Shown: one piece after another, positions 1-64,000 of the stretch | Position numbering within the stretch: position 1 is the first letter of the stretch | How the letters are laid out: the number at the start of each line of letters is the position of its first letter | IMG/VR virus record: IMGVR_UViG_3300032170_000128 | Location: 3,072 to 67,071 of that record | Source of the DNA: a virus | Lineage: Duplodnaviria; Caudoviricetes | Strand: one strand, 5' to 3' | DNA: 64,000 nt | Notes under the pieces: generated by a model | Seen by the model: only the letters and a program-made list of their open reading frames with translations | What the model was told of the DNA's origin: nothing | Databases searched by the model: none | Made by a program: the position numbers and the translations under genes

Positions 1-2
1 AA

Positions 3-122
3 TTTGGATTCCTCTTCGATGCTGACTATGCTCACGAGATGGCTTTGTGGGCATTGGATGCTATCGGATGGAGTTCTAAAAAATCAGCTCTGGCACTTAT
101 GAAAACAAGCCATATGATTTAA
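3..122 (+). CDS. 3' end of a truncated hypothetical protein
   Basis: Open frame from window edge (FGFLFDADYAHEMALWALDAIGWSS...) ending TAA just before the GGAGG RBS of the next gene. Confidence 0.4.
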   Translation, partial: FGFLFDADYAHEMALWALDAIGWSSKKSALALMKTSHMI

Positions 123-133
123 GGGAGGTAAGA

Positions 134-523
134 ATGAAAAAAGAAATCACAGAAAAGGATATCCAGGAACTTAGGGACGAGGATATTCCGAAGTATGCCA
201 TTCAGCCATTTACTACAGCGTTACTGGTTAAGATCGCACGCGGCGATGTTGACATGAAAAAGCTCGCAGAAGATGAACTTGCCGATAGAGGCCTTGACCT
301 TAGCGGAAAATGGGTCGGGTTCAAAAAGGCAAAGAGAGCGGAAGGGAGAAAATCAGTCAAAATCATGTGGATGAAGGACGACCAAGTCGCGAAAATATCG
401 TATGCCGATACTGCGGACGAGGCTGAAAAGAAAATCACAAACTCCAGGGATCGCAGATGGGGCAAGGCACTTGTTTTTTTCTGGAGCGATAGACTCAATC
501 GATATGTCTCTGTTCCTGAATAA
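134..523 (+). CDS. Hypothetical phage protein (129 aa)
   Basis: ORF with GGGAGG RBS; no recognised motif. Confidence 0.75.
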   Translation: MKKEITEKDIQELRDEDIPKYAIQPFTTALLVKIARGDVDMKKLAEDELADRGLDLSGKWVGFKKAKRAEGRKSVKIMWMKDDQVAKISYADTADEAEKKITNSRDRRWGKALVFFWSDRLNRYVSVPE

Positions 524-558
524 TTAACCGTTCAGATTAAATTTCAGGAGGTTTTCAA

Positions 559-849
559 ATGTACCAAAATAAAGCATGGAAACAACTCGCAGGTCTTACT
601 CCTGCAGAGGCTGGAGAAAAGGCTGCCCGGGAAGAAAATGCTCTTCGTGAACTCGCCCAAAAACCTTTCTTGGAAAAACTCAAAGACCCCAGAGTTCATG
701 TTCTAGCTCAGAGAGCAATCGGTGCTCTTTACCAGCTTGAGAATTTAGGCATTAAAATCACCGATTGGTATTTTGACGACAGTGGGTCTGAAGTGGAAGT
801 CGAAAATCCCAAAACTTTTAAGAAAAGATGGGTGCAGATTGGAAGGTGA
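559..849 (+). CDS. Hypothetical protein (96 aa)
   Basis: ORF with CAGGAGG RBS, co-directional with neighbours. Confidence 0.75.
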   Translation: MYQNKAWKQLAGLTPAEAGEKAAREENALRELAQKPFLEKLKDPRVHVLAQRAIGALYQLENLGIKITDWYFDDSGSEVEVENPKTFKKRWVQIGR

Positions 850-934
850 AAGCCGAAATGGACGAAAGCTCGTCGATGGGGCTTGGCTGTCCCATCCTGA
901 TGAGGCAGGCCGAAATAAAATACGGGAGGTATCA

Positions 935-1246
935 ATGGAAGGGTTAATCAAATCAAAAGAGTTACCCAAGAATCATGTCATCCTCAGAATCAGGGATTAC
1001 GATGGTAGGTTGGTCGATACGATCGCACAACCATACGATGGGACGCTTGAAAACATGGTGGAGAGAATGAGCAACCTTCAGAGCCAGTTGAATTGGATGG
1101 ATAATGCGAGTGGGATTAACAGCCAGAACTTTGCGACCGACGAGAACGGTCAACTGAAATGGGTCATAGCTCCGAACTGTTCAAGCATGGCGGAGATCGG
1201 CACGAAAGAGGCGAGATATATTTTAGGAGATATCAATGCCAAATAA
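935..1246 (+). CDS. Hypothetical protein (about 103 aa; start revised from 773)
   Basis: GGGAGG RBS precedes ATG at 935 (MEGLIKSK...). Confidence 0.65.
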   Translation: MEGLIKSKELPKNHVILRIRDYDGRLVDTIAQPYDGTLENMVERMSNLQSQLNWMDNASGINSQNFATDENGQLKWVIAPNCSSMAEIGTKEARYILGDINAK

Positions 1247-1394
1247 AAAGAAAGAAAAAACAAAAGTCCTATTTGTCAGGATACCCGAATCCTGGATCGA
1301 GAAAATCAATGAGATTGCTGAGACTGAAGCTCGGACTCAGGTCTCAGTGGCACGTCAGGCAATCAAGGAGTTTCTGGAAAGGAGAGAGAAATAA
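1236..1394 (+). CDS. Ribbon-helix-helix (CopG/Arc-like) DNA-binding protein, 52 aa (not in ORF track)
   Basis: Translates MPNKKKEKTKVLFVRIPESWIEKINEIAETEARTQVSVARQAIKEFLERREK; alternating beta strand (VLFVRIP) plus two helices; AGGAGA RBS. Confidence 0.7.
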   Translation: MPNKKKEKTKVLFVRIPESWIEKINEIAETEARTQVSVARQAIKEFLERREK

Positions 1395-1503
1395 AAAAAA
1401 TAAAGAAAAGGAGATAAAACAGAGGCTTCCTATCACAAATGTCTCAGCAAAATGGCGGGAGAACTGGTGATAATAGCCTTGAAAGAACCAGAATTTTTTA
1501 AAA

Positions 1504-1531
1504 TTGACAGCATAAAAAAGAAGAGGATAAT
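1504..1531 (+). promoter_or_regulatory. Candidate sigma70 promoter for the Toprim gene
   Basis: TTGACA-16 nt-GATAAT, then GGGAGG RBS and ATG 1552. Confidence 0.5.
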
Positions 1532-1551
1532 GAAGGAATAGGGAGGCGAGA

Positions 1552-2442
1552 ATGAAAGAATACGAGCCGAAACCCAAACAAAAAGCGATTCTCGACTTCG
1601 CTTACGGGGTCCTAGGGGCGCTCCCCTACAAGGTCTCCCTGCGTTGGCTCTTCTATCCGTTGCTGCAGAAGGGGTTTTACAAAACCAAAAAGGACATGCT
1701 GAAGTGGAAGAAACTATGCGCCAAGGCGAGGAACAGGTTTTACGGCGAGTGGCGGCCATGGACTCTGGAGGACGACACCAGGCGCGTCGTACGAGATATT
1801 GATTATTGGGAGATGCCAACCATCGGCGATTATTTGAAAACCCTGCCCGAGCATCTGGCTCGAATGGTGATATTCTCCATCGACCATTTCTACCACCAGG
1901 ACATCTATGCTGAGCTCTGGTTCGAGTCCCGGGGCATGAGGCCGCAATTCGAGTACTTCACAAAGGGCATCCCGATCGATAAGGTGCCACTGGGCGGGGA
2001 CACTTCGATCCCCATAGTATGGGAGGTCGCCAAAGGACTGGAAGAAAAGAGAGACCGCTACGGCAAAAAAATCGTAGTGCTTTACTTCGGCGATTTCGAT
2101 TTGCCTGGCAAGAAGATAAAGGAGAAGACCGCGGACCGCGTAAAGAGATGGAGCGATGCGGAGTTCGAAATTGAATGGTGCGGACTCACCGAAGAGCAAA
2201 TAAAGAAATATGGCCTGCCCGAGAAACCGGACAAGCCCGGCTCGTATGAATGGGAGTCATTTGCGGTTCTGGGGGACCGGGGACACGAGATAGCCGGCGA
2301 GATCATAAGGGACAGCATTTCCAAATACGTCGATCTCTCAATCGTAGAGAAAACGAGGAAGGAGGCGGCCAAGGAAGAGGACAAGTGGCGGGAGATTGTA
2401 AAGAGGGGAGTCCAGAACTTGGTCAGAAAGAATCTGAACTAA
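1552..2442 (+). CDS. Toprim-domain protein (Topo VI-A/Spo11/JetD-like)
   Basis: SLRWLFY near N terminus, ELWFES acidic motif and VVLYFGDFDxPG DxD motif typical of stand-alone Toprim proteins. Confidence 0.7.
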   Translation: MKEYEPKPKQKAILDFAYGVLGALPYKVSLRWLFYPLLQKGFYKTKKDMLKWKKLCAKARNRFYGEWRPWTLEDDTRRVVRDIDYWEMPTIGDYLKTLPEHLARMVIFSIDHFYHQDIYAELWFESRGMRPQFEYFTKGIPIDKVPLGGDTSIPIVWEVAKGLEEKRDRYGKKIVVLYFGDFDLPGKKIKEKTADRVKRWSDAEFEIEWCGLTEEQIKKYGLPEKPDKPGSYEWESFAVLGDRGHEIAGEIIRDSISKYVDLSIVEKTRKEAAKEEDKWREIVKRGVQNLVRKNLN

Positions 2443-2452
2443 GAAGGTTTGA

Positions 2453-2704
2453 ATGATAAAAGAATGTCCCAATTGTAATAATTCCATGGTGGAAGTGAAG
2501 CGTGGGCTTGACGAGGGCAGAATAATTTATCTTTATCCAAAGGAGCTTGGGCAAAAATATAAAGACCGACACTATCACGAATACCGATTCTACTGCGACT
2601 CATGCCAAAAAGAGTGGACTTACGACAGCCTGTTCCAGTCATTCGAGGAAGTGCCAGAAGACTCTCAATTTTATTATGATAAAAAGAAAGAAATTCTCAT
2701 TTAA
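2453..2704 (+). CDS. Small Zn-ribbon protein
   Basis: CPNC...CDSC pairs. Confidence 0.6.
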   Translation: MIKECPNCNNSMVEVKRGLDEGRIIYLYPKELGQKYKDRHYHEYRFYCDSCQKEWTYDSLFQSFEEVPEDSQFYYDKKKEILI

Positions 2705-2781
2705 ACTTTCTTTGATGTAGGGGGTAGATTTTCTTAGCTTTCTGTGATAAAAAGCTTTATAATCTTATATATTAAGAGGGA

Positions 2782-3510
2782 GTGAAAATGAGAAAAAGAT
2801 TGGTTTTTTTGATTTCTTTATTTTTTATTGTCTTGATTGTCTTTATCTACTCAGATTTTACAAACATAGAAAACATGAGAAGAAGATTTACGAAAAAGTA
2901 TATTTCAACTGATGTTCATTTTGGGCATACGAAGTGGTTAGGGATTCACGTCATTCAAACTCCCTGCGATATGTGGGCAATCCAGGAAATTATAACTGAG
3001 ATAAAGCCGGATTTTATCATTGAGACCGGAACATTGTATGGAGGCTCGGCTTTGTTTTTCGCCAGCGTTCTTCAAGACGTTAATAAGGATGGGAAGGTAA
3101 TAACTGTAGATATTGAAGATAATACTAAAACTCAGAACGCTTCAAATCTTAAATTATTTCAGGACTATATAGAATTCATTCATGGTGACAGCGTATCACA
3201 GGAGGTTATTGACAAGATAGCGAATAGAATCGGGAACTCTTCAAGGGTTATCGTCACGCTTGATTCTGACCACAGCAAAGATCATGTTTTAAAAGAGATG
3301 GAACTATATTATAAGTTTGTTTCTCTGGGTAGCTATTTGATAGTTCAAGACACACAGCTTGATGGATGGGGTTTTCGGAAGAATTTTGAAGGACCAATGA
3401 GTGCTATAAAGGAATTTTTTAAAACAAACGATGATTTTATTGTTGATTATAACAGAGAGAAGTTTCTGTTGACGTGGTTTTCTGGCGGTTTTTTGAAGAG
3501 AATCAAATAA
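2782..3510 (+). CDS. CmcI (cephalosporin hydroxylase/rhamnosyl O-methyltransferase) family SAM methyltransferase with N-terminal membrane anchor
   Basis: WLG..IQTPCDMWAIQEII.EIKPDFIIETGTLYGGSALFFA, VITVDI, GDSVS, VTLDSDHSKDHVL.E, GSYLIVQDT motifs; hydrophobic N terminus; AT-rich. Confidence 0.85.
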   Translation: MKMRKRLVFLISLFFIVLIVFIYSDFTNIENMRRRFTKKYISTDVHFGHTKWLGIHVIQTPCDMWAIQEIITEIKPDFIIETGTLYGGSALFFASVLQDVNKDGKVITVDIEDNTKTQNASNLKLFQDYIEFIHGDSVSQEVIDKIANRIGNSSRVIVTLDSDHSKDHVLKEMELYYKFVSLGSYLIVQDTQLDGWGFRKNFEGPMSAIKEFFKTNDDFIVDYNREKFLLTWFSGGFLKRIK

Positions 3511-3795
3511 TCTCTGGCCAAAAAATCTTTCCTAGTTGATAATTTACCTATTTCTGTATTTATAGCAATACGGTCATCGGCAGGTCAAAGGAAATTAAGC
3601 GACTTCAACCCGATGAATACGGTGAGATGCCTGACAGTGAAAAAGCCTTTCTAGTAGAAAGGGTAGATGGTTTTGGAAACACCCTCCGCTATGTTGTCCA
3701 TGAGAATGAAATTTTAAAAGATTGAGTGGATACAATTAGGACACCCTATTTCGTTTTTTCTTCCCTCCTTCTTCCTCCCCATCAAAGAGGTCCAA

Positions 3796-3831
3796 CGCTC
3801 CCCAAGCCTGTTTCTAGATCAGCGGGGAGCG
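3796..3831. terminator. GC-rich hairpin between convergent transcription units
   Basis: CGCTCCCC...GGGGAGCG inverted repeat just past the last - strand tail gene; no clean U tract. Confidence 0.35.
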
Positions 3832-3852
3832 ATATGTCTTGTCTATGAGTTC

Positions 3853-4188
3853 CTATTCATCAGACTCGGCTTCCTGGCCTTTGCTGGTCTTCTTCTTTTT
3901 CTGTGGTCTCTTCTTCACCGTCGTGCGGATTCCGGGAAATCGCTTGCCCTTGCCGAAGCGGACCAGCGTCTTCCCGTCCTGAGTTATGCCCCATTCGCCG
4001 AGCTGATCCTCTGGCACACCTAGCTCCCGGGCGATCACGATCACAGCGTTGTCGATATCTTCCTTCCTCTGCCGCCAGAGCTGATTGACCTGGTTGAATA
4101 GCTGGACCTTCATCGCCAGCAACTCGACCTGGGAAACCATGAGAGGTTTGCTCGCCAGTTTCTTCTCTTTCTTGTTTTTTTTCGACAT
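3853..4188 (-). CDS. Hypothetical protein after tail fibre (possible fibre chaperone)
   Basis: AAGGAG RBS; helical core, Lys-rich ends; function from position only. Confidence 0.6.
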   Translation of the reverse strand: MSKKNKKEKKLASKPLMVSQVELLAMKVQLFNQVNQLWRQRKEDIDNAVIVIARELGVPEDQLGEWGITQDGKTLVRFGKGKRFPGIRTTVKKRPQKKKKTSKGQEAESDE

Positions 4189-4199
4189 TCATTCTCCTT

Positions 4200-5633
4200 T
4201 TATGCGGTTGCTAATAATCCAGCATTTTCCAATGCCACTAAAATCGCATTTATTGTCACGGCATTATTGGCAGCCGTGTCTCCTGGCGCGTCTGCGATAT
4301 GCGCCTGTTGATAGAGTTTGATAATAGTATCGTTTTCATTTCTGATATGACAAGCGGCATGCCCAGCGACTATATCCGCCGAGTACATTTGGAAGCGGTC
4401 GGCAGGAGAGGAGGAGGGGGGCGTGCCTGTACCCAGGGCAAATACGCCCGTTGTAAGAAAATCATGGGTTTCGTTCGTCCAATCATAGTGTTTTGCTGCC
4501 ACGTAATCGGCGAATAGGTCATGGCTGAGATTGTAAATGTTGACTGGAGCGGATAGATTTAGGTCTGTTCCGTTGATACCAACATAAGCGGTGATGAGGT
4601 CGTCCTCAAACCTGGCTGCCGTAACCTCGCCACCGAGGCCAGCGGTAGCCGAGTTTGCCCTTATCTCAACAGTTCCATTTGCAGCGCGACTGCAAAGAAC
4701 CACGTTATTAGAGCCGGCCCAAAGTAAGCCATAACGAGGACCGCCCGCACTATCCGTATATTGCAAACCGCCGCCACCGCCCCAATCCGCTGTCCATTGA
4801 ATAGCGTGATTAGCATCTGGAAGCTGAATAGCACCACCTGGAGATATTTCAAAATGAGAATTTGTCCCTACCAGCCCCTCACCTATTTTAAATTTTAAGC
4901 CATCACTATAATCAAAACCCACCGACCATTTAATTACATTATCTTCCTCGAATTTTATGTAAGCGTCATCATCATGAGCATCTGCCGTAAAAAAAGCTGA
5001 AGTGCCTGAATCTATTTCAACATTTGTTCCGTTTGATAGGAAACTGCCCGTACATCTTAAAGTTCCAGTGATATCAACCGAGTATTGCGGCGAATCCTGA
5101 AAGAACCCAACCCTCGAGGTCGCAGCATCCAGACATAGCATGCTAATTTGCTCGGTTCCCATCGGAGAATCATAATGCATGTGGAATTTCTGGTCTGCGG
5201 CATCTATACCAAAAGCAAACCCCCTATTATTCGCAGACTCTTCCCAGTGTACCCAAGGTCGCATGGTTGCTGACACTCTGAAGAGGGCAGTCGCACCAGG
5301 ATTGTTGAGGTGGAAAGTGCAATCTGGAACGCCGAGTATGCCGAGTCTTTTGTTCGTAGCGTCCCAGAAAAAGTTTGTGTTGTCCTCGGTGAGTGCTCCC
5401 CCCGCGTCAGCGAAGGGGATCGAGCCTTGGGTCAGGCCTATCACATTGGAAGCATCGACCTGGCCCTTTCCCCCGCCAGAATAACCTTCGAAAAAAGCAT
5501 CGATTTCCGATTTCGAATAACTGTGTCCCGGAACATAGTTTTTAATTCGCGCCCAGATCCCGTGAGCCCTTAATGGATGTGCGCGGAGGTGCTTCTGGAA
5601 TTCTGTGCTGGCCGGGAAACCCTTCTCTATCAT
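4200..5633 (-). CDS. Tail fibre/receptor-binding-like protein (477 aa)
   Basis: Last large gene of tail module; Gly/Ala/Thr-rich beta repeats such as GSIPFADAGGALTEDNTNFFWDATNKRLGI. Confidence 0.7.
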   Translation of the reverse strand: MIEKGFPASTEFQKHLRAHPLRAHGIWARIKNYVPGHSYSKSEIDAFFEGYSGGGKGQVDASNVIGLTQGSIPFADAGGALTEDNTNFFWDATNKRLGILGVPDCTFHLNNPGATALFRVSATMRPWVHWEESANNRGFAFGIDAADQKFHMHYDSPMGTEQISMLCLDAATSRVGFFQDSPQYSVDITGTLRCTGSFLSNGTNVEIDSGTSAFFTADAHDDDAYIKFEEDNVIKWSVGFDYSDGLKFKIGEGLVGTNSHFEISPGGAIQLPDANHAIQWTADWGGGGGLQYTDSAGGPRYGLLWAGSNNVVLCSRAANGTVEIRANSATAGLGGEVTAARFEDDLITAYVGINGTDLNLSAPVNIYNLSHDLFADYVAAKHYDWTNETHDFLTTGVFALGTGTPPSSSPADRFQMYSADIVAGHAACHIRNENDTIIKLYQQAHIADAPGDTAANNAVTINAILVALENAGLLATA

Positions 5634-8299
5634 ATCAAAACCTTCTCCATCTTTACTCCCGTCTTTCCATTTTGCGGATTTTTCTCGATTCTCAATATTC
5701 TCAGTGCAATCTCTGAGGCCGTCCCGCTCGAATCGAAGAATCTCGTCCGGCTGAACGGCACCAAATCGCCGGGGAACACATCGAAGAGGATCATCGGCAG
5801 CTCGTCTTCGATATACGCTTTGTTAAGCAGAGCGAGAATGGTTGTAGCCAATGCCTGCGCAGCTACGTTCGATTCAAAATAGCAATACATGGGAAGCTCT
5901 TTCTCTACTCCGAACTTCGATTTGATATCATCATCCACCGCTTCTTCGGAAGGCCATTTGCCTTCCAACTCGATGCCCTCAGCATAAGAGACCTTGACTT
6001 TCCAGTAGAGCGAATCCCGGCTCTTCCGATGCATATGCCCTTTGGATTGAAAATTCCCGATGTATTTTGCTCTCGATGAAACGGTTGTTTGTAGCGGTCG
6101 CAATCCGATTCTGCCTTCCCCGTCCTGAATAATGTACGCTTCTGACGAATGTTCGAGCGTCCTTATGATCTCGTTGAAATTCGTGTCTTTGCACAGAGGA
6201 ATGGACACGCTCTTCTTGTTCGCGTATTTCGTCTCGTAAATCCAGTCGGTATTGAGTTCGGCTGTCAGCAGACTCGCTTCCACATTCAGTATATCCTTGA
6301 AAACTTCCGCAGGACCGCTCACGTATTCGGGAGTTTCGCCTGATACCGGGACATAAGTGCCGAACGGTTCATTGGCAGAATTCACCTTTCCCGTGAAAGA
6401 GACCAGAACGATATTGTCTTCACCAATCTCAAGGTCCCGGTCAAATACAATAATGCTTCTCCGAAGGTCGACATAATAATCGCCCGGAGATGCGTAATCC
6501 GTTCCTTTTTCCTTCTTGACGCCGTCCACCTTGACTCTGCTAACACCCCAAGAACGTCCGTCATGAAAGTGAAACTTAGCCGATGATTTCTCATTTGCGT
6601 TGTATGCTCCAATAGGAACCGGAGGGACATCAGTGATGTATCCCCACACTTTGAGCTTCTCTTCTCCCTTAAAGTCATCCTCAAGGCCGGGAAAGAAGAG
6701 CTGGCCATCACCCTGGTCGGTCTTCCAATATCTGTTGAGTACGAGATTCCTCTCCAGTCCCTCTCTGACGTCACCCAGAGAGAAGGTAATCTTCTTATCT
6801 GTAATAGACTTATCCGAGATATACGCCGAGAACATCTTCTTGAACTTGGAGAGCGAATCGAATGTCTCTTTGCCGACATAGATCCCGAGCTTCGCTCCTA
6901 TCCAGGTGAATGTCTCGAACCGCTTGTCGAAATAGTATTCCCCATCGCTTAGGGCGTTCATGAAGGATATCGAACCCGTGGAGAGCCTGAAGCTTCCCTC
7001 GCAATAAGATTTGATCTCCTGTATGACGCCGGGAATATTGTTCGCTGAAAGCCAGGGTGGAAGGGTGCAGAGGGAATCAGCGTAATCAAACTCTCTATTC
7101 GGAATGAGATGGGTGAATCCGCCTTCCATGAAGAAGTCGTCCGGGTCTACTCCGGTGCTTGAATGGACATAAAGTTTCCGGATCGAAGTGTCCCACCACC
7201 AAGTACCAGCAGTTGCCTGGACTGTCTCAATGTCTGTCTTCTCAGTCAACGCAATTCCGTTCTCCCGCACGCTGTCAATCTCAAGCCCCCTCTCATCTAT
7301 TTCTATATCATAAACGGGAGCCTCTCCCGCTGTGGGTTCGAATCCCGATAAGGTCATCTTTAAATCGATCTCGGCGATATAGACAGGCTCGACATTCGGA
7401 TCTCTGATAAGGATCTCAAACTCTGTTCTCACACGCACAGCGAGGCATGTGTCATCGTGTGCCGAGGAGCTGGCGGAATCTCCCACGCCGTTATACGCAT
7501 AAATCCTCACCCAATACCGCTGGCTTGGAGTGAGTCCTTTGAAGAGAAACGTCAGCACATCAGCAGCCACGATGTATTCGGTTTCATCTTCGATAAAATT
7601 GTCATTGGAAATCTGGACTTTGTATCCGGCAACCTCAAATCCCGCAGCGGGGGCAACCCAAATGACCCGCATCTCTTCGTCTGTGACTTCCGTAATATCA
7701 GCACCCGTGGGATCATTGGGAATATTGTTCGCCGTCACTTGAACTCCAGTCGCATAACCGGCAGAATAGTTTGAGGGGTTCTGTCTGGCATTCACCCGAT
7801 ATTGATAATCATCGCCTGGAGTGACAGTTGTATCTCTCCAGCTCTCCACATTGGCTTTTACAACAAAAGTAGGACTTCCCTGTGCAGGCCATCCTCCATC
7901 ATTGTCATTTCTGTATATGCAGAAAGCATCCTCTAATGAAGAGTTATCCTTCCAGCTTATCTCGATAAAATCAGCAAAGACTTCAGTCTCAATATCCGAT
8001 GGGTCTTGTAATATAGCATGAGTCGTAGCGCAACCAGGAGCTGAAAATCCAGAGTATTCTTCAAGTGGAGGAGGACCTAAACCTTGCAGTTTATAGCAAT
8101 AAGGTGTATTTGCATCCAGATTGCCCAGACGCCATGATGTCCTGAAGCCTGCGAGATAGTCTACGAGTGTGTACACTCCACCATCTTTGCTCTGTCGGAG
8201 TTCAATCATCATATACTCACCGTTATTGTCCCAGGTGAGCATCCCCGAATAGGGACTGTCGACGGTGAAGACGACATTGGAGGGAGCTTCAAGAGCCAT
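5630..8299 (-). CDS. Tail tip/baseplate hub protein with N-terminal fibronectin type III repeats (889 aa)
   Basis: Three FN3-like units (W...YxYxV: TPYCYKLQG, DDYQYRVNA, QRYWVRIYAYN); follows Dit-like gene. Confidence 0.7.
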   Translation of the reverse strand: MALEAPSNVVFTVDSPYSGMLTWDNNGEYMMIELRQSKDGGVYTLVDYLAGFRTSWRLGNLDANTPYCYKLQGLGPPPLEEYSGFSAPGCATTHAILQDPSDIETEVFADFIEISWKDNSSLEDAFCIYRNDNDGGWPAQGSPTFVVKANVESWRDTTVTPGDDYQYRVNARQNPSNYSAGYATGVQVTANNIPNDPTGADITEVTDEEMRVIWVAPAAGFEVAGYKVQISNDNFIEDETEYIVAADVLTFLFKGLTPSQRYWVRIYAYNGVGDSASSSAHDDTCLAVRVRTEFEILIRDPNVEPVYIAEIDLKMTLSGFEPTAGEAPVYDIEIDERGLEIDSVRENGIALTEKTDIETVQATAGTWWWDTSIRKLYVHSSTGVDPDDFFMEGGFTHLIPNREFDYADSLCTLPPWLSANNIPGVIQEIKSYCEGSFRLSTGSISFMNALSDGEYYFDKRFETFTWIGAKLGIYVGKETFDSLSKFKKMFSAYISDKSITDKKITFSLGDVREGLERNLVLNRYWKTDQGDGQLFFPGLEDDFKGEEKLKVWGYITDVPPVPIGAYNANEKSSAKFHFHDGRSWGVSRVKVDGVKKEKGTDYASPGDYYVDLRRSIIVFDRDLEIGEDNIVLVSFTGKVNSANEPFGTYVPVSGETPEYVSGPAEVFKDILNVEASLLTAELNTDWIYETKYANKKSVSIPLCKDTNFNEIIRTLEHSSEAYIIQDGEGRIGLRPLQTTVSSRAKYIGNFQSKGHMHRKSRDSLYWKVKVSYAEGIELEGKWPSEEAVDDDIKSKFGVEKELPMYCYFESNVAAQALATTILALLNKAYIEDELPMILFDVFPGDLVPFSRTRFFDSSGTASEIALRILRIEKNPQNGKTGVKMEKVLI

Positions 8300-9072
8300 T
8301 AAACAATTTCCTTCACCGATAGCTCCCAGGTCCAGACATTAGCATTTGGCCCGATTGCGTCCTCAAACACCGGGCTGATGAGGTCTACATTCTTGACGAA
8401 TTTGGAGGTGGTGTTCGGGGCATCCTTGTCGAAACAAACAATAAAAGCCTTGTGGGTCCCGACTTCCTTGAAGAGCTTGAGAATCTCTTCCCGTGTCGCA
8501 TCGTCCAGCCCGCGGAAAGGATACCGCCCCGTATCGATGATGGGCTTCTCCTGGACGAATAGGACGTGGGAATCCGAGTACTCCTCTTCCGAGAGATCCT
8601 TGTTTCCTTCGGCGTAGCCGGGTCCTATGTTTCGGTTCGGGGCGAAGGCCTTGCCTAAGAGGATTGTGGCTTGCTTCAGATAGTCGGCCGGATTGGCCGC
8701 GTTCACCGCCTGGACCTTCACATATTGCTTCGTGAAGGCGGTGAAGAAAGCCAGGATATTCTCCGCATAATAAGTGATCGTCCTCTGCACGACATTCACA
8801 GTGAAGGCCGAATCATCCGCCCCGTAGAGCGTGATAACTACATTCGAGTCGAAGTTGTGACCCCGAATTGCTATGGAATCCACTTCCTTCGCAGCACCCA
8901 GATTGTTCGATGCGTACATTGTCGGATGACCATTACTTCGGGTCGGGTGCCTCCAATACATCTCCAGTGTGTCTATCTGTGTATCCGTGACCGGATGCTT
9001 GGGATGTTCGGCAGACTTGGCATAGATGTTGCCCTTCTTCCATTTATTTTCGTAGATTATCCTCAGATTCAT
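8299..9072 (-). CDS. Distal tail (Dit-like) protein
   Basis: Immediately downstream of tape measure, 257 aa, beta-rich; assignment by synteny. Confidence 0.55.
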   Translation of the reverse strand: MNLRIIYENKWKKGNIYAKSAEHPKHPVTDTQIDTLEMYWRHPTRSNGHPTMYASNNLGAAKEVDSIAIRGHNFDSNVVITLYGADDSAFTVNVVQRTITYYAENILAFFTAFTKQYVKVQAVNAANPADYLKQATILLGKAFAPNRNIGPGYAEGNKDLSEEEYSDSHVLFVQEKPIIDTGRYPFRGLDDATREEILKLFKEVGTHKAFIVCFDKDAPNTTSKFVKNVDLISPVFEDAIGPNANVWTWELSVKEIV

Positions 9073-12000
9073 CGGACCAAAACCTTAATCGGCACTTTCA
9101 AATCTCCGCTTCTGCCGGCCTTGTTGACCATCTTCACCACTTGACTGTAAAATCTCTCCTCCCCGATGTATGTCGTGATGTCGAAATAGTATCTGTCGGG
9201 AAGGGGAATGGACTCCGCCATGGTCTCCCGGAAAGCCTCCTTCATGACTGGTACGGGGGATATGACCTCGCCCGCTCCATGCCCGGCCTCTATGAGCGTG
9301 GGCTTGGGAAGCCATGCACCTTTCTCTGCTGAGGGGAACTTCTGTCCTGCGATCGCCGTCAGTTGGACCAGTCCGGCCGCGCCTACCAGTGCGGCCAGTA
9401 TGAAATTGAACGGCGGGATGGCACCCGTATAGGCCTTGGTCACCGCCTCCGCAATGTTTATGGCAGCCGTCACAAGGGATATCTTCTTCTGGGTCTCGAA
9501 CGCCTTCTTCTGAATCGCCTTCCTCTTCTTCTCGGTGTCCTTTTCCAGCTTCTCGTCGGCCGCAGCTTTCTTCTCATCCAGTGCCTCCAGCGCCTCTTCC
9601 TTCTCCGCCTCGCTCATCAGGCTGTTCTCTATCCTCTCCCTCTCGGCTTCGTACTGCTCGTCGGCCGCCTCCCTCCTGGCCTCGGTCTCGCTGTCCAGTG
9701 CCATTAGCTGGTTGTCGAAATGCGTCTGCGCCAGGGCGCCTATCTGAGAGAACAGGTTCGCCGTGGCCTGGCCTATGGCGTAAATTGCTTCCAAACCTGA
9801 TAGTTTCGCCTCTTCCTCAAGTGCTTTGCGCCGTGCATTATATTCTTCTTGCAATGCCGTCAGAAGAGAATAAAACAGTTCAGTTTCACCGTAGATTTTT
9901 TTATAAGATTCTTTCGTTCCCTCATACCATTCGTCCAGCTTCTCCAGTTGATAATCGAAGGCACTCATCGTGTATTGCTTCACGACATCCCTGTGTCCCT
10001 CGAGCCTCTCCTCGTAGGTATCATAGAATTCTCTGATCTTTTCAAGGCCTCTGCGCACCTGCCTCCCTCTCTCTTCCCATTGGTCCTTCACCGCCTTCGT
10101 CTGAGCCTTCTCAATCGCCTCCGTTTCGGTAGCATGGACTTTCTTGAGGAGGAGGAGTTCGTTTCCAACCGCCTTCTCAAGTGCTATCTTTTCGTCAGCA
10201 TAGGCTTCATCAAGACGGAGAAAGTCGTCTTTGCTCGCTTTTCCTTCCGCAACCTCCTTCTCAAGTGTCCCCTTGCGGGCTAGGTACATCTTCTCCAGAC
10301 CCGCTTTCGACGCCTCAAGCTCTTTCTTTAGTGCGGTCTCCCGGTCCTTGTATTTCTTCTCTGCTACCCATTTCGCATATTCGTACTCGCCCAGGGTCGC
10401 CCTCTTGAGTTCATTGACCAAGGCATCGTGGATGGAGACCAGCTTCTCCTTCATCTCGGCCGCCTTTTCCTTAAGGCCGTCGAAGGTGGCCGCTATTTTC
10501 TTAGCCGCCTCGTCGACTTTTCCAAAACTGTTGGGAAGGCGGATGGAAAGTTTTTTCCCTTCCAAGTCCACTTCTTTGACTCCGCCTGCGATGTCCAGCA
10601 ACAGGACTTTCAGGGTGGCGAATTTCGGGTCCTTGACTATCGTCTTCATGATGGAATCCCAGTCTCCGCCGAAACGCTTCATCAATTCGTTGAACTGCTC
10701 TAATGTCTCCCCCCCCTCCTTCTGCACAACAATCCAGAGTTTTTTGAAATTTTCCGCTGCATCGGCGAAGATGGTCGCCTCGTCGGCAAAATCTCTCATC
10801 TCTTTCTTTGCTTCTTTCAGGGTGTCAATCATGTCCTTTATTAACAATGCAATTCCGGTGATTGCCAAGGCCGCAAGACCGACCGGTCCGCACATTGCCG
10901 AGATAGCCCCTCCGAGCATGGTGAATCCAGTAACGAGACTCGGCAGTACCATCGCAAGAGGACCCAGGACGGTCAGCAGTAGCCCGACACCTGCGAATAT
11001 TTTCAGGATCGTGCCGGCCAACTTGGGATTTTCCTCGATCCATTTCTCGATTTTCCGGACCAAGCCCGATATCTTCTCTGCGATCTCTTTGACGGCCGGC
11101 GCCAGCTTCTCGCCCAGCGATATCGCCGCGATGCTGATGGCGTTCCAGGCAAGCTTCAGCTGGGCTGTGAGCGACTCCAGCTGCTTCTTCGCGACCTCCT
11201 CGGTCGTGCCCTGCGCGATTTTTAAATTGGCGTTGTATTCCTTTATCTTTTCGGATGTTCCCATGAGGGTCAGCAGGGCTCCCTGCGAACGCTCCTGGAA
11301 TCCCAGCATGGAGAGCTCTGACTTCTTCTGTTCCGCCGACATGGTTCCCAGCCTGTCTTCGAGTTGCCCGATGACAACGCCCATGTCATTCAGGTTTCCG
11401 CTGGCGTCAAACACGGCCACTCCGGCCTTCTTGAAACCCTCGCTGTTTTCCAAGGCCGCTCTCTGCAGGTCGCGCAGAACGATCGAATACTGCTCTCCCG
11501 CCACTTGGCCCTTCACTCCCTGGTCGGCGAATGCCGCCAGAACTGCAACCCCCGATTCGAGTTTGATGCCGTAAGCGCGCATCGCGGGGCCGGCCTTGTT
11601 CGTGAGGGCTTCGGAAAATTGGCCGACGCTCGCATTGGCCAGGGTGTTCGCCTTGACCAGGACATCGGATACCCTGAGCATGTTCTCCTGATTCTTCACC
11701 GCGTCCTTGCTCGACAGTCCCAGGGCACTTTGGGCATCCGTCAATAGGTCGGTGGCGCGGGCCAGTTCGAACGCACCCGCTTGCGCGAATCTGGTCACGA
11801 CCGGCAGTGCCGCGATCGACTGTTCGGCATCCAGCCCGGCGGAGGCCAAGTAGAAATAGGACTTCGCCAGCTCTTTGGCCGCAAATGTGGACTCGCGGGA
11901 CATCTGCTTGGCCGCGGCCGCCATCTTTTTCCTCATGTCGTCCGACAGATCGCCCATGATCGCCGTGGACTCCGTCATCGCATTGTCGAAGTCGGCGAAT

Positions 12001-12182
12001 GCTTTCACGAGGCCCACCGTCATGCCTGTGATGGCCGCGCCGGCGACGGTCATCCTCCTGCCAGCCTTTCTGAACTGGTCGGCGTTTTTCTGGATGGTCG
12101 ATTCCGCTTTTTTGAATCCGGCCTCCATCGCCGAAACATCAACCCCTATTTTGATCAAGAGTGATTTTACAGTTGTGGCCAT
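9069..12182 (-). CDS. Tape measure protein, TP901 family (1037 aa)
   Basis: TP901 core (FDNAMTES.A...YFYLASAGLDA...AGPAMRAYGIKLESGVAVLAAFADQGVKG), hydrophobic segments and long coiled coil. Confidence 0.93.
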   Translation of the reverse strand: MATTVKSLLIKIGVDVSAMEAGFKKAESTIQKNADQFRKAGRRMTVAGAAITGMTVGLVKAFADFDNAMTESTAIMGDLSDDMRKKMAAAAKQMSRESTFAAKELAKSYFYLASAGLDAEQSIAALPVVTRFAQAGAFELARATDLLTDAQSALGLSSKDAVKNQENMLRVSDVLVKANTLANASVGQFSEALTNKAGPAMRAYGIKLESGVAVLAAFADQGVKGQVAGEQYSIVLRDLQRAALENSEGFKKAGVAVFDASGNLNDMGVVIGQLEDRLGTMSAEQKKSELSMLGFQERSQGALLTLMGTSEKIKEYNANLKIAQGTTEEVAKKQLESLTAQLKLAWNAISIAAISLGEKLAPAVKEIAEKISGLVRKIEKWIEENPKLAGTILKIFAGVGLLLTVLGPLAMVLPSLVTGFTMLGGAISAMCGPVGLAALAITGIALLIKDMIDTLKEAKKEMRDFADEATIFADAAENFKKLWIVVQKEGGETLEQFNELMKRFGGDWDSIMKTIVKDPKFATLKVLLLDIAGGVKEVDLEGKKLSIRLPNSFGKVDEAAKKIAATFDGLKEKAAEMKEKLVSIHDALVNELKRATLGEYEYAKWVAEKKYKDRETALKKELEASKAGLEKMYLARKGTLEKEVAEGKASKDDFLRLDEAYADEKIALEKAVGNELLLLKKVHATETEAIEKAQTKAVKDQWEERGRQVRRGLEKIREFYDTYEERLEGHRDVVKQYTMSAFDYQLEKLDEWYEGTKESYKKIYGETELFYSLLTALQEEYNARRKALEEEAKLSGLEAIYAIGQATANLFSQIGALAQTHFDNQLMALDSETEARREAADEQYEAERERIENSLMSEAEKEEALEALDEKKAAADEKLEKDTEKKRKAIQKKAFETQKKISLVTAAINIAEAVTKAYTGAIPPFNFILAALVGAAGLVQLTAIAGQKFPSAEKGAWLPKPTLIEAGHGAGEVISPVPVMKEAFRETMAESIPLPDRYYFDITTYIGEERFYSQVVKMVNKAGRSGDLKVPIKVLVR

Positions 12183-12183
12183 G

Positions 12184-12520
12184 TTATTTGATTCCTAACC
12201 TCTTTTTTATGCCCTCAAGCTCCTTCCTTGCTTCCTTCTTGGTCATCCTTTCTTTTCTGGGAAGGAATACATCGGGAATAAGCATCTCCGGTTTTATCCT
12301 CCGCCCTCTCCTGACATGGGGGAGGAGCAGGATTGAGGTGAAATGCGCCATCATGTACCACAGGTCCTTCCGGCGCTCGTTCTCGACTTCTGCGGCCAAG
12401 GCCAGCTCCGAGGGCATCAGAGTGCCGAAATCGGTGTCCCTGATGATCCCTAACCGCGCGGCTGTTTTTCTTTGGCTTTGGAGCCAGTCCCTATGGATGA
12501 TGATTCTAAAATTTTTTTTT
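12184..12520 (-). CDS. Tail assembly chaperone C-terminal (GT-type) extension reached by -1 frameshift
   Basis: -1 frame is open from the A9 tract at 12512-12520 (KKNFRIIIHRDWLQSQRKTAARLGII...MPSELALAAE) to stop at 12184. Confidence 0.75.
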
Positions 12521-12878
12521 GAGCATCGGCTGCCGCCTTTTCCACAGCCTTCTTGATGGGGATCTCTTCCAGTCCGCTCTGGGCGAAGATGGCGTTTACA
12601 ACCAATTGCAAGATGTCCATGATCGTGTGCTTCCCTGACCTTATGCTCTGGTTGAGCAGGTTTTTCACCGTCGCTTCATCGAGTGCGGCATCCTCCCAGA
12701 GAAGTCCGACATAAGCCAGGAAGGGCATCTCCGCATAAGTGGCCTTAAGCTGCATGGGATTGAAGTCCTCCTTGTCCTTTCCCTTCGGACCGTACTTTTC
12801 CACTATGATGTCCCATGCGTCGAAGTCGTAGATGAGCTTCCTCGGCCGGTCGAGGTTCAGGATGTAATCCTTCATCAC
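12450..12878 (-). CDS. Tail assembly chaperone (G-type)
   Basis: Position between tail tube and tape measure; slippery CAAAAAAAAATTTT near 3' end. Confidence 0.8.
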   Translation of the reverse strand: MMKDYILNLDRPRKLIYDFDAWDIIVEKYGPKGKDKEDFNPMQLKATYAEMPFLAYVGLLWEDAALDEATVKNLLNQSIRSGKHTIMDILQLVVNAIFAQSGLEEIPIKKAVEKAAADAQKKILESSSIGTGSKAKEKQPRG

Positions 12879-13207
12879 GGCAACCTGACAATGCCGATTG
12901 TTACACTGGTGACGGCGGAATAGGAAATCTGGACTTTGTTGCCGGGGTCATTGAATCGACTTTTGGGAAATGGACCGATGAACTTCTCGCCCGAAGTGGC
13001 TGGAATATTGACTACAATATCGTGGTCAACACCCTGATTGCAGTCCACCTGAGAGTCGATTGTCACATCCATCGCCGCCGCGTCCCCGTTTTTGATGTGG
13101 ATGAAGTCGCGGCCGCTGTTCACGAACTCGTCTCCGCCGGCCGCCGCCGCTTCCAATGACGGGGTTATGCCAAGCAATGTGATTACTTGCGGTGTTAGTG
13201 TTGCCAT
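12875..13207 (-). CDS. Small conserved virion-like protein (110 aa)
   Basis: GGAGG RBS; beta-rich, F(I)GPFP motif; lies within tail operon. Confidence 0.65.
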   Translation of the reverse strand: MATLTPQVITLLGITPSLEAAAAGGDEFVNSGRDFIHIKNGDAAAMDVTIDSQVDCNQGVDHDIVVNIPATSGEKFIGPFPKSRFNDPGNKVQISYSAVTSVTIGIVRLP

Positions 13208-13227
13208 TCTTTACCTCCTATTTCAGA

Positions 13228-13632
13228 TTAAGTCTTTGCAAGCGCGGCTGTCCCCTTGAGGGAGAAAGACACGGTTGACACATCGCCGTCGGGTCCGGTG
13301 CCGGACAGCCCCTCGATGCTCGCCAAGCCCATATAAACATGGGCCGGGGTGATGATCTGGAACTGCCTCTGCTCGTTGGCATCGAAAGCACTCTCGAGTT
13401 CCAGGAAGCCGGCATCGTCCTCGATCAGGAAAGCGTCGAAGGAGATCGACCAGTTCCTGCGACCGGGGAGGTTCTCCTCCCAGCCCGCCGAGTCCTTGTC
13501 CGTGACATCCCTGGTTGCGGCGCCCCGATCGAGCGTGCAGTCCTTCTGTCCGCCGAGCTTTGTCCAGACCGGGCTTGCCTCTGTTCCCGTGTTTATCTTC
13601 ACATAAACATCTTCGCCTTTTACTTTGGCCAT
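13228..13632 (-). CDS. Major tail tube protein, TP901-1 type
   Basis: KGEDVYVK...LGGQKDCTLDRGA...DVTDKDSAGWEENLPGRRNWSISFD...SFSLKGT pattern. Confidence 0.9.
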   Translation of the reverse strand: MAKVKGEDVYVKINTGTEASPVWTKLGGQKDCTLDRGAATRDVTDKDSAGWEENLPGRRNWSISFDAFLIEDDAGFLELESAFDANEQRQFQIITPAHVYMGLASIEGLSGTGPDGDVSTVSFSLKGTAALAKT

Positions 13633-14099
13633 TACTTCACCTCCTGTTTTGATTTCTTCTTCTCAGGCGTCTTGGAAGCCGGCTTCGGTTCAGGAGCCGG
13701 TTCTTTCTCGGCTTCCGGTTCCGCCTCGGGCATCGGCTCCTCGGCATAGTCCAGTTTCCTGGTCCTGAAAATGTAGGTCACCTTGCCGGTGAACGACCTG
13801 TGCCGATGCACCCGCAGAACACCCGAGAGGCTTACCGCGTGGAGCCACAGGCACCAGCTCCCGGCCTCCATGTCCTCCTTCCCGACCCGGATCATGTAGT
13901 CGACGGCATCCGAGGCCGCCTGCCTGGTCGCGGAGAAGACGGACACGGTGTATCTGAATTCACGGTCTCCGCCGGCCTGCCTGAGGTCCGCCTTCATGTC
14001 CGGGCAGACGGCGAAGGAGTCGGGAATCTTTTTCTGCGGGAACGATTTGAACACCGGCAAATCCTTGACCCTTTCGTAGATAACTTTGCCTAAATTCAT
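13632..14099 (-). CDS. Hypothetical tail-region protein with Pro/Glu-rich tail
   Basis: AAGGAGG RBS before ATG 14099. Confidence 0.65.
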   Translation of the reverse strand: MNLGKVIYERVKDLPVFKSFPQKKIPDSFAVCPDMKADLRQAGGDREFRYTVSVFSATRQAASDAVDYMIRVGKEDMEAGSWCLWLHAVSLSGVLRVHRHRSFTGKVTYIFRTRKLDYAEEPMPEAEPEAEKEPAPEPKPASKTPEKKKSKQEVK

Positions 14100-14228
14100 A
14101 TCAATACCTCCTTTGTATGGGGGCAATATCCGTAAAGTCCTAACACATCTCGCCCATTTTCCTCATAGACATTCCCTCAAGGACATACTTCTGATGAAGC
14201 CACTCTCTATTTCTGTATAGCATCTCTT

Positions 14229-14624
14229 TCATGCCCGTAGCTCCTCGATCAGGTACCTAAAACGAACCACCGAATGGCGGGTCTTCTCGTCCTCTCTGAA
14301 GCTGTTGGCCGAATCCAGCCTGTGCAACACGATCCGGAACTCATCGCCCAGGTCGAGTTCCCAGTCTTCGGTCAATGCCCTGACGACCTGGTCTTTTATG
14401 TCCTTGGCCTCCTTCATCCCCTGCCAGCGCGAATAGATGTGGATTGTATGGGTCACTTCCTCGCCGGGTTCCGACTTGGCCGACCAGTCGACTTCCGTGT
14501 CCTCGCCTATGGCGACGAATGGGAATGGAGCTTCGTTGTCGACATGGTCGTATACCTCGACGGAGAGCCGAGACTTGAGCCTCGCAAGGATGGCTTTCTG
14601 CAGGGGCCATGCCGGCGACTTCAT
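14229..14624 (-). CDS. Tail completion/terminator protein (DUF3168, SPP1 gp17-like)
   Basis: LQKAILARL...VYDHV...PFPFVAIGE...TIHIYSRWQGMKEAKDI pattern. Confidence 0.85.
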   Translation of the reverse strand: MKSPAWPLQKAILARLKSRLSVEVYDHVDNEAPFPFVAIGEDTEVDWSAKSEPGEEVTHTIHIYSRWQGMKEAKDIKDQVVRALTEDWELDLGDEFRIVLHRLDSANSFREDEKTRHSVVRFRYLIEELRA

Positions 14625-15085
14625 TTCCGCCCCCCTTTCTCGAGCCTCTTCTTCAGCTCCCTGAAGAATTCAGGCATGGTGGCCTCGTATGCGGGAAAAA
14701 GATGTGGCCTCGCCTCCAGCCCTTTCTCGGCTATGGCCTTGCACACCGGCCAGGCGGACTCGAACCCGTGCCTCCTCGCCCAGCTCTCCAGAGCCTTCAT
14801 GGGCGGGAAGTGGGGACGCGTCCCGAATTCCACGAAAAGCGCATATGCCAAATTCGACCCGACCTCGGCCGCATGGCCGCCTTCGATTATGTCGATCGTG
14901 TACGAACCTGCCAGATGGCCAGTGTCCCAGGCCTTCAGTTCGCGGAGGTTCTCCTTGGTCCGCCTCTCGATTGTCTCCGCGCAGTCTTTTATCTTCTCCT
15001 TCGAAGCTTCGTCCGACCTGATGGACTGGTATCTGACCTCGTCGAGCACCTCTTTCATGCCCTCCAGCGTGACCTTCACCTTCAT
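14621..15085 (-). CDS. HK97 gp10-family neck protein
   Basis: DTGHLAGS...GSNLAYALFVEFGT...ARPHLFPAY motifs. Confidence 0.9.
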   Translation of the reverse strand: MKVKVTLEGMKEVLDEVRYQSIRSDEASKEKIKDCAETIERRTKENLRELKAWDTGHLAGSYTIDIIEGGHAAEVGSNLAYALFVEFGTRPHFPPMKALESWARRHGFESAWPVCKAIAEKGLEARPHLFPAYEATMPEFFRELKKRLEKGGRK

Positions 15086-15405
15086 CGTTTGCCTCTTATG
15101 TAGACTTTCATGTAGTTCGCCCTTCCGGACCCGTTCTGCACGAAGGTGATGTCGAAGACCGCCCCTTCGTACTTGGCCCTGTCTTTTTCAGTGAGGCCGT
15201 CGAGCCGCCCGCACAGGACTATCAGGTCGGCTATTATCTCCGCCTTGTCGAGGTACATGTCTTTGCCCGACCTCGCGGGCTTCACCCAGCAGGGGACATC
15301 CGAATACAGTGTTGTCCAGGTCTCCTCCTCGTAGCCGCCCCCGCCGTCCGGAACCCTCTCGGACAGCGTCTCGAAATCGATCGTCTTGTCGAATTGTTCC
15401 TTCAT
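15082..15405 (-). CDS. Head closure/head-tail adaptor (SPP1 gp16-like)
   Basis: DGGGGYEEETW, DRAKYEGAVFDI motifs; synteny. Confidence 0.8.
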   Translation of the reverse strand: MKEQFDKTIDFETLSERVPDGGGGYEEETWTTLYSDVPCWVKPARSGKDMYLDKAEIIADLIVLCGRLDGLTEKDRAKYEGAVFDITFVQNGSGRANYMKVYIRGKR

Positions 15406-15415
15406 GCTTCAATCC

Positions 15416-16315
15416 TCATGCCTGGAGTCCGACCTTCCTCTTGACATGCCTTTTCAGGATCCGGTCGACCGCGATTATCCCCGTGTAGACCTTCTCCGGG
15501 TTGGTATACCTGAAATCCCCCCCTCCTATCGACTCGGAGCCTTTGATCCAGTGGCTGTGGAGGATGGGGTTGTGGATATCCTCTATCATCATGACCACCG
15601 CCCTTCTTATATCGTGCGGGCAGGAACTCGCACCGCAGGCGCCTGTGACGCGGATGTTCTTGATGCCGCGGGGGAAGAGCCTGTAAACACCGGTCTCCCT
15701 GAGCAGATGCTTGAACTCCGCCTGGCTGACCGCGATGTGGCTGATGTGGACTGAGTTCTTGTCGCAGGTCCAGAACAACGGATCCATGGACACTCCATAT
15801 ACTTCGATGCTCGTGACGGAGAGGATATCGGGCATAAGTCCCAGGAACAGCCGGTCCTTCGAGTTCCCGTCCGACTCCGCCACGAAGGCTTTCTCGTAAA
15901 AGTAATCGTGCGTTATCTTCTCGACCAGGGCTTCCACCTCCTCTACGAGCCGCCTCTTCTGGGCGGCCTCCCATGCGGCAGGCCAATTCGACACCTCCTG
16001 CTCTATCGACTTGAGCGACTGGGCGTTGTCAGCTCCCAGACAGTCCGTCTCCTCCCTGTCGGCCAGCAGGGTGGAAGCGGTCGTGGATGCTCCCAGGAGC
16101 GTTGCAACCCAGTCATCCAGTTTGTTTATCTCCGTGACCAGCTTCGTCAAAGTGTCGTATTGAGTATTCTTCAGGTCCAGCTCGGTGGGGGTTCCGTCCT
16201 TCGTGAGCGTGAGGGTATTGATGCTCAGCTTCACCATGGCCGAGGTTACGGCATCGCAGTAGACGCTCAGGGCATCATCGTCGGTCAGATAGTTTCCTTC
16301 GTAGCTTTCCGTCAT
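15416..16315 (-). CDS. Head-tail connector (SPP1 gp15-like) with N-terminal extension
   Basis: EALVEKITHDYF...NIRVTGACG...PHDIRRAVVMMI pattern; first gene after capsid. Confidence 0.7.
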   Translation of the reverse strand: MTESYEGNYLTDDDALSVYCDAVTSAMVKLSINTLTLTKDGTPTELDLKNTQYDTLTKLVTEINKLDDWVATLLGASTTASTLLADREETDCLGADNAQSLKSIEQEVSNWPAAWEAAQKRRLVEEVEALVEKITHDYFYEKAFVAESDGNSKDRLFLGLMPDILSVTSIEVYGVSMDPLFWTCDKNSVHISHIAVSQAEFKHLLRETGVYRLFPRGIKNIRVTGACGASSCPHDIRRAVVMMIEDIHNPILHSHWIKGSESIGGGDFRYTNPEKVYTGIIAVDRILKRHVKRKVGLQA

Positions 16316-16377
16316 GATCGGCCATCCTTATCGGCAGGCATGATATGACACGGCATCTTGCACGCCAATCCTTCCCC

Positions 16378-16396
16378 TCTCCCCAGGAAGGGGAGA
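16378..16396 (-). terminator. Hairpin after major capsid gene
   Basis: TCTCCCC-AGGAA-GGGGAGA perfect 7-bp stem within a larger imperfect repeat; U tract weak. Confidence 0.4.
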
Positions 16397-16472
16397 AGGA
16401 CCGGATCCGAGGCTTTCCTCCTCTTAACCCGGCTGGGTTAGTTCCTGCCTGAGTCCCGGCTTTTGTGTGCTA

Positions 16473-17741
16473 TTATCTGACCTTGAGGTTCTTGATGAAT
16501 ACGCATGCGTTCAGGTTCTCAATCGCGATGTCGGAGCGTATGGAGTAGAAGAAGTAGGTCGACTCCTCAGCCGCCTCCCTCTGGGTCTCCATCTTGATGT
16601 CCCTCTGCAATCCGATAATCAGGTTGTTCTTGTGTGTTAAAATGCAGTCGCTTCCATCCAGGGTGACTTCCTGGACCGGCTCGGCATCTGTTCCCTCATG
16701 CAGCCACTCGAGATTATCTACCAGAGTCAGAGATACTCCGGCCTCAATCGAAGCGATCTCCCCGATCTCGGATTTGTACTCGAGGGCATCTTTGTGGATC
16801 CAGACATAGTCGCCGACTGTGAAATTGTCTGTAGCGGCTACATTGAGAACCTTCTGACCCGCGGCTGAGTCCGCATCGACTGTCGTATCGCCCCCGCCTG
16901 TTACGAAGACCGGAAGGTCAGTCGGGAAAAGCGGTGCTGAAACGATGGGAACTTTTCCATACTGGATAGCCCCATCACCCAGAATGGCCTTGTCGCCGAG
17001 CACAGTCGCACGTGCGGCAAGGGCATCGATGTAGTCCTGCACGAGCTGGTCGTTCATGAAAAACCTGAAGTTCGCGAGTCCGAGCCTCTTGTACTTTGAG
17101 GGAAGGCTCTTCAGCGCCTTTGAGAACTTGAACTCCCAATCAAAGGGTGCATCCCCGGTATGCTCTGCTATGTATCCGTTGGTGTTCGTGAAGTCGGTGC
17201 TGAGACGGGCATCCAGTTTGGTGGCCGAACCGGTCACCTTATTGGTCTGGGTAAGGATCCTGTGTCTCCAGCCGTTCCAGACATCAAGCATGGTCTTGGG
17301 TTCGTCCTCACCGGCAACCATAGTGGAAAGGAAGTAGGCGAGTGCCAGTTCGTTTCCGATCTGGGCTCCAATCATCTTCAGGAGATGGTCAATGAAGGCC
17401 TCTCCCTCGATGTTGTCCTCGAGGTCGTCGTCATGGACTACTGCCGCCCCCCTTGCCTTCTTCGAGTTGAGGACAATCAGGTCGTGTACGATACTGGTCT
17501 TGTACTTGGCCGCGCCGAAGGCCGCCTCTGGCCACAGCATATCGCCCACGCTCAGGCCGATGGCCCGGAGGTTCCTTGAGCTCTTGGCCATCTTCACCAT
17601 TCTGGCGTGGTCCTTGAGCACGGACTGGTCGATGATGTAGTCCAGGAATCGGTCAGCCTCCTCCGGCGTGAAAGCAATATCGGTAGGGAACATCCCTTTC
17701 TTGATTGCTGCCTTGGACAGCAGGTTCTTTGCTGTTTTCAT
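16473..17741 (-). CDS. Major capsid protein (HK97 fold) with inserted beta-rich domain
   Basis: FTPEEADRFLDYIIDQS, GNELALAYF, NLIIGLQRDIKMETQRE...YFFYSIRSDIAIEN; follows scaffold. Confidence 0.9.
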   Translation of the reverse strand: MKTAKNLLSKAAIKKGMFPTDIAFTPEEADRFLDYIIDQSVLKDHARMVKMAKSSRNLRAIGLSVGDMLWPEAAFGAAKYKTSIVHDLIVLNSKKARGAAVVHDDDLEDNIEGEAFIDHLLKMIGAQIGNELALAYFLSTMVAGEDEPKTMLDVWNGWRHRILTQTNKVTGSATKLDARLSTDFTNTNGYIAEHTGDAPFDWEFKFSKALKSLPSKYKRLGLANFRFFMNDQLVQDYIDALAARATVLGDKAILGDGAIQYGKVPIVSAPLFPTDLPVFVTGGGDTTVDADSAAGQKVLNVAATDNFTVGDYVWIHKDALEYKSEIGEIASIEAGVSLTLVDNLEWLHEGTDAEPVQEVTLDGSDCILTHKNNLIIGLQRDIKMETQREAAEESTYFFYSIRSDIAIENLNACVFIKNLKVR

Positions 17742-18722
17742 TTATTTTCCTCCTTCTTCTGGAAAGAACGAAGGCCACTTGGAACTTTTCTCCGTCTCGT
17801 CCTCATCCTGGCCCTTGAGGCTCTTCTTGGTCCCTTTCTTCTCCTCCAGCTGTTTGACTCTTTTCTTCAGACCCTCCATTTCCTTCTCGACTTCCTCCTC
17901 CTCTTTTTCTTTTTCCTCTTCCTCCTCTTCCTCGTCCTCTTCGTCTTCTACCTTCTCTTTCTTTGTCTTCACCTTTTTCTTTTTCTCTTCCTCCGCCTCT
18001 GCCTTTTTCTCGAAGAGCTTGTCCATCTTTTCCGAGAGACTGTCCATCTTCTCCTCTATGAGGATAATCTCAGCCGATTTCTGGGCATCTGTTTTGATGA
18101 GGGACTCGAGAGCAATTATCGCCTTCTCCAGCGTCTTGTATTTCTCCACTGCGTTCTTGATCAGTTCCCTTGTGGCTTTCGATAGCTTCGCTCCGGCCTT
18201 CTCCACATCCTCTTCTTCCCCCTCTTTCTCTTCCTTCTCTTTCTTTGCGGGGTATCCGTAGCCGTAAGCGGCGTATTTGGCGAGTGTGTTGATGCACTCC
18301 TTGATCTCATCGGGGAAGTCTGCTTTGAACTTGCTCAGAGTGGCTACCACCGCCTTGAGTGCTTTGGCCGCATCGGGCGGGATCACCTTCTCCGCCTTCT
18401 CGAGCTTCTCCATTTCCTCGTCGGTCAGTTCGTCCTCTCCGATGAAATCCTTTATCATTTCTGACAATTTTTTCTTCATGGTCTTTTCTCCTTTTCTCTT
18501 GGAAATTATTTTGACGGCAGAATCTTCAAGAGACTCTCCGCATCCAGGACACTCCTCGCTAGCACTTTTAAAAAAGTCTACGAGGGCTTCCTCATGCCCG
18601 CACTCGCAGACGAGATAGTTTCCATCGCCTGCGGCTTTCGTGAAGAGGAACTTCCTCTTCGTGGCGGGCACATCGACAAGAGATATTTCCTCAGGCTCAA
18701 TCTCTTCCAATCTGTTGGGCAT
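17742..18722 (-). CDS. Scaffolding protein
   Basis: N-terminal EISLVDVPA motif, small CxC...CxxC knuckle, then Glu/Lys-rich coiled coil; directly upstream of capsid. Confidence 0.8.
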   Translation of the reverse strand: MPNRLEEIEPEEISLVDVPATKRKFLFTKAAGDGNYLVCECGHEEALVDFFKSASEECPGCGESLEDSAVKIISKRKGEKTMKKKLSEMIKDFIGEDELTDEEMEKLEKAEKVIPPDAAKALKAVVATLSKFKADFPDEIKECINTLAKYAAYGYGYPAKKEKEEKEGEEEDVEKAGAKLSKATRELIKNAVEKYKTLEKAIIALESLIKTDAQKSAEIILIEEKMDSLSEKMDKLFEKKAEAEEEKKKKVKTKKEKVEDEEDEEEEEEEKEKEEEEVEKEMEGLKKRVKQLEEKKGTKKSLKGQDEDETEKSSKWPSFFPEEGGK

Positions 18723-18792
18723 GGAAATTTACCTCCACAGATAGAGTTGTGGTGTTCCTTGGTGGGGGGGTGTTCCCTTTTGCTTTTTAAAC

Positions 18793-18844
18793 AAAAAAAA
18801 GCGATGCCAAGGAACTAACTATCGTAGCTATCTCGGCATCGCTT
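18793..18844 (-). terminator. Intrinsic terminator-like hairpin in leader of scaffold/capsid genes
   Basis: Minus strand AAGCGATGCCGAG...CTTGGCATCGCTT stem running into a T tract. Confidence 0.6.
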
Positions 18845-18914
18845 CAGAGCATGAGCAAATGCGACTGGCGCTTTCTCATCTAAGCAAGCGATCCAGAACC
18901 TACTCTCAGTTTAT

Positions 18915-18944
18915 AAACTAAGGACCTTTAACTTACATTGTCAA
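18915..18944 (-). promoter_or_regulatory. Candidate late promoter upstream of scaffold gene
   Basis: Minus strand TTGACA-18 nt-TAGTTT. Confidence 0.4.
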
Positions 18945-18947
18945 GTT

Positions 18948-21900
18948 TTAAATTTTCTCCACCTTTCGCCGATGAGCCAGACCGGCCATGGAGAACCCCG
19001 TTACCCTCCCTTCTTTGATGTCCTTCCATATGCCGGCATCCAGGACTCGGATTATCAATACCCATGACCCTTTCTTCACCTTCTGCTTGTCCACCTCAAA
19101 GTTTGCCGGGACTATGTAGTTCTCCAGGATGTTGATCTTCTGCGTTATCTGCTCGCCCTTGTGCTGGAGCTTGAATTTTTTGGAGTGTTCCATGTAGTAG
19201 TAACAGGCGTCCCTTATTTCTTTCTCCGTCGCATAGTCCCCCTGGACATCCTCCTTCATCGGCTCGTAGACGATGCCGCCCACTATATGCTCCTCCTCCG
19301 ACACCTTGAAGATGGGGACCTGTATCTCCTCTCTTTCCAGAAGGTCCCTTTTTTTGAACTTCACTTCCTTTATCTTTCCGGCCAAACCGTCCCACCATTC
19401 CTCCCAGCCACTCTGACCATAAATCACTTTTCCAGCCACCACGACCCGGGGCCTTCCAGCCGCTCCTGTATCGCACAGCGAATGGAGTCCTTCCATTCCG
19501 TCGAGCTTTTCGCTCATGGCTTCCGCCTCATTGTCCTCTCTGAGGTCTCTCATCCTGAACACAACGAAGGCAACCCTCTCCTTGCTTTTTCCTTCATCCG
19601 TTGATCTTATTTCTATTCTCTCTATGCTGTTGAGTTGCTCCAGCCATCCGTCTTTTATATGCTTGTCGACTTCCAACCCTTTCCAGCTCTTTTTAGGCGA
19701 GTCTGTTCTTCCGGCGAGAGGTTCTTCCGGCAGTTTTCCATAAACGGCTTCGTATGCGAATGTCGGGCTGTTGAGCTTCTGTCTTTGTTTTTCAGCCTCC
19801 TCTTCCTTGAGCTTGGATATCATCCAGACCCGTTCGCCTTTCTTCCCGGCCTCGGTCACCGGCACATAAGCCATGAGATATGTTCCTTCCGGAATGAGTT
19901 TGCTGCCTTTGAACACTAGCTTTTTGGCATGCTTGTCCTGCGGCTCTACGGCCTCGAACGTGAAGCTGTCCAGCAGGAGCATCGCCCCGTGCAGGTTCGC
20001 CGTGGCCCCGGCTTCTCCCGGCGGGAATATCTCCATCCTGTTCTTGCCGGCGTCCATCCATTCCACAGGCCCCCGTATGGTCTCCGCCTCCGGCTCTTCC
20101 TTGCGCGGCACCTTCCATCCGAACCGAAGCTTCCCTCCCTGCTCCAGCTTCTTCAGCTTGTCCAAGCCCGAGAGATTGCCTACCATTATCTCGCCACCTT
20201 CGAAGTAGTCATCGCCCTTCCTCACCATCCGCAGGTCTATGTGGCAGCCCTGCTCGCCGACTGCACCCTTGAGGAGGAGCTTCAGCCTCAGGGGGTTGTG
20301 CTTGGATCTCACGGCCTCGGCCGATGCCTTCTTCAGCGCCTCCACCTTTTCTTCCTCTATGCCCATGATATGAAGTTGCAGGACCGCCCTTCCGGCGTCT
20401 CCGACCACATAGTCAATTCCCCCCTCTTTGATCTTTGCGAATTTTGCCTTTAATTCATCTCTTATATTGGGATTGGGATTATCCCCAAATTTCTTACCTG
20501 CTTCTCCATTTTTAATTTCTTTTACATAATCTATATCGCTGAAATTTCTCCTATCATGCTCTTCATTTATCCACTCCTTAAAATGCTTCTCACAAAACCA
20601 AGCATGTGCTATCCCATTTGCCCATATAATTTCATAATCTGGGGGGTCAGAACACCTCATGCATTGGGTCCTTTTATGCCTTGCCTTCTGCAGGATGTTC
20701 GCCCGCTCGGCTATGTCCATCGCCTGCTTCGCAAAATAAGGCTCTTTCCTGTCTTTGTCTATGTCCAATACCCTGGCGCCCAGCCACTGGAGCTTCTTCT
20801 CCTGAGGGATGATCTCTTCGACGCCCATGGTCAGAATCTCTCCGGGTTCTGCCTTCATTTTCGTGTTATAGCATTTGCCCAGGTTGATGTATTCTTTGCC
20901 CCTGAATTCTGTCAGGTTCTCGAATCCGCTGTCGCCCGGCAGCAGCCCGCAGGTGTAGTTGTAGTTACCGCCCTTGACCTCGTGGCGTTCCAGCACTATG
21001 ACTTTGATCTCGGCCTCCCGCTTTATCTTGGCCCAGGTCTCGCAACTTCCGTCGGTGTCCCACTTGCCGTCAAGCGTCTTTATCAATATGCCCTCGCTCT
21101 GCGGAAACTCCGCCAGCTTCCTGAACTGCTGCTCAAGACCTTTCCTATCCTTCACCACATTGTACGAGGTAAGGCCAAAATGGGGGTCGCTTTTGAGGTA
21201 TTTGCTGAAGAATACTTCAAGGCTTTTTCTCCTCTCCGATAGGGGCTTCTCGTGCAGGTCTTCCTTCCAGTAGGGGAGATCGAACATCGTGGCCTTGATA
21301 ACATCGCCTTCCTCTAACTCGGGTTTGTCGGCCATGAGAGTCATAAGCCGGATTCTGGGCAGTGCCTTGCCGTCCCGCTCTATTCCCATACCGCAGTCGA
21401 TTATGAAATCGTCCGGTATCTTCTTCAAGGCCTCAGCCAAAGGAGCTAGTTGCTTTGTCCTATCCTTGTTTCCTTCGGTCTTGAGCCTCACCTTGTCGCC
21501 TGCCTTCTCCATGATGAAGCGAAAGGCATTGAGCTTCTCTTCCACATCAAGCGGGAATTTGTCCTTCGCCCAGTTCCAGACCTCCTCCACGGAGAAAGCC
21601 TCCGTCAGCCCGGCCATCGTCGGCTTTGGGGGAATAAACTTTCCGAAAGGTGTCAGGGCAGCTTTCTTTAAATCCTCTATATTAAGTACTGCGATCGCGG
21701 AGTTCGATTCCTCGATCTTTCTTATCTTCCACTCATCGCCGAAGCATTTCTTGAAATCCTTGAGTTCCTTGAACTCCTGCTTGTGCGTCGGGTCCATCCT
21801 CTCTCCCAGTGGACTCAGGATTATGATTCGCTTCTTTGCTATCCGACAAGCATCCTTGAGCAGCTTCTCCGGGGACTCCAGATGTTCCAGCGCATGCACG

Positions 21901-24900
21901 CTTATCACATTGTCGAAGGAACTGTCTTCGAATGGAAGCTCATCTTTCTCAAGATCAGCCTTCTTAGTCTCAAGGTCTCTTTCCTTGCAGTATCCCAGGG
22001 CGATATCGCTGTTGTCCACGCCGGCTACTTTCCTGCCCGATCGCTCCAGCAACTTCAGAAGCCTGCCTGTCCCGCAACCGAGGTCCAATACGCTTCCCTC
22101 AGCCAGGCTGTTTATCACCTCTAGGTTGTCCCTCATAAGCATTTCGTCCCAGTCATCAAGGCCCTCGAAATACTCTCTTTCTCCTTTTGTTAAGTAAATT
22201 CCTGTTTTCTTCAAAGGGAAATTGGAGATGAGAAGCTCGGCTCTAAATTCCTGATTCGGGATGCTTCGCCAATTCTGAGGACTCTTCGTTCTAACTACAT
22301 TGAATTCTTTAAAAAATATCCTATTCTCCCTGTTATCGTTGAGCGATAAAATGAATTTCCCCTTTATTTTTCTTAGCTGAGCCAATAAATCTTTTTTTTC
22401 AACCCCATGTTTTTCAGCCTCTGTGACAGCTTTAGTTCCAGGATAGGGCGGATCAAGATAGAAAAAACTATCTTGAGAGTTAAACCTCTCGATTATTTTC
22501 CTGTAATCTTTATTAAATAATTGCACATTTCCAAGTCTCTGTTTAATATCAGGCAACCGCTTATACAAAGTATCTTTATAATCATTTTTCCTTCTGTCGT
22601 CCCTTGCAAATGTTTCTTGCATGCCTGCATAACTCCATACTTTAGTCAACAAAAATTTATGGAATCTTTCAACATCGTCCTTGGGGGCCAGAGCCTTTAA
22701 TCTCTCAAAGTTAAGATTGTTGTAGTTCCAATTCAGATTTCCTAATTCCTTCATACCTTTATCTTCTAATTTTTTTAAAAAACTATAAGCGAACATAATC
22801 TCAGAATTTATATCATTTATCACTTCAACTTCGCTCGGCTCTTTGGCAAACAGCACAGCTCCGCCGCCTACGAAGGGCTCCACATAAGTCTTATGTTCTG
22901 GGATGTAACTTACTATGGTCTTGGCCAGATATCTCTTACCGCCCGGTGAACCGAAGGCCGACCTGGTGCCTTTCTCGATTTCCTCGTCTGTTTCTCCACT
23001 GACCCCATCTGTGCTTTCTTCTTTTGCTAGGTAAATGTCTGTTTTCTTTAGGGGGAAATTGGAGATAAGAAGCTCGGTCCGTGTCAAAGTGGGTTTAAAT
23101 TCATCTATCAGTTTGCCTGTTTTAACTTTCTTTAATTCATAACTCACAAATAGCTTTCTATTTTTTAAGTTGTCAGGCAAAGATAAAATAAATTTCCCTT
23201 TTAGAGAGTCTACAAATTGTTTTAGTTCATTTATATCGATTTGCAAATCTTCAAAATTTGCTGTCTCTGGATATGGCGGGTCTAAATAGAAAAAGGCATC
23301 TTTTGAATCAAATTCTTTCAGGGCTTTATAGTCCTTATTTAAAATCCTGACTTTAGAAAACCTTTCCTTGATTTGTTCTAATCTATTAACTCCGTCCCAG
23401 CTCTGATTTAATCTAAGCGGATTTGGCTTTTTGCTTTTGCTCGAAAATGACCCCCACCTCAGCATAATAAACTTATGGAATTTATCTATGTTATTAGCTG
23501 GTGTGACTTCTTTTAATTTCAAAAATTTAAGATTAGTTAATTTCCAGTCTTTTTTTCTCAATTCAGATAAGTCATCTTCGGTGACACCCTTGATAAATTT
23601 GTATGCAGAGGTTATCCCTGGGTCGAGGTCGTTTATTATCTCGTTCTCGCTCGGCTCTTTGGCGAACAGGACCGCCCCTCCGCCCACAAAAGGTTCTATG
23701 TAAGTCTTGTGCTCGGGAATAAATCCCACTATGGTTTTTGCTAAGTATCTCTTCCCTCCAGGAGAACCGAAAGCCGGCCTGATGCCTTTCTCGATCTCCT
23801 CGTCTGCGCTTTCTTCCTTCGCAAGATAAATGTCTGTTTTCTTTAAGGGAAAATTAGAGATGAGAAGCTCGGTCCGGCTATGCTGCCAGGAGCCGCCCAC
23901 GTCTATCTGCTGGGAGGTCCTGACCTTTTTTATTTCGAAATCTTTGAACAGCTCCCTGTTTTTTGAATTGTCATTCAGACTCAGGATGAATTTGCCTTTG
24001 AGCTCGCAACAGAATTTATGGAGTTCTATCATATTGATTTCGCCGCCCATCGCTCCTGTTTCAGTTTCCGGATAAGGGGGATCGAGATAGTAGAATGAAA
24101 AAAACGAGTCCCTTGAATCAAAAGTTTTCAATTCCTTATAATCTTTATTGAAAATTTGAACGTTTTTAAGCCTTTCTTTTATTATCGGGAGCCTTGTTAA
24201 AAATGTCTCTGCCAAATCTGTCCCCTCCCGGTAATTGTCGTAGTTTCTTCCCAGCTTCCCATAACTAGCCGTCCTTACATAGATGAATTTTCTAAACCTT
24301 TCTCTGGGGTTTGAAGGCCTATGACTTTTAAGTTTATCAAACAAACTTTTCTTAATGACCCAGTCCATGGCTTTTAAGGATTTATAGTCATCTTCCGTCA
24401 TGTTTTTAATGAACTGATAAGCGAATGTTATCTCTGAATCTTTATCATTGATTATTTCTCTCTCGCTTGGCTCTTTAGCGAATAAGACAGCGCCTCCTCC
24501 TACGAAGGGTTCAATATAAGTTTTGTGTTCTGGAATAAAACCCACTATGGTTTTGGCTAAATATTTCTTGCCGCCAGATGATCCAAAAGCCGGACGCACC
24601 CCTTTTTCTAAATCTTCGGGCTTGTGACAGATACCGCCGGCCTCTTCCTCATCACCGCATATCAGGCAGCGCGGATGGCCGTTGGGATGCGTGTATTTTG
24701 CCGGCTTGAACTTGTGCGGCCACTCGGCTTTTTTCCTGTTCTCCCTTATCCTCTCCGTCTCCTCGTCACACTCTTTGCGCTGGGCTGGCATGAGGCCCTT
24801 GCTCACATCAACACTCTCTTTGACCCTGATTATCTCCATCTTGTCCTTTGCCCTGAGCACAAGGTCGAAGAGAGGTATGTATGAGCTATGGGGACCCGAG

Positions 24901-25361
24901 GGATGGTAGATGAATTCCATGTCCTTGTGCAGGACCTTTGCGAGAGTCCTTCCCAGCTTGAGTTCGAGCGTCTCGTCCCTCTGGCCTTCGGGGGTTCTTA
25001 TGACGATGTCGACATCGCCGGCTTCCTTGGGGTTTCTGACATAGGACCCGGCTATGGAACAGTAGTCGGGGATCACCACCACATCCCCCAGGCTGGCGGC
25101 GGAGAACTTGAAGATGGCGGAGTCGAAGACGAACTTGTCCAACGAACTCACCATCCTGGGCGAGATCAACCTCTTGGCCATCTCCTTGAGCAGAAGCCCA
25201 TAGCGGTTCAGGAAGCTCTTTTTGCTCAAGTCTCCCAGACATTCCTTGCCCGTCTTGTAGAAGTGCTTGTCCCAAGTCTGGATGAATCGGGTCCTCAGTA
25301 TTTCCAATTGTGAGTTGGAAGCCCTGGAAAGCCCGCTTTCTGTCACCTGTTCTATGTACAA
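18948..25361 (-). CDS. 2137-aa multidomain head polyprotein: nucleotidyltransferase + 3x Dam-like N6-adenine MTase + class I SAM MTase + ATP-dependent ligase-like + LigD phosphoesterase-like + unknown + XkdF-like prohead protease
   Basis: GSYVR...GDVDIV; three AFGS.GGK...EPFVGGGAV...YLDPPY units; VLDLGCGTG; EEKLNAFR/FD/EGILIK/WAKIK plus OB fold; LQLH...HIDLR; C-terminal VGGIVYEP...DVQGDY...HKG...GSW...GFSMAG. Confidence 0.85.
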   Translation of the reverse strand: MYIEQVTESGLSRASNSQLEILRTRFIQTWDKHFYKTGKECLGDLSKKSFLNRYGLLLKEMAKRLISPRMVSSLDKFVFDSAIFKFSAASLGDVVVIPDYCSIAGSYVRNPKEAGDVDIVIRTPEGQRDETLELKLGRTLAKVLHKDMEFIYHPSGPHSSYIPLFDLVLRAKDKMEIIRVKESVDVSKGLMPAQRKECDEETERIRENRKKAEWPHKFKPAKYTHPNGHPRCLICGDEEEAGGICHKPEDLEKGVRPAFGSSGGKKYLAKTIVGFIPEHKTYIEPFVGGGAVLFAKEPSEREIINDKDSEITFAYQFIKNMTEDDYKSLKAMDWVIKKSLFDKLKSHRPSNPRERFRKFIYVRTASYGKLGRNYDNYREGTDLAETFLTRLPIIKERLKNVQIFNKDYKELKTFDSRDSFFSFYYLDPPYPETETGAMGGEINMIELHKFCCELKGKFILSLNDNSKNRELFKDFEIKKVRTSQQIDVGGSWQHSRTELLISNFPLKKTDIYLAKEESADEEIEKGIRPAFGSPGGKRYLAKTIVGFIPEHKTYIEPFVGGGAVLFAKEPSENEIINDLDPGITSAYKFIKGVTEDDLSELRKKDWKLTNLKFLKLKEVTPANNIDKFHKFIMLRWGSFSSKSKKPNPLRLNQSWDGVNRLEQIKERFSKVRILNKDYKALKEFDSKDAFFYLDPPYPETANFEDLQIDINELKQFVDSLKGKFILSLPDNLKNRKLFVSYELKKVKTGKLIDEFKPTLTRTELLISNFPLKKTDIYLAKEESTDGVSGETDEEIEKGTRSAFGSPGGKRYLAKTIVSYIPEHKTYVEPFVGGGAVLFAKEPSEVEVINDINSEIMFAYSFLKKLEDKGMKELGNLNWNYNNLNFERLKALAPKDDVERFHKFLLTKVWSYAGMQETFARDDRRKNDYKDTLYKRLPDIKQRLGNVQLFNKDYRKIIERFNSQDSFFYLDPPYPGTKAVTEAEKHGVEKKDLLAQLRKIKGKFILSLNDNRENRIFFKEFNVVRTKSPQNWRSIPNQEFRAELLISNFPLKKTGIYLTKGEREYFEGLDDWDEMLMRDNLEVINSLAEGSVLDLGCGTGRLLKLLERSGRKVAGVDNSDIALGYCKERDLETKKADLEKDELPFEDSSFDNVISVHALEHLESPEKLLKDACRIAKKRIIILSPLGERMDPTHKQEFKELKDFKKCFGDEWKIRKIEESNSAIAVLNIEDLKKAALTPFGKFIPPKPTMAGLTEAFSVEEVWNWAKDKFPLDVEEKLNAFRFIMEKAGDKVRLKTEGNKDRTKQLAPLAEALKKIPDDFIIDCGMGIERDGKALPRIRLMTLMADKPELEEGDVIKATMFDLPYWKEDLHEKPLSERRKSLEVFFSKYLKSDPHFGLTSYNVVKDRKGLEQQFRKLAEFPQSEGILIKTLDGKWDTDGSCETWAKIKREAEIKVIVLERHEVKGGNYNYTCGLLPGDSGFENLTEFRGKEYINLGKCYNTKMKAEPGEILTMGVEEIIPQEKKLQWLGARVLDIDKDRKEPYFAKQAMDIAERANILQKARHKRTQCMRCSDPPDYEIIWANGIAHAWFCEKHFKEWINEEHDRRNFSDIDYVKEIKNGEAGKKFGDNPNPNIRDELKAKFAKIKEGGIDYVVGDAGRAVLQLHIMGIEEEKVEALKKASAEAVRSKHNPLRLKLLLKGAVGEQGCHIDLRMVRKGDDYFEGGEIMVGNLSGLDKLKKLEQGGKLRFGWKVPRKEEPEAETIRGPVEWMDAGKNRMEIFPPGEAGATANLHGAMLLLDSFTFEAVEPQDKHAKKLVFKGSKLIPEGTYLMAYVPVTEAGKKGERVWMISKLKEEEAEKQRQKLNSPTFAYEAVYGKLPEEPLAGRTDSPKKSWKGLEVDKHIKDGWLEQLNSIERIEIRSTDEGKSKERVAFVVFRMRDLREDNEAEAMSEKLDGMEGLHSLCDTGAAGRPRVVVAGKVIYGQSGWEEWWDGLAGKIKEVKFKKRDLLEREEIQVPIFKVSEEEHIVGGIVYEPMKEDVQGDYATEKEIRDACYYYMEHSKKFKLQHKGEQITQKINILENYIVPANFEVDKQKVKKGSWVLIIRVLDAGIWKDIKEGRVTGFSMAGLAHRRKVEKI
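22190..24610 (-). repeat. Three tandem roughly 800-bp Dam-like MTase units with conserved ends
   Basis: Near-identical unit ends at about 22191-22240, 23025-23080, 23820-23875; shared junction TTTCTCGAT(C/T)TCCTCGTCTG at about 22971 and 23787; divergent AT-rich middles. Confidence 0.9.
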
Positions 25362-25461
25362 ACGGCATTCACCCCCTTTTCTCCCCCAAGAAACGCGCTG
25401 AGAGCGCCTGTGTGCGGCGAACTCGAGCGTCCTAGGGCAGTTGTATTGACTTCTTCGCCTT

Positions 25462-25647
25462 TCATCTTTTTCGCTCGAAAACTATGTCGTTCTTCTGTTC
25501 GGGCAGCGGTTTTGAGTGGTCGTTCTTGCCCGATAAGATTATGTTCGGAATGCCCTCGGGGAATGCCTTGCATTCCGGCCACCAGTCCGCATCCATGCGT
25601 TTATGTCTGCACTTGAGGCATACATTGATATGGAATATCATCGTCAT
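25462..25647 (-). CDS. Small Cys/His protein downstream of MuF (candidate immunity/partner), 61 aa
   Basis: CLKCRH...CKAFPEGIP..ILSGKNDHSKPLPEQKNDIVFE; ATGA overlap with MuF stop puts the start at 25647. Confidence 0.7.
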   Translation of the reverse strand: MTMIFHINVCLKCRHKRMDADWWPECKAFPEGIPNIILSGKNDHSKPLPEQKNDIVFERKR

Positions 25648-27158
25648 CCTCCGGTCAAAATCAGGTTCGCCTTCTTCTGGGCTCCTTTGGGCAAAGACGA
25701 CATTCTGAAGCCTTTCTTCGTAACCCGGCTCACCCATTCGGCCCATGCCTCCCCCCAGTTCATTTCCGCATAACGGGACGGCAGCCAGCCTGTTTTTGTA
25801 TATATTAAATTTATATTTAATCCCACATACTCCCCGTGCGTTAGGACATTCTGCAAAGCATGGCCGAGCTCATGTCTTATTGTCCCTCCTAAAGTAGCAT
25901 CGACATAATATTTGCCTTCTGTGCGGTTTATGATCGCCGATATTTTGGGGTCGACTATGATCTTAGTGCCCTTTTGCATTCTGTCCAGTTTATCATAGAT
26001 GCCCGTGATGGTCCCCGCCGCAGGGTTGTCCGGGCGCCCCATGTTGACATGATAAAATTTTATCTCGCCTTTTTTCAACTTGTTGAAATACCTGGGCTTT
26101 AGCTTCAGTTCCAAAATGGATATCTGTCTGTTGAATTCATTCGCCAATTCCAGGTTCATCTTTCTGAATGCGACTCCCATTTCCTTTATCAGATTCAAGT
26201 GAGATGGGTCCGCACCTTTAAACAAATCCGCCTCTTTCCCATAATAAAAGCCTTTGCTGTTCGCCCAGCTCTCGGCTTCCTTTAAGCTGTTTGCCGGTTT
26301 CCATTTCTCCGGCGCCTTCTCCGCCGGCGTCATTCCGCACCGGCAATCCGGATGCAGAAGATCAGGGAAGTCCGCCCGACGATACACCCTCCCGTCCAGG
26401 GTGGCGCAATCCACGCATGCGTCCGGCGCCGCGAGGTACTGGATGCGCTCCACCCCGAGCTTCTCGTAGCGCATGAGCGTGCCTTCGTGGACCGCCCTTG
26501 CCGACTCCGTCCTGGCGATCGTCTCCGCCCTCAGCTCGTGCATCCTGTTCACATACTTGTCGAACATGGCCTCGCGCCTGGCCGGGCTGAGCCTCCGGTA
26601 CTTCGGCATCGTCTGGAGCTTCGTGTAGTAGTTCGATGCCGCCGCGGTCTGCGCCTTGTTGAGTCCCGCAAGCGGCTTCAGCTCCTCTGTAAGCTGGAAC
26701 ACCGTCTTGCCCTGCGCTATAGCATCAGATACATGGGTCCTGATGGCATCGACGGTCTCGTCCAAGATGTCCGTCACCATGTCCCCGGCATTCGCCGCCG
26801 CCCACTCGACCGCCTCCACATTCAGGACATCGAACTGCTTCGCAAAACCGCCCGCCTTCGACGCCTCTATGATGAGGATGTCGAGGTAGGCCCGTTTCAG
26901 CATCCGCTCGCCCTCGGCCCTGAGCATCTCCCAGTCCGCGAGCTTCTTCACGGCGAGAACCTTCCTTGGAGTCTTGAGTCCGCGTCGCACCTCGCGGTTT
27001 ATGAGTTTCAGCCATCGCCCGACCGCATGCCGGAGTTCGACCTCGGCTTCCCTCCCGGCTACCTCGCGCCGCTTCCTGACCTCCTCCCAGTAGCCTATCT
27101 GTCCCAGGAAGTGGATGATGACAGCGTGAAGCCTTGCCAGCCTCTCATTTTTCCGCAT
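25644..27158 (-). CDS. MuF-like minor head protein with C-terminal zincin metallopeptidase extension
   Basis: RAETIARTE...C..C..LDG...HPDCRC MuF motif; extension has IRHELGH (HExxH) and PSRYA...EAWAE. Confidence 0.85.
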   Translation of the reverse strand: MRKNERLARLHAVIIHFLGQIGYWEEVRKRREVAGREAEVELRHAVGRWLKLINREVRRGLKTPRKVLAVKKLADWEMLRAEGERMLKRAYLDILIIEASKAGGFAKQFDVLNVEAVEWAAANAGDMVTDILDETVDAIRTHVSDAIAQGKTVFQLTEELKPLAGLNKAQTAAASNYYTKLQTMPKYRRLSPARREAMFDKYVNRMHELRAETIARTESARAVHEGTLMRYEKLGVERIQYLAAPDACVDCATLDGRVYRRADFPDLLHPDCRCGMTPAEKAPEKWKPANSLKEAESWANSKGFYYGKEADLFKGADPSHLNLIKEMGVAFRKMNLELANEFNRQISILELKLKPRYFNKLKKGEIKFYHVNMGRPDNPAAGTITGIYDKLDRMQKGTKIIVDPKISAIINRTEGKYYVDATLGGTIRHELGHALQNVLTHGEYVGLNINLIYTKTGWLPSRYAEMNWGEAWAEWVSRVTKKGFRMSSLPKGAQKKANLILTGG

Positions 27159-28656
27159 CCAGAATCCTCCTCATCTCCATCCGCAACTCTTCGAGTGCGT
27201 CGGCGAACCGCCCTCTCTTCTCCAGCTCCTCCTCTCCTGCGGGTTTGAACTGCGATCCCACAAAGCGCTGGTCGCCCTCCGGGTAAGGCTCGCCCATGTC
27301 GAAATGCTTTATCACCTGGTTGGGGGTGGCCGCCCCCATGGCGAAGAGTTTCTCGAACCGCTTCACCTCGGCATCCAGGTCGCGCGTGTCCGACCCCTTG
27401 AGCTTGAAGTCGAAGAATGCCTTGAACTCCCCTTCCCTGTCCTTCTTGTAGAATGTGGGAAGTATCCGCCCGTTGAATAGGAACTCCAGGTCGTACTGGA
27501 GCGGGTAGACCATGGAGTAGATGTAATTTATGTTGGACTCCTTGGCCGTGCTTCCTCCCAGCGACCCTTCCTCGGCTATCCCTATCTTGTAAGGCGGCAT
27601 CGAGTAGGCCACCAGCACCTCGTCCCGCTGCATCTTCACGTAGACCTTGAAAGACCCCTCGTCGGTCTTCTTCGTCTCCAGCGGAATCCACTCCAGCTTT
27701 CCGCCCTCCTCGGGAAGCTGGATCGCCATGGTCTTGTGCGCGTTCTCCGAGCCTTTTATCTCCGTGTCGATGAACTCCATTATTTTCTTGTCGGAGCCCT
27801 CCTCCCATTCGCCCGTGAGGATGACCAGGGCCGAGGGGACCCCGTAATTCTCGAAGAAAGCTAGGTTGTAGTCACGTATCCCGATGAGGGTGATCACCGC
27901 TCCCACCGAACCCAGGATGTTGGGAGTCCCGTAGTAGTCGGAGCGCGAGTAGAAGTTCCTGTAGAAGATCATCTCGTTCGCCCGGTCATCTTCAGCTATT
28001 CCATTCTTTTCCGCCTCCTCCCCCGTGTCCTTGTGGACATCCATCTCGTACCCGAACCGCTTGAACCAGCGGTACTTCTTCTGGCCCCTGACCCGTCGGA
28101 TCTGGCAGTACTTGTTCCCGGACTCGTGGACGCGGACTGTATGTCCGGGGACATAATACATCTCGGCGACCTGGTCGATGTTGTTCCTCGCCAGCTCGAG
28201 CGACCACCAACCGATAGAACCCCAATCCGTTATGAGGCTCTTGAGGATCTGCACCAGCGAGTCCTCCTCGTTCGGCTTCAGGAGCAGCCTCTCCATCTTG
28301 GCTTTCAGCTCCTGGGCCTCCTTGTCCGTCTTGATGTCCACGCCTTCTTTGGGGACCAGCATATGTCCGAGCCCGCCCGCATCCTGGGCGACCTGATCCA
28401 CGCAACGCATGAAATACCCGTTCGACTCGTACAGGTCCAAGAAAGTGGAAGGATTGAAAGGCGGTGTCATCAGCCCCTTCTCCTTGAAGTACTGCTTCTC
28501 CTCCTTTATGGCTTTAGAGCTCTTCTTTATTTCATGGCGTTCGAGCTTCTTGAAGGGGAGCAGCTCGCCTCTCGTGGTGTAGACGAAAACCTTTCCCTTC
28601 CTCGGAGTTGCGGGAGCTTCCTTTGTCCTTTCTTTCTCCAGCGCTTTCGACGACAT
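27145..28656 (-). CDS. Portal protein (PBSX-like)
   Basis: YYGTPNILGS...YNLAFFENYGVPSALV...RDEVLVAYSMPPYKIGI...MVYPLQ pattern. Confidence 0.9.
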   Translation of the reverse strand: MSSKALEKERTKEAPATPRKGKVFVYTTRGELLPFKKLERHEIKKSSKAIKEEKQYFKEKGLMTPPFNPSTFLDLYESNGYFMRCVDQVAQDAGGLGHMLVPKEGVDIKTDKEAQELKAKMERLLLKPNEEDSLVQILKSLITDWGSIGWWSLELARNNIDQVAEMYYVPGHTVRVHESGNKYCQIRRVRGQKKYRWFKRFGYEMDVHKDTGEEAEKNGIAEDDRANEMIFYRNFYSRSDYYGTPNILGSVGAVITLIGIRDYNLAFFENYGVPSALVILTGEWEEGSDKKIMEFIDTEIKGSENAHKTMAIQLPEEGGKLEWIPLETKKTDEGSFKVYVKMQRDEVLVAYSMPPYKIGIAEEGSLGGSTAKESNINYIYSMVYPLQYDLEFLFNGRILPTFYKKDREGEFKAFFDFKLKGSDTRDLDAEVKRFEKLFAMGAATPNQVIKHFDMGEPYPEGDQRFVGSQFKPAGEEELEKRGRFADALEELRMEMRRILDAEK

Positions 28657-28802
28657 CGCTTATCTCCTTTCTTGGTTATGGCCGATCGTAGTATTTCCTG
28701 TTTTTTATATCCCTTTCCGCCAGCCTCATTATTGCCTTCCTTGGAATGAACAGGCAGAAAACTTTAAAATACAGCGACCTGATTTTCTCGCGGTCGGCCT
28801 TG

Positions 28803-29003
28803 TTAAGTTTTCTGTCCATCCCTCACCAGCCAATAAAATGCGAACAAGAAAATCAGGAACGCCAAGACCGGCTCCCTGATGTTCTGCCATGCGATTTTCA
28901 GAATCACCCTGAACAGGTAAAACCTCGAGGTGCATATCTTGAAATAAACCTGGCCATCCTCCACCTTGTCGAACTCCATCTTCAGCCCTCTCGGCAATTT
29001 CAT
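28803..29003 (-). CDS. Small membrane protein
   Basis: C-terminal hydrophobic helix; in operon. Confidence 0.55.
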   Translation of the reverse strand: MKLPRGLKMEFDKVEDGQVYFKICTSRFYLFRVILKIAWQNIREPVLAFLIFLFAFYWLVRDGQKT

Positions 29004-29004
29004 C

Positions 29005-29223
29005 TCAAGCCTCCCTCATAAATTCCCTGTCTATTCTCTCCGCCTCGCCTTTCAATGCTGCCTTTATGAATTCCCGTCCGACACGCTCCGCCGGGGTCTC
29101 CACCCCATTTATAAAAACTCTTGGTAGCCCCGCGATTCCCTTTTTGGAAGAATAAACTGCCTTTATGGAGTTATCCTTTTTGAGTTTTTGCCTGATAGCC
29201 TTCATGATTAAACGCCAATCCAT
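29005..29223 (-). CDS. Hypothetical protein (72 aa)
   Basis: Tight spacing in - strand operon. Confidence 0.55.
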   Translation of the reverse strand: MDWRLIMKAIRQKLKKDNSIKAVYSSKKGIAGLPRVFINGVETPAERVGREFIKAALKGEAERIDREFMREA

Positions 29224-29308
29224 TTCAAACCCCTTTTTTGTATATTACCCGTAAATCCCTCAATAAAAGGTGTTTTCCAAAAAGCGATTTCCCTGAAACA
29301 TAGCCCCC

Positions 29309-29521
29309 TCAATTTGAACTCTCCCCCTTCAGTTTCTCCATCTGCCTTGCGAGCAGCAGGTTGTCTAAGGCACCGACTATCTTCTCTCTCTCCTCCCTCG
29401 GCACCTTGTCCTCGAACCCGTCCTCCAGCAACCATAGGCAGGCGATCTCCACCTCGGCTATCCTGGAAAGCTGGGCGCGGGTGAGTCCCAGGCGCTCCCT
29501 GTACCCCTTAAAACCGTTCAT
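29309..29521 (-). CDS. XRE-family HTH protein
   Basis: YRERLGLTRAQLSRIAEV...WLLEDG; AAGGAGG RBS. Confidence 0.75.
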   Translation of the reverse strand: MNGFKGYRERLGLTRAQLSRIAEVEIACLWLLEDGFEDKVPREEREKIVGALDNLLLARQMEKLKGESSN

Positions 29522-29729
29522 TTAAGCCTCCTTTTATGGGTCAGCGAGTGTCAAATACATGCGAAAAACAAGGCGAAATGGGAAAATCACCCCATATACG
29601 GCGCAAAATGGGATGAATATGCGCATAATAAAAAATAATATCCCATTTTATCGCCATTTTTATAAGTCCTTAATATATAATGACTTAGCAAAATAATTAG
29701 TTTACATAATATCGGTTGTGCGACACAGC

Positions 29730-29885
29730 TCATTTCTCCTTCGAATAATATTCCCTGAGGACCTTCACATAATTCAGGCCCATTCTCTCCGCTATGACCG
29801 AAAACTTGAGCTTATCCTCGTCTCTCAACTGCCTGATCCTCTTCTTCATCGCCCTGCGCTCCTCCTTGGTCGGCCATCTCCCCAT
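29730..29885 (-). CDS. Small HTH-like protein, 51 aa (not in ORF track)
   Basis: MGRWPTKEERRAMKKRIRQLRDEDKLKFSVIAERMGLNYVKVLREYYSKEK; starts 3 nt after upstream stop. Confidence 0.55.
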   Translation of the reverse strand: MGRWPTKEERRAMKKRIRQLRDEDKLKFSVIAERMGLNYVKVLREYYSKEK

Positions 29886-29888
29886 CGG

Positions 29889-30368
29889 TCAGCCTGCCCT
29901 CGCAACCTTTGAATTCTGGCATCTCTTTTTTTTAATGGTGGTCGGAAGTCGCTTGGCATGGTTTATCCTGTCTCTCTTAGGCAAACATACCAGCCTTCCA
30001 TTCGCACAGGCGACCACAACCTCCTTCTCCTGGTCAACGAGCAGGGCGAAGTTGGGGGGCAGGGCCTTCTTGGCGGCCATGCACAGTCCGAAGGCCAGGG
30101 TCACTTCTTCTCTTTGTTCTTGTTTAAGGTCAAGGTGCTTCTTCAGTTCTTCCGGGGATAGAGGGATTTCATTGGCATTTACGGGTGAAAGTGTTGTATT
30201 AAATACAGGAAAACCTTTCATTCTCAGGGTATTCTTCTTGTTATTGGGGGAATGCACTTTATGCCTATGTATTACCGTATGTATTCTTCTTATTTCTCTA
30301 TGGGGGTGTAAGAGGAGTAGGAGAGTGGCGGCGGTTCTTTTCTGCGTGTCCCCGGTGCTTGTTCTCAT
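29889..30368 (-). CDS. Hypothetical protein (about 159 aa; start revised)
   Basis: ATGA overlap with MTase stop at 30365-30368; 5' part low-complexity so start uncertain. Confidence 0.45.
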   Translation of the reverse strand: MRTSTGDTQKRTAATLLLLLHPHREIRRIHTVIHRHKVHSPNNKKNTLRMKGFPVFNTTLSPVNANEIPLSPEELKKHLDLKQEQREEVTLAFGLCMAAKKALPPNFALLVDQEKEVVVACANGRLVCLPKRDRINHAKRLPTTIKKKRCQNSKVARAG

Positions 30369-32227
30369 TGTAGCTCCAGTTGCTCGGGTTGTCCGGGCTG
30401 TCCACGCCAGTGGGCTATGCGTCCTCTGGCTATCCCCAGGTATTCTTCTTCCCTCTCTATACCTATGCACTTCCGCCCTGTGTTGTGTGCGGCGATGGCT
30501 GTCGTGCCGGAGCCGAGGAAGGGATCGAGGACTGTCTGCCCCTCACGGGTTACGAGCTTGATCAGCCACTCAAAGAGCTTAATGGGCTTTACGGTGGGGT
30601 GGTTGTTCTTATAGCTTGTTTCATGCTTAACTGTTTCATATCGATAATCATTGTGTTCACATCTTAACTGTTTGCCCGGAGCTTCTTTCATTGCTTTGCA
30701 TCCACAGATATTACAAACAATCAATTTCCTGTCTTTAAAAAGCCTGTCCTTGTTCTCCTCCATCCCCTCCAGCCCCGCATTCCTCTCCGACCTTGACGCT
30801 TTAGCACAATAATAAAAGCGGGAGGCACCTCCTGAGTCGCCGAATCTTATTCCATTATTTGGGCTTCCTTTATTGTCGTAAAATATACTTTGAGGATTTT
30901 CTTGTACGGCAGTCCCGACAGCCCTTTTACTGCCAGCAGAATGAACGCCCCTTTGCACGCTCTGCTCGTCCAATAGTCTCAATGCACATTCTTTGTGACA
31001 CAGCCATTCCTCTTGTCCGTAGTTGCATTGCTTGAAGAAGCGGGAGGCCCCACCTGAGTCGCCATAGCTTACCTGAACATCTCCAGCCTTGCCCAATCCT
31101 CCGTGTTCGACAAAAAATCCTTCTTTCCTTCGCACATTGCCTTTTCCGCTCTGCAGGTTTCCGCTCTGTTCATCCAGCATCCTCACCGCACAGTCGGGAT
31201 GGCATCGCCAGGATTCGACTATCTCGTAGCCATCGGAATCTCCTAATTTGCATGGAATCCTTTTATCGAATGGAGGATATGTAACCCCGTTTTTAATCTT
31301 CCTTATGGATTCTGATTGATTTGGGCGGGCATTTCCTTTCACCCTCTTCATCCCCACCTGCACACACTCAGGATGGTGTCCCAGGATTATGTTCGCAGGG
31401 AAGCGACCTGAAGCTGGAGTATGGGTTGACCCTCCTTTTCCTGTAAATGATTTTTCCCCACTTGGTCTGCCTGCTTCGTTATGATGGGGTTGACCATTGA
31501 TTCTTGTCTCCTCCACATTCACCGCCCCGACATTCCACTTCAGCACATTGTCCACATACGACCCCTCGGGAGGCTTGACCGCCCAGACTATCGGCTCGTA
31601 GGCAGGCTTGATTCCGCCGACCTTGAAGCCGTCCCAGTACTCGCCTTCGGGAGTGAGGGGTTGAGTGATAAATCCGTCTCCCACGCCTCCTTGCAATCCG
31701 TAATCTGCTAAGTTATTTTCTCGTTTCTTCCTGTCATTCGGATTCTTGGCAATCTTTTTCCTTCTTCTATTCACCTCTTTAGTGCTTATCCCCAAAATCT
31801 TTGCATCTACCAAAACAGAGACTTCCTGTGCCTTCGGGAATCCCGAACCATAAACCCACATCAGCGTATCCTTGATAATGAACCCCGTATCCTCAACAGC
31901 ACACATCAGCCTATGGAATGTTCTTGTTCCGCCCATCACCAGCATTGACCCGCCAGGCTTCAGCACTCGGTAGGCTTCGGCGAGCCATTGGGCGTGCCAG
32001 AGTTGGGCTTCGAGTCCAGCCCTGTATTGAGATAAATTCTTGCCAATAAATGGGTCTCCTTGTTTTTGAATGCCCAAATCAGTCAACTTGCCATTTCTCT
32101 TGTCCCATAACCGATCCCACTTCTTCCCCATGAACTCGAGTCCATACGGAGGATCCGTCACGATTGCGTCCACAGAGCAGTCCTTCAGGGGGAGCGTCTT
32201 TGTGCTGTCCGCCCTGATCATCACCAT
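30365..32227 (-). CDS. N6-adenine/N4-cytosine DNA methyltransferase, beta class (620 aa)
   Basis: TDPPYGL (motif IV) near N terminus, HPTVKP and DPFLGSGTT (motif I) near C terminus. Confidence 0.92.
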   Translation of the reverse strand: MVMIRADSTKTLPLKDCSVDAIVTDPPYGLEFMGKKWDRLWDKRNGKLTDLGIQKQGDPFIGKNLSQYRAGLEAQLWHAQWLAEAYRVLKPGGSMLVMGGTRTFHRLMCAVEDTGFIIKDTLMWVYGSGFPKAQEVSVLVDAKILGISTKEVNRRRKKIAKNPNDRKKRENNLADYGLQGGVGDGFITQPLTPEGEYWDGFKVGGIKPAYEPIVWAVKPPEGSYVDNVLKWNVGAVNVEETRINGQPHHNEAGRPSGEKSFTGKGGSTHTPASGRFPANIILGHHPECVQVGMKRVKGNARPNQSESIRKIKNGVTYPPFDKRIPCKLGDSDGYEIVESWRCHPDCAVRMLDEQSGNLQSGKGNVRRKEGFFVEHGGLGKAGDVQVSYGDSGGASRFFKQCNYGQEEWLCHKECALRLLDEQSVQRGVHSAGSKRAVGTAVQENPQSIFYDNKGSPNNGIRFGDSGGASRFYYCAKASRSERNAGLEGMEENKDRLFKDRKLIVCNICGCKAMKEAPGKQLRCEHNDYRYETVKHETSYKNNHPTVKPIKLFEWLIKLVTREGQTVLDPFLGSGTTAIAAHNTGRKCIGIEREEEYLGIARGRIAHWRGQPGQPEQLELQ

Positions 32228-33576
32228 CCGAATACCCGTCCTTTCCTTCTCTCCTTGACTTTAACATCGGCCATGACGATGGCATCGAGCCTGTCGGTCG
32301 ACATCTTCATCCTCTTCTTGAACTCCTCTTTGGACTCCACTTTCTGCAGCCCGTCGGCGCTGAGGGTGCGGTAGCGGATTGTCATCTCTTTCCCGAGCTT
32401 CGTGTCCTGCGGTATGTCATAATTGCCCAGGTTCTTTGCGAATGCGAACATGTCCTCCGCACGCCTGTTCTTGTAGCGCTCCGGACTCTTCGCCTTCTCG
32501 GATGCCTTGTATTTCATGAGCCTTCCCGTGTAGTTCCACTTCGACCGGAGGTCTTTGAGCTCCCTTTTCACCCTGTCGTAGACTCCCGCTCCGTATCCTA
32601 TGACATCGATCTTGACATCGGCTTTCTTGTGTATCCTCATAAGTTCTATCGAGTCGTCGGCGGTCTGCATCGTGTCCTGTCCCTTTATCACCTTCACGAT
32701 TCGGAACTTCATGCCCTGGACTGCTGGTTTCCCTTTCCCGTCCATGCCTGTAGCCTTCTGCTTCAGGGCGATGACCGTCTCGTCGTCCCCGTCCCAGGCC
32801 ACATCCACTCCTATGTCCGTCACTTCCTTTGATGCTTCCATCTCCCGCTCCATCGCAAGCTGGACTCCGGCGAAGGGGAAAAGCGCATTGCAGGCTGAGA
32901 TTATGTTCCAGTCCCCGTCTATCCACGCCTGGAAGAGGTCCGGGGGAAGCAGATTTCTCTGCTCATCCTCGTAGTCCTCGGGGTTATAGGGGTTGTCCTT
33001 TATGAAGGCGGGGACGAATTCGTGTTCGGGCAGGGGAGGGGAGGGATCAATCCACCGGTGTTTCACCCAGTTGTCGGTGGGGTTGGCCGTGCAGAGTCCT
33101 TTGAACACCACTCCTGGAATATTCAGGCTCAGACGCGTGCAGAGGAGGAGGAAGTGGCGCTCGGTCGTCTCTTCGCACTGGTCGATGGCGAACCAGCCCA
33201 GCTCCATCGACTTGATTCGCTCAATGGCTTTCTGCTCGTCACCCAGTCCGCCGTAAAAAATCATGCTGCCGTTCTTGAACCTCATCAGCCCCTCGGACTT
33301 GTTGTGGTATTCGAGGAGGCGGGGGTCGAGCCATTTCTCGAGCTCGATGAATGTGGAGCGTTTGAAGGAGTGGAGCTCGTGCCGGCACATGTACCCCCTG
33401 TTCCCGGGGATTCCACACGACAGGGCCACCGCGCAGTTGCAGAGCCAAGCGGTCTTTCCTCCCCGCATCGCTCCTCCGAAGAGTATATAGCGGGCGGGGG
33501 AGAGGGATGCCTTGAGCTGTCGCGGCGTCGGGTCCGCACTCTCCACCACATACTGCCTAGCGCTTGCCGTCCTCAT
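32221..33576 (-). CDS. terL: Terminase large subunit
   Basis: Walker A GGAMRGGKT, Walker B WFAIDQCEE, TANP coupling motif, RNase H-like DIGVDVAWDGDDETV...DRLDA. Confidence 0.93.
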   Translation of the reverse strand: MRTASARQYVVESADPTPRQLKASLSPARYILFGGAMRGGKTAWLCNCAVALSCGIPGNRGYMCRHELHSFKRSTFIELEKWLDPRLLEYHNKSEGLMRFKNGSMIFYGGLGDEQKAIERIKSMELGWFAIDQCEETTERHFLLLCTRLSLNIPGVVFKGLCTANPTDNWVKHRWIDPSPPLPEHEFVPAFIKDNPYNPEDYEDEQRNLLPPDLFQAWIDGDWNIISACNALFPFAGVQLAMEREMEASKEVTDIGVDVAWDGDDETVIALKQKATGMDGKGKPAVQGMKFRIVKVIKGQDTMQTADDSIELMRIHKKADVKIDVIGYGAGVYDRVKRELKDLRSKWNYTGRLMKYKASEKAKSPERYKNRRAEDMFAFAKNLGNYDIPQDTKLGKEMTIRYRTLSADGLQKVESKEEFKKRMKMSTDRLDAIVMADVKVKERRKGRVFGW

Positions 33577-34004
33577 TTTTGTTTTCCTTTTCCCTTTCCT
33601 TTTTTCTTATCGCCTTTCCCGCTGTGGAGGATCGGGAACCTTGAGACGAACTTGATATCTTCGGTAACCTTCGATTCTATGTACTGTTGGTCTTTGAGTC
33701 CGAGCCAGTTCTTGGCCGCAAATATCCACACCCCGGGATGCACATCCTTGAAGAACTCGTACCACAGCCCGTTGCGCCTCTGCTCCCAGCGTTCCATCGC
33801 ATCGTCGAACTCCGGATGCGTCTTCCTCCACTCGAACAATGTGTCCCTGTGGAGTTTCAGGGCCCGGGCCAAGTGGTCGATCGCACAGAACTGGGGGAAG
33901 TTCTCTTTGGTCATCGCCTCTGTTATCCCGTCAAGGGTTTTCGGATAGTCCTTCTTGCCCCATTTGGAGCCGACGCCTTTTCTTGATTTCCGCGGCTTGA
34001 CCAT
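33573..34004 (-). CDS. Terminase small subunit (probable)
   Basis: HTH-like LARALKLHRDTLFEWRKTHPEF, WIFAAKNWLG; overlaps terL start. Confidence 0.75.
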   Translation of the reverse strand: MVKPRKSRKGVGSKWGKKDYPKTLDGITEAMTKENFPQFCAIDHLARALKLHRDTLFEWRKTHPEFDDAMERWEQRRNGLWYEFFKDVHPGVWIFAAKNWLGLKDQQYIESKVTEDIKFVSRFPILHSGKGDKKKGKGKGKQK

Positions 34005-34327
34005 CAGCGCTTCCTTCCGGCAAGCCGTATTATCTCCTTGCCCTGGTCGCCTATCGCTTTGTCGAATCGGGCGACGGTCTTTGTGCATTGATCTTTCTGA
34101 TCGTTTACGGCTACCTTGACTTCGGCCATGCTAACCTTTGTTTCTCCCACCTTTTTGTCAATGCAGTCGACTTTCTCATCGACGGTTTTGATCTGGTCTT
34201 TTATCTCTTTCAGGTCATGGCCGTTCTTCGTCCAGGTGCGATGCTTCCGCCACTCCCGGATCCACAGCGCACCTCCGTTGACGATCAGCAGTATCAGGGC
34301 GTAAAGCGTGGGATTGCCTATTTCCAT
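34004..34327 (-). CDS. Holin-like protein (N-terminal TM + coiled coil)
   Basis: TLYALILLIVNGGALWI helix then heptads; in lysis block. Confidence 0.55.
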   Translation of the reverse strand: MEIGNPTLYALILLIVNGGALWIREWRKHRTWTKNGHDLKEIKDQIKTVDEKVDCIDKKVGETKVSMAEVKVAVNDQKDQCTKTVARFDKAIGDQGKEIIRLAGRKR

Positions 34328-34386
34328 CAAACCCTCTTCCCGAAGATGTTAGAAATATGTAGCAAATAGGGCAGTTTTTCTTGCAT

Positions 34387-34590
34387 TCACGCCTTCCTCC
34401 CGAAGATATCGGTCAAAGTAATATAGCCAGCTATGAAGCCGAACACGCCGCCCACGATGTATGCGTAAACCTTCCAGTCTCCTGTATAGATACCTATGAA
34501 GCGGTCCGTGTAATAAGCGATCGTCACCAATGCGATAACGACGATCCCCAGCTTCAATCTGCGGTTTTTCTCTTCATTATTTTTAACCAT
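34387..34590 (-). CDS. Small two-TM membrane protein (holin candidate)
   Basis: Two hydrophobic helices with charged ends. Confidence 0.55.
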   Translation of the reverse strand: MVKNNEEKNRRLKLGIVVIALVTIAYYTDRFIGIYTGDWKVYAYIVGGVFGFIAGYITLTDIFGRKA

Positions 34591-34596
34591 GTTCTC

Positions 34597-35319
34597 CTAT
34601 TTCCCCAAAAAGAACCCGATGATGCCGCCTATGATTGCACCCACAATCCCCCCTTCTTTTCTTCCTTTTGCCCGCGCTCGCTTATTGTGCTTCTCGCTGA
34701 GGTTGAACTTATTGTTCCATTCTCTTTCTACACTTACCCACTTTGCGAGTTGGCCGTCTTTTTCAATAATCGCTATATCCTTCTCGGCATTCGCCTTCAT
34801 GAGCTTCGCTTCGCTCGCCTCGGATTTAGCAAGGCTTATCTGAAGCTCGCCGTATTGTTTTTTTACGAGCGTGAATTCTTCCAGATATTCAAGATTTCTC
34901 CGTGCTGCAATCAAAGTGAAAAGAACTCCCTGCGACTGGAGCGTGATCTCCTGAGGCTCGACTCTTAGAATCTGTATTGTTTGGATTATGACTTGTGTCG
35001 GTGGGAGTGCTGCGATCCTATCTCTCAGCTCTCTTTTCTCTTCCTCTATCCTCGCAGATCTAGCTTTGTGTTTCTCCTTCTCAGCCCTCTCTATCCTGGC
35101 CTCCTCCTCCGCCGTTTGTGCGCGTGCAACTGCTGCATCGGCTCGGATGTCCGACTCTTTTATATCTCGCTTGAGTGATGCGATCTCTTTGTCGCTCGCT
35201 TTTATCTGCTTCTTGTATCCGAGTCGTGCGACAACAGAGTCCACTGCCGAGTAGACGAGAATGAAGGCGATGATGCCGATAAGGATTTTCAGCCCGTTCT
35301 TTTTAAGCCAGCCGGTCAT
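34597..35319 (-). CDS. Membrane-anchored coiled-coil protein (spanin-like)
   Basis: TM helix at both ends, long coiled coil between; follows endolysin. Confidence 0.6.
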   Translation of the reverse strand: MTGWLKKNGLKILIGIIAFILVYSAVDSVVARLGYKKQIKASDKEIASLKRDIKESDIRADAAVARAQTAEEEARIERAEKEKHKARSARIEEEKRELRDRIAALPPTQVIIQTIQILRVEPQEITLQSQGVLFTLIAARRNLEYLEEFTLVKKQYGELQISLAKSEASEAKLMKANAEKDIAIIEKDGQLAKWVSVEREWNNKFNLSEKHNKRARAKGRKEGGIVGAIIGGIIGFFLGK

Positions 35320-35765
35320 AGCAATTTCCTCACAAACATTTTCAGTTGCTCCATATCGAAAAGTTTGCCCGGACAGCTTTTATTGATATTGAAATTGTGG
35401 TGGGAGTAGATGTCGTCGACCGTGAGTCCGTAAAGCTTCAGCCATAGGGCAATGACTCTAGCACCCGCCTCAAGCATCTCCTTCTTCGGAGCGATCTTAT
35501 CGTAGTTGCCGACGAAGCAGATGCCGAGAGAGTTGTGATTGTGCCCCCGTGCATGAGCACCACTTCTGTCCCACATCCTGCCGAGCAATGCCTCGTAGCA
35601 CGGCTCATCGCCACTAATGATGAGTTCGACACCACAGTGATATCCGATCCCGGCCCACTTCAGCGTCTGTGTGTGGTAGCGACGGATTGCACCCCAGCTC
35701 ACCGTGGCTGAGTCTTTCGTCAGACTATGATGCACAATCACTCTCTTAGGAATGAACTGGCTCAT
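35316..35765 (-). CDS. Endolysin, N-acetylmuramoyl-L-alanine amidase (Amidase_2)
   Basis: VIVHHS, IGYH, GAHARGHNHNSLGICFVGNY, HHNF, KSCPG zinc-amidase motifs. Confidence 0.92.
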   Translation of the reverse strand: MSQFIPKRVIVHHSLTKDSATVSWGAIRRYHTQTLKWAGIGYHCGVELIISGDEPCYEALLGRMWDRSGAHARGHNHNSLGICFVGNYDKIAPKKEMLEAGARVIALWLKLYGLTVDDIYSHHNFNINKSCPGKLFDMEQLKMFVRKLL

Positions 35766-35919
35766 TTACTGTTTCCCCATAGAGATAGACATACCGCGAA
35801 TACTATAAGCCTTGGATTTTGGGTGTTTACGGAAAGCTGGCCGATTCGGCCAAGAAAGGCGGTTTAAATGTCAGGAAAAGCTGGACAAATTAACCTATTG
35901 ACAAAGCTTTCAGGTTTTT

Positions 35920-36306
35920 TTACCTGACTGTCATCTCTTCCAGCTCTTTACTATTGTATTTCTTCCATATTATCTTTTTTTTGATACCGTCCGGCAGATC
36001 GGAACTCCTGACCTTCCTCTCATCTTCTGCCGAGACTTCATCCACCACGACCCTCATGATCATTGTCTCCCCCTCTTTTACGGCTATCACATCGAAGACA
36101 TCGTCTTTGATCTCATAGGCATTGTAGCTGGCGGGCGGTCTTTTCAAGAGGCTTATCACCCTGTTCACTGTCCTTTTGCGTCTTATTTTCGTCGTTTGTA
36201 TTGTCTTATCCATAGCCTGCCATCCGTTCTTCTTCCCGGGTTCAGAAGGCATCCGGTCATGCAGGTGCTGGTGCATGTTTTCCATTATACCAGAAATTCC
36301 CTCCAC
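35920..36306 (-). CDS. Hypothetical protein, possibly PD-(D/E)xK-like (start uncertain)
   Basis: FDVIAVKEGETMIMRV resembles degenerate resolvase core. Confidence 0.45.
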   Translation of the reverse strand: MEGISGIMENMHQHLHDRMPSEPGKKNGWQAMDKTIQTTKIRRKRTVNRVISLLKRPPASYNAYEIKDDVFDVIAVKEGETMIMRVVVDEVSAEDERKVRSSDLPDGIKKKIIWKKYNSKELEEMTVR

Positions 36307-36326
36307 CCTCCCTATAATTTTGAAAG

Positions 36327-36596
36327 CTATGCGGTTTTCTTCGCGAAGACGTGATAGAGTCCCGAAGCCTCACCGAAGACCAGGATACCGTAGATGATGA
36401 AGAGCGGCCAGGTAAAGATGTCCGAATATGCGAGATAGGCCGCCGTCGTCGCCAGCGACGCGACTGCGGTGATGATGAGGTTCACGACCTTCTTTCCCTG
36501 AGTGCCGAGGACACGCTTGATTGTCTCAATGATGCCTATCACGCCGATTCCGAAGAGTGCCATTATGGCTGTGACTACAGCGGGATCAATCTGCAT
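36327..36596 (-). CDS. Holin-like membrane protein (3 TM)
   Basis: AGGAGG RBS; three hydrophobic helices; heads lysis block. Confidence 0.65.
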   Translation of the reverse strand: MQIDPAVVTAIMALFGIGVIGIIETIKRVLGTQGKKVVNLIITAVASLATTAAYLAYSDIFTWPLFIIYGILVFGEASGLYHVFAKKTA

Positions 36597-36666
36597 GGTT
36601 CACCTCCTTTCTTTTTTAATCTAAAACTTTTCACTACTGAAACGCCAAAGGATGGCAGAAGCTTGT

Positions 36667-37047
36667 TTATTTCTTCAATATAGCAATATAAAAATCTTTA
36701 TTCTTTTCATCCCGGACAATAGGATAAGCGATTTTCCCGATTTTTTCCACCTTCTCGTTTATCCTGAACTTATCAAAAAAACGCTTGCCGTTGATGACAA
36801 AACAACCCTCATACCTTTTGTTTTTACCGCCAATGTAATAAGAATCCAACACTCGTTCTTTCCAAAACCACAAGCCGACAGAACTGGTCTCACCATCAAA
36901 ATAGAGCACAACGAACTTGAATGCCTCGCCAATCTGCTCTTTTGCTATTTCGTTAATGACTATGTGTTGCTTCGTGAAGCTCAAATACGGCTCGTCATAC
37001 TTTGCTACAAGACCTCTTCTCGGATTAATAAATTTTTTAAACGCCAT
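36667..37047 (-). CDS. Paralog 1 of triplicated hypothetical protein (126 aa)
   Basis: MAFKKFI..., AGGAGG RBS; shares YDEPYL.FTK.H, VVLYFD.ET.SVGL.FWKER motifs with copies 2 and 3. Confidence 0.85.
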   Translation of the reverse strand: MAFKKFINPRRGLVAKYDEPYLSFTKQHIVINEIAKEQIGEAFKFVVLYFDGETSSVGLWFWKERVLDSYYIGGKNKRYEGCFVINGKRFFDKFRINEKVEKIGKIAYPIVRDEKNKDFYIAILKK

Positions 37048-37070
37048 TTGATACCTCCTTTTGATTTTAT

Positions 37071-37167
37071 AAAGCGGCGACAACCGGGAAAGATGCCCGG
37101 AAAACCCGGTGCATTTTCAGCAAAAGGGGGGTTAAGGTAGGAAGCATCTTTTTTTTGCCACCGCCTC
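37071..37167 (-). ncRNA. Candidate structured leader RNA, copy 1
   Basis: Closing stem GAGGCGGTGGC/GTCGCCGCTTT; AAAGATGC/GCATCTTT and ACCGGG/CCCGGT inner options. Confidence 0.45.
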
Positions 37168-37211
37168 ATTCTCTTCGATTCAGTCAATTCTAAACTCTTT
37201 GCTTCAACTGT

Positions 37212-37592
37212 TTATTTCTTCAATATGGCAGTATAAAAATCTTTATTCTTTTCATCCCGAACAAGAGGAAAAGAATCTTTCCCGACTTTTTGCACTATCT
37301 CGCGTATCCCGAACTTTTCAAAAAAACGATTGCTGTTGATGATAGAACTGCGCTTATATCTTTCGTTTTCGCCGCCAATGACATAGGAGTCTAACGCTCG
37401 TTCTTTCCAAAATCGCAAACCGACAGAATTGGTTTCATCATCAAAATAGAGTACAACGAACTTAAATTCCTTACCAATCTGCTCTTTTGCCGCCTTATTA
37501 AGGATCATATGGTGCTTCGTAAAGCTCAAATACGGCTCGTCATATGATGCTGCAGAACCTTTTCTCGGAACGATAAATTTTTTAAATGCCAT
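37212..37592 (-). CDS. Paralog 2 of triplicated hypothetical protein
   Basis: As above. Confidence 0.85.
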   Translation of the reverse strand: MAFKKFIVPRKGSAASYDEPYLSFTKHHMILNKAAKEQIGKEFKFVVLYFDDETNSVGLRFWKERALDSYVIGGENERYKRSSIINSNRFFEKFGIREIVQKVGKDSFPLVRDEKNKDFYTAILKK

Positions 37593-37614
37593 TTGATACC
37601 TCCTTTGTATTTAT

Positions 37615-37726
37615 AGAGCGACGGCAGTCGGGAAAGATGCCTAGAAAACCCGGCAATTTTGTCAGCAAAAGGGGGTTGATGATGGGAATCATCGGTAGGA
37701 AGCATCTTTTTTTTTGCCGCCGCCTC
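37615..37726 (-). ncRNA. Candidate structured leader RNA, copy 2
   Basis: Closing stem GCGGCGGC/GCCGTCGC; same inner elements plus GATGAT/ATCATC hairpin. Confidence 0.45.
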
Positions 37727-37882
37727 ATTTTCTTTCTTAAGGTTTTGGAGAGACATTCCGACTCTCCCCCAAATGCCGGAAAGAGATTCTTTCTATGGAA
37801 TTCCCAGAATCAATGCACTTCATGCTCTTCGATTCAGTCAACTCTAAACCTTTTGCTTCAACTTTTTCATTATTTCCTTTGC

Positions 37883-38266
37883 TTATTTCTTCAATACGAC
37901 AACATAAAAATTTTTCTTCTTTTCATCCCGGACAAGAGGGTAAGCGATTTTCCCGATTTTTTCCACTTTCTCGCTTATCCTGAACTTATCAAAAAAACGC
38001 TTGCCGTTGATGATAATACAATTCATATCTCTTTGTTTTTTACTGTCACCAATGCCATAGGAATCTACCACCCGTTCTTTCCAAAACCATAAGCCGACAG
38101 AACTGGTCTCATCATCAAAATAGAGCACAACGTATTTGAATGCCTCGCCAATCTGCTCTTTTGCTTTTTCGTTAAGAATCATATGGTGCTTCGTGAACCT
38201 CAAATACGGCTCGTCATACGATGCTACAAGGCCCCTTCTCGGAGCGATAAATTTTTTAAATGCCAT
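37883..38266 (-). CDS. Paralog 3 of triplicated hypothetical protein
   Basis: As above. Confidence 0.85.
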   Translation of the reverse strand: MAFKKFIAPRRGLVASYDEPYLRFTKHHMILNEKAKEQIGEAFKYVVLYFDDETSSVGLWFWKERVVDSYGIGDSKKQRDMNCIIINGKRFFDKFRISEKVEKIGKIAYPLVRDEKKKNFYVVVLKK

Positions 38267-38288
38267 TTGGTACCTCCTTTTTATTTAT

Positions 38289-38401
38289 GAGGCGGCGACA
38301 GCCGGGAAAGTTGCCCGGAAAACCCGGCAGTTGTCAGCAAAAGGGGGGTTTTGTTGATGGGAACTAATTGGTAGGGGGCATCTTTTTTTTGTCACCGCCT
38401 C
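38289..38401 (-). ncRNA. Candidate structured leader RNA, copy 3
   Basis: Closing stem GAGGCGGTGAC/GTCGCCGCCTC; GCCGGG/CCCGGC inner stem. Confidence 0.45.
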
Positions 38402-38536
38402 GTTTTCTTTTTGAAAGGTTTTTTGAAAGTTTCCCAACGTCTCCCCCAAATGCCGAGAAGAGATTCTTTTTTTGGAATTTACAGAATCAATGCACTTCAT
38501 GCTCTTTCGATTCAGTCAATCCCTTTTCTTCGAATT

Positions 38537-38565
38537 TTTATATCACCTTAAATCTAATTTGTCAA
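38537..38565 (-). promoter_or_regulatory. Strong sigma70 promoter for the triplicated cluster
   Basis: Minus strand TTGACA-17 nt-TATAAA with extended -10 TG. Confidence 0.75.
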
Positions 38566-38631
38566 CATAAAACCTCCATTTTTCGAGATGATTATTGGCA
38601 AGGAATATTAGAAAAAATTGACATTCCTTCT

Positions 38632-38892
38632 TCATTGATTGCTCTCATCCTCCAGAGTCCGCTCAGGTGCTGGCTTCACAGCCCTGAGATTCCATTCAAA
38701 GGCCTCCTCTCGTTGCAACAGGATGTCCTCGCTGAAGTATATGATCTTCTTGATGTCCTCCAGTTCGGCGTTGCGTTCCCTATGCCCCCGCTCCAGCTCC
38801 GTGTACGTGGCCCAAATCGCCAGCCAGCCGTAAAGGAAGCCAGCAAGAAAGCCCGATACGATGCCAATCCAGAAGCTTCGTTTCCTAGTCAT
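38632..38892 (-). CDS. Small membrane-anchored coiled-coil protein
   Basis: N-terminal TM FWIGIVSGFLAGFLYGWLAI; start revised to 38892. Confidence 0.6.
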   Translation of the reverse strand: MTRKRSFWIGIVSGFLAGFLYGWLAIWATYTELERGHRERNAELEDIKKIIYFSEDILLQREEAFEWNLRAVKPAPERTLEDESNQ

Positions 38893-38894
38893 TT

Positions 38895-39401
38895 TCAGCC
38901 TCCTGTCAGGGACGGGATATCCCAGTGATCCCCGACCTTTTGCATCTTCCGCACCCATGGTTCGAAAAGCATTTTCACCGGAATGCTTTTGGAATAAAAA
39001 TTCTTGTCCATGTCAATGAATTCATCGATTTCGAACATGAAAACAATATTCAATCTTCCTTTCGGCAGGAAGTCATTTTTCTTCCTCTGGCGGTCGGATA
39101 TTTTTTGGATTCTGTAATTGATTACAATGAGTGAACAAGCGCCATTCTCCTTGGCCTCTTTCAGATTGTTTACCTGCCCTTCCTTGACATCCTTGAAGGG
39201 GAAGCTCTCGAGCTGCGTTTTCAGCTTGAGTTCCATCGCATAGAACCGTCCGCCATGCAGAGCGTAGAAGTCGTAGGGCTTCTGAGGAATGAACCTTGCA
39301 TCTGCCGACCGTGGCATGTCTGGAACTTTTATGATATGGCATTTTGGGTGATAGAAGCGCCAACTGTCCCGCCATTCGTCTTGGAATATCTTCTCTCTCA
39401 T
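38895..39401 (-). CDS. RecU-like Holliday junction resolvase
   Basis: QKPYDF...YAMELK...Q..NLK...GACSLIVI PD-(D/E)xK pattern. Confidence 0.75.
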   Translation of the reverse strand: MREKIFQDEWRDSWRFYHPKCHIIKVPDMPRSADARFIPQKPYDFYALHGGRFYAMELKLKTQLESFPFKDVKEGQVNNLKEAKENGACSLIVINYRIQKISDRQRKKNDFLPKGRLNIVFMFEIDEFIDMDKNFYSKSIPVKMLFEPWVRKMQKVGDHWDIPSLTGG

Positions 39402-39643
39402 TTCTCCACCTCCATCCTCATTACCTTGCTCGCCTCCCGAAGATTGATCTTTTTCCCGCATCCTCGGCAGATATCCTCCATAATGAAAAGAAATCTTCCC
39501 TTGTCATTTTCATCATGGAAAGCCGGATAATTCAGTACAAGATTTCGGTCAGCATAAACCGTATCATCATTCATGAACAAATCCAGCGCACAGCCGTGGC
39601 AATAGATATCTCCCTCTACAGCTTTCATTTCTCCATCTCGCAA
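39398..39643 (-). CDS. Hypothetical Cys-containing protein
   Basis: CHGC...CRGC; ATGA overlaps. Confidence 0.55.
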   Translation of the reverse strand: MRDGEMKAVEGDIYCHGCALDLFMNDDTVYADRNLVLNYPAFHDENDKGRFLFIMEDICRGCGKKINLREASKVMRMEVEK

Positions 39644-40035
39644 CCTGCCTCTTCGAGCATATCTATGAGTTCTCTTACTATTGTTTCTTGGCTAAATTCC
39701 ATCATTTTTGTGATGTTCAGTATATCGGCATATTTTTTTATCAGTTCCCTGCTCACCTTCAGCTTCCTCACCGGGGCTTCCTTGATTGCCTTCGCAACCT
39801 GTTCTGGATATTTTTTGACAACCTCTTCAATGGTCAACCCTCTCAGTTCAGGTCTCTTGCTCAATTTCACTGCCCCGATGCCAGGAAATACCACCGTGTG
39901 TTCCTCGCTCGGCTTCCTCATCGAGGCTTCGTTTAGTAGAGTGCAGATGAAGTTTCGGCAATCAACCATATTCCACCGAGTGCTGAAATCGTATAGCCTG
40001 CTCGCCTTTTCCTCAATCCACTCCTTGTCGTTCAT
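39625..40035 (-). CDS. Hypothetical protein (shared EAP.RK..VS module)
   Basis: GGAGG RBS; module shared with 40032 and 43651 ORFs. Confidence 0.7.
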   Translation of the reverse strand: MNDKEWIEEKASRLYDFSTRWNMVDCRNFICTLLNEASMRKPSEEHTVVFPGIGAVKLSKRPELRGLTIEEVVKKYPEQVAKAIKEAPVRKLKVSRELIKKYADILNITKMMEFSQETIVRELIDMLEEAGCEMEK

Positions 40036-40448
40036 TTGCCCTCCACCTCCACATCTATTGTTTTTAAATAATCAATTATCATTCCCTTAACCTCATAAGA
40101 TTCTGGATGGCAATTTTGATAGTTCTTCCATTCGGAATCAACAAAATCCGACACCATCCCAATGCTCACTTTCGGCTTCCGCATCGGGGCTTCCTTGAGT
40201 AGGTTGCGGATGAAGTCCTCAACTATTTTGTGGCTAAACATTGGATAATCTTTGTTGAGTTCGATAATAAATTCTCTTCTTTTCTCCTTAATCCACTCCT
40301 CGCTCGGCTCTGCCTGTGCTTCGATGAGGGATTTGATTTGCAAGTATGCCCTTGCACATTCAGAGCCTTTTTTACAATCATGACAATCATGATTATAGGC
40401 ACATTCATTCAGCCACTTACTTAGCCACTTACTCAGTTTTTTACTCAT
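40032..40448 (-). CDS. Hypothetical protein with Cys cluster (shared module)
   Basis: CAYNHDCHDC...EC; start revised to 40448. Confidence 0.65.
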   Translation of the reverse strand: MSKKLSKWLSKWLNECAYNHDCHDCKKGSECARAYLQIKSLIEAQAEPSEEWIKEKRREFIIELNKDYPMFSHKIVEDFIRNLLKEAPMRKPKVSIGMVSDFVDSEWKNYQNCHPESYEVKGMIIDYLKTIDVEVEGK

Positions 40449-40707
40449 CTTTGGTCTTCTTCTCCTCGTTGTGCCTGTCGAGCTCTTCCCTTGTCCTCCT
40501 CCAGAAATCAAAGGCCTTCTGGAAGTAGTCTTTGGTTTCTCTCTCTAACCCCTGATTCGAATAGCGCTCTGCGTTCATGGCTCTTTCTTCGAAAATGTCG
40601 ACCAGCTCCGATAGCACAGCGGGGGAGATAGGCAGGTAGAGAACGTCGTTGAAGAAACAACCCTCTTTCTTGCCTAGCCCGACTTTACACTCTTTGAATT
40701 CACTCAT
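40441..40707 (-). CDS. Hypothetical protein
   Basis: In-operon ORF overlapping neighbours. Confidence 0.65.
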   Translation of the reverse strand: MSEFKECKVGLGKKEGCFFNDVLYLPISPAVLSELVDIFEERAMNAERYSNQGLERETKDYFQKAFDFWRRTREELDRHNEEKKTKDE

Positions 40708-41045
40708 TCATTCCTCCCGATTTTTTTTCTCATTTCTTTTGTTCGTGCTATGATATACCCCTTCAGGCTATTTCTGTTGTCTTGATTCAGTGTCGTCACA
40801 TATTCTAATCGTCTTATAAACTCCCTTCTCAACATCAAATACATATCCTTTTTCAGTGTCTTCTCAAGGTTGCATTTTTTAAGCTTCCTGATGTCTCTAT
40901 TCAGGAAACACACAATAGTGTCCGCCCTTTTCCGCCCCACCTTATTTTCATCTTGTCCCAACATAATGTACAAATACTTGAGACATGGATAATTATTGTA
41001 TTGTTCTATGTCTCTCATGTTATTTCTCCTCCTTTTCCTCGCCAC
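40704..41045 (-). CDS. Hypothetical protein (start uncertain)
   Basis: AT-rich in-operon ORF. Confidence 0.55.
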   Translation of the reverse strand: MARKRRRNNMRDIEQYNNYPCLKYLYIMLGQDENKVGRKRADTIVCFLNRDIRKLKKCNLEKTLKKDMYLMLRREFIRRLEYVTTLNQDNRNSLKGYIIARTKEMRKKIGRNE

Positions 41046-41359
41046 CGTCGCCGACTGAATTCGTCCGCTTCCCTTTGTCGCTCTTTTAGATGCGATTCCT
41101 CTTCGCTAGGCTTTTTTCCAAGCTCGTCTTTCAAGAGCCATGCCACCAATGCCCAATTTCTTAGACTGGCACCTGGGAATGCCGATAACCCCTTAACCAT
41201 CGATGGCTCCTCATAGCAGGCGATGGTATAGCTATCGCCACCGCCTAGGCCGAAGACCAATTCGCAGTTCTTAATCGGGTCTATCTCCTGCTCGGCACAG
41301 AATACGACCCACTCCTTCCAGTTAAGGCGATATATCTTCCCTGCTCTTAAATCTCTCAT
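41015..41359 (-). CDS. Hypothetical protein
   Basis: AAGGAGGAG RBS. Confidence 0.65.
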   Translation of the reverse strand: MRDLRAGKIYRLNWKEWVVFCAEQEIDPIKNCELVFGLGGGDSYTIACYEEPSMVKGLSAFPGASLRNWALVAWLLKDELGKKPSEEESHLKERQREADEFSRRRWRGKGGEIT

Positions 41360-41507
41360 CTCTCCTCCTTCGCTAAATCTGTGAGCTTCCCTGAGAGGAG
41401 GGGGTCAGGTGACCCCCTCCACGCAGACACAAAAACTCCTGTCTCAATTCTTTCTGCGTGAGTTACCACCTCCTCTCGTCTTGGATTTATTCTGCTGAAA
41501 ATCATAT

Positions 41508-43487
41508 TCATTTCCTTAACAAAACCAATATGCTGTCTTTTTCCAGCCCTTCCGGTGACAAGTCGATATCGCTCGCATCTTTCTCGTCGACAATCTTGGC
41601 TCCCGCCTTTGTCAGAACATCTTCCAGATCAATGGCATTCTCGTAAAAGCCGAAGAGATATTTCCTGCTATGCTCTGCAACTTCTGAATTGGAAGAGGTT
41701 ATTGAATTGCCAATGGATGTCTCAGTGAAGTAGAACCTGCATTCATCGAAAGTCGTGACCAACAATCCCAGTATCTTTTCTTTCTGATTGATCTTTGAAT
41801 TGGCTACCGATATGAGATTATTGGGATTCACCATGTAATTCTTCCTAAAATCTCTCGCCTTCTCTTGGGCCACAATTATTTTAAATGGTACTTCTACCTC
41901 TTCTTCAAAATTATAGTAATTGACAAAAAGTATCAGGGCTTCTTTCCTCTGTCTTTTTACATAAAATAATTCAGTAGCACCATTTGGTCCCCGAGCATCT
42001 GTGATATCGCCAGAAAACAATATGCTTCCCCCCTCCGTCCTGTAGTCTGAATCCCAACCAATCTTCCCTTCTGTCGGAGAAATGACCGATAAATCCAAAT
42101 CAATTGTGTGTCCCTTGACGTTTTTCCAATGAATGCCGAAGATTATATCCTTGGGGATTGACACATAAGTTCCCGATGGGAAGTTGCCCGTGAACTGTTT
42201 CTCGGTAGCCGGCAGGCTATAGTGCATATAGTCTGGGATATAAATCCTTTTGCCCTTTACATTCTTACTGACATCTTTTACTATCGAATCTACGACAACA
42301 TCCAGAATATGTTTAGCAGAATACTTGTGTTCAAATGAAAAATCAGTAGCATATCCTTTTCCATTTCTTACCCGATAAAGAATCGAATCGACATCTTTTG
42401 TTCTGTATTTCAGGGCATAGGCCAATCTGATTTTTCTAAAAACATTGACTCTTTCCAACTCAGCTTTAAGGTTCACAAGAGAATCGGCAGGGATTTGTTT
42501 CAATTTCGCAGTAACAGTATTAAGATAGTCTTCGGGCATTGGCTTGTGGTGCTTCACGGCCAGTTTCCTCATCTTGTTTATTACTGGCTTCATGTTTTTA
42601 CTAGATTTGAATGCCAAGAAAATCGGTTTGAACCTGTAGAATATCTCAGCCAATTTTTCCAACCCATCCACCATTATGTATTTGGCGAACAAAACATTGA
42701 TCGTTTTGCTATCCGCTTCCTTGATTTTTTCTATCAAGACTTTGTTTTTTATCAACAGAGTTCCCCCCGTAGCCTTGTAAATCACATACCTTAAGAACTC
42801 AGTCGGGTTTGCGGGAACGAGTTTCAGGTGGTCGTAAAGGGCGGACTTCACTTCCTTGTTCTTGATTTTCTCGATGTCAGTCTCCTCTATCCCCACAAAT
42901 ACGGCAATCTCAACGACATCCTTTATCGTGTCCTCACCCAAAGCAATCCCAGAACCGATCAAATCCATCAGTTTTGCCTTCAGCTCTTTTTTTGTGTATC
43001 CTTTTATGACAACCAGCCTTATGTCATCCATGTCCATATCGGGTATTTCCAATTTTTCTTTCGGGATATAGACGTAATTTTCTTCCCGGATCTTGCTTGA
43101 CTCGAAATCTTCCAGCTCGATTATTTTCTCAGCTAAATTATCTACCTCCCATTGTTCCTCTTTTTCTATCAAATACTCCTTGGGCTGCTCTTTGCCGTAG
43201 GTTGTGAGGTAGTGTGCTATTTGCTCGACCACCAATTGTTCCATGTCGGCTTCTTTTATTTTGACCCAGGACTTATGAAACGAGTTGTTCAGCTTTTCAG
43301 CGGTTATGCCATATATTTCTTCCACCAACCGAATCAGCTCATCATAATTCGAGTAATTATAGATGACCTCTGGAGAAAATATATACCCTCGCCTGATGGT
43401 TTTTTCCAATAATTCCTTATTGGCTTTCTTTCGTTTTGTTTTTACCGGAACTGCCTTGAATAATCTGATTGTTGATTTCATGGTCAT
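41508..43487 (-). CDS. 659-aa protein with C-terminal TerD-like domain
   Basis: GIHW...IDLDLSV...GWD...LFSGDITDARGPNGATE resembles the TerD core; N-terminal helical region. Confidence 0.6.
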   Translation of the reverse strand: MTMKSTIRLFKAVPVKTKRKKANKELLEKTIRRGYIFSPEVIYNYSNYDELIRLVEEIYGITAEKLNNSFHKSWVKIKEADMEQLVVEQIAHYLTTYGKEQPKEYLIEKEEQWEVDNLAEKIIELEDFESSKIREENYVYIPKEKLEIPDMDMDDIRLVVIKGYTKKELKAKLMDLIGSGIALGEDTIKDVVEIAVFVGIEETDIEKIKNKEVKSALYDHLKLVPANPTEFLRYVIYKATGGTLLIKNKVLIEKIKEADSKTINVLFAKYIMVDGLEKLAEIFYRFKPIFLAFKSSKNMKPVINKMRKLAVKHHKPMPEDYLNTVTAKLKQIPADSLVNLKAELERVNVFRKIRLAYALKYRTKDVDSILYRVRNGKGYATDFSFEHKYSAKHILDVVVDSIVKDVSKNVKGKRIYIPDYMHYSLPATEKQFTGNFPSGTYVSIPKDIIFGIHWKNVKGHTIDLDLSVISPTEGKIGWDSDYRTEGGSILFSGDITDARGPNGATELFYVKRQRKEALILFVNYYNFEEEVEVPFKIIVAQEKARDFRKNYMVNPNNLISVANSKINQKEKILGLLVTTFDECRFYFTETSIGNSITSSNSEVAEHSRKYLFGFYENAIDLEDVLTKAGAKIVDEKDASDIDLSPEGLEKDSILVLLRK

Positions 43488-43497
43488 TGTTTAATGA

Positions 43498-43647
43498 AGG
43501 AGGAGAATTGACGGCGGGCAGTAAACGCCGAATGTTTAATAGGAACTGCGTATGCCATCAATTTCCTCCTTGCTGATTTGTCATTGGCGGCGGGTGGTAT
43601 TCAGATGTGGTTAGACATTTGCATAGGAACCGCCTGTGCCACCAATG
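43498..43647 (-). ncRNA. Two tandem hairpin elements sharing a GTTCCTAT core
   Basis: Stems CATTGGTGGC/GCCGCCAATG and AATTGATGGC/GCCGTCAATT (G-U pairs work on - strand); both contain GTTCCTAT. Confidence 0.45.
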
Positions 43648-43650
43648 TTT

Positions 43651-44094
43651 TCATTTCTTAACCTCCACTCCTGCTTCCTCAAAAACCACACACAAATAAG
43701 TTTCATCCACATGCCCCTTTTCTATATCTTTCATAATTGCCTTGATGATATTCATGCTCACCTTCGACTTCCTCATCGGGACTTCCTTTAAGGTATCGTA
43801 TTCAGCCAATGTTTCTTTGAGAGTGTGTAGTATATTGCTTTCATGGAAAGCCTCTATCAAAGCTATTGTTCGTCTCTGTAAAAACTCCTCCATCTTCGCT
43901 TCGTCCATACTGATGGGCTTCTGCAAGATGAGGGACTTGATTTGATGAAAAGCTCGGATGCTACGCTTAAAAAATTCTGAATTCTTAATCTCGTCCCATT
44001 TCCTTCTATATCTCTTTCCTCGCAGATAAAGCTCACTTCTTATCGCCATAGCTTCAAGTTCCTTCAAAAGCATCTCTTGGCTAAGTTCTTTCAT
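43651..44094 (-). CDS. Hypothetical protein (shared module)
   Basis: EVPMRKSKVS and QIKSLI shared with 39625/40032 ORFs. Confidence 0.65.
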   Translation of the reverse strand: MKELSQEMLLKELEAMAIRSELYLRGKRYRRKWDEIKNSEFFKRSIRAFHQIKSLILQKPISMDEAKMEEFLQRRTIALIEAFHESNILHTLKETLAEYDTLKEVPMRKSKVSMNIIKAIMKDIEKGHVDETYLCVVFEEAGVEVKK

Positions 44095-44278
44095 TTTCCG
44101 ACCTTCTTATAATCGATTGCAATTTTTTGAATTTTTTATAGGCTATTCTCAATTCTTCTCCCTGTGCCTTCCTCACGAATTCGCCACAGTTGGCACAATT
44201 GACGGCACCGAAAGAACAGACAAACAAACTCCCCGGCACTCCGCAATGGGGACAATTTTCCTTTCTCAGCTTACTCAT
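44081..44278 (-). CDS. Small Zn-ribbon protein
   Basis: CPHC...C...CANC. Confidence 0.6.
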   Translation of the reverse strand: MSKLRKENCPHCGVPGSLFVCSFGAVNCANCGEFVRKAQGEELRIAYKKFKKLQSIIRRSENERT

Positions 44279-44442
44279 CTTCTCCTCCTTAAGGCATTAC
44301 GACTTATAATCTCTTGCTGTCCATTATCAAATTCTACCAATGCGCTATTCATCTTTCCCCTTGCTAACACTCGACACTGTTTTCCACATAAAGATTGTCG
44401 TTTTGAATTATTCTTCCATCCATAAATGTATTTAGTTGACAT
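44275..44442 (-). CDS. Small hypothetical protein, 55 aa (not in ORF track)
   Basis: MSTKYIYGWKNNSKRQSLCGKQCRVLARGKMNSALVEFDNGQQEIISRNALRRRR; ATGA overlap downstream. Confidence 0.6.
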   Translation of the reverse strand: MSTKYIYGWKNNSKRQSLCGKQCRVLARGKMNSALVEFDNGQQEIISRNALRRRR

Positions 44443-44450
44443 AAAACTAA

Positions 44451-44711
44451 TTATTCGACACTGAATTTTTTGATTGGTTGTTTATCTTTCAGATATTCAT
44501 CCAAAAGAGCTCCTATGGCTTGGCAAATTCTCATCAGACCCACTGCCACGACTGTCATCTCCTCAAAAGGATACTCATGTTTTTTGGGTATGTGCATTTC
44601 TAACTGCCCATCTTTGCCTGAAATTTTAAACGCCCAATCTTCCTTGCCTATGTGCATTCGGCTCATCTCATCCTCCTCAACAAGTAAAGAGTCCCAAAAC
44701 CAAGAACGCAA
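44451..44711 (-). CDS. Hypothetical protein (start uncertain)
   Basis: In-operon ORF. Confidence 0.5.
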   Translation of the reverse strand: MRSWFWDSLLVEEDEMSRMHIGKEDWAFKISGKDGQLEMHIPKKHEYPFEEMTVVAVGLMRICQAIGALLDEYLKDKQPIKKFSVE

Positions 44712-44774
44712 AGATCAACAGCCAGAAAACGAGGTTCCATGAGGACTCTTTAGGTTCAGTCATTGTTGTCTTCT

Positions 44775-44999
44775 TCAGGCCAGCTCCCTCAGAATCGGTC
44801 TCTTTCTCTCCTCGTCCGCATACCCCGTGCAATATCTCCACTTCCCGCCTTTGCCCCGGTGGACATGGCGTGTCCGCAGTATGCCGTTGCCGTACTCCGT
44901 TATGACCTCCATCCGCAAGCCATCCTTGCTCCTACTGATTACTCTTTTAATTTCCATCCGTCTCCTCCATTGGTTGATGCGGTTAATTTGGCACGGCAA
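44775..44999 (-). CDS. Hypothetical protein (start probably internal)
   Basis: In-operon ORF; GGAG before MEIKRV. Confidence 0.45.
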   Translation of the reverse strand: MPCQINRINQWRRRMEIKRVISRSKDGLRMEVITEYGNGILRTRHVHRGKGGKWRYCTGYADEERKRPILRELA

Positions 45000-45172
45000 T
45001 TATGGAATCCGTATTTGTCGGTTCGTTTTATACCTCTATTGAAAAACGTGCCTTTATTAAAAAACCATGCCAGCCACCTACGCTTGCCAAATCGGTCTTT
45101 GCCGAACCAAGGAATGATTAATCGTCCATAAGAAAATAACAGGTCATGAATTTTATTGAATGGCAAATTCAT
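44939..45172 (-). CDS. Hypothetical protein
   Basis: AAGGAGGAG RBS. Confidence 0.5.
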   Translation of the reverse strand: MNLPFNKIHDLLFSYGRLIIPWFGKDRFGKRRWLAWFFNKGTFFNRGIKRTDKYGFHNCRAKLTASTNGGDGWKLKE

Positions 45173-45214
45173 CTTCTCCTCCTTTATTTAGATTCCGATC
45201 CACGACGGCTTTGC

Positions 45215-45811
45215 TTATTTCTTGTAGTAATCCGTATCTTCGTACCTTACTTCTCCAGTTGAACGGTAATGGGCTACCGTGTTCGACAAGCTTGCATAGG
45301 CCGTTTTCATGTCCTTTTTATTGACATTGAAAACGAAGTTGATGCCGGCACTGACGGCATCGTTGAAGTTTGCCAAGTCCGCCCCGAGAAACAGAAACTT
45401 CCATCCGAAGTCCTTCTCCTTCTCTTTGATCATCTGCTTTACCGTCTCGGCCTTGAATTCTTTGGAATAGTTCTCGTAGCCGTCAGTCAGAATAACAAAC
45501 AACACATCCCTGGCTTCTGGCAGACTCTGGATCGTGTTCCCCATGGCATCCCACAGGGGAGTCAGGTTGCTGGGGACATAATTCGCATCCGACAGGGGGT
45601 TGACATTCTTGATCTCTTCGTTGACATAGCGTTTCTCGACTTTAGCCGAGTTAAAAAGCGTCAGGGAAAATCTCAGCTTGTCGGTTTTATTCTTCTTCTG
45701 TTCTTCGAGAAACGTGTTGAAGCCCCCGATGGTGTCCTTCTTGCAATCCTGCATGGAGCCGGTCTGGTCCAGCAGGAATACAACCTGGCTTTCTTTTTTC
45801 TTCTTGATCAT
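45215..45811 (-). CDS. von Willebrand factor A domain protein
   Basis: MIDAS VVFLLDQTGSM, TPLWDA, VILTDGYENYS. Confidence 0.88.
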   Translation of the reverse strand: MIKKKKESQVVFLLDQTGSMQDCKKDTIGGFNTFLEEQKKNKTDKLRFSLTLFNSAKVEKRYVNEEIKNVNPLSDANYVPSNLTPLWDAMGNTIQSLPEARDVLFVILTDGYENYSKEFKAETVKQMIKEKEKDFGWKFLFLGADLANFNDAVSAGINFVFNVNKKDMKTAYASLSNTVAHYRSTGEVRYEDTDYYKK

Positions 45812-45844
45812 AAATTTACCTCCTAAAATTTAATTGCCTTTGCC

Positions 45845-46276
45845 TTACTTTTCCGCTTTGGATTGAAGCTTGCGAACCGATTCTAAAATGGGTAAATTGG
45901 CTTCTGTGGGAATATAAATAACCTCTGAACTTCCATCGTGCAGGCCGATAATCCACAGATACCGCAAATAAGCCTCATTGTCTTTAAGGCTCTTGCCTAT
46001 AATTTCATTTGCCTCGGCAACGCCCTTCGCTCTTTCAACTTCGGCTTCTGCCAAAGCCTTAGCGGCTTCTTTTTTGGCCTGCGCTTCCTTAATTGTAATC
46101 TGACGGTTCCACTCGGCTTCCTTTAACTGAGCCTTTCCACTAAGCTCTTTCTGCCACACATTGTATTTCGGACAGCCCCACATCCCCAAGGCGATTAAAA
46201 ACATTAAACTAATAATGCCCAAAACCGTCCATAGGACAGGATTAATCCGTCCTGTCTTCTCATTCTGATAATTCAT
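45845..46276 (-). CDS. Membrane-anchored protein resembling SPFH/band-7 C-terminal coiled coil
   Basis: TM helix, AEA/AKA heptads, EANEIIGKSL...YLRYLWI..L...VIYIPTE. Confidence 0.6.
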   Translation of the reverse strand: MNYQNEKTGRINPVLWTVLGIISLMFLIALGMWGCPKYNVWQKELSGKAQLKEAEWNRQITIKEAQAKKEAAKALAEAEVERAKGVAEANEIIGKSLKDNEAYLRYLWIIGLHDGSSEVIYIPTEANLPILESVRKLQSKAEK

Positions 46277-46306
46277 TACCTTTGCCTCCTAGAGTTTGTT
46301 AAGATT

Positions 46307-46654
46307 TTAGTCTCCTTTCCAAATCGCCTCGGGGTGCTGTTTTGCCCATTCAAGAAGAATCGATAAGGCATATCCAGCATTCCCTGGCGTAAGTTTCCAA
46401 TAATCAGAGTCCCGTCGTGTGCCTAGTTCTTTTACTGCCTTCTTAAGCCTTTTGATTGTGTCTTTCGCTTTTTTCCCGTATAGCCATCTTATCCCTTTGT
46501 TCCTGCTCAGGCTTTTTTTGAAAAAATAGCTGTAGTTGTAAGTTATATTCAGCTCGGCGGTATCCGAACCTTGAAGGCAAATTATGCCTCCCTCAAAATG
46601 CTGGTCGACCCCAACGACCCTGCCGTCTTTTTCAAGGCTTACATCATAGCTCAT
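46307..46654 (-). CDS. Conserved hypothetical phage protein
   Basis: MSYDVSL...NITYNYS...SDYWKLTPGNAG pattern. Confidence 0.7.
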   Translation of the reverse strand: MSYDVSLEKDGRVVGVDQHFEGGIICLQGSDTAELNITYNYSYFFKKSLSRNKGIRWLYGKKAKDTIKRLKKAVKELGTRRDSDYWKLTPGNAGYALSILLEWAKQHPEAIWKGD

Positions 46655-46908
46655 GGCCAGCCTCTTTCCTCTTCCTTCCTCCTCCCGCTGCCGGTCTTCT
46701 TACATTCTGAGACGATGAGTTCGATCCCCCGCCGGTCCTTGGGTATCAACCTCAGCTTCTTCCTCACCCGAATCTTTCTTCCGCACCAGGGACAACTCAT
46801 GATGACCGGCTTGTCCAGGGGGAATTTATTCGTGGCCAAGTCGATATCGACATGGCAAATGGGACAGGGGACCTGCTTCTCCGTTTGGAAGATCCCTTTC
46901 GAGTTCAT
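46651..46908 (-). CDS. Small Zn-ribbon protein
   Basis: CPIC...CPWC. Confidence 0.6.
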   Translation of the reverse strand: MNSKGIFQTEKQVPCPICHVDIDLATNKFPLDKPVIMSCPWCGRKIRVRKKLRLIPKDRRGIELIVSECKKTGSGRRKEEERGWP

Positions 46909-47159
46909 TCCTCCTCCTTCCTTCTCTTCCCTATGAGCTCGCCGAACCTATCCAACACCGCCTTTTGATGAAGAGCGGAATAGGCACAAACTCTGCCTAT
47001 CGCATCCGCAAAGTCCAGCAACTCGGCTCTAACCCCCGGGTTGGGTTCCTTTGATGCCTTCGCCTTCAAAGTCTCGCCTATGTGCAACAGCGTCATACAC
47101 GTCTGTGGACCCAAGGAAGGCACGCCGACCAGCACTTCTTTGATGTCATTGCTCATCAT
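46905..47159 (-). CDS. Hypothetical protein
   Basis: In-operon ORF with overlaps. Confidence 0.55.
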   Translation of the reverse strand: MMSNDIKEVLVGVPSLGPQTCMTLLHIGETLKAKASKEPNPGVRAELLDFADAIGRVCAYSALHQKAVLDRFGELIGKRRKEEE

Positions 47160-47595
47160 CCTTCTCCAGTTCGATCTCGTAATTCTTTATCCTCATCCAC
47201 CTAAAAAATGATCTGTTGCTCCTGCTCCTTTTCCAGAATTGAAGAATTTTTAGGTCCATGCAGTTCATGGTGTCCCCGACACAGCCGTGGAAAGGCGGGT
47301 CGCCGTAATGAATAGGGGAGAATTCCGCTTTCTCTTTTCTGATTTTTTTAACCCTTTCTGTGAAAGAGGGGACAGGCTTGCCCATGAGCAACCTTTTAAA
47401 GTTGTCCCCGTTCATCTCCACTTCAAATTTTACGCCACAACGCTGGCAGGCTATCTCTAGCAAAATGACCTCATCGGCATATATGTTGGGACTGAGACTA
47501 GGATGAAACTTGTCGTATCTTGGGACTCCGTTCGTATCAAACCACAGCGGCTCTTCTTTTATTCTCTTTCTGATGTCCTCATAAGATGCGTTCAT
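47146..47595 (-). CDS. Hypothetical protein
   Basis: GGGAGGAG RBS; CQRC and HYGDPPFHGC motifs. Confidence 0.7.
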   Translation of the reverse strand: MNASYEDIRKRIKEEPLWFDTNGVPRYDKFHPSLSPNIYADEVILLEIACQRCGVKFEVEMNGDNFKRLLMGKPVPSFTERVKKIRKEKAEFSPIHYGDPPFHGCVGDTMNCMDLKILQFWKRSRSNRSFFRWMRIKNYEIELEKDDEQ

Positions 47596-48140
47596 TTTTT
47601 TCTCTCCTCCCGCCGTGTGGTGCTGCTTTTTTTGATTTCTCGTTGTTGTTTAATCTCCTTAATTATTTTCTTGAAGATATTCTCTATCTCATCTGGAACC
47701 CGCTCTTTGCCCGCCTTCAGCTTCTCAATATAACTGTTGAATTTCTCGTGGATGGACTCCGGCTTTTTCCCGGTGGCCAGTCCTTCCGCAATCTCCTTGA
47801 ATTGCTCCGGCACATCGAACTCTATGCAGGCATAGGTGCTGTCAAAATCATCGTCGTAATCCCTTATGTAATTCGGATGCTTCGGCAACTTATAACTGAT
47901 GATGCATCCCGGGCATCGGCAATCTTCTCCCTCTTGAGATTTAGCATAACTAAATCCCCAATGAGGTCTGTTTCCTCCGCCGTTTCGGGTGTAGAGGGTG
48001 ATCTTCGTTCCGTCTTCATTCAGATAAATGTCCCTGAACCGCCCGCTGTGCCATTTCTCGTCAGGCTGGTCTATGTCCAGAATGAAAAGCAGTAAAGGTG
48101 CTATTTTATTTACGCCGAAAAGCAAGTTGTATAAACTCAA
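47592..48140 (-). CDS. Hypothetical protein (182 aa)
   Basis: TTG start with AAGGAGG RBS; GRFRD, LYTRNGGGNR, DDDFDSTYA motifs. Confidence 0.75.
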   Translation of the reverse strand: MSLYNLLFGVNKIAPLLLFILDIDQPDEKWHSGRFRDIYLNEDGTKITLYTRNGGGNRPHWGFSYAKSQEGEDCRCPGCIISYKLPKHPNYIRDYDDDFDSTYACIEFDVPEQFKEIAEGLATGKKPESIHEKFNSYIEKLKAGKERVPDEIENIFKKIIKEIKQQREIKKSSTTRREERKK

Positions 48141-48180
48141 TTTTTCCTCCTTTGCGACATTTCTCCAGACTGTAATCGTT

Positions 48181-48282
48181 CCTTGCCCTGCCTCGCCTAG
48201 CCTCGCCTAGCCTCGCCTGGCCGGGCCTCGCCCAGCCGTGCCGTGCCAAGCCGGGCCACGCCCCGCCGGGCCTCGCCCCGCC
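48181..48282 (-). repeat. Phased pentanucleotide array (GGCNN)20
   Basis: Twenty consecutive CCNNG units on + strand with exact 5-nt period and variable NN. Confidence 0.95.
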
Positions 48283-48293
48283 ACTCATATTAT

Positions 48294-48986
48294 TCATCCC
48301 CTGTCTTCGATTTTCTCCCCGAGCAACCGGCTCAGGTTGCCCTTCAGCCTGACTCGGGTAAACTCCTGTAACGCACCAATCAGCCTCTTGAGTTCTTGTG
48401 TCCCCGGCTCCGGTAGCTTATGACCCTGGCTGTCCGCCCCTATGGACACGAACTCCGGCTTGATCTGCTTGAGCCAGTACACGAACCGGTCTAGGTCGAA
48501 TCTCAGCACTGGCTCAATGCTCACCATACGCCGCCTGTGCCTCAGCCCCATCATTGCGGCCGCTCGCTCAAGAGGGTCTGGTGCCCTGCTCAGGTCCTGA
48601 TAATGGATATCCGACTCCAGCGTCGTCCCGAAGATGCTGCCTGCCGGGAAATCCTTCAAGAAGCTGTGGAACCGCCATGGGTCCTTGCTCTGGAAAAGAT
48701 ATGTATTTTGGGTACCTCGGCACTTCTCCAGCACGGCCTTGATCCAGCCTTTCGGAATATTCCTTGCGAACAGGTCGCACCCGCTGCATACGAAAATGAT
48801 CCTACCTGTCCCCAAGTAGACCTTCAGCTCCTCCTCCTTGAGCCGGATTGGACGGAGCTTGAACCTCTTCATGTAGCAGTAGGCACAGGCATGGATACAG
48901 AGGCCGGCCACCGGATTCCAAGTATGCGTCGCCCAGGGGTACATGTTCCCTCGTGATTTATTTAACGGCATCAAACCCACCCTCAT
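48294..48986 (-). CDS. DUF5131 (phage Gp37/Gp68) radical-SAM-like protein
   Basis: WNPVAGLCIHACAYCY (CxxxCxxC), YLFQSK, VSIEP, VSIGADS. Confidence 0.85.
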   Translation of the reverse strand: MRVGLMPLNKSRGNMYPWATHTWNPVAGLCIHACAYCYMKRFKLRPIRLKEEELKVYLGTGRIIFVCSGCDLFARNIPKGWIKAVLEKCRGTQNTYLFQSKDPWRFHSFLKDFPAGSIFGTTLESDIHYQDLSRAPDPLERAAAMMGLRHRRRMVSIEPVLRFDLDRFVYWLKQIKPEFVSIGADSQGHKLPEPGTQELKRLIGALQEFTRVRLKGNLSRLLGEKIEDRG

Positions 48987-49765
48987 TAATCAACCCAGCC
49001 TAAGATTCTCCTTCTTGAAACAGGATCCACAATTTCAAGGTTGCGAAAAACCTGATGCCACTCGTCAAGGATAGTGGTTCTGTGATCTGGATGGCGAATC
49101 TTTCCCCGAACAAACTGGTGTACCTCTCCCTTGATGTTGAGTTCTAAGTACTCATCGGCCTCATGCGGAGTTCCTGCGGGTTCCATGCCGACCTCGGAGA
49201 CAGGATGATGCCTCCAAATCTTCCATGATGCTTTCTTCATCCTGGCGAGCCTTTTTTTCTGGCCTTCCGTAGCAGGGATGAAAAACCACTCGCCTTGCCT
49301 CTTGGCACTCTTCCGTAGCCTTCCTTTTCTCTCCAGATGCGATGGCCTGAGAACTCGATGGGCATCCTCGACTTTATTCACCGCTCCGCCTCTTGGAAGC
49401 TGGGTGATAAAATAGTGCGTTTCATCCAGACCCATAAGATATTTCCTCGCACTTGCATCTGAGACCCCACTTTTCCATTCGCCCCCAAACATCTTCCCCG
49501 GCTCGGGTTCAAAGTAACGGAATTTCCTTCTCGGCTCCCTAACAAACAACAAAACCTGATTCCTCTTGTAATCAATGTCCAGGACGAAAACCTCATTCTT
49601 CTCGCTTCCGCAGTAAATTCCAAAATGCTCGCGACTCCCTCCTCTCTCCCGTCGAATGGTCATCTGAAAGATTCTATCGTCATCTGTTCGAACAATTGGT
49701 TTTTTAGCAACCCAACAATTTAAACCCACCTTCTCAAAAAATTCTCTAATTTTTTCTTCTCTCAT
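48986..49765 (-). CDS. Conserved hypothetical protein (259 aa; start revised)
   Basis: ATGA overlap at 49762-49765; RQGEWFF and IRHPDH motifs. Confidence 0.7.
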   Translation of the reverse strand: MREEKIREFFEKVGLNCWVAKKPIVRTDDDRIFQMTIRRERGGSREHFGIYCGSEKNEVFVLDIDYKRNQVLLFVREPRRKFRYFEPEPGKMFGGEWKSGVSDASARKYLMGLDETHYFITQLPRGGAVNKVEDAHRVLRPSHLERKGRLRKSAKRQGEWFFIPATEGQKKRLARMKKASWKIWRHHPVSEVGMEPAGTPHEADEYLELNIKGEVHQFVRGKIRHPDHRTTILDEWHQVFRNLEIVDPVSRRRILGWVD

Positions 49766-49935
49766 TTTTCTTCTCCTTTTCTCGCAATCTCGAGCAACTT
49801 TTCCAGGAGCCATATCCTGGTGTCCTTGAGTTTTATTAACTTCCTGAGTCCGCCTATCTTCAGGGAGGCGAAAAAACCAGCGACCAGGATGCCCGCAATA
49901 ATCCCGCCTCCGAAAATCAGCCAGCCTATGTTCAT
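49762..49935 (-). CDS. Small membrane protein
   Basis: MNIGWLIFGGGIIAGILVAGFF TM; ATGA overlaps both sides. Confidence 0.6.
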   Translation of the reverse strand: MNIGWLIFGGGIIAGILVAGFFASLKIGGLRKLIKLKDTRIWLLEKLLEIARKGEEK

Positions 49936-50120
49936 GATGCCTCTTTTGTTTCCTGTGGCCATGAGTACTGACAGCTCTGGCAATGGCATTCCAAAAATTC
50001 GCCACTGTGCAGACCGACTTTTGACCCGAGACCAGCATATGGATGGTGCCGTCTATTTACTTTTCTCGAACCGCATTTGGGACATGATGGCGGTTTTTTA
50101 GTGAAAGGGATTTTTTCCAT
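49932..50120 (-). CDS. Small Zn-ribbon protein
   Basis: CPKC...CHCQSC. Confidence 0.6.
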   Translation of the reverse strand: MEKIPFTKKPPSCPKCGSRKVNRRHHPYAGLGSKVGLHSGEFLECHCQSCQYSWPQETKEAS

Positions 50121-50142
50121 TTACGCCTTCTCTTCACTTTCT

Positions 50143-50529
50143 TCACTCGATAGGTTTAATAGTGAGAATCTTTTTGCTGTAGAACCAGTTTGAAAGGGGA
50201 TGGGTGGCCCAGAATTTCATGCTCGCCAATTCTTCATTCTTCTCCACGGCCTTTTGCTGGATGGCGGCCAGCTCAAGCGGAGAAATATTCTCGTTGAGTC
50301 TTGCCTTGTCCAGCGTCGACTGCACGGCCTCGAATTTCCTCACATGGAGATCAGCACACGGTCCTCTCATGACAATGGCAGTCAGGCAGACAACCAACAA
50401 CATCCCGCCGATGACGAGAGTCATTGTGGCCACCATCTCCCACGCACTGTAATCGCTTTTGGCGTGGTGAATCGCAAGAAAAACTAATCCCAGAAAAATA
50501 ATGAAAATACACAGTAAAGTTAAAATCAT
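50143..50529 (-). CDS. Two-TM membrane protein
   Basis: AGGAGG RBS before ATG 50529; two N-terminal hydrophobic helices. Confidence 0.65.
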   Translation of the reverse strand: MILTLLCIFIIFLGLVFLAIHHAKSDYSAWEMVATMTLVIGGMLLVVCLTAIVMRGPCADLHVRKFEAVQSTLDKARLNENISPLELAAIQQKAVEKNEELASMKFWATHPLSNWFYSKKILTIKPIE

Positions 50530-50537
50530 GATGCCTC

Positions 50538-51284
50538 CTATAATGGCGGTTTCGCCCGATATTTCGGGTCCGCATATTTGATGTAAGGCTCCCAAGTTGA
50601 CGGTATGTTTTTCGCCTTGTTTCCGTTGTAGAGGAAGCTCTTCGCATGTTTCACATATTGCTCCGGCGTCTCGTTCGCATTCAATATGTTTATGTAGCCG
50701 GTTAGTGCATCCTCAAGACTCTGCGGATCCACGCCTTCGTTCTCTACAAGGTATAGCCACTTGGACTTCGCCTTCCCCTTGTCCTCTACCCTTGGATAGC
50801 GTTTCCACCAATTTTCAAATAGTTTTTCCGGTTCTCCATGCGCATATGTTTTAATTCCTTTTACTTTACTTTCATTTACTTTACTTATCGATGCGTTCTC
50901 ATGACCTACTCCTGAGTTCGCATGAGTTGGCTTAATAATTTGCCCTTTTTTCGGGTCTGGAATTGTCGTTTTCGCCTCCCTCGTCGGGTCTATTTTCTGA
51001 AGCGTTTTTTTGAATTGAAGGTAGTTCTCGCCATCGCACACATACAGGATTATCAGCCTGCCCTCGTTGAGTTCATGGATAAGCCGTTCTATCTTTCTTA
51101 TGGTCATAGACTTGACCTTCGGGAACACATGGCCTTTTATGATCTCCGGATCCGCCGAGTGCCGGCCTTCAACATCAAGCCAAGGTATAAGCCAAGTGTA
51201 GAGCAGGCGGGCCGAGTCGGATGGCAGAGCACCGAGCTTCTTGCTCTCCGATATGACCTTCTTAAGCATGCGTCCTTCCGGCAT
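50538..51284 (-). CDS. Phage replication initiator/replisome organizer-like protein
   Basis: RMLKKVISES...ARLLYTWLI...D.EGR N-terminal wHTH; C-terminal FENWWKRYP...KGKAKSKW...YVKHAKSFL. Confidence 0.75.
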   Translation of the reverse strand: MPEGRMLKKVISESKKLGALPSDSARLLYTWLIPWLDVEGRHSADPEIIKGHVFPKVKSMTIRKIERLIHELNEGRLIILYVCDGENYLQFKKTLQKIDPTREAKTTIPDPKKGQIIKPTHANSGVGHENASISKVNESKVKGIKTYAHGEPEKLFENWWKRYPRVEDKGKAKSKWLYLVENEGVDPQSLEDALTGYINILNANETPEQYVKHAKSFLYNGNKAKNIPSTWEPYIKYADPKYRAKPPL

Positions 51285-51331
51285 TTATGGATTCCTTATT
51301 CGAATTCTGGTCATTTATTTTCCCAATTATT

Positions 51332-51961
51332 TTATGAATTAAGATTTTTATTATTTCTTAATTCTCTATCTCTTTCCCCATAAAGCGTATAGTGAATAAA
51401 AGGCAGGGGAATTGTTTCTATTGGAATTGAAATATTAAGCGTTTGTGTGCTTTTATTTGAATGTTGAAGACCAAATAAATGATAATCAAAACTATTAAAA
51501 ATCCATGATTTAACTCTAACCCAATCTAAATCAATCACATCATAAAGCTTGGAGTTCATATATCTAAAAAAGATTAATCTATCGCCAGTGCATTTGTATA
51601 ACCAACCAATAGCTTGGTGGATTGTCTTTATCGCATTTTGTTCGTTATAAAATCTATCTCTAAAAAGATAAGAATAGTCTAGAATCTCCCGTTTTCTCTC
51701 ATCATATCCAGGCACTTGTAAGGCTGGTATTGTTTGAATTAATTCAACTAAAATATCTGCCCTATTAAGTATCTGCTTGTTATTTTCATCAAAGTACCTT
51801 CGTTTAATTTCTGCTTTTAGAAATAAATTTCTATGCCATATAAGCCAATCAAATTCTAAATTTTTATCTTCGAATGAATGAATTTTAATATTAGAACCAT
51901 AGGTTTTTTGTAAATATGTTATTTCTTCTGGTTTGGGTTTATTATTCATTTCCAAACACAT
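51332..51961 (-). CDS. PD-(D/E)xK nuclease-like protein
   Basis: FDWLI...KAEIKRR, ADILVE, GWLYKC; very AT-rich; coupled to MT-A70 gene. Confidence 0.5.
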   Translation of the reverse strand: MCLEMNNKPKPEEITYLQKTYGSNIKIHSFEDKNLEFDWLIWHRNLFLKAEIKRRYFDENNKQILNRADILVELIQTIPALQVPGYDERKREILDYSYLFRDRFYNEQNAIKTIHQAIGWLYKCTGDRLIFFRYMNSKLYDVIDLDWVRVKSWIFNSFDYHLFGLQHSNKSTQTLNISIPIETIPLPFIHYTLYGERDRELRNNKNLNS

Positions 51962-53036
51962 CCCAACCTTTTTTTATTTCCTCTTCTTCTCCTCTCCAAA
52001 ATAGCTCAATTCTATTTCCCCATGTGTAAAGAGAGTCGATTAAGTCCCTAAAATAAACGGGTTTTTCTGAATGCTTTCCAGACTTTTCAATTGACACAAC
52101 CGAGTCGTATAATTTTTTGATGTCAGGCGTGCTTACCCCCTTGCCAGCAATCAATAAAAATTCATGTCTTACTGAATTATAGTAACCAAAATTGTGTTTT
52201 ACTTTATCCCATACAAAAGAGGTCTTATATTCAAAATCCCAAGCCTTAATTACCTTAAAAGCCAGTTCTAATTTAGGCGAAGTACCCCATAAAAATAAAA
52301 CAGCATCGTCGGTTGTGATTTCTGAAACCGGCATCTCGCAAATTTCTTCAAGGGTCATAGTACGGTAGACTTTTTTAACATCCCCATATTTAAAAGGGAG
52401 CCATTGCTTGTAATTCCAAGGCGGGTCTGCATAAATTATCCTGTATTTTTCGTCTGTTTTTAATTGAAGGGCTTTTAAGGATTCCCGCATTTCTAACCTT
52501 CGTATTTCGTTATAAACCGCATTTATGCTTGCCTCTCCTGTCCTCAATTTATCAATCTGTTCTGCCTCGGCTTTTTCTAATATTATCTCGACTTTATAAA
52601 TCGTGTCATGGGAAACTCCAGCTATTTTAGAAAGTTCTTCCTGAGTCCAACCCTCTACAGAATTCTGTTGAGGGTCTATTTTTACACCTACAAGCATTCT
52701 TTTTTCTGCTTCCTCAGCAATCAATGGCTTAAGCCTCAAAGCCAATTCGCTTCTCTGAAAATATGTCAGGTTGCGCCTAGTGAATTGATTTTTAATTATC
52801 CAGATTTTAGCCTCCGCCCGATTTTTCACTTTGGCCTCTTTTGTCTCAAACTCTAAGCCATGAGCATTGCAGATCTCATATCGATGGTGTCCATCCAAAA
52901 TTTTTCCCCGCCAGATTATTAAAAATTCTCGACAACCCTCTTCAAGAAGGCTTTTTTCAAGCAAGTTCTTTTCTGCCTCTGTAAGAGGAAAAATTAAAGA
53001 CCGGAATTCTTTATCTATGCTAATTTTCCTCATCAT
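51942..53036 (-). CDS. ParB-like N-terminus + MT-A70 family N6-adenine methyltransferase
   Basis: ILDGHHRY ParB-like; IIYADPPW, LFLWGT, WDK, HEFLLI, HSEKP, RIELF, GWDVFGNE. Confidence 0.88.
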   Translation of the reverse strand: MMRKISIDKEFRSLIFPLTEAEKNLLEKSLLEEGCREFLIIWRGKILDGHHRYEICNAHGLEFETKEAKVKNRAEAKIWIIKNQFTRRNLTYFQRSELALRLKPLIAEEAEKRMLVGVKIDPQQNSVEGWTQEELSKIAGVSHDTIYKVEIILEKAEAEQIDKLRTGEASINAVYNEIRRLEMRESLKALQLKTDEKYRIIYADPPWNYKQWLPFKYGDVKKVYRTMTLEEICEMPVSEITTDDAVLFLWGTSPKLELAFKVIKAWDFEYKTSFVWDKVKHNFGYYNSVRHEFLLIAGKGVSTPDIKKLYDSVVSIEKSGKHSEKPVYFRDLIDSLYTWGNRIELFWRGEEEEIKKGWDVFGNE

Positions 53037-53050
53037 CTACCTATCTCAAT

Positions 53051-53158
53051 CCCGCCCCCGGCCGGAATGAAAACAAACGAATCCTAATATCATGGGAGAT
53101 GCCCCGAACGGGGTTGAGATGCCTGGATTTACAGGCGAGGAGATGTGCCGGGGGCGGG
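53051..53158. ncRNA. Candidate multi-hairpin structured element upstream of MT-A70 gene
   Basis: Perfect 12-bp closing repeat CCCGCCCCCGGC/GCCGGGGGCGGG, two inner hairpins, three GAGATG spacers. Confidence 0.45.
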
Positions 53159-53161
53159 GTT

Positions 53162-53368
53162 TCATTCTTTTTGCTCCTTTAATTTCCTTGCCAAGTCTAC
53201 TAGCTGATTAAAAGGGTTGATTTCCCGAATCCTGCAAAGTTTATTCATTTGAACCCATGTCGCAGCCCAATAACCGAACATGTAGAATTTGTATCCTGCC
53301 AAAGAATCGAAGGCCTTCTTCTTGGCTTCTTCCCGGTATTCCTCAGGCGTTTTTTTATATCCTTTCAT
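53162..53368 (-). CDS. Hypothetical protein
   Basis: In-operon ORF with ATGA overlap. Confidence 0.6.
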   Translation of the reverse strand: MKGYKKTPEEYREEAKKKAFDSLAGYKFYMFGYWAATWVQMNKLCRIREINPFNQLVDLARKLKEQKE

Positions 53369-53610
53369 TTCATTCCCAGTCTTTTTTCAATGGCCTTGAT
53401 ACGTCTATCGTGTTCCATAACTTTCTTTACAAGCAGCCTTTTCTCTTTACGGACCAGCTTCCAGTACTTCTGCTGGTGGTCAGGGCAACAGAAGTCCTGA
53501 TGCGGCCTGTTCGGCTTGAACCATTTTTCGCATTCTCCGAATTCTGAGAGTTTGCAGAGCTTGAGCGGAGTCTTTATCGGAGTCCCTTTCTTTTTTTGCA
53601 TATCATGCAT
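53365..53610 (-). CDS. Small Cys-containing protein
   Basis: C...CEKWF...Q.FCC..H pattern. Confidence 0.55.
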   Translation of the reverse strand: MHDMQKKKGTPIKTPLKLCKLSEFGECEKWFKPNRPHQDFCCPDHQQKYWKLVRKEKRLLVKKVMEHDRRIKAIEKRLGMK

Positions 53611-53679
53611 TTACACGCATCCTTCGGCTATTTCTTGTAGCACTTGAGACTCTCAATCGCCTTCCAAATCCTTCTCCTC

Positions 53680-54387
53680 TCAATTAAAAAGACATTCGCA
53701 TCTCTGATCCAAAACTACCCCGAAGGGAAGCTCCTCTTGTTTATCCAGATCAGCTACGAATTGCTCAATGGTCATGCCAGTTATAAAGGTAAAGTTTTCG
53801 TGTTTGAAAATGGAACCCTTCTCTAAATTAACGGCAACCTTCCAGAGATCAGGATAATATTTTTTGAGCTCAATCCATTGTCTTTTCCTCTGATATGGGC
53901 AGATAAAACATCCTGATTTCTGGGGGATCCCCAGTCCAGCCTCTTTGATTGTTTTCTTGCATCCATTTCGGTCTATTCCCAATTCGATAAGGGGGAATTT
54001 CCTTTCCTTGTACCTCGACCTCTCGGCCCGATGAGCTTCGCCCATGTCAATGCCTAAAATCATCTCAAAGTCATCATCTAAGGATTTTGCAAACATTCTC
54101 AACGGCTGAATTTTCCAATAGTCCGTACACCATCGATTCATCCGAGATGGAATAAAGCTCTTCTTCTGGCAATATTCAATAAGGGTCATGCCTTTATTCC
54201 CGCCCGTGAGATAAATGATCTTCACGCCCTTTGATTCCATATAATCCATATATTTATATGTGTGTGGCCACTCTGCCCCTGTATCTGAAAAAACAATATA
54301 ATCGGGCATCGGAATTCTTTCGAGCATGGCAAGGGCAATAATTGCCGTACTGTTCACTCCTGCTCCGAAACTGAGAATTGTCTTCAT
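53680..54387 (-). CDS. PAPS reductase (CysH/DndC-like) family protein
   Basis: ILSFGAGVNS PP-loop, FSDTGAEWP.TY, RWC, KSGCFICPY. Confidence 0.82.
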   Translation of the reverse strand: MKTILSFGAGVNSTAIIALAMLERIPMPDYIVFSDTGAEWPHTYKYMDYMESKGVKIIYLTGGNKGMTLIEYCQKKSFIPSRMNRWCTDYWKIQPLRMFAKSLDDDFEMILGIDMGEAHRAERSRYKERKFPLIELGIDRNGCKKTIKEAGLGIPQKSGCFICPYQRKRQWIELKKYYPDLWKVAVNLEKGSIFKHENFTFITGMTIEQFVADLDKQEELPFGVVLDQRCECLFN

Positions 54388-54446
54388 CTTTTTTCCTTCT
54401 TCAATCTGTCAACCGCCTCCCGAACCTCCTTGCTGTTTTGTCTTGA

Positions 54447-56279
54447 TCACATAAGCTCCATCTGATAGCCGACTTGGGCTATCCTTTTCTCGGCCATCTC
54501 GCAGTATTCTTTTTTTATATCTATCAGGATGAACCGCCTGCCAAACTTCTTGGCGACAACTCCGACTGTCCCAGCCCCGCAGAAGGGGTCAAGGACTATG
54601 CCAGGTTCAAAGCCAGCATCACAATTACAGGAAGTCCAGCCGATGGTTTTATCTGGATTCATTGCTTTAAATTCTGCATGTTTTTTACCGCTTAAAACTT
54701 TCCTTCTTCCCGTATCAGTTGCAATATGACCAGATGATTTTCGTCGACCTTGATCATCAATGTTATTTTCAGGGTCTGGATATCCAGTTTTTTCAACTAT
54801 TCTTACCCTCGCCTTCCCGCATTTTTTACATACCTGCTCTGGACATCCTGCCTTTATCGGCTTCTCGCACAGCTTTTCAGGGAAGACGGCGAAATGAGCC
54901 TCGGGAAAGGGTTGGGTGTTTGTTGACCAAAAATCCCCAGGATTTTTGCCCCTTGGCGGACACCAGCGAGGATCCTTTTGACAGGCTGCACCGCCACCTT
55001 TCGGATGGCCTGTCCATCCCTGTCCGCCAGGGACTTTTACTGCACCGCTATGTCCAGTGATCGCCCCGTAAGTCCTTGTTTCTGCTCCTATCTTAAATAT
55101 ATCACCTGGATTTTTGCCCTTTTCAAAATCTACAATTGGAGAACCGTCTTTTCTAAACCACCCGGCATGGTCTCGAGCAATAGATTGACTTTCTTGACCG
55201 GGGACTTCATTCCATTTTCTTTCTGCTTTGATAACATCGCCGGGATTTTTGCCTGCGGGATTTGGCCATCTTTCATGTTTACCTATTTGCATATCTTTTG
55301 GTCCGCCTTTGTATAAAGTGTCTTTTCTCCCGTCGTATTTATGTGGCTCTCTCACCGCATCCAAATCAAAGTAATAATCATGTGCGGTCCAGAGAGAGAC
55401 TTTTTTGAGCTTTGATTTACCGTAAGTTTCTTTTTCTTTCTCAGTGGCTTTTTGCAGGAATCTTTCTTTATCTGCATCTCTAACTCTGACATTGAATACA
55501 TTTTCATTAACTACCCCAACCTTTTTCCATTCCCAGTCTATTCCTTCTTTCCCTTTTATCCCTAAAGGCTTCTTAGTAACGAGCTGTAGTGTCTTTTTAT
55601 TTGTCCAGTAAACAGGCCTATCGCTTTTAACGAAAAGAAAAATGTATTCCCATCGGTTGCTGAACCTGTCTTTAACCGATGAGGGCATGGCATTAGGCTT
55701 GAACCAAATAATCTTATTTCTGAATATCCAGCCATTCTGGATGAGCGACCATGCGAGGCGTTCGGGGATCATACAGAGGCATTTGGGAGGAAGTTTCGTT
55801 TCGCCTTGTTTATACCGCGATTGTCCTTCTCGCAATCCACCATTGTTATAATCTCCTCCAGCCCCACCAGACCCCCCATAAGTATCTCCAATATTTAGCC
55901 ATAGACTTCCTTCTTTCTTCAGCACTCGTTTGACCTCATTGAATATCTCTGTCATATGTTCGATATACATGTCGACTGTCGGCTCAAGTCCGAGCTGTCC
56001 GCGCCAAGCTTGGCATTTGAGGCAAATATTTCCCATTTCTGGATTAAGGCAATTAGGCATAGAATTTTTTGGGTCTCGCAACCTTTGGCTTGACTTGCCA
56101 CATCCATTCCACTCATGTTCACAATTCTTATCTCCTCCGAATACCTGCTCGATTCCGTAGTCGCGGAGGCCCCAATAAGGAGGACTGGTCATACACATAT
56201 CTATTGACTCGGCAGGCCGGGATTTCATCACTTCCAGTGCATCCCCGCAGACAATCTGATTAATCGGCAATTCTTTCAT
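54447..56279 (-). CDS. N4-cytosine/N6-adenine DNA methyltransferase, beta class (610 aa)
   Basis: TSPPYWGLRDY (motif IV), GSLWLNIGD, HFAVFP, VLDPFCGAGT (motif I). Confidence 0.92.
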   Translation of the reverse strand: MKELPINQIVCGDALEVMKSRPAESIDMCMTSPPYWGLRDYGIEQVFGGDKNCEHEWNGCGKSSQRLRDPKNSMPNCLNPEMGNICLKCQAWRGQLGLEPTVDMYIEHMTEIFNEVKRVLKKEGSLWLNIGDTYGGSGGAGGDYNNGGLREGQSRYKQGETKLPPKCLCMIPERLAWSLIQNGWIFRNKIIWFKPNAMPSSVKDRFSNRWEYIFLFVKSDRPVYWTNKKTLQLVTKKPLGIKGKEGIDWEWKKVGVVNENVFNVRVRDADKERFLQKATEKEKETYGKSKLKKVSLWTAHDYYFDLDAVREPHKYDGRKDTLYKGGPKDMQIGKHERWPNPAGKNPGDVIKAERKWNEVPGQESQSIARDHAGWFRKDGSPIVDFEKGKNPGDIFKIGAETRTYGAITGHSGAVKVPGGQGWTGHPKGGGAACQKDPRWCPPRGKNPGDFWSTNTQPFPEAHFAVFPEKLCEKPIKAGCPEQVCKKCGKARVRIVEKTGYPDPENNIDDQGRRKSSGHIATDTGRRKVLSGKKHAEFKAMNPDKTIGWTSCNCDAGFEPGIVLDPFCGAGTVGVVAKKFGRRFILIDIKKEYCEMAEKRIAQVGYQMELM

Positions 56280-57459
56280 TCTCTATCCATGCTATTCTCT
56301 TTAAGATTTCATAAGCTATTTGTGGCACGATTGCGTTTCCGAGTGCTTTGAGCCTTGCGACCCGATGTGAGTGAATCCAAGCGGGAAGCCCATCATCCAC
56401 TCGACAAAAGCGGGTTGCAACTTCATGCCAGTCTTCTTGCCAAGCGTTGTCTGTAAATCTTTTCCTCCCTGTCCATGTTCGCCCGGACCGCTTGCATTCT
56501 GTGCCTTCGGGGTCGGGAGCATATTGATTGCCAAAGACAACGGCGGGGTTGATACTCCGCCCTGTTTTTTCCGCACCTCCCACGTCACTCTGTTTTCGTG
56601 CGTCATCTTGCTTGCCCTCGGAGTCGGGAGCAGTCCCTTTTGAATTACCGTCTCCAAAGTCCTGTCTTTTTGAGACTTGCTTTTCATATTCAGTTCTTTT
56701 CCTGGCCCCCTCCTGCCGTCCCAGGCATTGGGAGTTGGGAGCATCGCTATTTGTTGAGTCAAGCCGACCTGTGCCAATTTCCCCGTCTCTCTGTCGTATG
56801 CCCTCTCGCCTATTTTTGCGGGCTTGCCCTTTTTTGTCATCAGTCGTTCTGTTTTCACTCCTGGCTCTTGTCCTGATGGAGTATGCAATAATCCAGACTC
56901 TATTCCTTCTATGCGGGGCATTGAGGCCACAAGCTGGAATAATAAATGTCCCCGTGGAGTAACCTTCGCCTTCCAAATCAGCAAGCACCGTGTCGAGTGC
57001 CATTCTGAAGATTCCAGGCACATTCTCAGCAAGAATCCAACGGGGTTTTGCCTCGTTAATAACCCGGAGCATTTCCGGCCAGAGGTAACGGTCATCCTCC
57101 TTGCCTGTTCTTGGCCCGGCAACAGAGAAAGGCTGGCAGGGGAAGCCCCCGGTAAGGAGAGTTGTGCCTCGCCATTTCGTTCCGTCGAAGTCTCGGATTT
57201 CTGGAATAAGTAATGGAGCCTTGTTGCTAAATGAGTTGATTTTTCTGGGCTTCTTCCCTTTGTTCTCGGCAACCCCATTTCTCCGTTCCATGCTTTCGGA
57301 GTCGGCAATAACTGCCCCGAATCTCTTCTGAAGGACTTTCTGGCAGAACTCTTCCTTTTCGCAGAAAACGATTGTCCTGAATCCTGCCCATTCTCCCGCG
57401 AGGGTGAAGCCCCCGATGCCGGAGAAGAGATCGATGTGCGTGAGTTCTTTTTCATTCAT
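56260..57459 (-). CDS. C5-cytosine DNA methyltransferase, main (alpha) chain
   Basis: DLFSGIGG (I), GGFPCQ (IV), ENVPG (VI), HRRNRVWI (VIII), RLKALGNAIVP (X). Confidence 0.9.
   Translation of the reverse strand: MNEKELTHIDLFSGIGGFTLAGEWAGFRTIVFCEKEEFCQKVLQKRFGAVIADSESMERRNGVAENKGKKPRKINSFSNKAPLLIPEIRDFDGTKWRGTTLLTGGFPCQPFSVAGPRTGKEDDRYLWPEMLRVINEAKPRWILAENVPGIFRMALDTVLADLEGEGYSTGTFIIPACGLNAPHRRNRVWIIAYSIRTRARSENRTTDDKKGQARKNRREGIRQRDGEIGTGRLDSTNSDAPNSQCLGRQEGARKRTEYEKQVSKRQDFGDGNSKGTAPDSEGKQDDARKQSDVGGAEKTGRSINPAVVFGNQYAPDPEGTECKRSGRTWTGRKRFTDNAWQEDWHEVATRFCRVDDGLPAWIHSHRVARLKALGNAIVPQIAYEILKRIAWIENERIAD
56316..57455 (-). CDS. Overlapping alternative-frame (beta) chain of the C5 methyltransferase
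   Basis: 379 codons open in a second frame on the same strand; LPTP repeats and LQPAFVEWMMGFP (motif IX-like); true start uncertain. Confidence 0.7.
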   Translation of the reverse strand: MKKNSRTSISSPASGASPSRENGQDSGQSFSAKRKSSARKSFRRDSGQLLPTPKAWNGEMGLPRTKGRSPEKSTHLATRLHYLFQKSETSTERNGEAQLSLPGASPASLSLLPGQEQARRMTVTSGRKCSGLLTRQNPVGFLLRMCLESSEWHSTRCLLIWKAKVTPRGHLLFQLVASMPRIEGIESGLLHTPSGQEPGVKTERLMTKKGKPAKIGERAYDRETGKLAQVGLTQQIAMLPTPNAWDGRRGPGKELNMKSKSQKDRTLETVIQKGLLPTPRASKMTHENRVTWEVRKKQGGVSTPPLSLAINMLPTPKAQNASGPGEHGQGGKDLQTTLGKKTGMKLQPAFVEWMMGFPLGFTHIGSQGSKHSETQSCHK

Positions 57460-57468
57460 GGCTCACAT

Positions 57469-57540
57469 AAAAAAAGGGAGGGGAGAGGAACAAAGGAGCA
57501 TGAAAGAACCTCTCCCGGGCATGCCTATGGACTCCTTGTT
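57469..57540 (-). terminator. Terminator/attenuator-like structure before the C5 MTase
   Basis: Minus strand GGGAGAGG/CCTCTCCC stem then T7 tract; AACAAGGAG upstream can pair with loop CTCCTTTGTT. Confidence 0.45.
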
Positions 57541-57793
57541 ATTTCCTAGGGGCATCTGGCATTATTCCGCCAGGGCCTTCAGCGGATGTTTCTGCCTCCT
57601 TCTTTTCAGGCTCAATAACCTCAAGCTGTCCAACATCAATGTATTCCACTTCTGACACTTTTCCATCTTTACCGACCTTCGCTTTTACTCCATACTGAAG
57701 GCATCCGCTCAAATATTTAATCTCTGAAACCACTGTGCCTTTAAAGCCTGTTACAATATCCCTCACTGTTGAACCTAATTGAATCTTATCCAT
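57539..57793 (-). CDS. Conserved small phage protein
   Basis: LGSTVRDIVTGFKG...YLSGC.QYGV pattern; AAGGAG RBS. Confidence 0.7.
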   Translation of the reverse strand: MDKIQLGSTVRDIVTGFKGTVVSEIKYLSGCLQYGVKAKVGKDGKVSEVEYIDVGQLEVIEPEKKEAETSAEGPGGIMPDAPRK

Positions 57794-57903
57794 ATTTTCT
57801 CCTTGTTAATTGGATTCGCTCACAGGGAAGGGGAGACCAGACATTACCGTCAAGCCATCGTTGGACGGCTTCGGATTTGGCGGTCTCGGTCTCCCCATGT
57901 TTT

Positions 57904-58113
57904 TCATGCGTCCTTTGGATCTCCCTGATGAATGGTCTCAATATTTGGTGGCAGATAATCGCCCCGTTCCTCCGTGTCCTCCCCGTCCTTCAGCTCATCC
58001 CTGAGGCCTTTCATTTTGGATCCCTCGTATGCCCTGCCCAAGAAGAAGAACACGGCACAGACAATTAAAATAAACAGAACACTCAATAGTCGCCATAGAA
58101 TTTCGGAACCCAT
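57904..58113 (-). CDS. Small membrane protein
   Basis: N-terminal TM helix. Confidence 0.6.
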   Translation of the reverse strand: MGSEILWRLLSVLFILIVCAVFFFLGRAYEGSKMKGLRDELKDGEDTEERGDYLPPNIETIHQGDPKDA

Positions 58114-58116
58114 TTT

Positions 58117-59199
58117 TCACTTCCCCTTGAAGAGCTGGCCTTCACCGCCTCCCGGTTCCCCCGGCATTTCCTTCTCCAGTTTGTTGTTCAAATCAGTGAT
58201 GGCGAGCTTGTAATCGTTTACGGTCTTCAGGCTTTTAATCCTCTTCATCTCATCGGTCGATAATGCGATTCCGTACTCTTCATATTTTTCCTTCAGGTTG
58301 TCCAAGTCCCGCTGTAGCACTTTGAGCTCGGTCTCCTCGAATGCCTTCTTTTCATCTATCGGGGTAGGGGACTTTGCTTTCTCGGACGGCTTTGCCTCAG
58401 CCTCAGCAACCTCCTCTTCCTCCTTCGACCAGCCACCCGGGGGATAGAATTGGTCGTCCTCCTCAAGGTCGGGAGAAGGTAGCAGTATTCGCGATGGTCT
58501 CACCTGTGCATATTCCAATAGTTGCTTGAGGGATGTGTTGGCTAAATCCAGCTTCAGCGTGTGATGTGTACTTGATTTGAGCTTTCCTTTCTCTGTCCGC
58601 GAAGCAGTCATCTCTTCCCTTTTGAGAACAAGAGGAATCATCTTTATCCTCTCGCACAGGGACCTGATGTATTCGATGCCACTGTTTATGTCGATGATGG
58701 AGTTTTTCGAGCTTGTGTTGATTTGCCACACGCCAGCACCCGGGACCTCGTAGAGCAAGAACTGAAGGAGAGCTTGGCGCATGCACCTTTTATTCTCCAG
58801 CTGCTCGCAGGGGCATGGAATTGTCCTGAAGCCATTCTTCTCCTCATCCCATGTCCTCGCATTGATTCCGTCCCCTATGCACTTCAGAACGCCGTATCCG
58901 TAGCGCATGTACCACTGCTGGAAGAAGACCTCCTCATTCTCGACCGGGAACATGATCGGCAACTCTTTGGGCTTCTCCCCGTAAATTGCCTGGACTTCGG
59001 GCGGGCAGACGAAGTAATCGACCTCTTTGGGCCTGAAGATATACCCCGTGCCTTCGCAGATACGGCAGGTCAACATGGGCTTCTTGTCGGGGTTCTTCTC
59101 CTTGCACTTGCAAGGAACTGTCGTTTTTTCTTTGATGCCTAGGCGAATTTTTCCAAGCCGGGGCAGACGCCTGCGTTTGGATAGCTCATTTATCGGCAT
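58117..59199 (-). CDS. Recombination directionality factor-like (Gp3-like) recombination protein
   Basis: RLPRLGKIRLG, PKEVDYFV, KC.GDG, CPC, GVWQINTSS pattern. Confidence 0.65.
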   Translation of the reverse strand: MPINELSKRRRLPRLGKIRLGIKEKTTVPCKCKEKNPDKKPMLTCRICEGTGYIFRPKEVDYFVCPPEVQAIYGEKPKELPIMFPVENEEVFFQQWYMRYGYGVLKCIGDGINARTWDEEKNGFRTIPCPCEQLENKRCMRQALLQFLLYEVPGAGVWQINTSSKNSIIDINSGIEYIRSLCERIKMIPLVLKREEMTASRTEKGKLKSSTHHTLKLDLANTSLKQLLEYAQVRPSRILLPSPDLEEDDQFYPPGGWSKEEEEVAEAEAKPSEKAKSPTPIDEKKAFEETELKVLQRDLDNLKEKYEEYGIALSTDEMKRIKSLKTVNDYKLAITDLNNKLEKEMPGEPGGGEGQLFKGK

Positions 59200-59716
59200 T
59201 GTCCATCTCCTTATGTTTGAAACGCTGGTATAAAGACTTTATTGTTCTTTTTACGATACCCAAATAATATTTAAAGATTCTTTTAATTCTGCGGACGACC
59301 CCCAGTTGCTCTGCCAGTTTTTTCAGCTTCGCCATGTCGTGCAAAGCCTCCCAGGAATCGTCAACCACTTCCTTGACCGTCCATTTTTTGCCGTTTGCCA
59401 GAGATTGAAGCTCTGGATATTTAAGATAATAGAATGCGCAATCGTCACAATGGCCGTAGTCCCATCCATACCACCAAAAACCTTTCGGTCTGAGCTTTCC
59501 GTCGCCTGCATCACCGAATGTCAATCCGCCATGGGCATCGACTGCCAAGTCTTCATAATGGAATCCGGCTAAAGGATGTGCTAAAGGGATGCCTGCGTAT
59601 GCACACAAAGCAGCCGGACCTCTCAGGACGATAAATCTTATCCCGTCTCGCATTTCATCGTGGTAAATGGTTCCGGTCTTGTCTTTGGCCATTTCATCGA
59701 AACTTTTATTTTCCAC
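59186..59716 (-). CDS. Conserved hypothetical protein (start revised)
   Basis: LCAYAGIP..HPL...HGGLTFG...WWYGWDYGHC pattern. Confidence 0.65.
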   Translation of the reverse strand: MENKSFDEMAKDKTGTIYHDEMRDGIRFIVLRGPAALCAYAGIPLAHPLAGFHYEDLAVDAHGGLTFGDAGDGKLRPKGFWWYGWDYGHCDDCAFYYLKYPELQSLANGKKWTVKEVVDDSWEALHDMAKLKKLAEQLGVVRRIKRIFKYYLGIVKRTIKSLYQRFKHKEMDNADK

Positions 59717-61139
59717 TGTCGTCCTGCTCTTTTTTCTCGAATTTTTTGAGTTTTGCGATTTTGAGATAGGGTTTGCTAAGCTTGTATTTTTTGACTTTCT
59801 CGAATATCCCCGCATCCACAAACTCGCGTGCTATGAGCTCCGTGACGAGCGTTCCCTTCACATCAGCCACCAGAGCGAAATCCTTTAGCCCGATTTTCTC
59901 GATCAGTGCTTCCTTGTCCCATACCGTTATCCTGCTTTGTCGCGGGACAAGGCCTTCGGTCTCGTCGATAGGGAACACTGGCTTCTTCTGCTCTTTGAGA
60001 TAGGTCAGGATGACCGGGGCGAGCTTATCTTTCTCTTGCCTGAGTTCGGACTCGAGTCTCAGGATCTCGTGTATCCTTTTGGCGTGGCTCTCCACGATTT
60101 CTCGGTCCGGCACCGGCACAGGCTCCAGCTCGGCCTCGCCCACTATGATCTCCGGGTACTCGAGCCAGCACCAGTCCTTCCACCGGCAGTAGGTGCATGG
60201 CACTGATGTCGGCTCGTATGGCTGCGGGGGCAGATAATGCTCCAAGATTACCTTCTCGTAAAGCCACTCCATGTATTCCACGCACTCCGCCTGCCTCGCT
60301 TTATCCGGCTGCACCATCCAGCTGAAATGCACCTCGTCCGTCTGCACTGCCCTGTCCCGGTTCATTATCCTCACGTTGCGTATCTTGATCTTCTTCGTCT
60401 CCAGGCGCTCGGAGCGTTTTGCGGCGAAGTGGTAGAGTTGAGCTTGGTTATAGGCATCCTGCCCTATCTCTTCGCAGGCATAAGGAAAGCGTGTCTTGTA
60501 TTCTGCGAGGTCGCAGATGCGCCATCCGTGATCCATGCCGACATTGATTAGCTGGTCGTAAGAACCCACGGCTCCGCAGTTCGGAAGCGTCAGATAACCC
60601 TCAGGCTTGTGTCCCACGCCACGGTCCTCGAGTCGGCGCTGGATGTTCCTATGATGCATGATGCCATCGCCGAAGAGGATGAGGCCCTTCACCGTATAAT
60701 CGCGTGCCCTGTGGGGGAAGAAAAACTTATAATGGACCATGCGCGGGCAGTCGTTGACATTGCCGAATTGGAGATTCTTTTGCCCGCTATCGCCTCTCTC
60801 TTTTAACGACTCGGAGCCATAGCCCGCCTCCTCGAGGTAAGATTTAGCCAGTGCTTCCGGGAGCTCATACTCGCGCTCGGCGAGCATCTTCTCCACGGGT
60901 TTCAGCACCATGAAAGGCCGACGTGCCTTCTCGGCTGCATCCTTCTGTGGTTTCAGCCGTCGCCGGATCTCTCTCACGCCATCCTTTTTCGGTTTTGTCG
61001 CCTTCTTCTTCGTCGCTGGCTTCTTCGCCTCCTTCTCGGCCTCGCGTCGCTGGAACTCGCGGATGTTCTCGTCTCGAGTCCTGCGGATCGACTCCTTAGA
61101 CTTGGGCGACCTCTTTTTCTTCACTGTGTTGACTCTCAT
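59706..61139 (-). CDS. Cas4-like PD-(D/E)xK exonuclease with Fe-S motif
   Basis: DCPR, G..HH, GSYD, EYKT, QAQLY, PCTYCRWKDWC (1+3 Cys). Confidence 0.75.
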   Translation of the reverse strand: MRVNTVKKKRSPKSKESIRRTRDENIREFQRREAEKEAKKPATKKKATKPKKDGVREIRRRLKPQKDAAEKARRPFMVLKPVEKMLAEREYELPEALAKSYLEEAGYGSESLKERGDSGQKNLQFGNVNDCPRMVHYKFFFPHRARDYTVKGLILFGDGIMHHRNIQRRLEDRGVGHKPEGYLTLPNCGAVGSYDQLINVGMDHGWRICDLAEYKTRFPYACEEIGQDAYNQAQLYHFAAKRSERLETKKIKIRNVRIMNRDRAVQTDEVHFSWMVQPDKARQAECVEYMEWLYEKVILEHYLPPQPYEPTSVPCTYCRWKDWCWLEYPEIIVGEAELEPVPVPDREIVESHAKRIHEILRLESELRQEKDKLAPVILTYLKEQKKPVFPIDETEGLVPRQSRITVWDKEALIEKIGLKDFALVADVKGTLVTELIAREFVDAGIFEKVKKYKLSKPYLKIAKLKKFEKKEQDDSGK

Positions 61140-61438
61140 TTCTTTCCTTCCTCAAATAGATGCCAGACAAGTGGAGGTTCAATGCTTTGCTGAGTAGTGC
61201 CGATATAATTCAATTCCACATCCTCTGGAATAGGACGACCAGTTCCCAATAGCCTGAAATTCCTTTCCTCGGTAATTTCCTCAAGTGTGTCAATAATTGC
61301 CCATACAACGGGAACTCCGTTCTGGGTTTGGAAGGAAAGAATTGTTGCATCTTTTGGCAATCGCAGACTACATCTATCAGTAAAGGGTATTCTGTACTTG
61401 TAGATTGATTTCATTCTTTCATCCTCCTCAGGGGACAT
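61136..61438 (-). CDS. Conserved small phage protein
   Basis: IYKY.IP...Q.G.P.VWA.ID...GTG...YIGT...VWHLFE; start likely at MKSIY. Confidence 0.7.
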   Translation of the reverse strand: MSPEEDERMKSIYKYRIPFTDRCSLRLPKDATILSFQTQNGVPVVWAIIDTLEEITEERNFRLLGTGRPIPEDVELNYIGTTQQSIEPPLVWHLFEEGKK

Positions 61439-61585
61439 TCGCCCTTAAACATGGGTAGCTCCCATCCTCGTTTTCATCTCCTCTCTGCGGAAACTTATCT
61501 TCTCCTCTTCCTCATCGGGACAGACCTTCTCATCCCTTTATCTAATATTCATGGTTGGCCCTCCTTGAAGACGGGCGGAAGCCCT

Positions 61586-61786
61586 TTAGTCTATCCTGGC
61601 TTTAGGATTGTCAGGATTATGGTTGTTGAGGAACTCATCGACCGCATTCTGGCTTACGAGAAATCCCTTGCCGATAAAGTAAACCTGAGAGAATTTTCCT
61701 TCCCTTATATATGTGCGAACAGTCGGTATGCAGCACTTGAGGATTCGGGCCACCTGTGCCGTTGTGAGAAGGCTATCCTGATTCAC
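61586..61786 (-). CDS. Excisionase-like HTH (HTH_17)
   Basis: LLTTAQVARILKC...TVRTYIREGK pattern. Confidence 0.8.
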   Translation of the reverse strand: MNQDSLLTTAQVARILKCCIPTVRTYIREGKFSQVYFIGKGFLVSQNAVDEFLNNHNPDNPKARID

Positions 61787-61959
61787 TGCTCCCCCAGAAG
61801 TTTTTTTATTTTGTAAACGGTTCTGTCATGTGACTTAACTTTCTCGTTAAGGAACTGCCAAACTGTTCTGGGATTCCTTTTAATGCGGTCGGCTACATCT
61901 TGGATAGTTAAGTCCCTTTCGGCCATGAAAAATTTTAATTTTTCTACCAGTTCGTTCAT
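61783..61959 (-). CDS. Cro-like HTH protein, 58 aa (not in ORF track)
   Basis: MNELVEKLKFFMAERDLTIQDVADRIKRNPRTVWQFLNEKVKSHDRTVYKIKKLLGEQ; divergent from repressor. Confidence 0.75.
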   Translation of the reverse strand: MNELVEKLKFFMAERDLTIQDVADRIKRNPRTVWQFLNEKVKSHDRTVYKIKKLLGEQ

Positions 61960-61973
61960 ATCGAAATATTAGC

Positions 61974-62002
61974 AATATATGTCTATAAAATAGTGCTGTC
62001 AA
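61974..62002 (-). promoter_or_regulatory. Early lytic (cro) promoter
   Basis: Minus strand TTGACA-17 nt-TATATT. Confidence 0.7.
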
Positions 62003-62070
62003 GACTTTTTTTGAATTTTTCCGATTAATTAAATATTTATCTCTTTTTTTTAGATTTGTTTCGATTTTTA

Positions 62071-62099
62071 TTGACTTTTATTTTTATTCATGGTATAAA
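62071..62099 (+). promoter_or_regulatory. Repressor promoter
   Basis: TTGACT-17 nt-TATAAA with extended -10 TG; nearly leaderless to ATG 62109. Confidence 0.75.
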
Positions 62100-62108
62100 A
62101 ATACTCAA

Positions 62109-62438
62109 ATGGGCGAAAAAGAAGTCTTAGTCTTAGCGCAAAATTTAAAGCGCCATAGGCAGTCAAAAGGGTTGACGCAGAAAGAGCTCGGTCTAAAAGT
62201 GGGGTTGACTAAAGACACCATTTCCAAGCTCGAATTGGGGAAGCAAGAAAACGTTGGCTTGAAATACCTAACTTTAATCTGCCAAGAGCTGGACATCAGC
62301 ATGGAAGAACTTTTTATAAAAGATTTCAAATATATCCCCTTCAAACTGGTAGTCTCAGATGAAAATGTCGAGACCTTAAAAGCTCTACTCAAACAAATAT
62401 CATATGCTTTGAGTAAAATCGGTGAGGAGGAGGGTTAA
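62109..62438 (+). CDS. XRE-family phage repressor (CI-like)
   Basis: LKRHRQSKGLTQKELGLKVGLTKDTISKLELG HTH. Confidence 0.88.
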   Translation: MGEKEVLVLAQNLKRHRQSKGLTQKELGLKVGLTKDTISKLELGKQENVGLKYLTLICQELDISMEELFIKDFKYIPFKLVVSDENVETLKALLKQISYALSKIGEEEG

Positions 62439-62444
62439 AGAAGA

Positions 62445-62843
62445 ATGAAAAGGCCTTTGGAACCTAGCGCTAAGAAGACTCATAAGTTTCGCCCAGAATT
62501 TATGCCGTCGAGGGGAGTTAGCGATAAAAAAATTCTGGGAATAACAAATAGCAAAGTTGCTAAACATTATAGGGAGATATATCTAGAAGAAAATAAAAAT
62601 TTGCCAGAAGGAATCAAAAAGGCAATCCATGATGGCAATGTCGTTGTCGGCATGATCCGAGGGCAGGTAATTGCGGGTCGCGGCAGTCCTTATAAGATAA
62701 ACAAGACAACAACGGCCTCCGGAGTCTACGAACAATGGATCATGTATCCTTCTTCCGGACCCGTTCATAGTAGCCGAAAAGACAAAGAATACGGATATAT
62801 CTATTTCAAAAACGGAAAAGTATCAGGCTGGCAATCCTGGTAA
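62445..62843 (+). CDS. Hypothetical protein in immunity operon
   Basis: GGAGGAGG RBS; C-terminal EQWIMY...YIYFKNGKVSGWQ beta hairpin. Confidence 0.7.
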   Translation: MKRPLEPSAKKTHKFRPEFMPSRGVSDKKILGITNSKVAKHYREIYLEENKNLPEGIKKAIHDGNVVVGMIRGQVIAGRGSPYKINKTTTASGVYEQWIMYPSSGPVHSSRKDKEYGYIYFKNGKVSGWQSW

Positions 62844-62947
62844 ATCTGGGCGGGGCAATTTTGTTAATCTACGGCTTTTGTAAGAGGCCGACATTTAGCA
62901 ATCATTTTAAAAATATTTAGTACCCACCCAAAAGACTGGAGGAAATA

Positions 62948-64000
62948 ATGAGCTTGATAAAGCGGGGAAAGTATTACTGGCTTGATATCCGCGTCGACGG
63001 AAAGAGGGTCAGGAGATCGCTTAACACAACAAAAAAGCCGGTGGCTCTGATGATGTTCAATAAGAAAAGAAAAGAACTCCTGGCAGAACACGACGGGAGC
63101 AAAGTCCGATTCTCTGATTTCTGCAAGAAATATCTTGATTGGGCCAGGTCCTCCAAACCGGCCTCAGCCATTCGGGAAGAGCAGAGGCTTGATAAGATTC
63201 AGAAGTTTTTCGCCGATCTCCAGATAGTCTATCTGGACGAAATAACGCCATTCCACATAGAGCAACTAAAAACCGAACTAAGGAAGACGGGATTAATAAA
63301 TGATTCAGAAAAACAGAAGGGGGTCTCTAAGGCCACCGTCAACCGCTATCTTCAAATCTTGAGGGGGCTTTTTTATAAGGCCATCGATTGGGAGATTTAT
63401 AACAAGCAGAATCCTCTAAAGAAGATTAAATTCCACAGGGAAAATACGGTCATAGAGCCTCTCTCAGACATCCAGGTGGAAAGAATAATTCATGCAGCCA
63501 GGAAGATAAGCCGGGAACCCCATTCTTCCCTGCAGAGATCATTCTATGATGTTTGCATGCTGGCTATTAATACCGGCATGAGGAAATCGGAGATCCTGAA
63601 TCTAAAATGGGAGGACCTTAATGAGGACGAGCTTTTAGTGAATGGGAAAGGCGATAAGATCAGATATGTGCCTTTGAATCCCAAGGCAAAAGCGATAATA
63701 ATGAGACAACCGAGAAAAACAGAATGGGTATTTGATATCTCAAACCGCCATCAGCCCGATTTGTTCAGGCGGACGGTCGGCCAGATAAGAAAAAAAACCG
63801 GGGTCGATTTCCGTTTTCACTCTCTGCGCCATTACTTCGCGACGAAACTCATCGGGAACGGGATTGATTTTGTCACGGTGGCCGAGCTTCTCGGTCACAG
63901 CAAGATCAGCACAAGCCTGATTTATTCCCATACGGACAAGGAGAGGAAAAAGAAGGCGGTCGAGGCTTTGGAGCAGGATGTCAATAACGCAGGCATTTAG
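62948..64000 (+). CDS. int: Tyrosine integrase
   Basis: TGMRKSE (R), GKGDK (K), FHSLRH (HxxR), LLGH, IYSH (Y); Arm-type N terminus. Confidence 0.95.
   Translation: MSLIKRGKYYWLDIRVDGKRVRRSLNTTKKPVALMMFNKKRKELLAEHDGSKVRFSDFCKKYLDWARSSKPASAIREEQRLDKIQKFFADLQIVYLDEITPFHIEQLKTELRKTGLINDSEKQKGVSKATVNRYLQILRGLFYKAIDWEIYNKQNPLKKIKFHRENTVIEPLSDIQVERIIHAARKISREPHSSLQRSFYDVCMLAINTGMRKSEILNLKWEDLNEDELLVNGKGDKIRYVPLNPKAKAIIMRQPRKTEWVFDISNRHQPDLFRRTVGQIRKKTGVDFRFHSLRHYFATKLIGNGIDFVTVAELLGHSKISTSLIYSHTDKERKKKAVEALEQDVNNAGI

Follow-up and report, generated by a model that had tools for sequence, protein, structure and literature searches.

A probable polyvalent protein with a C-terminal XkdF protease in the head operon of a temperate tailed phage

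The locus and its gene order

The locus belongs to a 67-kb provirus of a temperate tailed phage that is rated 100% complete and has an integrase and a terminase. All coordinates are positions within the window, that is, the whole 64,000-nt stretch of DNA that was analysed. The features of the locus, all on the minus strand, are as follows.

16473..17741 (-): major capsid-like protein (phrog_1623, E 2.5e-52; synteny)
17742..18722 (-): scaffold-like protein, 326 aa, the constant downstream partner (scaffold half of phrog_3017)
18636..18692 (-): scaffold N-terminal motif EEISLVDVPATKRKFLFTK, residues 11-29 (S, A, F and K invariant in 40 loci)
18948..25361 (-): whole protease ORF, 2,137 aa, a head-maturation protease gene grown into a polyvalent protein
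18951..19346 (-): XkdF/assemblin-fold serine protease, residues 2006-2137 (PF14550, Peptidase_S78_2/XkdF, 91.4 bits, cut-off 24)
19347..19808 (-): domain without known fold, residues 1852-2005 (pLDDT < 50)
19809..20459 (-): LigD-type 3'-phosphoesterase domain, residues about 1635-1851 (predicted-structure match)
20460..20729 (-): putative Cys/His module, residues 1545-1634 (low GC3, 0.42)
20730..21011 (-): presumed ligase OB domain, residues 1451-1544, motif VI-like LGARVLDIDKDRKEPY (position, conservation)
21012..21779 (-): ATP-dependent DNA ligase adenylation domain, residues 1195-1450 (PF01068, DNA_ligase_A_M, 47 bits)
21780..22196 (-): class I SAM-dependent methyltransferase, residues 1056-1194 (PF08241, Methyltransf_11, 66 bits)
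22197..22976 (-): Dam-type methylase 3, residues 796-1055 (PF02086; DPPY and FxGxG intact)
22977..23801 (-): Dam-type methylase 2, residues 521-795 (PF02086; DPPY and FxGxG intact)
23802..24599 (-): Dam-type N6-adenine methylase 1, residues 255-520 (PF02086; DPPY and FxGxG intact)
24600..24791 (-): putative Zn-knuckle module, residues 191-254, HPNGHPRCLICG...CH (sequence pattern)
24792..25106 (-): probable minimal Pol-beta-type nucleotidyltransferase, residues 86-190 (G105-S106-x9-D116-V-D118, D166)
25107..25361 (-): N-terminal helical domain, residues 1-85 (AF2 pLDDT about 90)
25644..27158 (-): MuF-like head protein, the constant upstream neighbour (PF04233; synteny)
27145..28656 (-): portal protein (PF04860)

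An earlier note on this DNA had described a single 2,137-aa ORF at the protease position of a head operon ordered portal-MuF-[ORF]-scaffold-capsid. The translation, the fixed neighbours and the profile matches of those neighbours all agree with this description. Searches of the 67-kb provirus found XkdF once and no S78, ClpP or S49 protease; the XkdF protein, lying between MuF and the scaffold, fills the prohead-protease slot and is the only recognisable prohead protease of the provirus. Four further stand-alone DNA methylases are encoded by the provirus, in agreement with heavy pressure from restriction systems.

The ORF begins at a TTG codon that is preceded, 8 nt upstream, by a GGGGG Shine-Dalgarno sequence; the database gene call (P0002) begins at a GTG, 5 codons after the TTG. 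Since the region consists of two or three ORFs in some relatives, an assembly chimera or the joining of separate genes by sequencing errors has to be considered. Such an artefact is extremely improbable: the frame is open throughout its 6.4 kb with no stop, the TTG start lines up with residue 1 of homologues, and independent assemblies from many samples show unbroken fusions of 1,000-2,100 aa in which the domains follow the same order. Repeat-driven misassembly in particular is unlikely, because the longest run shared by the three Dam copies is at most 17 identical bases.

Domains of the 2,137-aa protein

At least eight recognisable domains are present in this one polypeptide, in the middle of which nucleic-acid enzymes take up about 1,800 residues. 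At the C terminus, where an XkdF-like protease had been claimed, the strong PF14550 match is accompanied by a gp21/assemblin fold, which answers the earlier note's question of whether this domain folds as a protease: the model (pLDDT 70-90) matched T4 gp21 (5jbl; Z 8.4, rmsd 3.1, 112 aligned) and the VZV protease (1vzv; Z 5.0). Residues D2038, H2067 and S2124 are invariant, with H2067 and S2124, the putative catalytic pair, checked in 29-52 relatives, and the spacing of 57 between the latter two presumably resembles that of T4 gp21.

Ordinary XkdF and XkdF-scaffold proteases (phrog_3017; Lactococcus phage 28201 gp33) have the same protease domain and occupy the same slot between MuF and capsid. 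In these proteins, XkdF lies near the N terminus, with an SLVD..PA..FL motif before it and the scaffold after it, and canonical protease-scaffold fusions carry the scaffold motif in cis next to XkdF. In the 2,137-aa protein, by contrast, XkdF comes last and the SLVD..PA..FL motif heads the separate scaffold gene. A survey of XkdF proteins for cargo, as proposed in the earlier note, found XkdF at the extreme C terminus in 130 of the 150 nearest XkdF representatives, after N-terminal extensions of varied length, and a motif of the EEISLVDVPATKRKFLFTK type was absent from all 130. Recognisable cargo in this set consists mostly of ligase, methylase, metallo-beta-lactamase-fold, 2H phosphoesterase and InPase domains.

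The N-terminal helical domain heads 60+ relatives, including cargo-less ones of about 310 aa, and its fold matches are generic helical ones only. The region that follows is probably a minimal Pol-beta-type nucleotidyltransferase (NTase): the signature of the superfamily (hG[GS]-x9-13-Dh[DE]h plus a third carboxylate) is matched by G105-S106-x9-D116-V-D118 and D166, and the Atlas lead for the region is 0.91. The PF14792 score is borderline relative to the cut-off of 25 bits, reaching 26.6 when this piece is searched by itself and 23.2 when the full-length sequence is used, and neither a fold match nor a PDB-profile match was found for this region, where the AF2 model is poor. Thus, of the Pol-beta-type NTase claimed earlier, the catalytic motifs stand, whereas the profile match is borderline. 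These motifs are intact in relatives with cargo but degenerate in those that lack it; because they are kept only where ligase/phosphoesterase cargo is present, the NTase, ligase and phosphoesterase activities appear to be linked. Sequence pattern and conservation point to a Zn knuckle, whose position shifts among relatives, and to the Cys/His module further downstream, which is missing from several relatives and yields weak Zn-finger-like fold matches only.

The three Dam-like methyltransferases with intact DPPY that had been reported are present, with PF02086 scoring 213.9 bits over three stretches and with EPFVGGGAV and DPPYP found in each copy. Their target-recognition regions differ, and since dS between the copies is saturated, the copies are old. 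A specific orthologue of Dam 1 (82%) occurs in relative P0006 and an orthologue of Dam 2 (72%) in relative L013. The class I SAM-dependent methyltransferase was likewise recovered by its PF08241 match, and its closest matches are generic MetW/UbiG-like ones only.

The ligase core was found both with PF01068 and by comparing the family profile of this domain with DNA ligase I (E 1e-17), as the earlier note had claimed. The catalytic residues of motifs I, IIIa, IV and V vary little or not at all among relatives, with the conserved columns of the last three motifs retained. Motif I reads K1276-L-N-A-F-R (KLNGFR in the family form), and because KLNAFR departs from KxDGxR, ligase activity is not certain. 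Residues 1451-1544 are presumed to adopt an OB fold. The phosphoesterase (PE) domain, for which a LigD-like nature had been proposed, was modelled with pLDDT > 90 and matched 3p4h (Z 12.6, rmsd 2.1, 117/118) and 3n9b (Z 10.9); all of the top seven Foldseek matches were LigD PE domains. Q1662, H1664, H1707, D1709 and R1711 of its active site are invariant, and the histidines are separated by an insert that forms two helices and is about 40 aa long. The domain-wise fold search suggested earlier thus recovered both the LigD PE and the gp21 protease folds. Residues 1852-2005 had no Pfam or Atlas match, and this domain recurs in a subset of relatives (L002, L003, L012-L015, L034 and L040).

Bacterial LigD combines an ATP-dependent ligase with a 3'-phosphoesterase of the same fold and with the same QxH...HxDxR residues. 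The 2,137-aa protein differs in several respects. The nearest NCBIfam ligase models are those of LigD, yet the scores fall far below the cut-offs (TIGR02776, 55 bits versus 373; TIGR02779, 51.6 versus 227.75). No Pfam or NCBIfam match to an AEP-type polymerase domain was found in the whole protein, the place of this polymerase being taken by the Pol-beta-type NTase motif. The PE domain differs by its 40-aa helical insert and ligase motif I by having N for D, and no Ku was found in the 67-kb provirus.

The core formed by the SAM methyltransferase, ligase, phosphoesterase and NTase might instead mend RNA, for example tRNAs cut by host anticodon nucleases, on the model of Pnkp/Hen1 or T4 Pnkp/Rnl1. 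This would suit the action of LigD-type PE and LIG domains on 3'-ribonucleotide ends, the 2H/LigT phosphoesterases of relatives, one of which has an RNA ligase domain, and the position of a methyltransferase beside a ligase, which recalls Hen1-Pnkp. We nevertheless consider RNA repair quite improbable, since the ligase matches DNA ligases (PF01068, DNA ligase I, LigD models) and not RNA ligase families, and the Hen1 model reaches 25 bits, far short of its cut-off of 340 and no higher than dozens of unrelated methyltransferases. Furthermore, no 5'-kinase domain was found in the protein, and its remaining cargo consists of DNA methylases.

Relatives and growth of the gene

Relatives of the 2,137-aa protein occur in > 550 IMG/VR loci, of which 80 were compared for gene order and length. 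The order portal-MuF-[N-domain...XkdF]-scaffold-capsid is retained in the 80 loci examined (confirmed in detail for L003 and L005), and the 326-aa scaffold-like gene is syntenic in 70+ loci. The shortest of these genes, which lack cargo, encode about 310 aa and the longest 1,425 aa; the 2,137-aa protein is the largest member of its uncultured phage family. Dam arrays, ligase and phosphoesterase are also found in relatives, and fusion into a single polypeptide, with the cargo between two conserved end domains, is the rule in dozens of divergent loci. The gene is split in L005, L012, L014, L020 and L042, and part of the cargo is therefore not covalently joined to the protease in such relatives. 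Among cultured phages, none was found with protease-fused cargo of this kind.

In this lineage the protein opens with a conserved domain, helical and then NTase-like, and closes with the XkdF serine protease. Since these two conserved ends frame a middle that varies among relatives, the cargo has been inserted rather than prepended. The earlier view of the protease as a capsid-targeting and self-releasing tag is to be refined, in that the protease is not the sole constant part; the N-terminal domain is also conserved, and either this domain or the scaffold may act as the capsid-targeting part. The contrast in composition on which stepwise accretion had been proposed was exact on recount (17/60 GC at 23101-23160 versus 32/60 at 20161-20220), and GC3 is lower in the Dam domains and Cys/His module (0.40-0.45) than in the core (0.63-0.75). 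Because composition differs between domains and the relatives form a graded size series (310 to 1,425 aa) at one position, we agree that the cargo was added stepwise.

Packaging and delivery of the cargo

In polyvalent phage proteins, assemblin-like peptidases are always C-terminal and probably process these proteins during virion assembly (Iyer, Burroughs, Anand, de Souza, Aravind 2017, PMC5512222). The 2,137-aa protein is best read as a phage-type polyvalent protein: it has many unrelated enzyme domains, several of them catalytic, is encoded by a phage gene beside portal and MuF, and ends in an assemblin-like peptidase. DNA methylase, 2H and InPase cargo is common to those proteins and to the relatives described here. 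In the text of PMC5512222, ATP-dependent DNA ligase and LigD phosphoesterase do not appear among the cargo, and Pol-beta NTases are reported in conjugative-element proteins only. As to whether the architecture had been described before, a question raised in the earlier note, the general kind is found in that work and the exact cargo set is absent from it. New in relation to it are the location of the cargo between conserved ends, the fixed protease slot and the gradation in size among relatives, 310 to 2,137 aa.

Our preferred reading, held with moderate confidence, is that the gene is a head-maturation protease turned polyvalent protein whose cargo is co-packaged, released and delivered to the next host. 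The DNA methylases, the DNA ligase and the enzyme that cleans DNA ends were taken into the protease gene, probably so that they enter the capsid with the protease. Because the protease functions only once inside the procapsid, the whole 235-kDa chain would be co-assembled, at low copy number. The protease would then cut the linkers between cargo domains, and the freed enzymes, being too large to leave through the capsid pores, would remain beside the DNA and accompany it into the next host. There, the methylases may counter restriction, while the trimming and sealing of nicks or genome ends may fall to the NTase, phosphoesterase and ligase. Like the earlier note, we infer packaging, self-release, methylation on packaging or entry, and the healing of breaks.

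Alternatively, the enzymes could serve the producer cell only, methylating progeny DNA and sealing concatemer nicks late and near the procapsid, with none delivered. Fusion to a late head gene would then supply timing, dosage and location, and the procapsid content would be degraded or expelled at maturation. The gene does sit in the late head operon, and prohead proteases and scaffolds, as in HK97 and T4, are normally degraded and then lost from heads. The occurrence of cargo as a separate ORF of the same operon in some relatives fits co-expression as well as co-packaging, and the four stand-alone methylases would already serve cytoplasmic methylation. However, proteins can be co-expressed without being covalently joined, yet dozens of divergent loci have the fused form as a rule, and the ligase, phosphoesterase and NTase are better suited to DNA entry, before phage gene expression. 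Given also that packaged, protease-processed enzymes have precedent in T4 Alt, the T4 internal proteins and P1 Dar, we regard a role confined to the producer cell as unlikely.

P1 DarB, a large protein that is packaged in the head and bears a methylase-like domain, shields incoming DNA from restriction. We liken the predicted role of the 2,137-aa protein to that of DarB, with no claim of homology: DarB has methylase and helicase domains, depends on other Dar proteins for packaging, and is without protease, ligase or phosphoesterase. The P1 virion and Dar proteins are treated in PMC9024508. In T4, the internal proteins and Alt, which comprise enzymes and anti-restriction proteins, are loaded in the prohead, cut by the protease and injected with the DNA (PMC9026906, PMC9958956); the protease that cuts them, gp21, has the same fold as the XkdF domain described above. 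The T4 cargo consists of separate proteins that carry a short N-terminal targeting peptide, whereas here the cargo is a covalent part of the protease protein, and no sequence relation was found between the two kinds of cargo.

A 235-kDa passenger vies with DNA for room in the capsid, which counts against co-packaging. As a possible cleavage site, a hydrophobic-E-K/R motif occurs before Dam 1-3 and XkdF, but its enrichment in linkers is only weak (post hoc, p about 0.03).

The giant ORF and its neighbours in the head operon

The giant ORF (18948-25361, minus strand), described in the earlier note as a single 2137-aa reading frame, is uninterrupted over 2,137 codons and starts with TTG. A GGGGG Shine-Dalgarno sequence lies 8 nt 5′ of this codon, and in the alignment the N termini of homologues match the first residues of the protein position by position; the public gene call (P0002) uses a GTG start five codons downstream. 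A 160-aa ATG ORF in another frame (24886-25368, minus strand) runs across the beginning of the giant ORF, and since the TTG start is backed by homologues, this ORF is probably spurious. The window derives from a 67-kb IMG/VR provirus rated complete by CheckV, and the portal, MuF, scaffold-like and capsid-like neighbours proposed for the giant ORF were all located. We regard the identity of the gene as close to certain.

Genes of the provirus referred to in the text
16473-17741: capsid-like protein, with the tape measure gene beyond it
17742-18722: 326-aa scaffold-like protein, matching the scaffold half of the protease-scaffold family phrog_3017
25644-27158, minus strand: MuF
27145-28656: portal
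32221-33576: large terminase
30365-32227, 51942-53036, 54447-56279 and 56260-57459, all minus strand: four stand-alone DNA methylase genes (two N6/N4, one MT-A70, one C5)
62948-64000: integrase

The 504-aa MuF protein (25644-27158, minus strand) extends at its C terminus into an additional region containing a HELGH zincin motif (GGTIRHELGHALQNV). Judged from its sequence, this region looks like the MPTase peptidase common among polyvalent proteins, the multi-enzyme phage polypeptides of Iyer et al.; a Pfam search of the protein returned MuF alone and no peptidase match. Most of the gap between MuF and the giant ORF is occupied by a 61-aa Cys-rich ORF (CLKC...C; 25462-25647, minus strand), which has no family match and whose start overlaps the MuF stop (ATGA). 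On the other side, a 225-nt spacer separates the giant ORF stop from the scaffold start, whereas in most relatives the protease and scaffold genes abut or overlap. Within this spacer lies a hairpin (18793-18845, minus strand; 14 bp then U8, dG -28.5 kcal/mol, z -4.45) that looks like an intrinsic terminator ahead of the head genes for which demand is highest; its loop is long, and it was missed by a consensus terminator scan and revealed by folding.

Domains of the giant protein

The C-terminal domain had been proposed to be an XkdF-like protease. Pfam assigns it to XkdF/Peptidase_S78_2 with 91 bits, and its modelled fold is that of a protease, matching the T4 prohead protease gp21 (5jbl, Z 8.4, 112 residues) and a herpesvirus protease (Z 5.0). 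Residues D2038, H2067 and S2124 are invariant in relatives. Because the provirus has no recognisable prohead protease besides this XkdF domain, the giant protein should enter the procapsid. A hydrophobic-E-K/R motif falls in the linkers of the protein in 4 of 15 cases (p about 0.03, post hoc); that it might be the cleavage code of the protease is only a lead.

The proposed ligase core is likewise borne out: Pfam scores a DNA ligase adenylation domain at 47 bits, the family profile matches human and archaeal DNA ligases (E about 1e-17), and the family conserves the lysine of ligase motif I as well as motifs IIIa (FD), IV (SEGxxxK) and V (KxK). Motif I itself reads KLNAFR in the giant ORF (KLNGFR in the family) as against KxDGxR, and this odd motif would counsel caution over the proposed ligase role. 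For the LigD-type 3′-phosphoesterase (PE), which an NCBIfam sequence search did not detect, the evidence consists of fold search and motifs. In an AlphaFold model of residues 1545-2137, pLDDT exceeds 90 over the PE part (residues 1656-1851), which matches 3p4h (Z 12.6, rmsd 2.1, 117/118 residues) and 3n9b (Z 10.9); the top seven Foldseek matches are all LigD PE domains. Residues Q1662, H1664, H1707, D1709 and R1711 are invariant across the family, and the histidines are set apart by an insert of about 40 residues that forms two helices. The adjoining residues 1852-2005 have no Pfam or Atlas match and a pLDDT below 50. A single-sequence PDB search with residues 1540-2015 gave no match.

The Pol-beta-type nucleotidyltransferase (NTase) claimed at the N terminus stood at the level of motifs but not of fold. 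PF14792 matches with 26.6 bits when the piece is searched alone, the motif G-S-x9-D-x-D is followed by a later Asp, and an Atlas search gave a lead for an NTase-like domain. However, the AF2 model is poor after residue 85 and its fold search returned generic helical matches (Z below 7), the N-domain family profile had no match in the PDB, and neither did a single-sequence PDB search with the N terminus. Cargo-bearing loci strictly preserve the NTase motifs, which are degenerate in eight cargo-less proteins. In the latter (L047, L049, L059, L065, L066, L068, L074 and L082) the NTase-like domain is present and GS and DxD are lost; the P163/D166 region is the sole NTase-like part retained family-wide. 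This pattern of retention with cargo and decay without it links NTase catalysis to the ligase/PE cargo.

In function, the NTase, PE and ligase trio can be likened to LigD, and sealing of nicks or genome ends at entry would be its most economical role. RNA repair is a weaker alternative; its Hen1-type form was set aside, the Hen1 match reaching 25 bits where the cut-off is 340. Nor does the trio qualify as a LigD, because it scores far under the LigD cut-offs, an AEP polymerase is absent and the provirus is without Ku.

Pfam also finds the three Dam-type methylase stretches (D12/Dam; here Dam1, Dam2 and Dam3) and the class I SAM methyltransferase domain that had been read from the sequence. The GC counts on which the earlier note based its blocks of alternating composition proved exact on recomputation. 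The N-domain, SAM methylase, ligase, OB, PE and XkdF parts have GC3 values of 0.63-0.75, as against 0.40-0.45 in Dam1-Dam3 and 0.42 in the Cys/His module; the Dam domains and the Cys/His module are therefore later additions from a lower-GC source. The three Dam domains share 48-61% pairwise protein identity, being alike near FxGxG, DPPY and at the C terminus and divergent in between, the region of target recognition in this methylase class. The longest identical run between copies is at most 17 bases and dS is saturated, which makes dN/dS not computable and argues that the copies are old and did not arise through misassembly or recent triplication. Recent triplication in place is further rejected by this identity level and by closer orthologues of Dam1 (82%) and Dam2 (72%) in other phages. 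Relatives carry arrays of two, three or four Dam domains. Among database proteins, P0014 (1,635 aa) has four in tandem and no other Pfam domain on record, and P0020 (1,423 aa) has three. Together with the four stand-alone genes, the 67-kb provirus encodes at least seven DNA methylase domains, which points to restriction as the main pressure.

Cargo between two constant ends

Run in full, an HMMER scan for the XkdF domain yielded 4,804 representatives with E of 1e-3 or better, and in 130 of the nearest 150 XkdF lies at the extreme C terminus, preceded by extensions of 20 to 1,650 residues. The commonest recognisable cargo is ligase (11 of 52 C-terminal-XkdF proteins of at least 450 aa); most cargo is unrecognised. 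SAM methylase, ligase, PE and XkdF make up a common core found in 38 clusters (1,176-2,132 aa), with metallo-beta-lactamase fold, 2H phosphoesterase, C5 methylase and Hint as variable extras.

Relatives in IMG/VR number more than 550. Across the 80 loci that were fetched, the gene order (portal, MuF, protease gene, scaffold, capsid) is constant, and the protease gene ranges from about 310 aa (cargo-less) to 1,425 aa. Because even the smallest relatives have the N-terminal 185 residues at their own N terminus, cargo is inserted between two constant ends, at a site accommodating 0 to about 1,800 residues. Cargo order varies by sub-lineage, with Dam arrays following PE in some and the Zn module shifting position. 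In some relatives the protease gene is split, which is a caution against reading the cargo as delivered. In one such locus (L005, 7911-12670; L010 is alike), three tightly packed ORFs replace the single gene. One encodes the N-domain in 300 aa, another a 239-aa Asn-synthase/PP-loop ATPase-like protein and another everything from the SAM methylase to XkdF (1,049 aa); the arrangement reflects either an additional type of cargo or a fusion that has broken up.

The MAGs in which matching contigs occur bear the labels Desulfobacterales, Deltaproteobacteria and Aminicenantes or those of two archaeal groups. A cargo-bearing protease gene is absent from the cultured phages of the collection searched; XkdF genes of Lactococcus and Rhizobium phages labelled 'DNA methyltransferase' encode ordinary proteins of 210-350 aa. 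With more than 550 loci and no cultured member, the family is a defined isolation target in sediment and subsurface hosts.

Proposed capsid loading and the scaffold motif

We think it somewhat more likely than not that the virion delivers the cargo. The giant protein would co-assemble at low copy, its covalently attached cargo accompanying the protease into the procapsid; XkdF would then cut the linkers, and domain-sized fragments would stay with the DNA and reach the next cell. The general kind is already known as polyvalent proteins, described in 2017, in which assemblin-like peptidases are always C-terminal and probably process the protein at assembly (PMC5512222), a logic that the giant protein fits. 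The proposed processing also has a parallel in T4, where gp21 cuts Alt and the internal proteins (PMC9026906, PMC9958956). The text of PMC5512222 contains no cargo set of DNA ligase, LigD-type phosphoesterase, phage Pol-beta NTase and three-methylase array, no layout with cargo between two conserved end domains and no constant location in the protease slot throughout a large uncultured lineage, and a literature search for head-maturation proteases fused to ligase or methylase returned nothing relevant.

If the cargo is packaged, phages can make a carrier for counter-defence and repair enzymes out of the one enzyme that has to enter every procapsid, and DNA ligase and 3′-phosphoesterase join the proteins delivered with phage DNA. 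Packaging would also simply explain why methylases that differ in specificity occur in arrays, and would provide a natural template for protein loading into HK97-type capsids.

The scaffold gene, always directly after the protease gene, encodes an N-terminal motif, R-K-L-K-D-I-x3-E-[VI]-S-L-V-D-x-P-A-x3-F-L-F-F-K (core E-[VI]-S-L-V-D-x-P-A-x-x-x-F-L-F-x-K; EEISLVDVPATKRKFLFTK in the window), whose S, A, F and K do not vary across 40 loci. In ordinary XkdF-scaffold fusions it lies in cis, 15-35 residues ahead of XkdF and in one protein after it; it occurs in none of 130 C-terminal-XkdF proteins. The motif may be a docking or first cleavage site joining protease and scaffold, and may equally be a scaffold feature unconnected with XkdF. 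We put forward only tentatively, as rather unlikely, a general plug-in loading in which the motif would dock XkdF in trans and any insert between N-domain and XkdF would be carried in. The NTase, ligase and phosphoesterase would there form a virion-delivered, LigD-like end-repair kit, with a Pol-beta-fold transferase replacing the AEP polymerase, that seals or circularises the genome on entry. Further along the window scaffold, residues 38-62 (18540-18610, minus strand) form a Zn-ribbon-like CxC...CxxC insert (LVCECGHEEALVDFFKSASEECPGCG), where related scaffolds have AKYCVCPECGHSEK.

Follow-up and report, generated by a model that had tools for sequence, protein, structure and literature searches.

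The window analysed here is a 64,000-nucleotide stretch of a virus of the Caudoviricetes (IMG/VR record IMGVR_UViG_3300032170_000128, positions 3,072 to 67,071). Among its head genes lies the prophage protein P0001, a single uninterrupted ORF of 2137 amino acids delimited from the ORF list and its translation. Pfam recognises at least eight domains in it, and Pfam and PHROG scans together place, from N to C terminus, a Pol-beta-like nucleotidyltransferase with a Cys/His stretch, three D12 methyltransferases, a class I SAM methyltransferase, an ATP-dependent DNA ligase, further modules and, last, an XkdF (S78_2) prohead protease. The order TerL, portal, MuF, polyprotein, scaffold, capsid is kept in the relatives L008 and L037. 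The features, in window coordinates, are:

27145..28656, minus strand: portal protein gene (neighbouring-ORF family scan)
25644..27158, minus strand: MuF-like head morphogenesis gene, the upstream neighbour (neighbouring-ORF family scan)
18948..25361, minus strand: polyprotein P0001 (ORF list and translation; Pfam and PHROG scans)
24624..25361, minus strand: nucleotidyltransferase and Cys/His region, aa 1-246 (weak Pfam match to DNA_pol_B_palm)
21801..22130, minus strand: class I SAM methyltransferase domain, aa 1078-1187, immediately following D12 unit C (Pfam)
21021..21557, minus strand: ATP-dependent DNA ligase adenylation domain, aa 1269-1447 (Pfam)
18969..19313, minus strand: XkdF-type prohead serine protease domain, aa 2017-2131 (Pfam PF14550, E 6e-26; phrog_3017, head maturation protease)
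17742..18722, minus strand: scaffold-like gene (aligns with the C-terminal half of phrog_3017, a protease-scaffold family)
16473..17741, minus strand: major capsid protein gene (phrog_1623)

Among the scanned ORFs of the head module, the XkdF domain was the sole protease recognised. Besides P0001, this phage has four more DNA methyltransferase genes, all free-standing, and no restriction endonuclease gene was recognised among those of its ORFs, a part of the total, that were scanned against the family libraries. The initial annotation had treated the D12 units as separate cassettes; they are instead domains of one minus-strand ORF with a C-terminal XkdF, and since they belong to a prohead-protease polyprotein, the likely mode of their making and delivery changes. 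That the head module contains a polyprotein ending in a prohead protease had escaped the first reading.

The N-terminal region of P0001 ends in ...EDLEK directly before three direct repeats, which occupy window positions 22176-24623 on the minus strand. Each repeat is 272 aa long, and the start-to-start distances are 816 and 816 nt, so that the proposal of three tandem Dam-like units of about 270 aa holds with an exact period. The units and their target-recognition (helical DNA-binding) regions, the latter delimited from identity profiles with approximate borders, are:

23808..24623, minus strand: D12 unit A, aa 247-518; closest to the lone D12 domain of P0005 (82% identity)
24174..24443, minus strand: target-recognition region of unit A, unit positions 61-150
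22992..23807, minus strand: D12 unit B, aa 519-790; closest to the lone D12 domain of P0013 (L008), at 70-72% identity
23358..23627, minus strand: target-recognition region of unit B
22176..22991, minus strand: D12 unit C, aa 791-1062; its relatives reach about 52% identity at most
22542..22811, minus strand: target-recognition region of unit C

Three stretches of P0001 match the Pfam family D12 (PF02086; E 4e-63, 213.9 bits against a cut-off of 22), and each stretch alone scores 74-91 bits in the genome search. AFGS, FVGGG, DPPY and ELLISNFPLKKT occur three times each, AFGS and FVGGG at a spacing of 272 aa; FVGGG lies at aa 286, 558 and 830 and DPPY at aa 427, 694 and 970, with the variable region between them. 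All three units show the D12-class order of motif I (FxGxG), recognition domain and motif IV (DPPY), their catalytic and AdoMet motifs are intact, and short acidic linkers with the ending [L/I]-E-K connect them head to tail.

An AlphaFold2 model of unit A, the unit chosen for modelling (pLDDT 84), has the Dam fold of a Rossmann catalytic domain with a helical DNA-binding domain, its helices lying at 63-151. The top PDB matches were EcoDam, Mcbe1, DpnM and T4Dam (probability 1.00, TM 0.6-0.78). The folds of EcoDam, T4 Dam and DpnM (PDB 2g1p, 1yfl, 2dpm) were matched over the full length of the model at TM 0.62-0.78, with EcoDam at 0.70-0.78. The recognition region of unit A aligned to the EcoDam DNA-binding domain, in keeping with the earlier assignment of the divergent middle to target recognition, and a profile alignment runs from the EcoDam N terminus (KKNRAF...) nearly to its C terminus. 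Each unit covers the length of a complete free-standing Dam and has the same succession of GGK, FxGxG, helical DNA-binding domain and DPPY, whereas it is just 17-23% identical to these enzymes and belongs to a polyprotein with three such units in succession. We conclude that each unit is a predicted complete Dam-like (D12, alpha-class) N6-adenine DNA methyltransferase module.

Conservation along the units is uneven. Columns invariant across A, B and C number 44/53 in the N-block, 20/88 in the recognition region (61-150), 33/84 in the catalytic core and 18/23 in the C-block (recognition region against the remaining columns, Fisher p = 4e-7), which bears out the conserved ends and divergent middle noted at first sight. 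The recognition domains share 26-38% mutual identity; scaffold and recognition-region identities are 0.72 and 0.38 for A-B, 0.61 and 0.32 for A-C, and 0.59 and 0.26 for B-C. Towards the nearest relative the corresponding values are 0.81 and 0.84 (A-P0005) and 0.75 and 0.64 (B-P0013). These values indicate that the putative recognition domains are conserved like the scaffold within a lineage, and that purifying selection acts on each type.

The three-unit block differs in composition from its surroundings, with a GC3 of 0.42 against 0.68 in the rest of the ORF. Within it the unit cores are AT-rich, as had been observed (GC 0.27-0.40, compared with 0.47-0.53 at the junctions), and the nearest D12 relatives reside in phages of 37-44% GC. 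In the relatives P0358 and P0360, whose backbones are 78-84% identical to that of P0001, there is no D12 domain and ...IEK is joined straight to ESREYFEALDNWD. The class I SAM methyltransferase there directly follows the N-terminal region, and the P0001 block sits exactly at that junction. In composition the block is foreign, and it forms an in-frame insertion at a domain junction, lacking in the nearest backbone relatives.

A viral-contig scan with the single protein gave no match; alignment-based scans did recover relatives. With an E-value limit of 1e-3, 31,423 library proteins matched the D12 profile. Among 117 relatives the D12 domain is present once in 76, twice in 27, three times in 14 and four times in 1, and four is also the maximum per protein among 1.84 billion representatives; the GenBank phage collection holds distant single-domain relatives only, at identities of up to 36%. 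The nearest relative of each P0001 unit lies in a different protein, and across 97 D12 domains just 2 find theirs in the same protein. No recognition type is repeated within any of 41 multi-module proteins: over 72 within-protein domain pairs the median recognition-region identity is 0.26 and the maximum 0.46, against a background of 0.25. Up to aa 519, P0001 and P0005 are 81% identical.

The phylogenies of scaffold and recognition region disagree; the groups compared below were picked after the trees had been seen. A single clade of A, B and C was rejected by the AU test both with recognition-region columns (p = 0.0016) and with scaffold columns (p = 0.0064). In the tree of recognition regions, unit C groups with P0046 (support 97), a pair that scaffold columns reject (p = 2e-11). 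P0055 and the second domain of P0015 (P0015_d2) are scaffold sisters (support 98), a pairing rejected by the recognition region (p = 0.014). Unit A and P0024/P0029 are 0.76 identical in the scaffold and 0.33 in the recognition region (p = 1e-11), and this identity contrast is what speaks for replacement in their case; the scaffold clade of A/P0005 with P0024/P0029 withstands the AU test on recognition-region columns (p = 0.54), and the contrast could reflect rapid divergence instead. In the DNA-level comparison, which covers L008 (P0013) and L037 (P0029), the C-terminal half of A has a synonymous identity to L037 of 0.64-0.80, compared with 0.31-0.44 for the N-block. Collectively, these alignments and trees point to exchange of recognition domains between scaffolds and to chimeric units among the relatives. 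Related phages with other copy numbers or chimeric units, which the initial annotation had proposed to look for, do exist, with 0, 1, 2, 3 or 4 modules and with conflicting trees.

We consider it probable that the three Dam-like modules of the prohead-protease polyprotein P0001 recognise three motifs and protect against multiple restriction systems, perhaps as capsid cargo; multi-specificity anti-restriction methylation, perhaps as such cargo, is the most likely role of the block. Modules A, B and C would each methylate a different motif and so shield the phage genome from several restriction systems at once. On an evolutionary time scale, recombination between related phage polyproteins, both at the borders of modules and inside conserved motif blocks, would have built the array, which would be neither programmed nor rapidly switching. 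If there are three specificities, a phage would have a simple natural means of broadening its restriction protection, namely to stack complete Dam-type enzymes and exchange their recognition domains. Natural chimeras of scaffold and recognition domain could moreover help to explain how Dam-like enzymes read DNA, and might furnish new m6A methyltransferase tools.

The nearest described parallel is that of the polyvalent proteins of phages and conjugative elements (Iyer, Burroughs, Anand, de Souza, Aravind 2017, PMC5512222), among which P1 DarB is the archetype with a methylase. Like these, P0001 is a giant protein with diverse domains in one polypeptide, encoded in the late/head cluster beside MuF and portal; it combines DNA-modifying or repair-type enzymes with a peptidase domain that may cut the protein into working units, and the role proposed for polyvalent proteins is likewise to guard the incoming genome from restriction. 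The methylase in that paper is, however, of the DarB type with an SF2 helicase and LPD36, whereas that of P0001 is of the D12/Dam type; the peptidase is a zincin-like metallopeptidase, whereas P0001 ends in an XkdF serine protease, a family absent from the paper. Tandem arrays of whole methyltransferases and a series of zero to four copies belong to the P0001 family and do not appear there. Beyond this general concept (Iyer 2017), we found no description in the literature of D12 arrays or of methyltransferase-XkdF fusions. The multispecific C5-cytosine methyltransferases of the Bacillus phages SPR, phi3T and rho11, as far as they are presented where PMC12707154 cites Trautner et al. 1996, are likened to P0001 in that one phage gene directs several exchangeable target-recognising domains against several host restriction systems. 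As presented there, they have one catalytic core with tandem recognition domains and form m5C; in P0001 the whole enzyme is repeated, each unit has its own motifs I and IV, and m6A is the predicted product.

Where the modules act is a separate matter. Their fusion to the sole recognisable prohead protease at this place among the head genes may bring them into the procapsid. P1 Dar proteins and T4 internal proteins are precedents for capsid-delivered protein. More speculatively, the modules would enter the procapsid, be cut at the linkers and be delivered with the DNA, steps suggested solely by gene position and the protease fusion. The pattern [LIVFM][ED]K[GSAT] has only four occurrences in P0001, three of them before the D12 units, and it also closes the N-terminal region in the zero-copy relatives. 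It is suggestive of a linker and, at most, a candidate cleavage site. As a general cleavage code it was dropped. The fullest version of capsid delivery, in which phages exchange whole modules and recognition domains at conserved motif blocks, and head-protease polyproteins thereby have a combinatorial set of Dam-like specificities that is capsid-loaded, released at [L/I]-E-K, injected and active in methylation at several motifs before restriction, in a manner distinct from DarB, strikes us as tentative and on balance unlikely; if true, the phage would bring along an anti-restriction system, loaded in advance, whose breadth can be adjusted.

Alternatively, the site of action could simply be the cytoplasm of the producing cell late in infection, where the methylases would modify progeny DNA ahead of its packaging, with the fusion serving late co-expression and release by cleavage and with no injection. 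We regard this producer-cell action as a real possibility, if short of an even chance. Most phage orphan methyltransferases operate in this way, the four free-standing methyltransferases of this phage are presumably cytoplasmic, and AdoMet would be absent inside a capsid. Against it, D12-XkdF fusions recur across phyla, with minimal forms of about 430-460 aa common and D12x2- and D12x3-XkdF forms likewise, and they co-occur with ligase and other DNA-end enzymes, which fits co-delivery with DNA more easily, as has been argued for polyvalent proteins (PMC5512222). The recurrence of the prohead-protease fusion makes the long-suspected capsid-cargo delivery of DNA-modifying and repair enzymes testable on a defined set of proteins.

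The reading of three separate specificities also has to be weighed against cooperation between the domains. In M.FokI-type (Type IIS) enzymes, a single polypeptide contains two complete, fused D12 domains, one for each strand of an asymmetric site, with a restriction enzyme alongside. Two or all of the D12 domains of P0001 might similarly be strand-specific partners, giving fewer than three specificities. Pairs and triplets of D12 domains are indeed co-inherited in fixed order in several lineages (P0010/16/20/21/26 and P0006/8/9/11/14/17/18), and two-domain D12-D12-XkdF proteins are common in Myxococcota genomes. However, A-type and B-type modules each occur as the sole D12 domain in a close relative (P0005, 82%; P0013, 71%), and the same-backbone relatives P0043, P0029 and P0039 have one D12 domain at the position of C; none of the three types therefore requires a partner. 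P0001 further differs from M.FokI in having three modules within a phage head gene and no recognised endonuclease, the last a weak point in view of the partial ORF scan noted above. We judge obligate partnership improbable.

We give similarly little credence to redundant or decaying copies, that is, to units of the same specificity (GATC, for example) or partly inactive, whose recognition regions drifted after old duplications. EcoDam, DpnM and T4Dam share GATC specificity at low identity, and Dam enzymes specific for GATC are only about 20-30% identical to one another, so divergent recognition domains are no proof of different motifs. GATC is also depleted in the window (observed/expected 0.60), as are ACGT (0.39) and CTAG (0.49), and may thus matter to the phage; these palindrome deficits show restriction-type avoidance without assigning motifs to units. 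On the other side, the loop aligned to the EcoDam recognition hairpin is wholly different among A, B and C, so that GATC specificity cannot be assumed. Redundancy or decay is countered by the intact motifs, by a reading frame open across 6.4 kb, by the lineage-wise conservation of the recognition regions (0.84, 0.64), by the rejection of an A, B and C clade and by the lack of repeated recognition types in multi-domain proteins.

Multiple specificities acquired slowly also differ from a live array, in which near-identical flanks would often change copy number and swap recognition regions within the phage population. Type I HsdS and Type III Mod genes likewise have conserved flanks around variable recognition domains that are exchanged between alleles, and they often switch fast via long identical repeats or invertases. 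In P0001 the flanks once described as near-identical DNA are 72-86% identical (N-block 72-81%, junction 86%), exact matches between units extend to 16-19 nt at most, and the block holds just two inverted repeats, both weak. Synonymous-codon identity in the N-block is 0.46, near the 0.39 expected at saturation; it is 0.63 between junctions A|B and B|C, the most similar DNA segment among the units, an excess that is not significant as evidence of recent gene conversion there (22/35 against 49/107 in the N-blocks, Fisher p = 0.12). Although the exact 816-nt period, flank conservation at the protein level, the junction similarity and the differences in copy number and recognition type among relatives favour a live array, the low flank identity and the three near-identical database copies of P0001, which come from different assemblies and all have three units, make it very improbable. 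Changing copy number and specificity, as initially envisaged, hold on the evolutionary scale, with zero to four modules and chimeras, and ongoing flank recombination finds no support, long identical repeats being absent. Exchange is visible only between distant relatives, and what purifying selection has kept in the flanks is the protein motifs and not the DNA.

The three D12 (Dam-like) methyltransferase units, A, B and C, are encoded in one unbroken ORF of 2137 codons (window 18948–25361, minus strand). Pfam recognized the following domains in its product, and the PHROGs assignment agreed with this picture:

Near the N-terminus, minus strand: Pol-beta-like nucleotidyltransferase (weak Pfam match)
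Second in order, minus strand: D12-class N6-adenine methyltransferase, three stretches (PF02086, E 4e-63)
After the D12 stretches, minus strand: class I SAM methyltransferase
After the class I SAM methyltransferase, minus strand: ATP-dependent DNA ligase domain
C-terminus, minus strand: XkdF (Peptidase_S78_2) prohead protease

MuF, portal and one extra methyltransferase are encoded upstream of the polyprotein, and scaffold-like, major capsid and tape-measure genes lie downstream. Given the single ORF, the domain order and the head-gene neighbours, we conclude that the units are domains of a head-protease polyprotein and not the three separate cassettes proposed in the initial annotation. The source record is a 67-kb provirus in IMG/VR. 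Genes for a tyrosine integrase (62948–64000, plus strand) and a Gp3-like recombination directionality factor (58117–59199, minus strand) lie towards the right end of the window and are consistent with an integrated temperate phage; no tRNA genes were found in the window.

The three-unit block (window 22176–24623) is divided as follows:

Polyprotein aa 247–518, minus strand: unit A
Polyprotein aa 519–790, minus strand: unit B
Polyprotein aa 791–1062, minus strand: unit C

AFGS and FVGGG recur at exactly 272 aa, DPPY and ELLISNFPLKKT occur three times each in the polyprotein, the DNA repeat spacing between units is 816 and 816 nt, and all D12 motifs are intact. Conservation along the units is highly uneven with a variable middle, as had been noticed earlier: columns invariant across A, B and C number 44/53 in the N-terminal block, 20/88 at unit positions 61–150, 33/84 in the catalytic core and 18/23 in the C-terminal block. 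Unit A was modelled with AlphaFold2 (pLDDT 84), and the model matched EcoDam, DpnM and T4Dam along its entire length; in this model the variable stretch coincides with the predicted helical DNA-binding domain, which supports the earlier view of the divergent core as the recognition region. Identity is lowest (6–16%) in the loop that aligns with the recognition hairpin of EcoDam. Since the profile alignment spans EcoDam from its N-terminus to near its C-terminus, each unit is a whole Dam-sized enzyme.

The unit ends had also been described as near-identical DNA. At the nucleotide level the units share 72–81% identity in the N-block; the figure for the junctions is 86%, and the longest exact inter-unit match is 16–19 nt. 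Synonymous-codon identity is 0.46 in the N-block and 0.63 at the junctions (0.39 expected at saturation), the excess at the junctions being not significant (p = 0.12). None of these measures showed a sign of ongoing homogenisation of the unit ends. Because the flank DNA has diverged and the same C-terminal block (ELLISNFPLKK.IYLAK) closes D12 domains in relatives regardless of the domain that comes next, the conserved ends reflect family-wide constraints, as protein motifs rather than DNA repeats. Each unit is preceded, as are most D12 domains in relatives, by a run of acidic residues and then [L/I]-E-K-G (24600–24615, 23784–23799 and 22968–22983, minus strand); the [L/I]-E-K-G motif occurs only four times in the polyprotein, and ...IEK likewise ends the N-terminal region in relatives without D12. 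This stretch may be an inter-domain linker or a protease site.

A search with the three-unit segment returned 117 giant proteins with D12, usually joined to ligase and XkdF; by domain count, 76 carried one D12 domain, 27 two, 14 three and 1 four. A profile search across 1.84 billion representatives turned up no protein with more than four matched D12 stretches. The only protein found with four, P0003 (1635 aa, ENA metagenome), has each of them in a different subclade, and it gave no XkdF match. The genes around the polyprotein are arranged in the same order at loci L008 (encoding relative P0013) and L037 (encoding P0029, Desulfobacterales MAG). Minimal D12-XkdF proteins also occur, and simpler forms exist in bacterial genomes, all three loci being very GC-rich (GC3 0.94–0.98):

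L041:9848–12082: D12x2-XkdF, 745 aa, Polyangiaceae MAG
L049:8978–12286 and L053:9065–12358: D12x3-XkdF, about 1100 aa, Phycisphaerae MAG and deltaproteobacterial assembly

A search with the C-terminal half identified P0358 and P0360 as the closest backbone relatives; their class I methyltransferase and ligase are 78–84% identical, and D12 is entirely absent. In both, the N-terminal region ending ...AGIEK joins ESREYFEALDNWD directly; in the window this junction is occupied exactly by the three units, flanked by ...EDLEK and (G)EREYFEGLDDWD. The D12 block is thus a clean in-frame insertion. Its composition is foreign: GC3 is 0.42, compared with 0.68 in the remainder of the ORF and 0.63–0.80 in neighbouring head genes; the phages that carry its nearest D12 relatives have 37–44% GC. 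The three units are not one another's closest relatives: A is closest to the sole D12 of P0005 (82% identical) and B to the sole D12 of P0013 (71%), and C has no relative above 52%. AU tests rejected a single A+B+C clade both with recognition-region columns (p = 0.0016) and with scaffold columns (p = 0.0064). The whole polyprotein is a mosaic:

aa 1–519: P0005-like, 81%, the match ending at the A|B border
Unit B: P0013-like
aa 1051–1849: P0360-like, 83–84%
Protease domain: P0005/P0024-like, 78–80%

A second AT-rich in-frame insert (20442–20678, minus strand; aa 1562–1640; GC3 0.33 vs about 0.7 around it) is missing from backbone relatives P0360 and P0013 and shows weak similarity to a segment of P0034.

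Judged from tree conflicts and identity contrasts, the recognition domains seem to behave as exchangeable parts. In domain pairs of one recognition type this region and the scaffold are conserved to a similar degree (scaffold/recognition identity: A vs P0005, 0.81/0.84; P0024 vs P0029, 0.88/0.81; B vs P0013, 0.75/0.64), whereas A vs P0024/P0029 gives 0.76 for the scaffold and 0.33 for the recognition region (p = 1e-11), a case in which a topology test on recognition-region columns did not reject the scaffold grouping (p = 0.54). Between A and L037 DNA, high synonymous identity (0.64–0.80) is confined to the C-terminal half. With groups selected after the trees had been seen, the recognition region of C grouped with that of P0046 (support 97), a pair rejected by scaffold columns (p = 2e-11), and the scaffold sisters P0055 and P0015_d2 were rejected as a pair by their recognition regions (p = 0.014). 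The suggested exchange of recognition regions is favoured by conflict among relatives; the flanks show no sign of continuing homogenisation. Among 41 multi-D12 proteins (72 within-protein pairs), recognition-region identity had a median of 0.26 and a maximum of 0.46, on par with the between-protein background of 0.25, and only 2/97 D12 domains had their nearest relative inside the same protein. This low similarity argues that the arrays are collections of different types and not fresh tandem duplicates, and such non-redundancy is the best indirect support for what may be different specificities.

The prophage carries four further DNA methyltransferase genes:

30365–32227, minus strand: N6_N4_Mtase, 620 aa
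54447–56279, minus strand: N6_N4_Mtase, 610 aa
56260–57459, minus strand: C5-cytosine methylase, 399 aa
51942–53036, minus strand: MT-A70, 364 aa

Given these genes and the intact D12 motifs, the natural reading would be heavy investment in self-methylation against restriction. Together with the three D12 domains, these genes bring the number of DNA methyltransferase domains to at least seven, not counting the class I SAM methyltransferase domain. Across phyla, D12 is repeatedly found fused to the sole recognisable prohead protease, at the protease position and in company with ligase-type domains. This would fit the polyvalent-protein idea of enzymes that are loaded into the capsid and leave it together with the DNA (PMC5512222; P1 Dar, PMC12707154), delivery itself being uncertain. 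The polyvalent-protein paper mentions neither XkdF nor D12 arrays, and literature searches found no paper on such arrays or on methyltransferases joined to XkdF. New here are a series of 0 to 4 copies whose point of insertion is defined, the mosaic make-up of the polyprotein, the disagreement of recognition-region trees with scaffold trees, and the rule of non-redundancy for multi-D12 proteins. Several short palindromes are under-represented in the window: GTGCAC (0 observed vs 7.9 expected) and, by observed/expected ratio, ACGT (0.39), CTAG (0.49), GATC (0.60, z = -6.9), GCGC (0.62) and GGCC (0.73).
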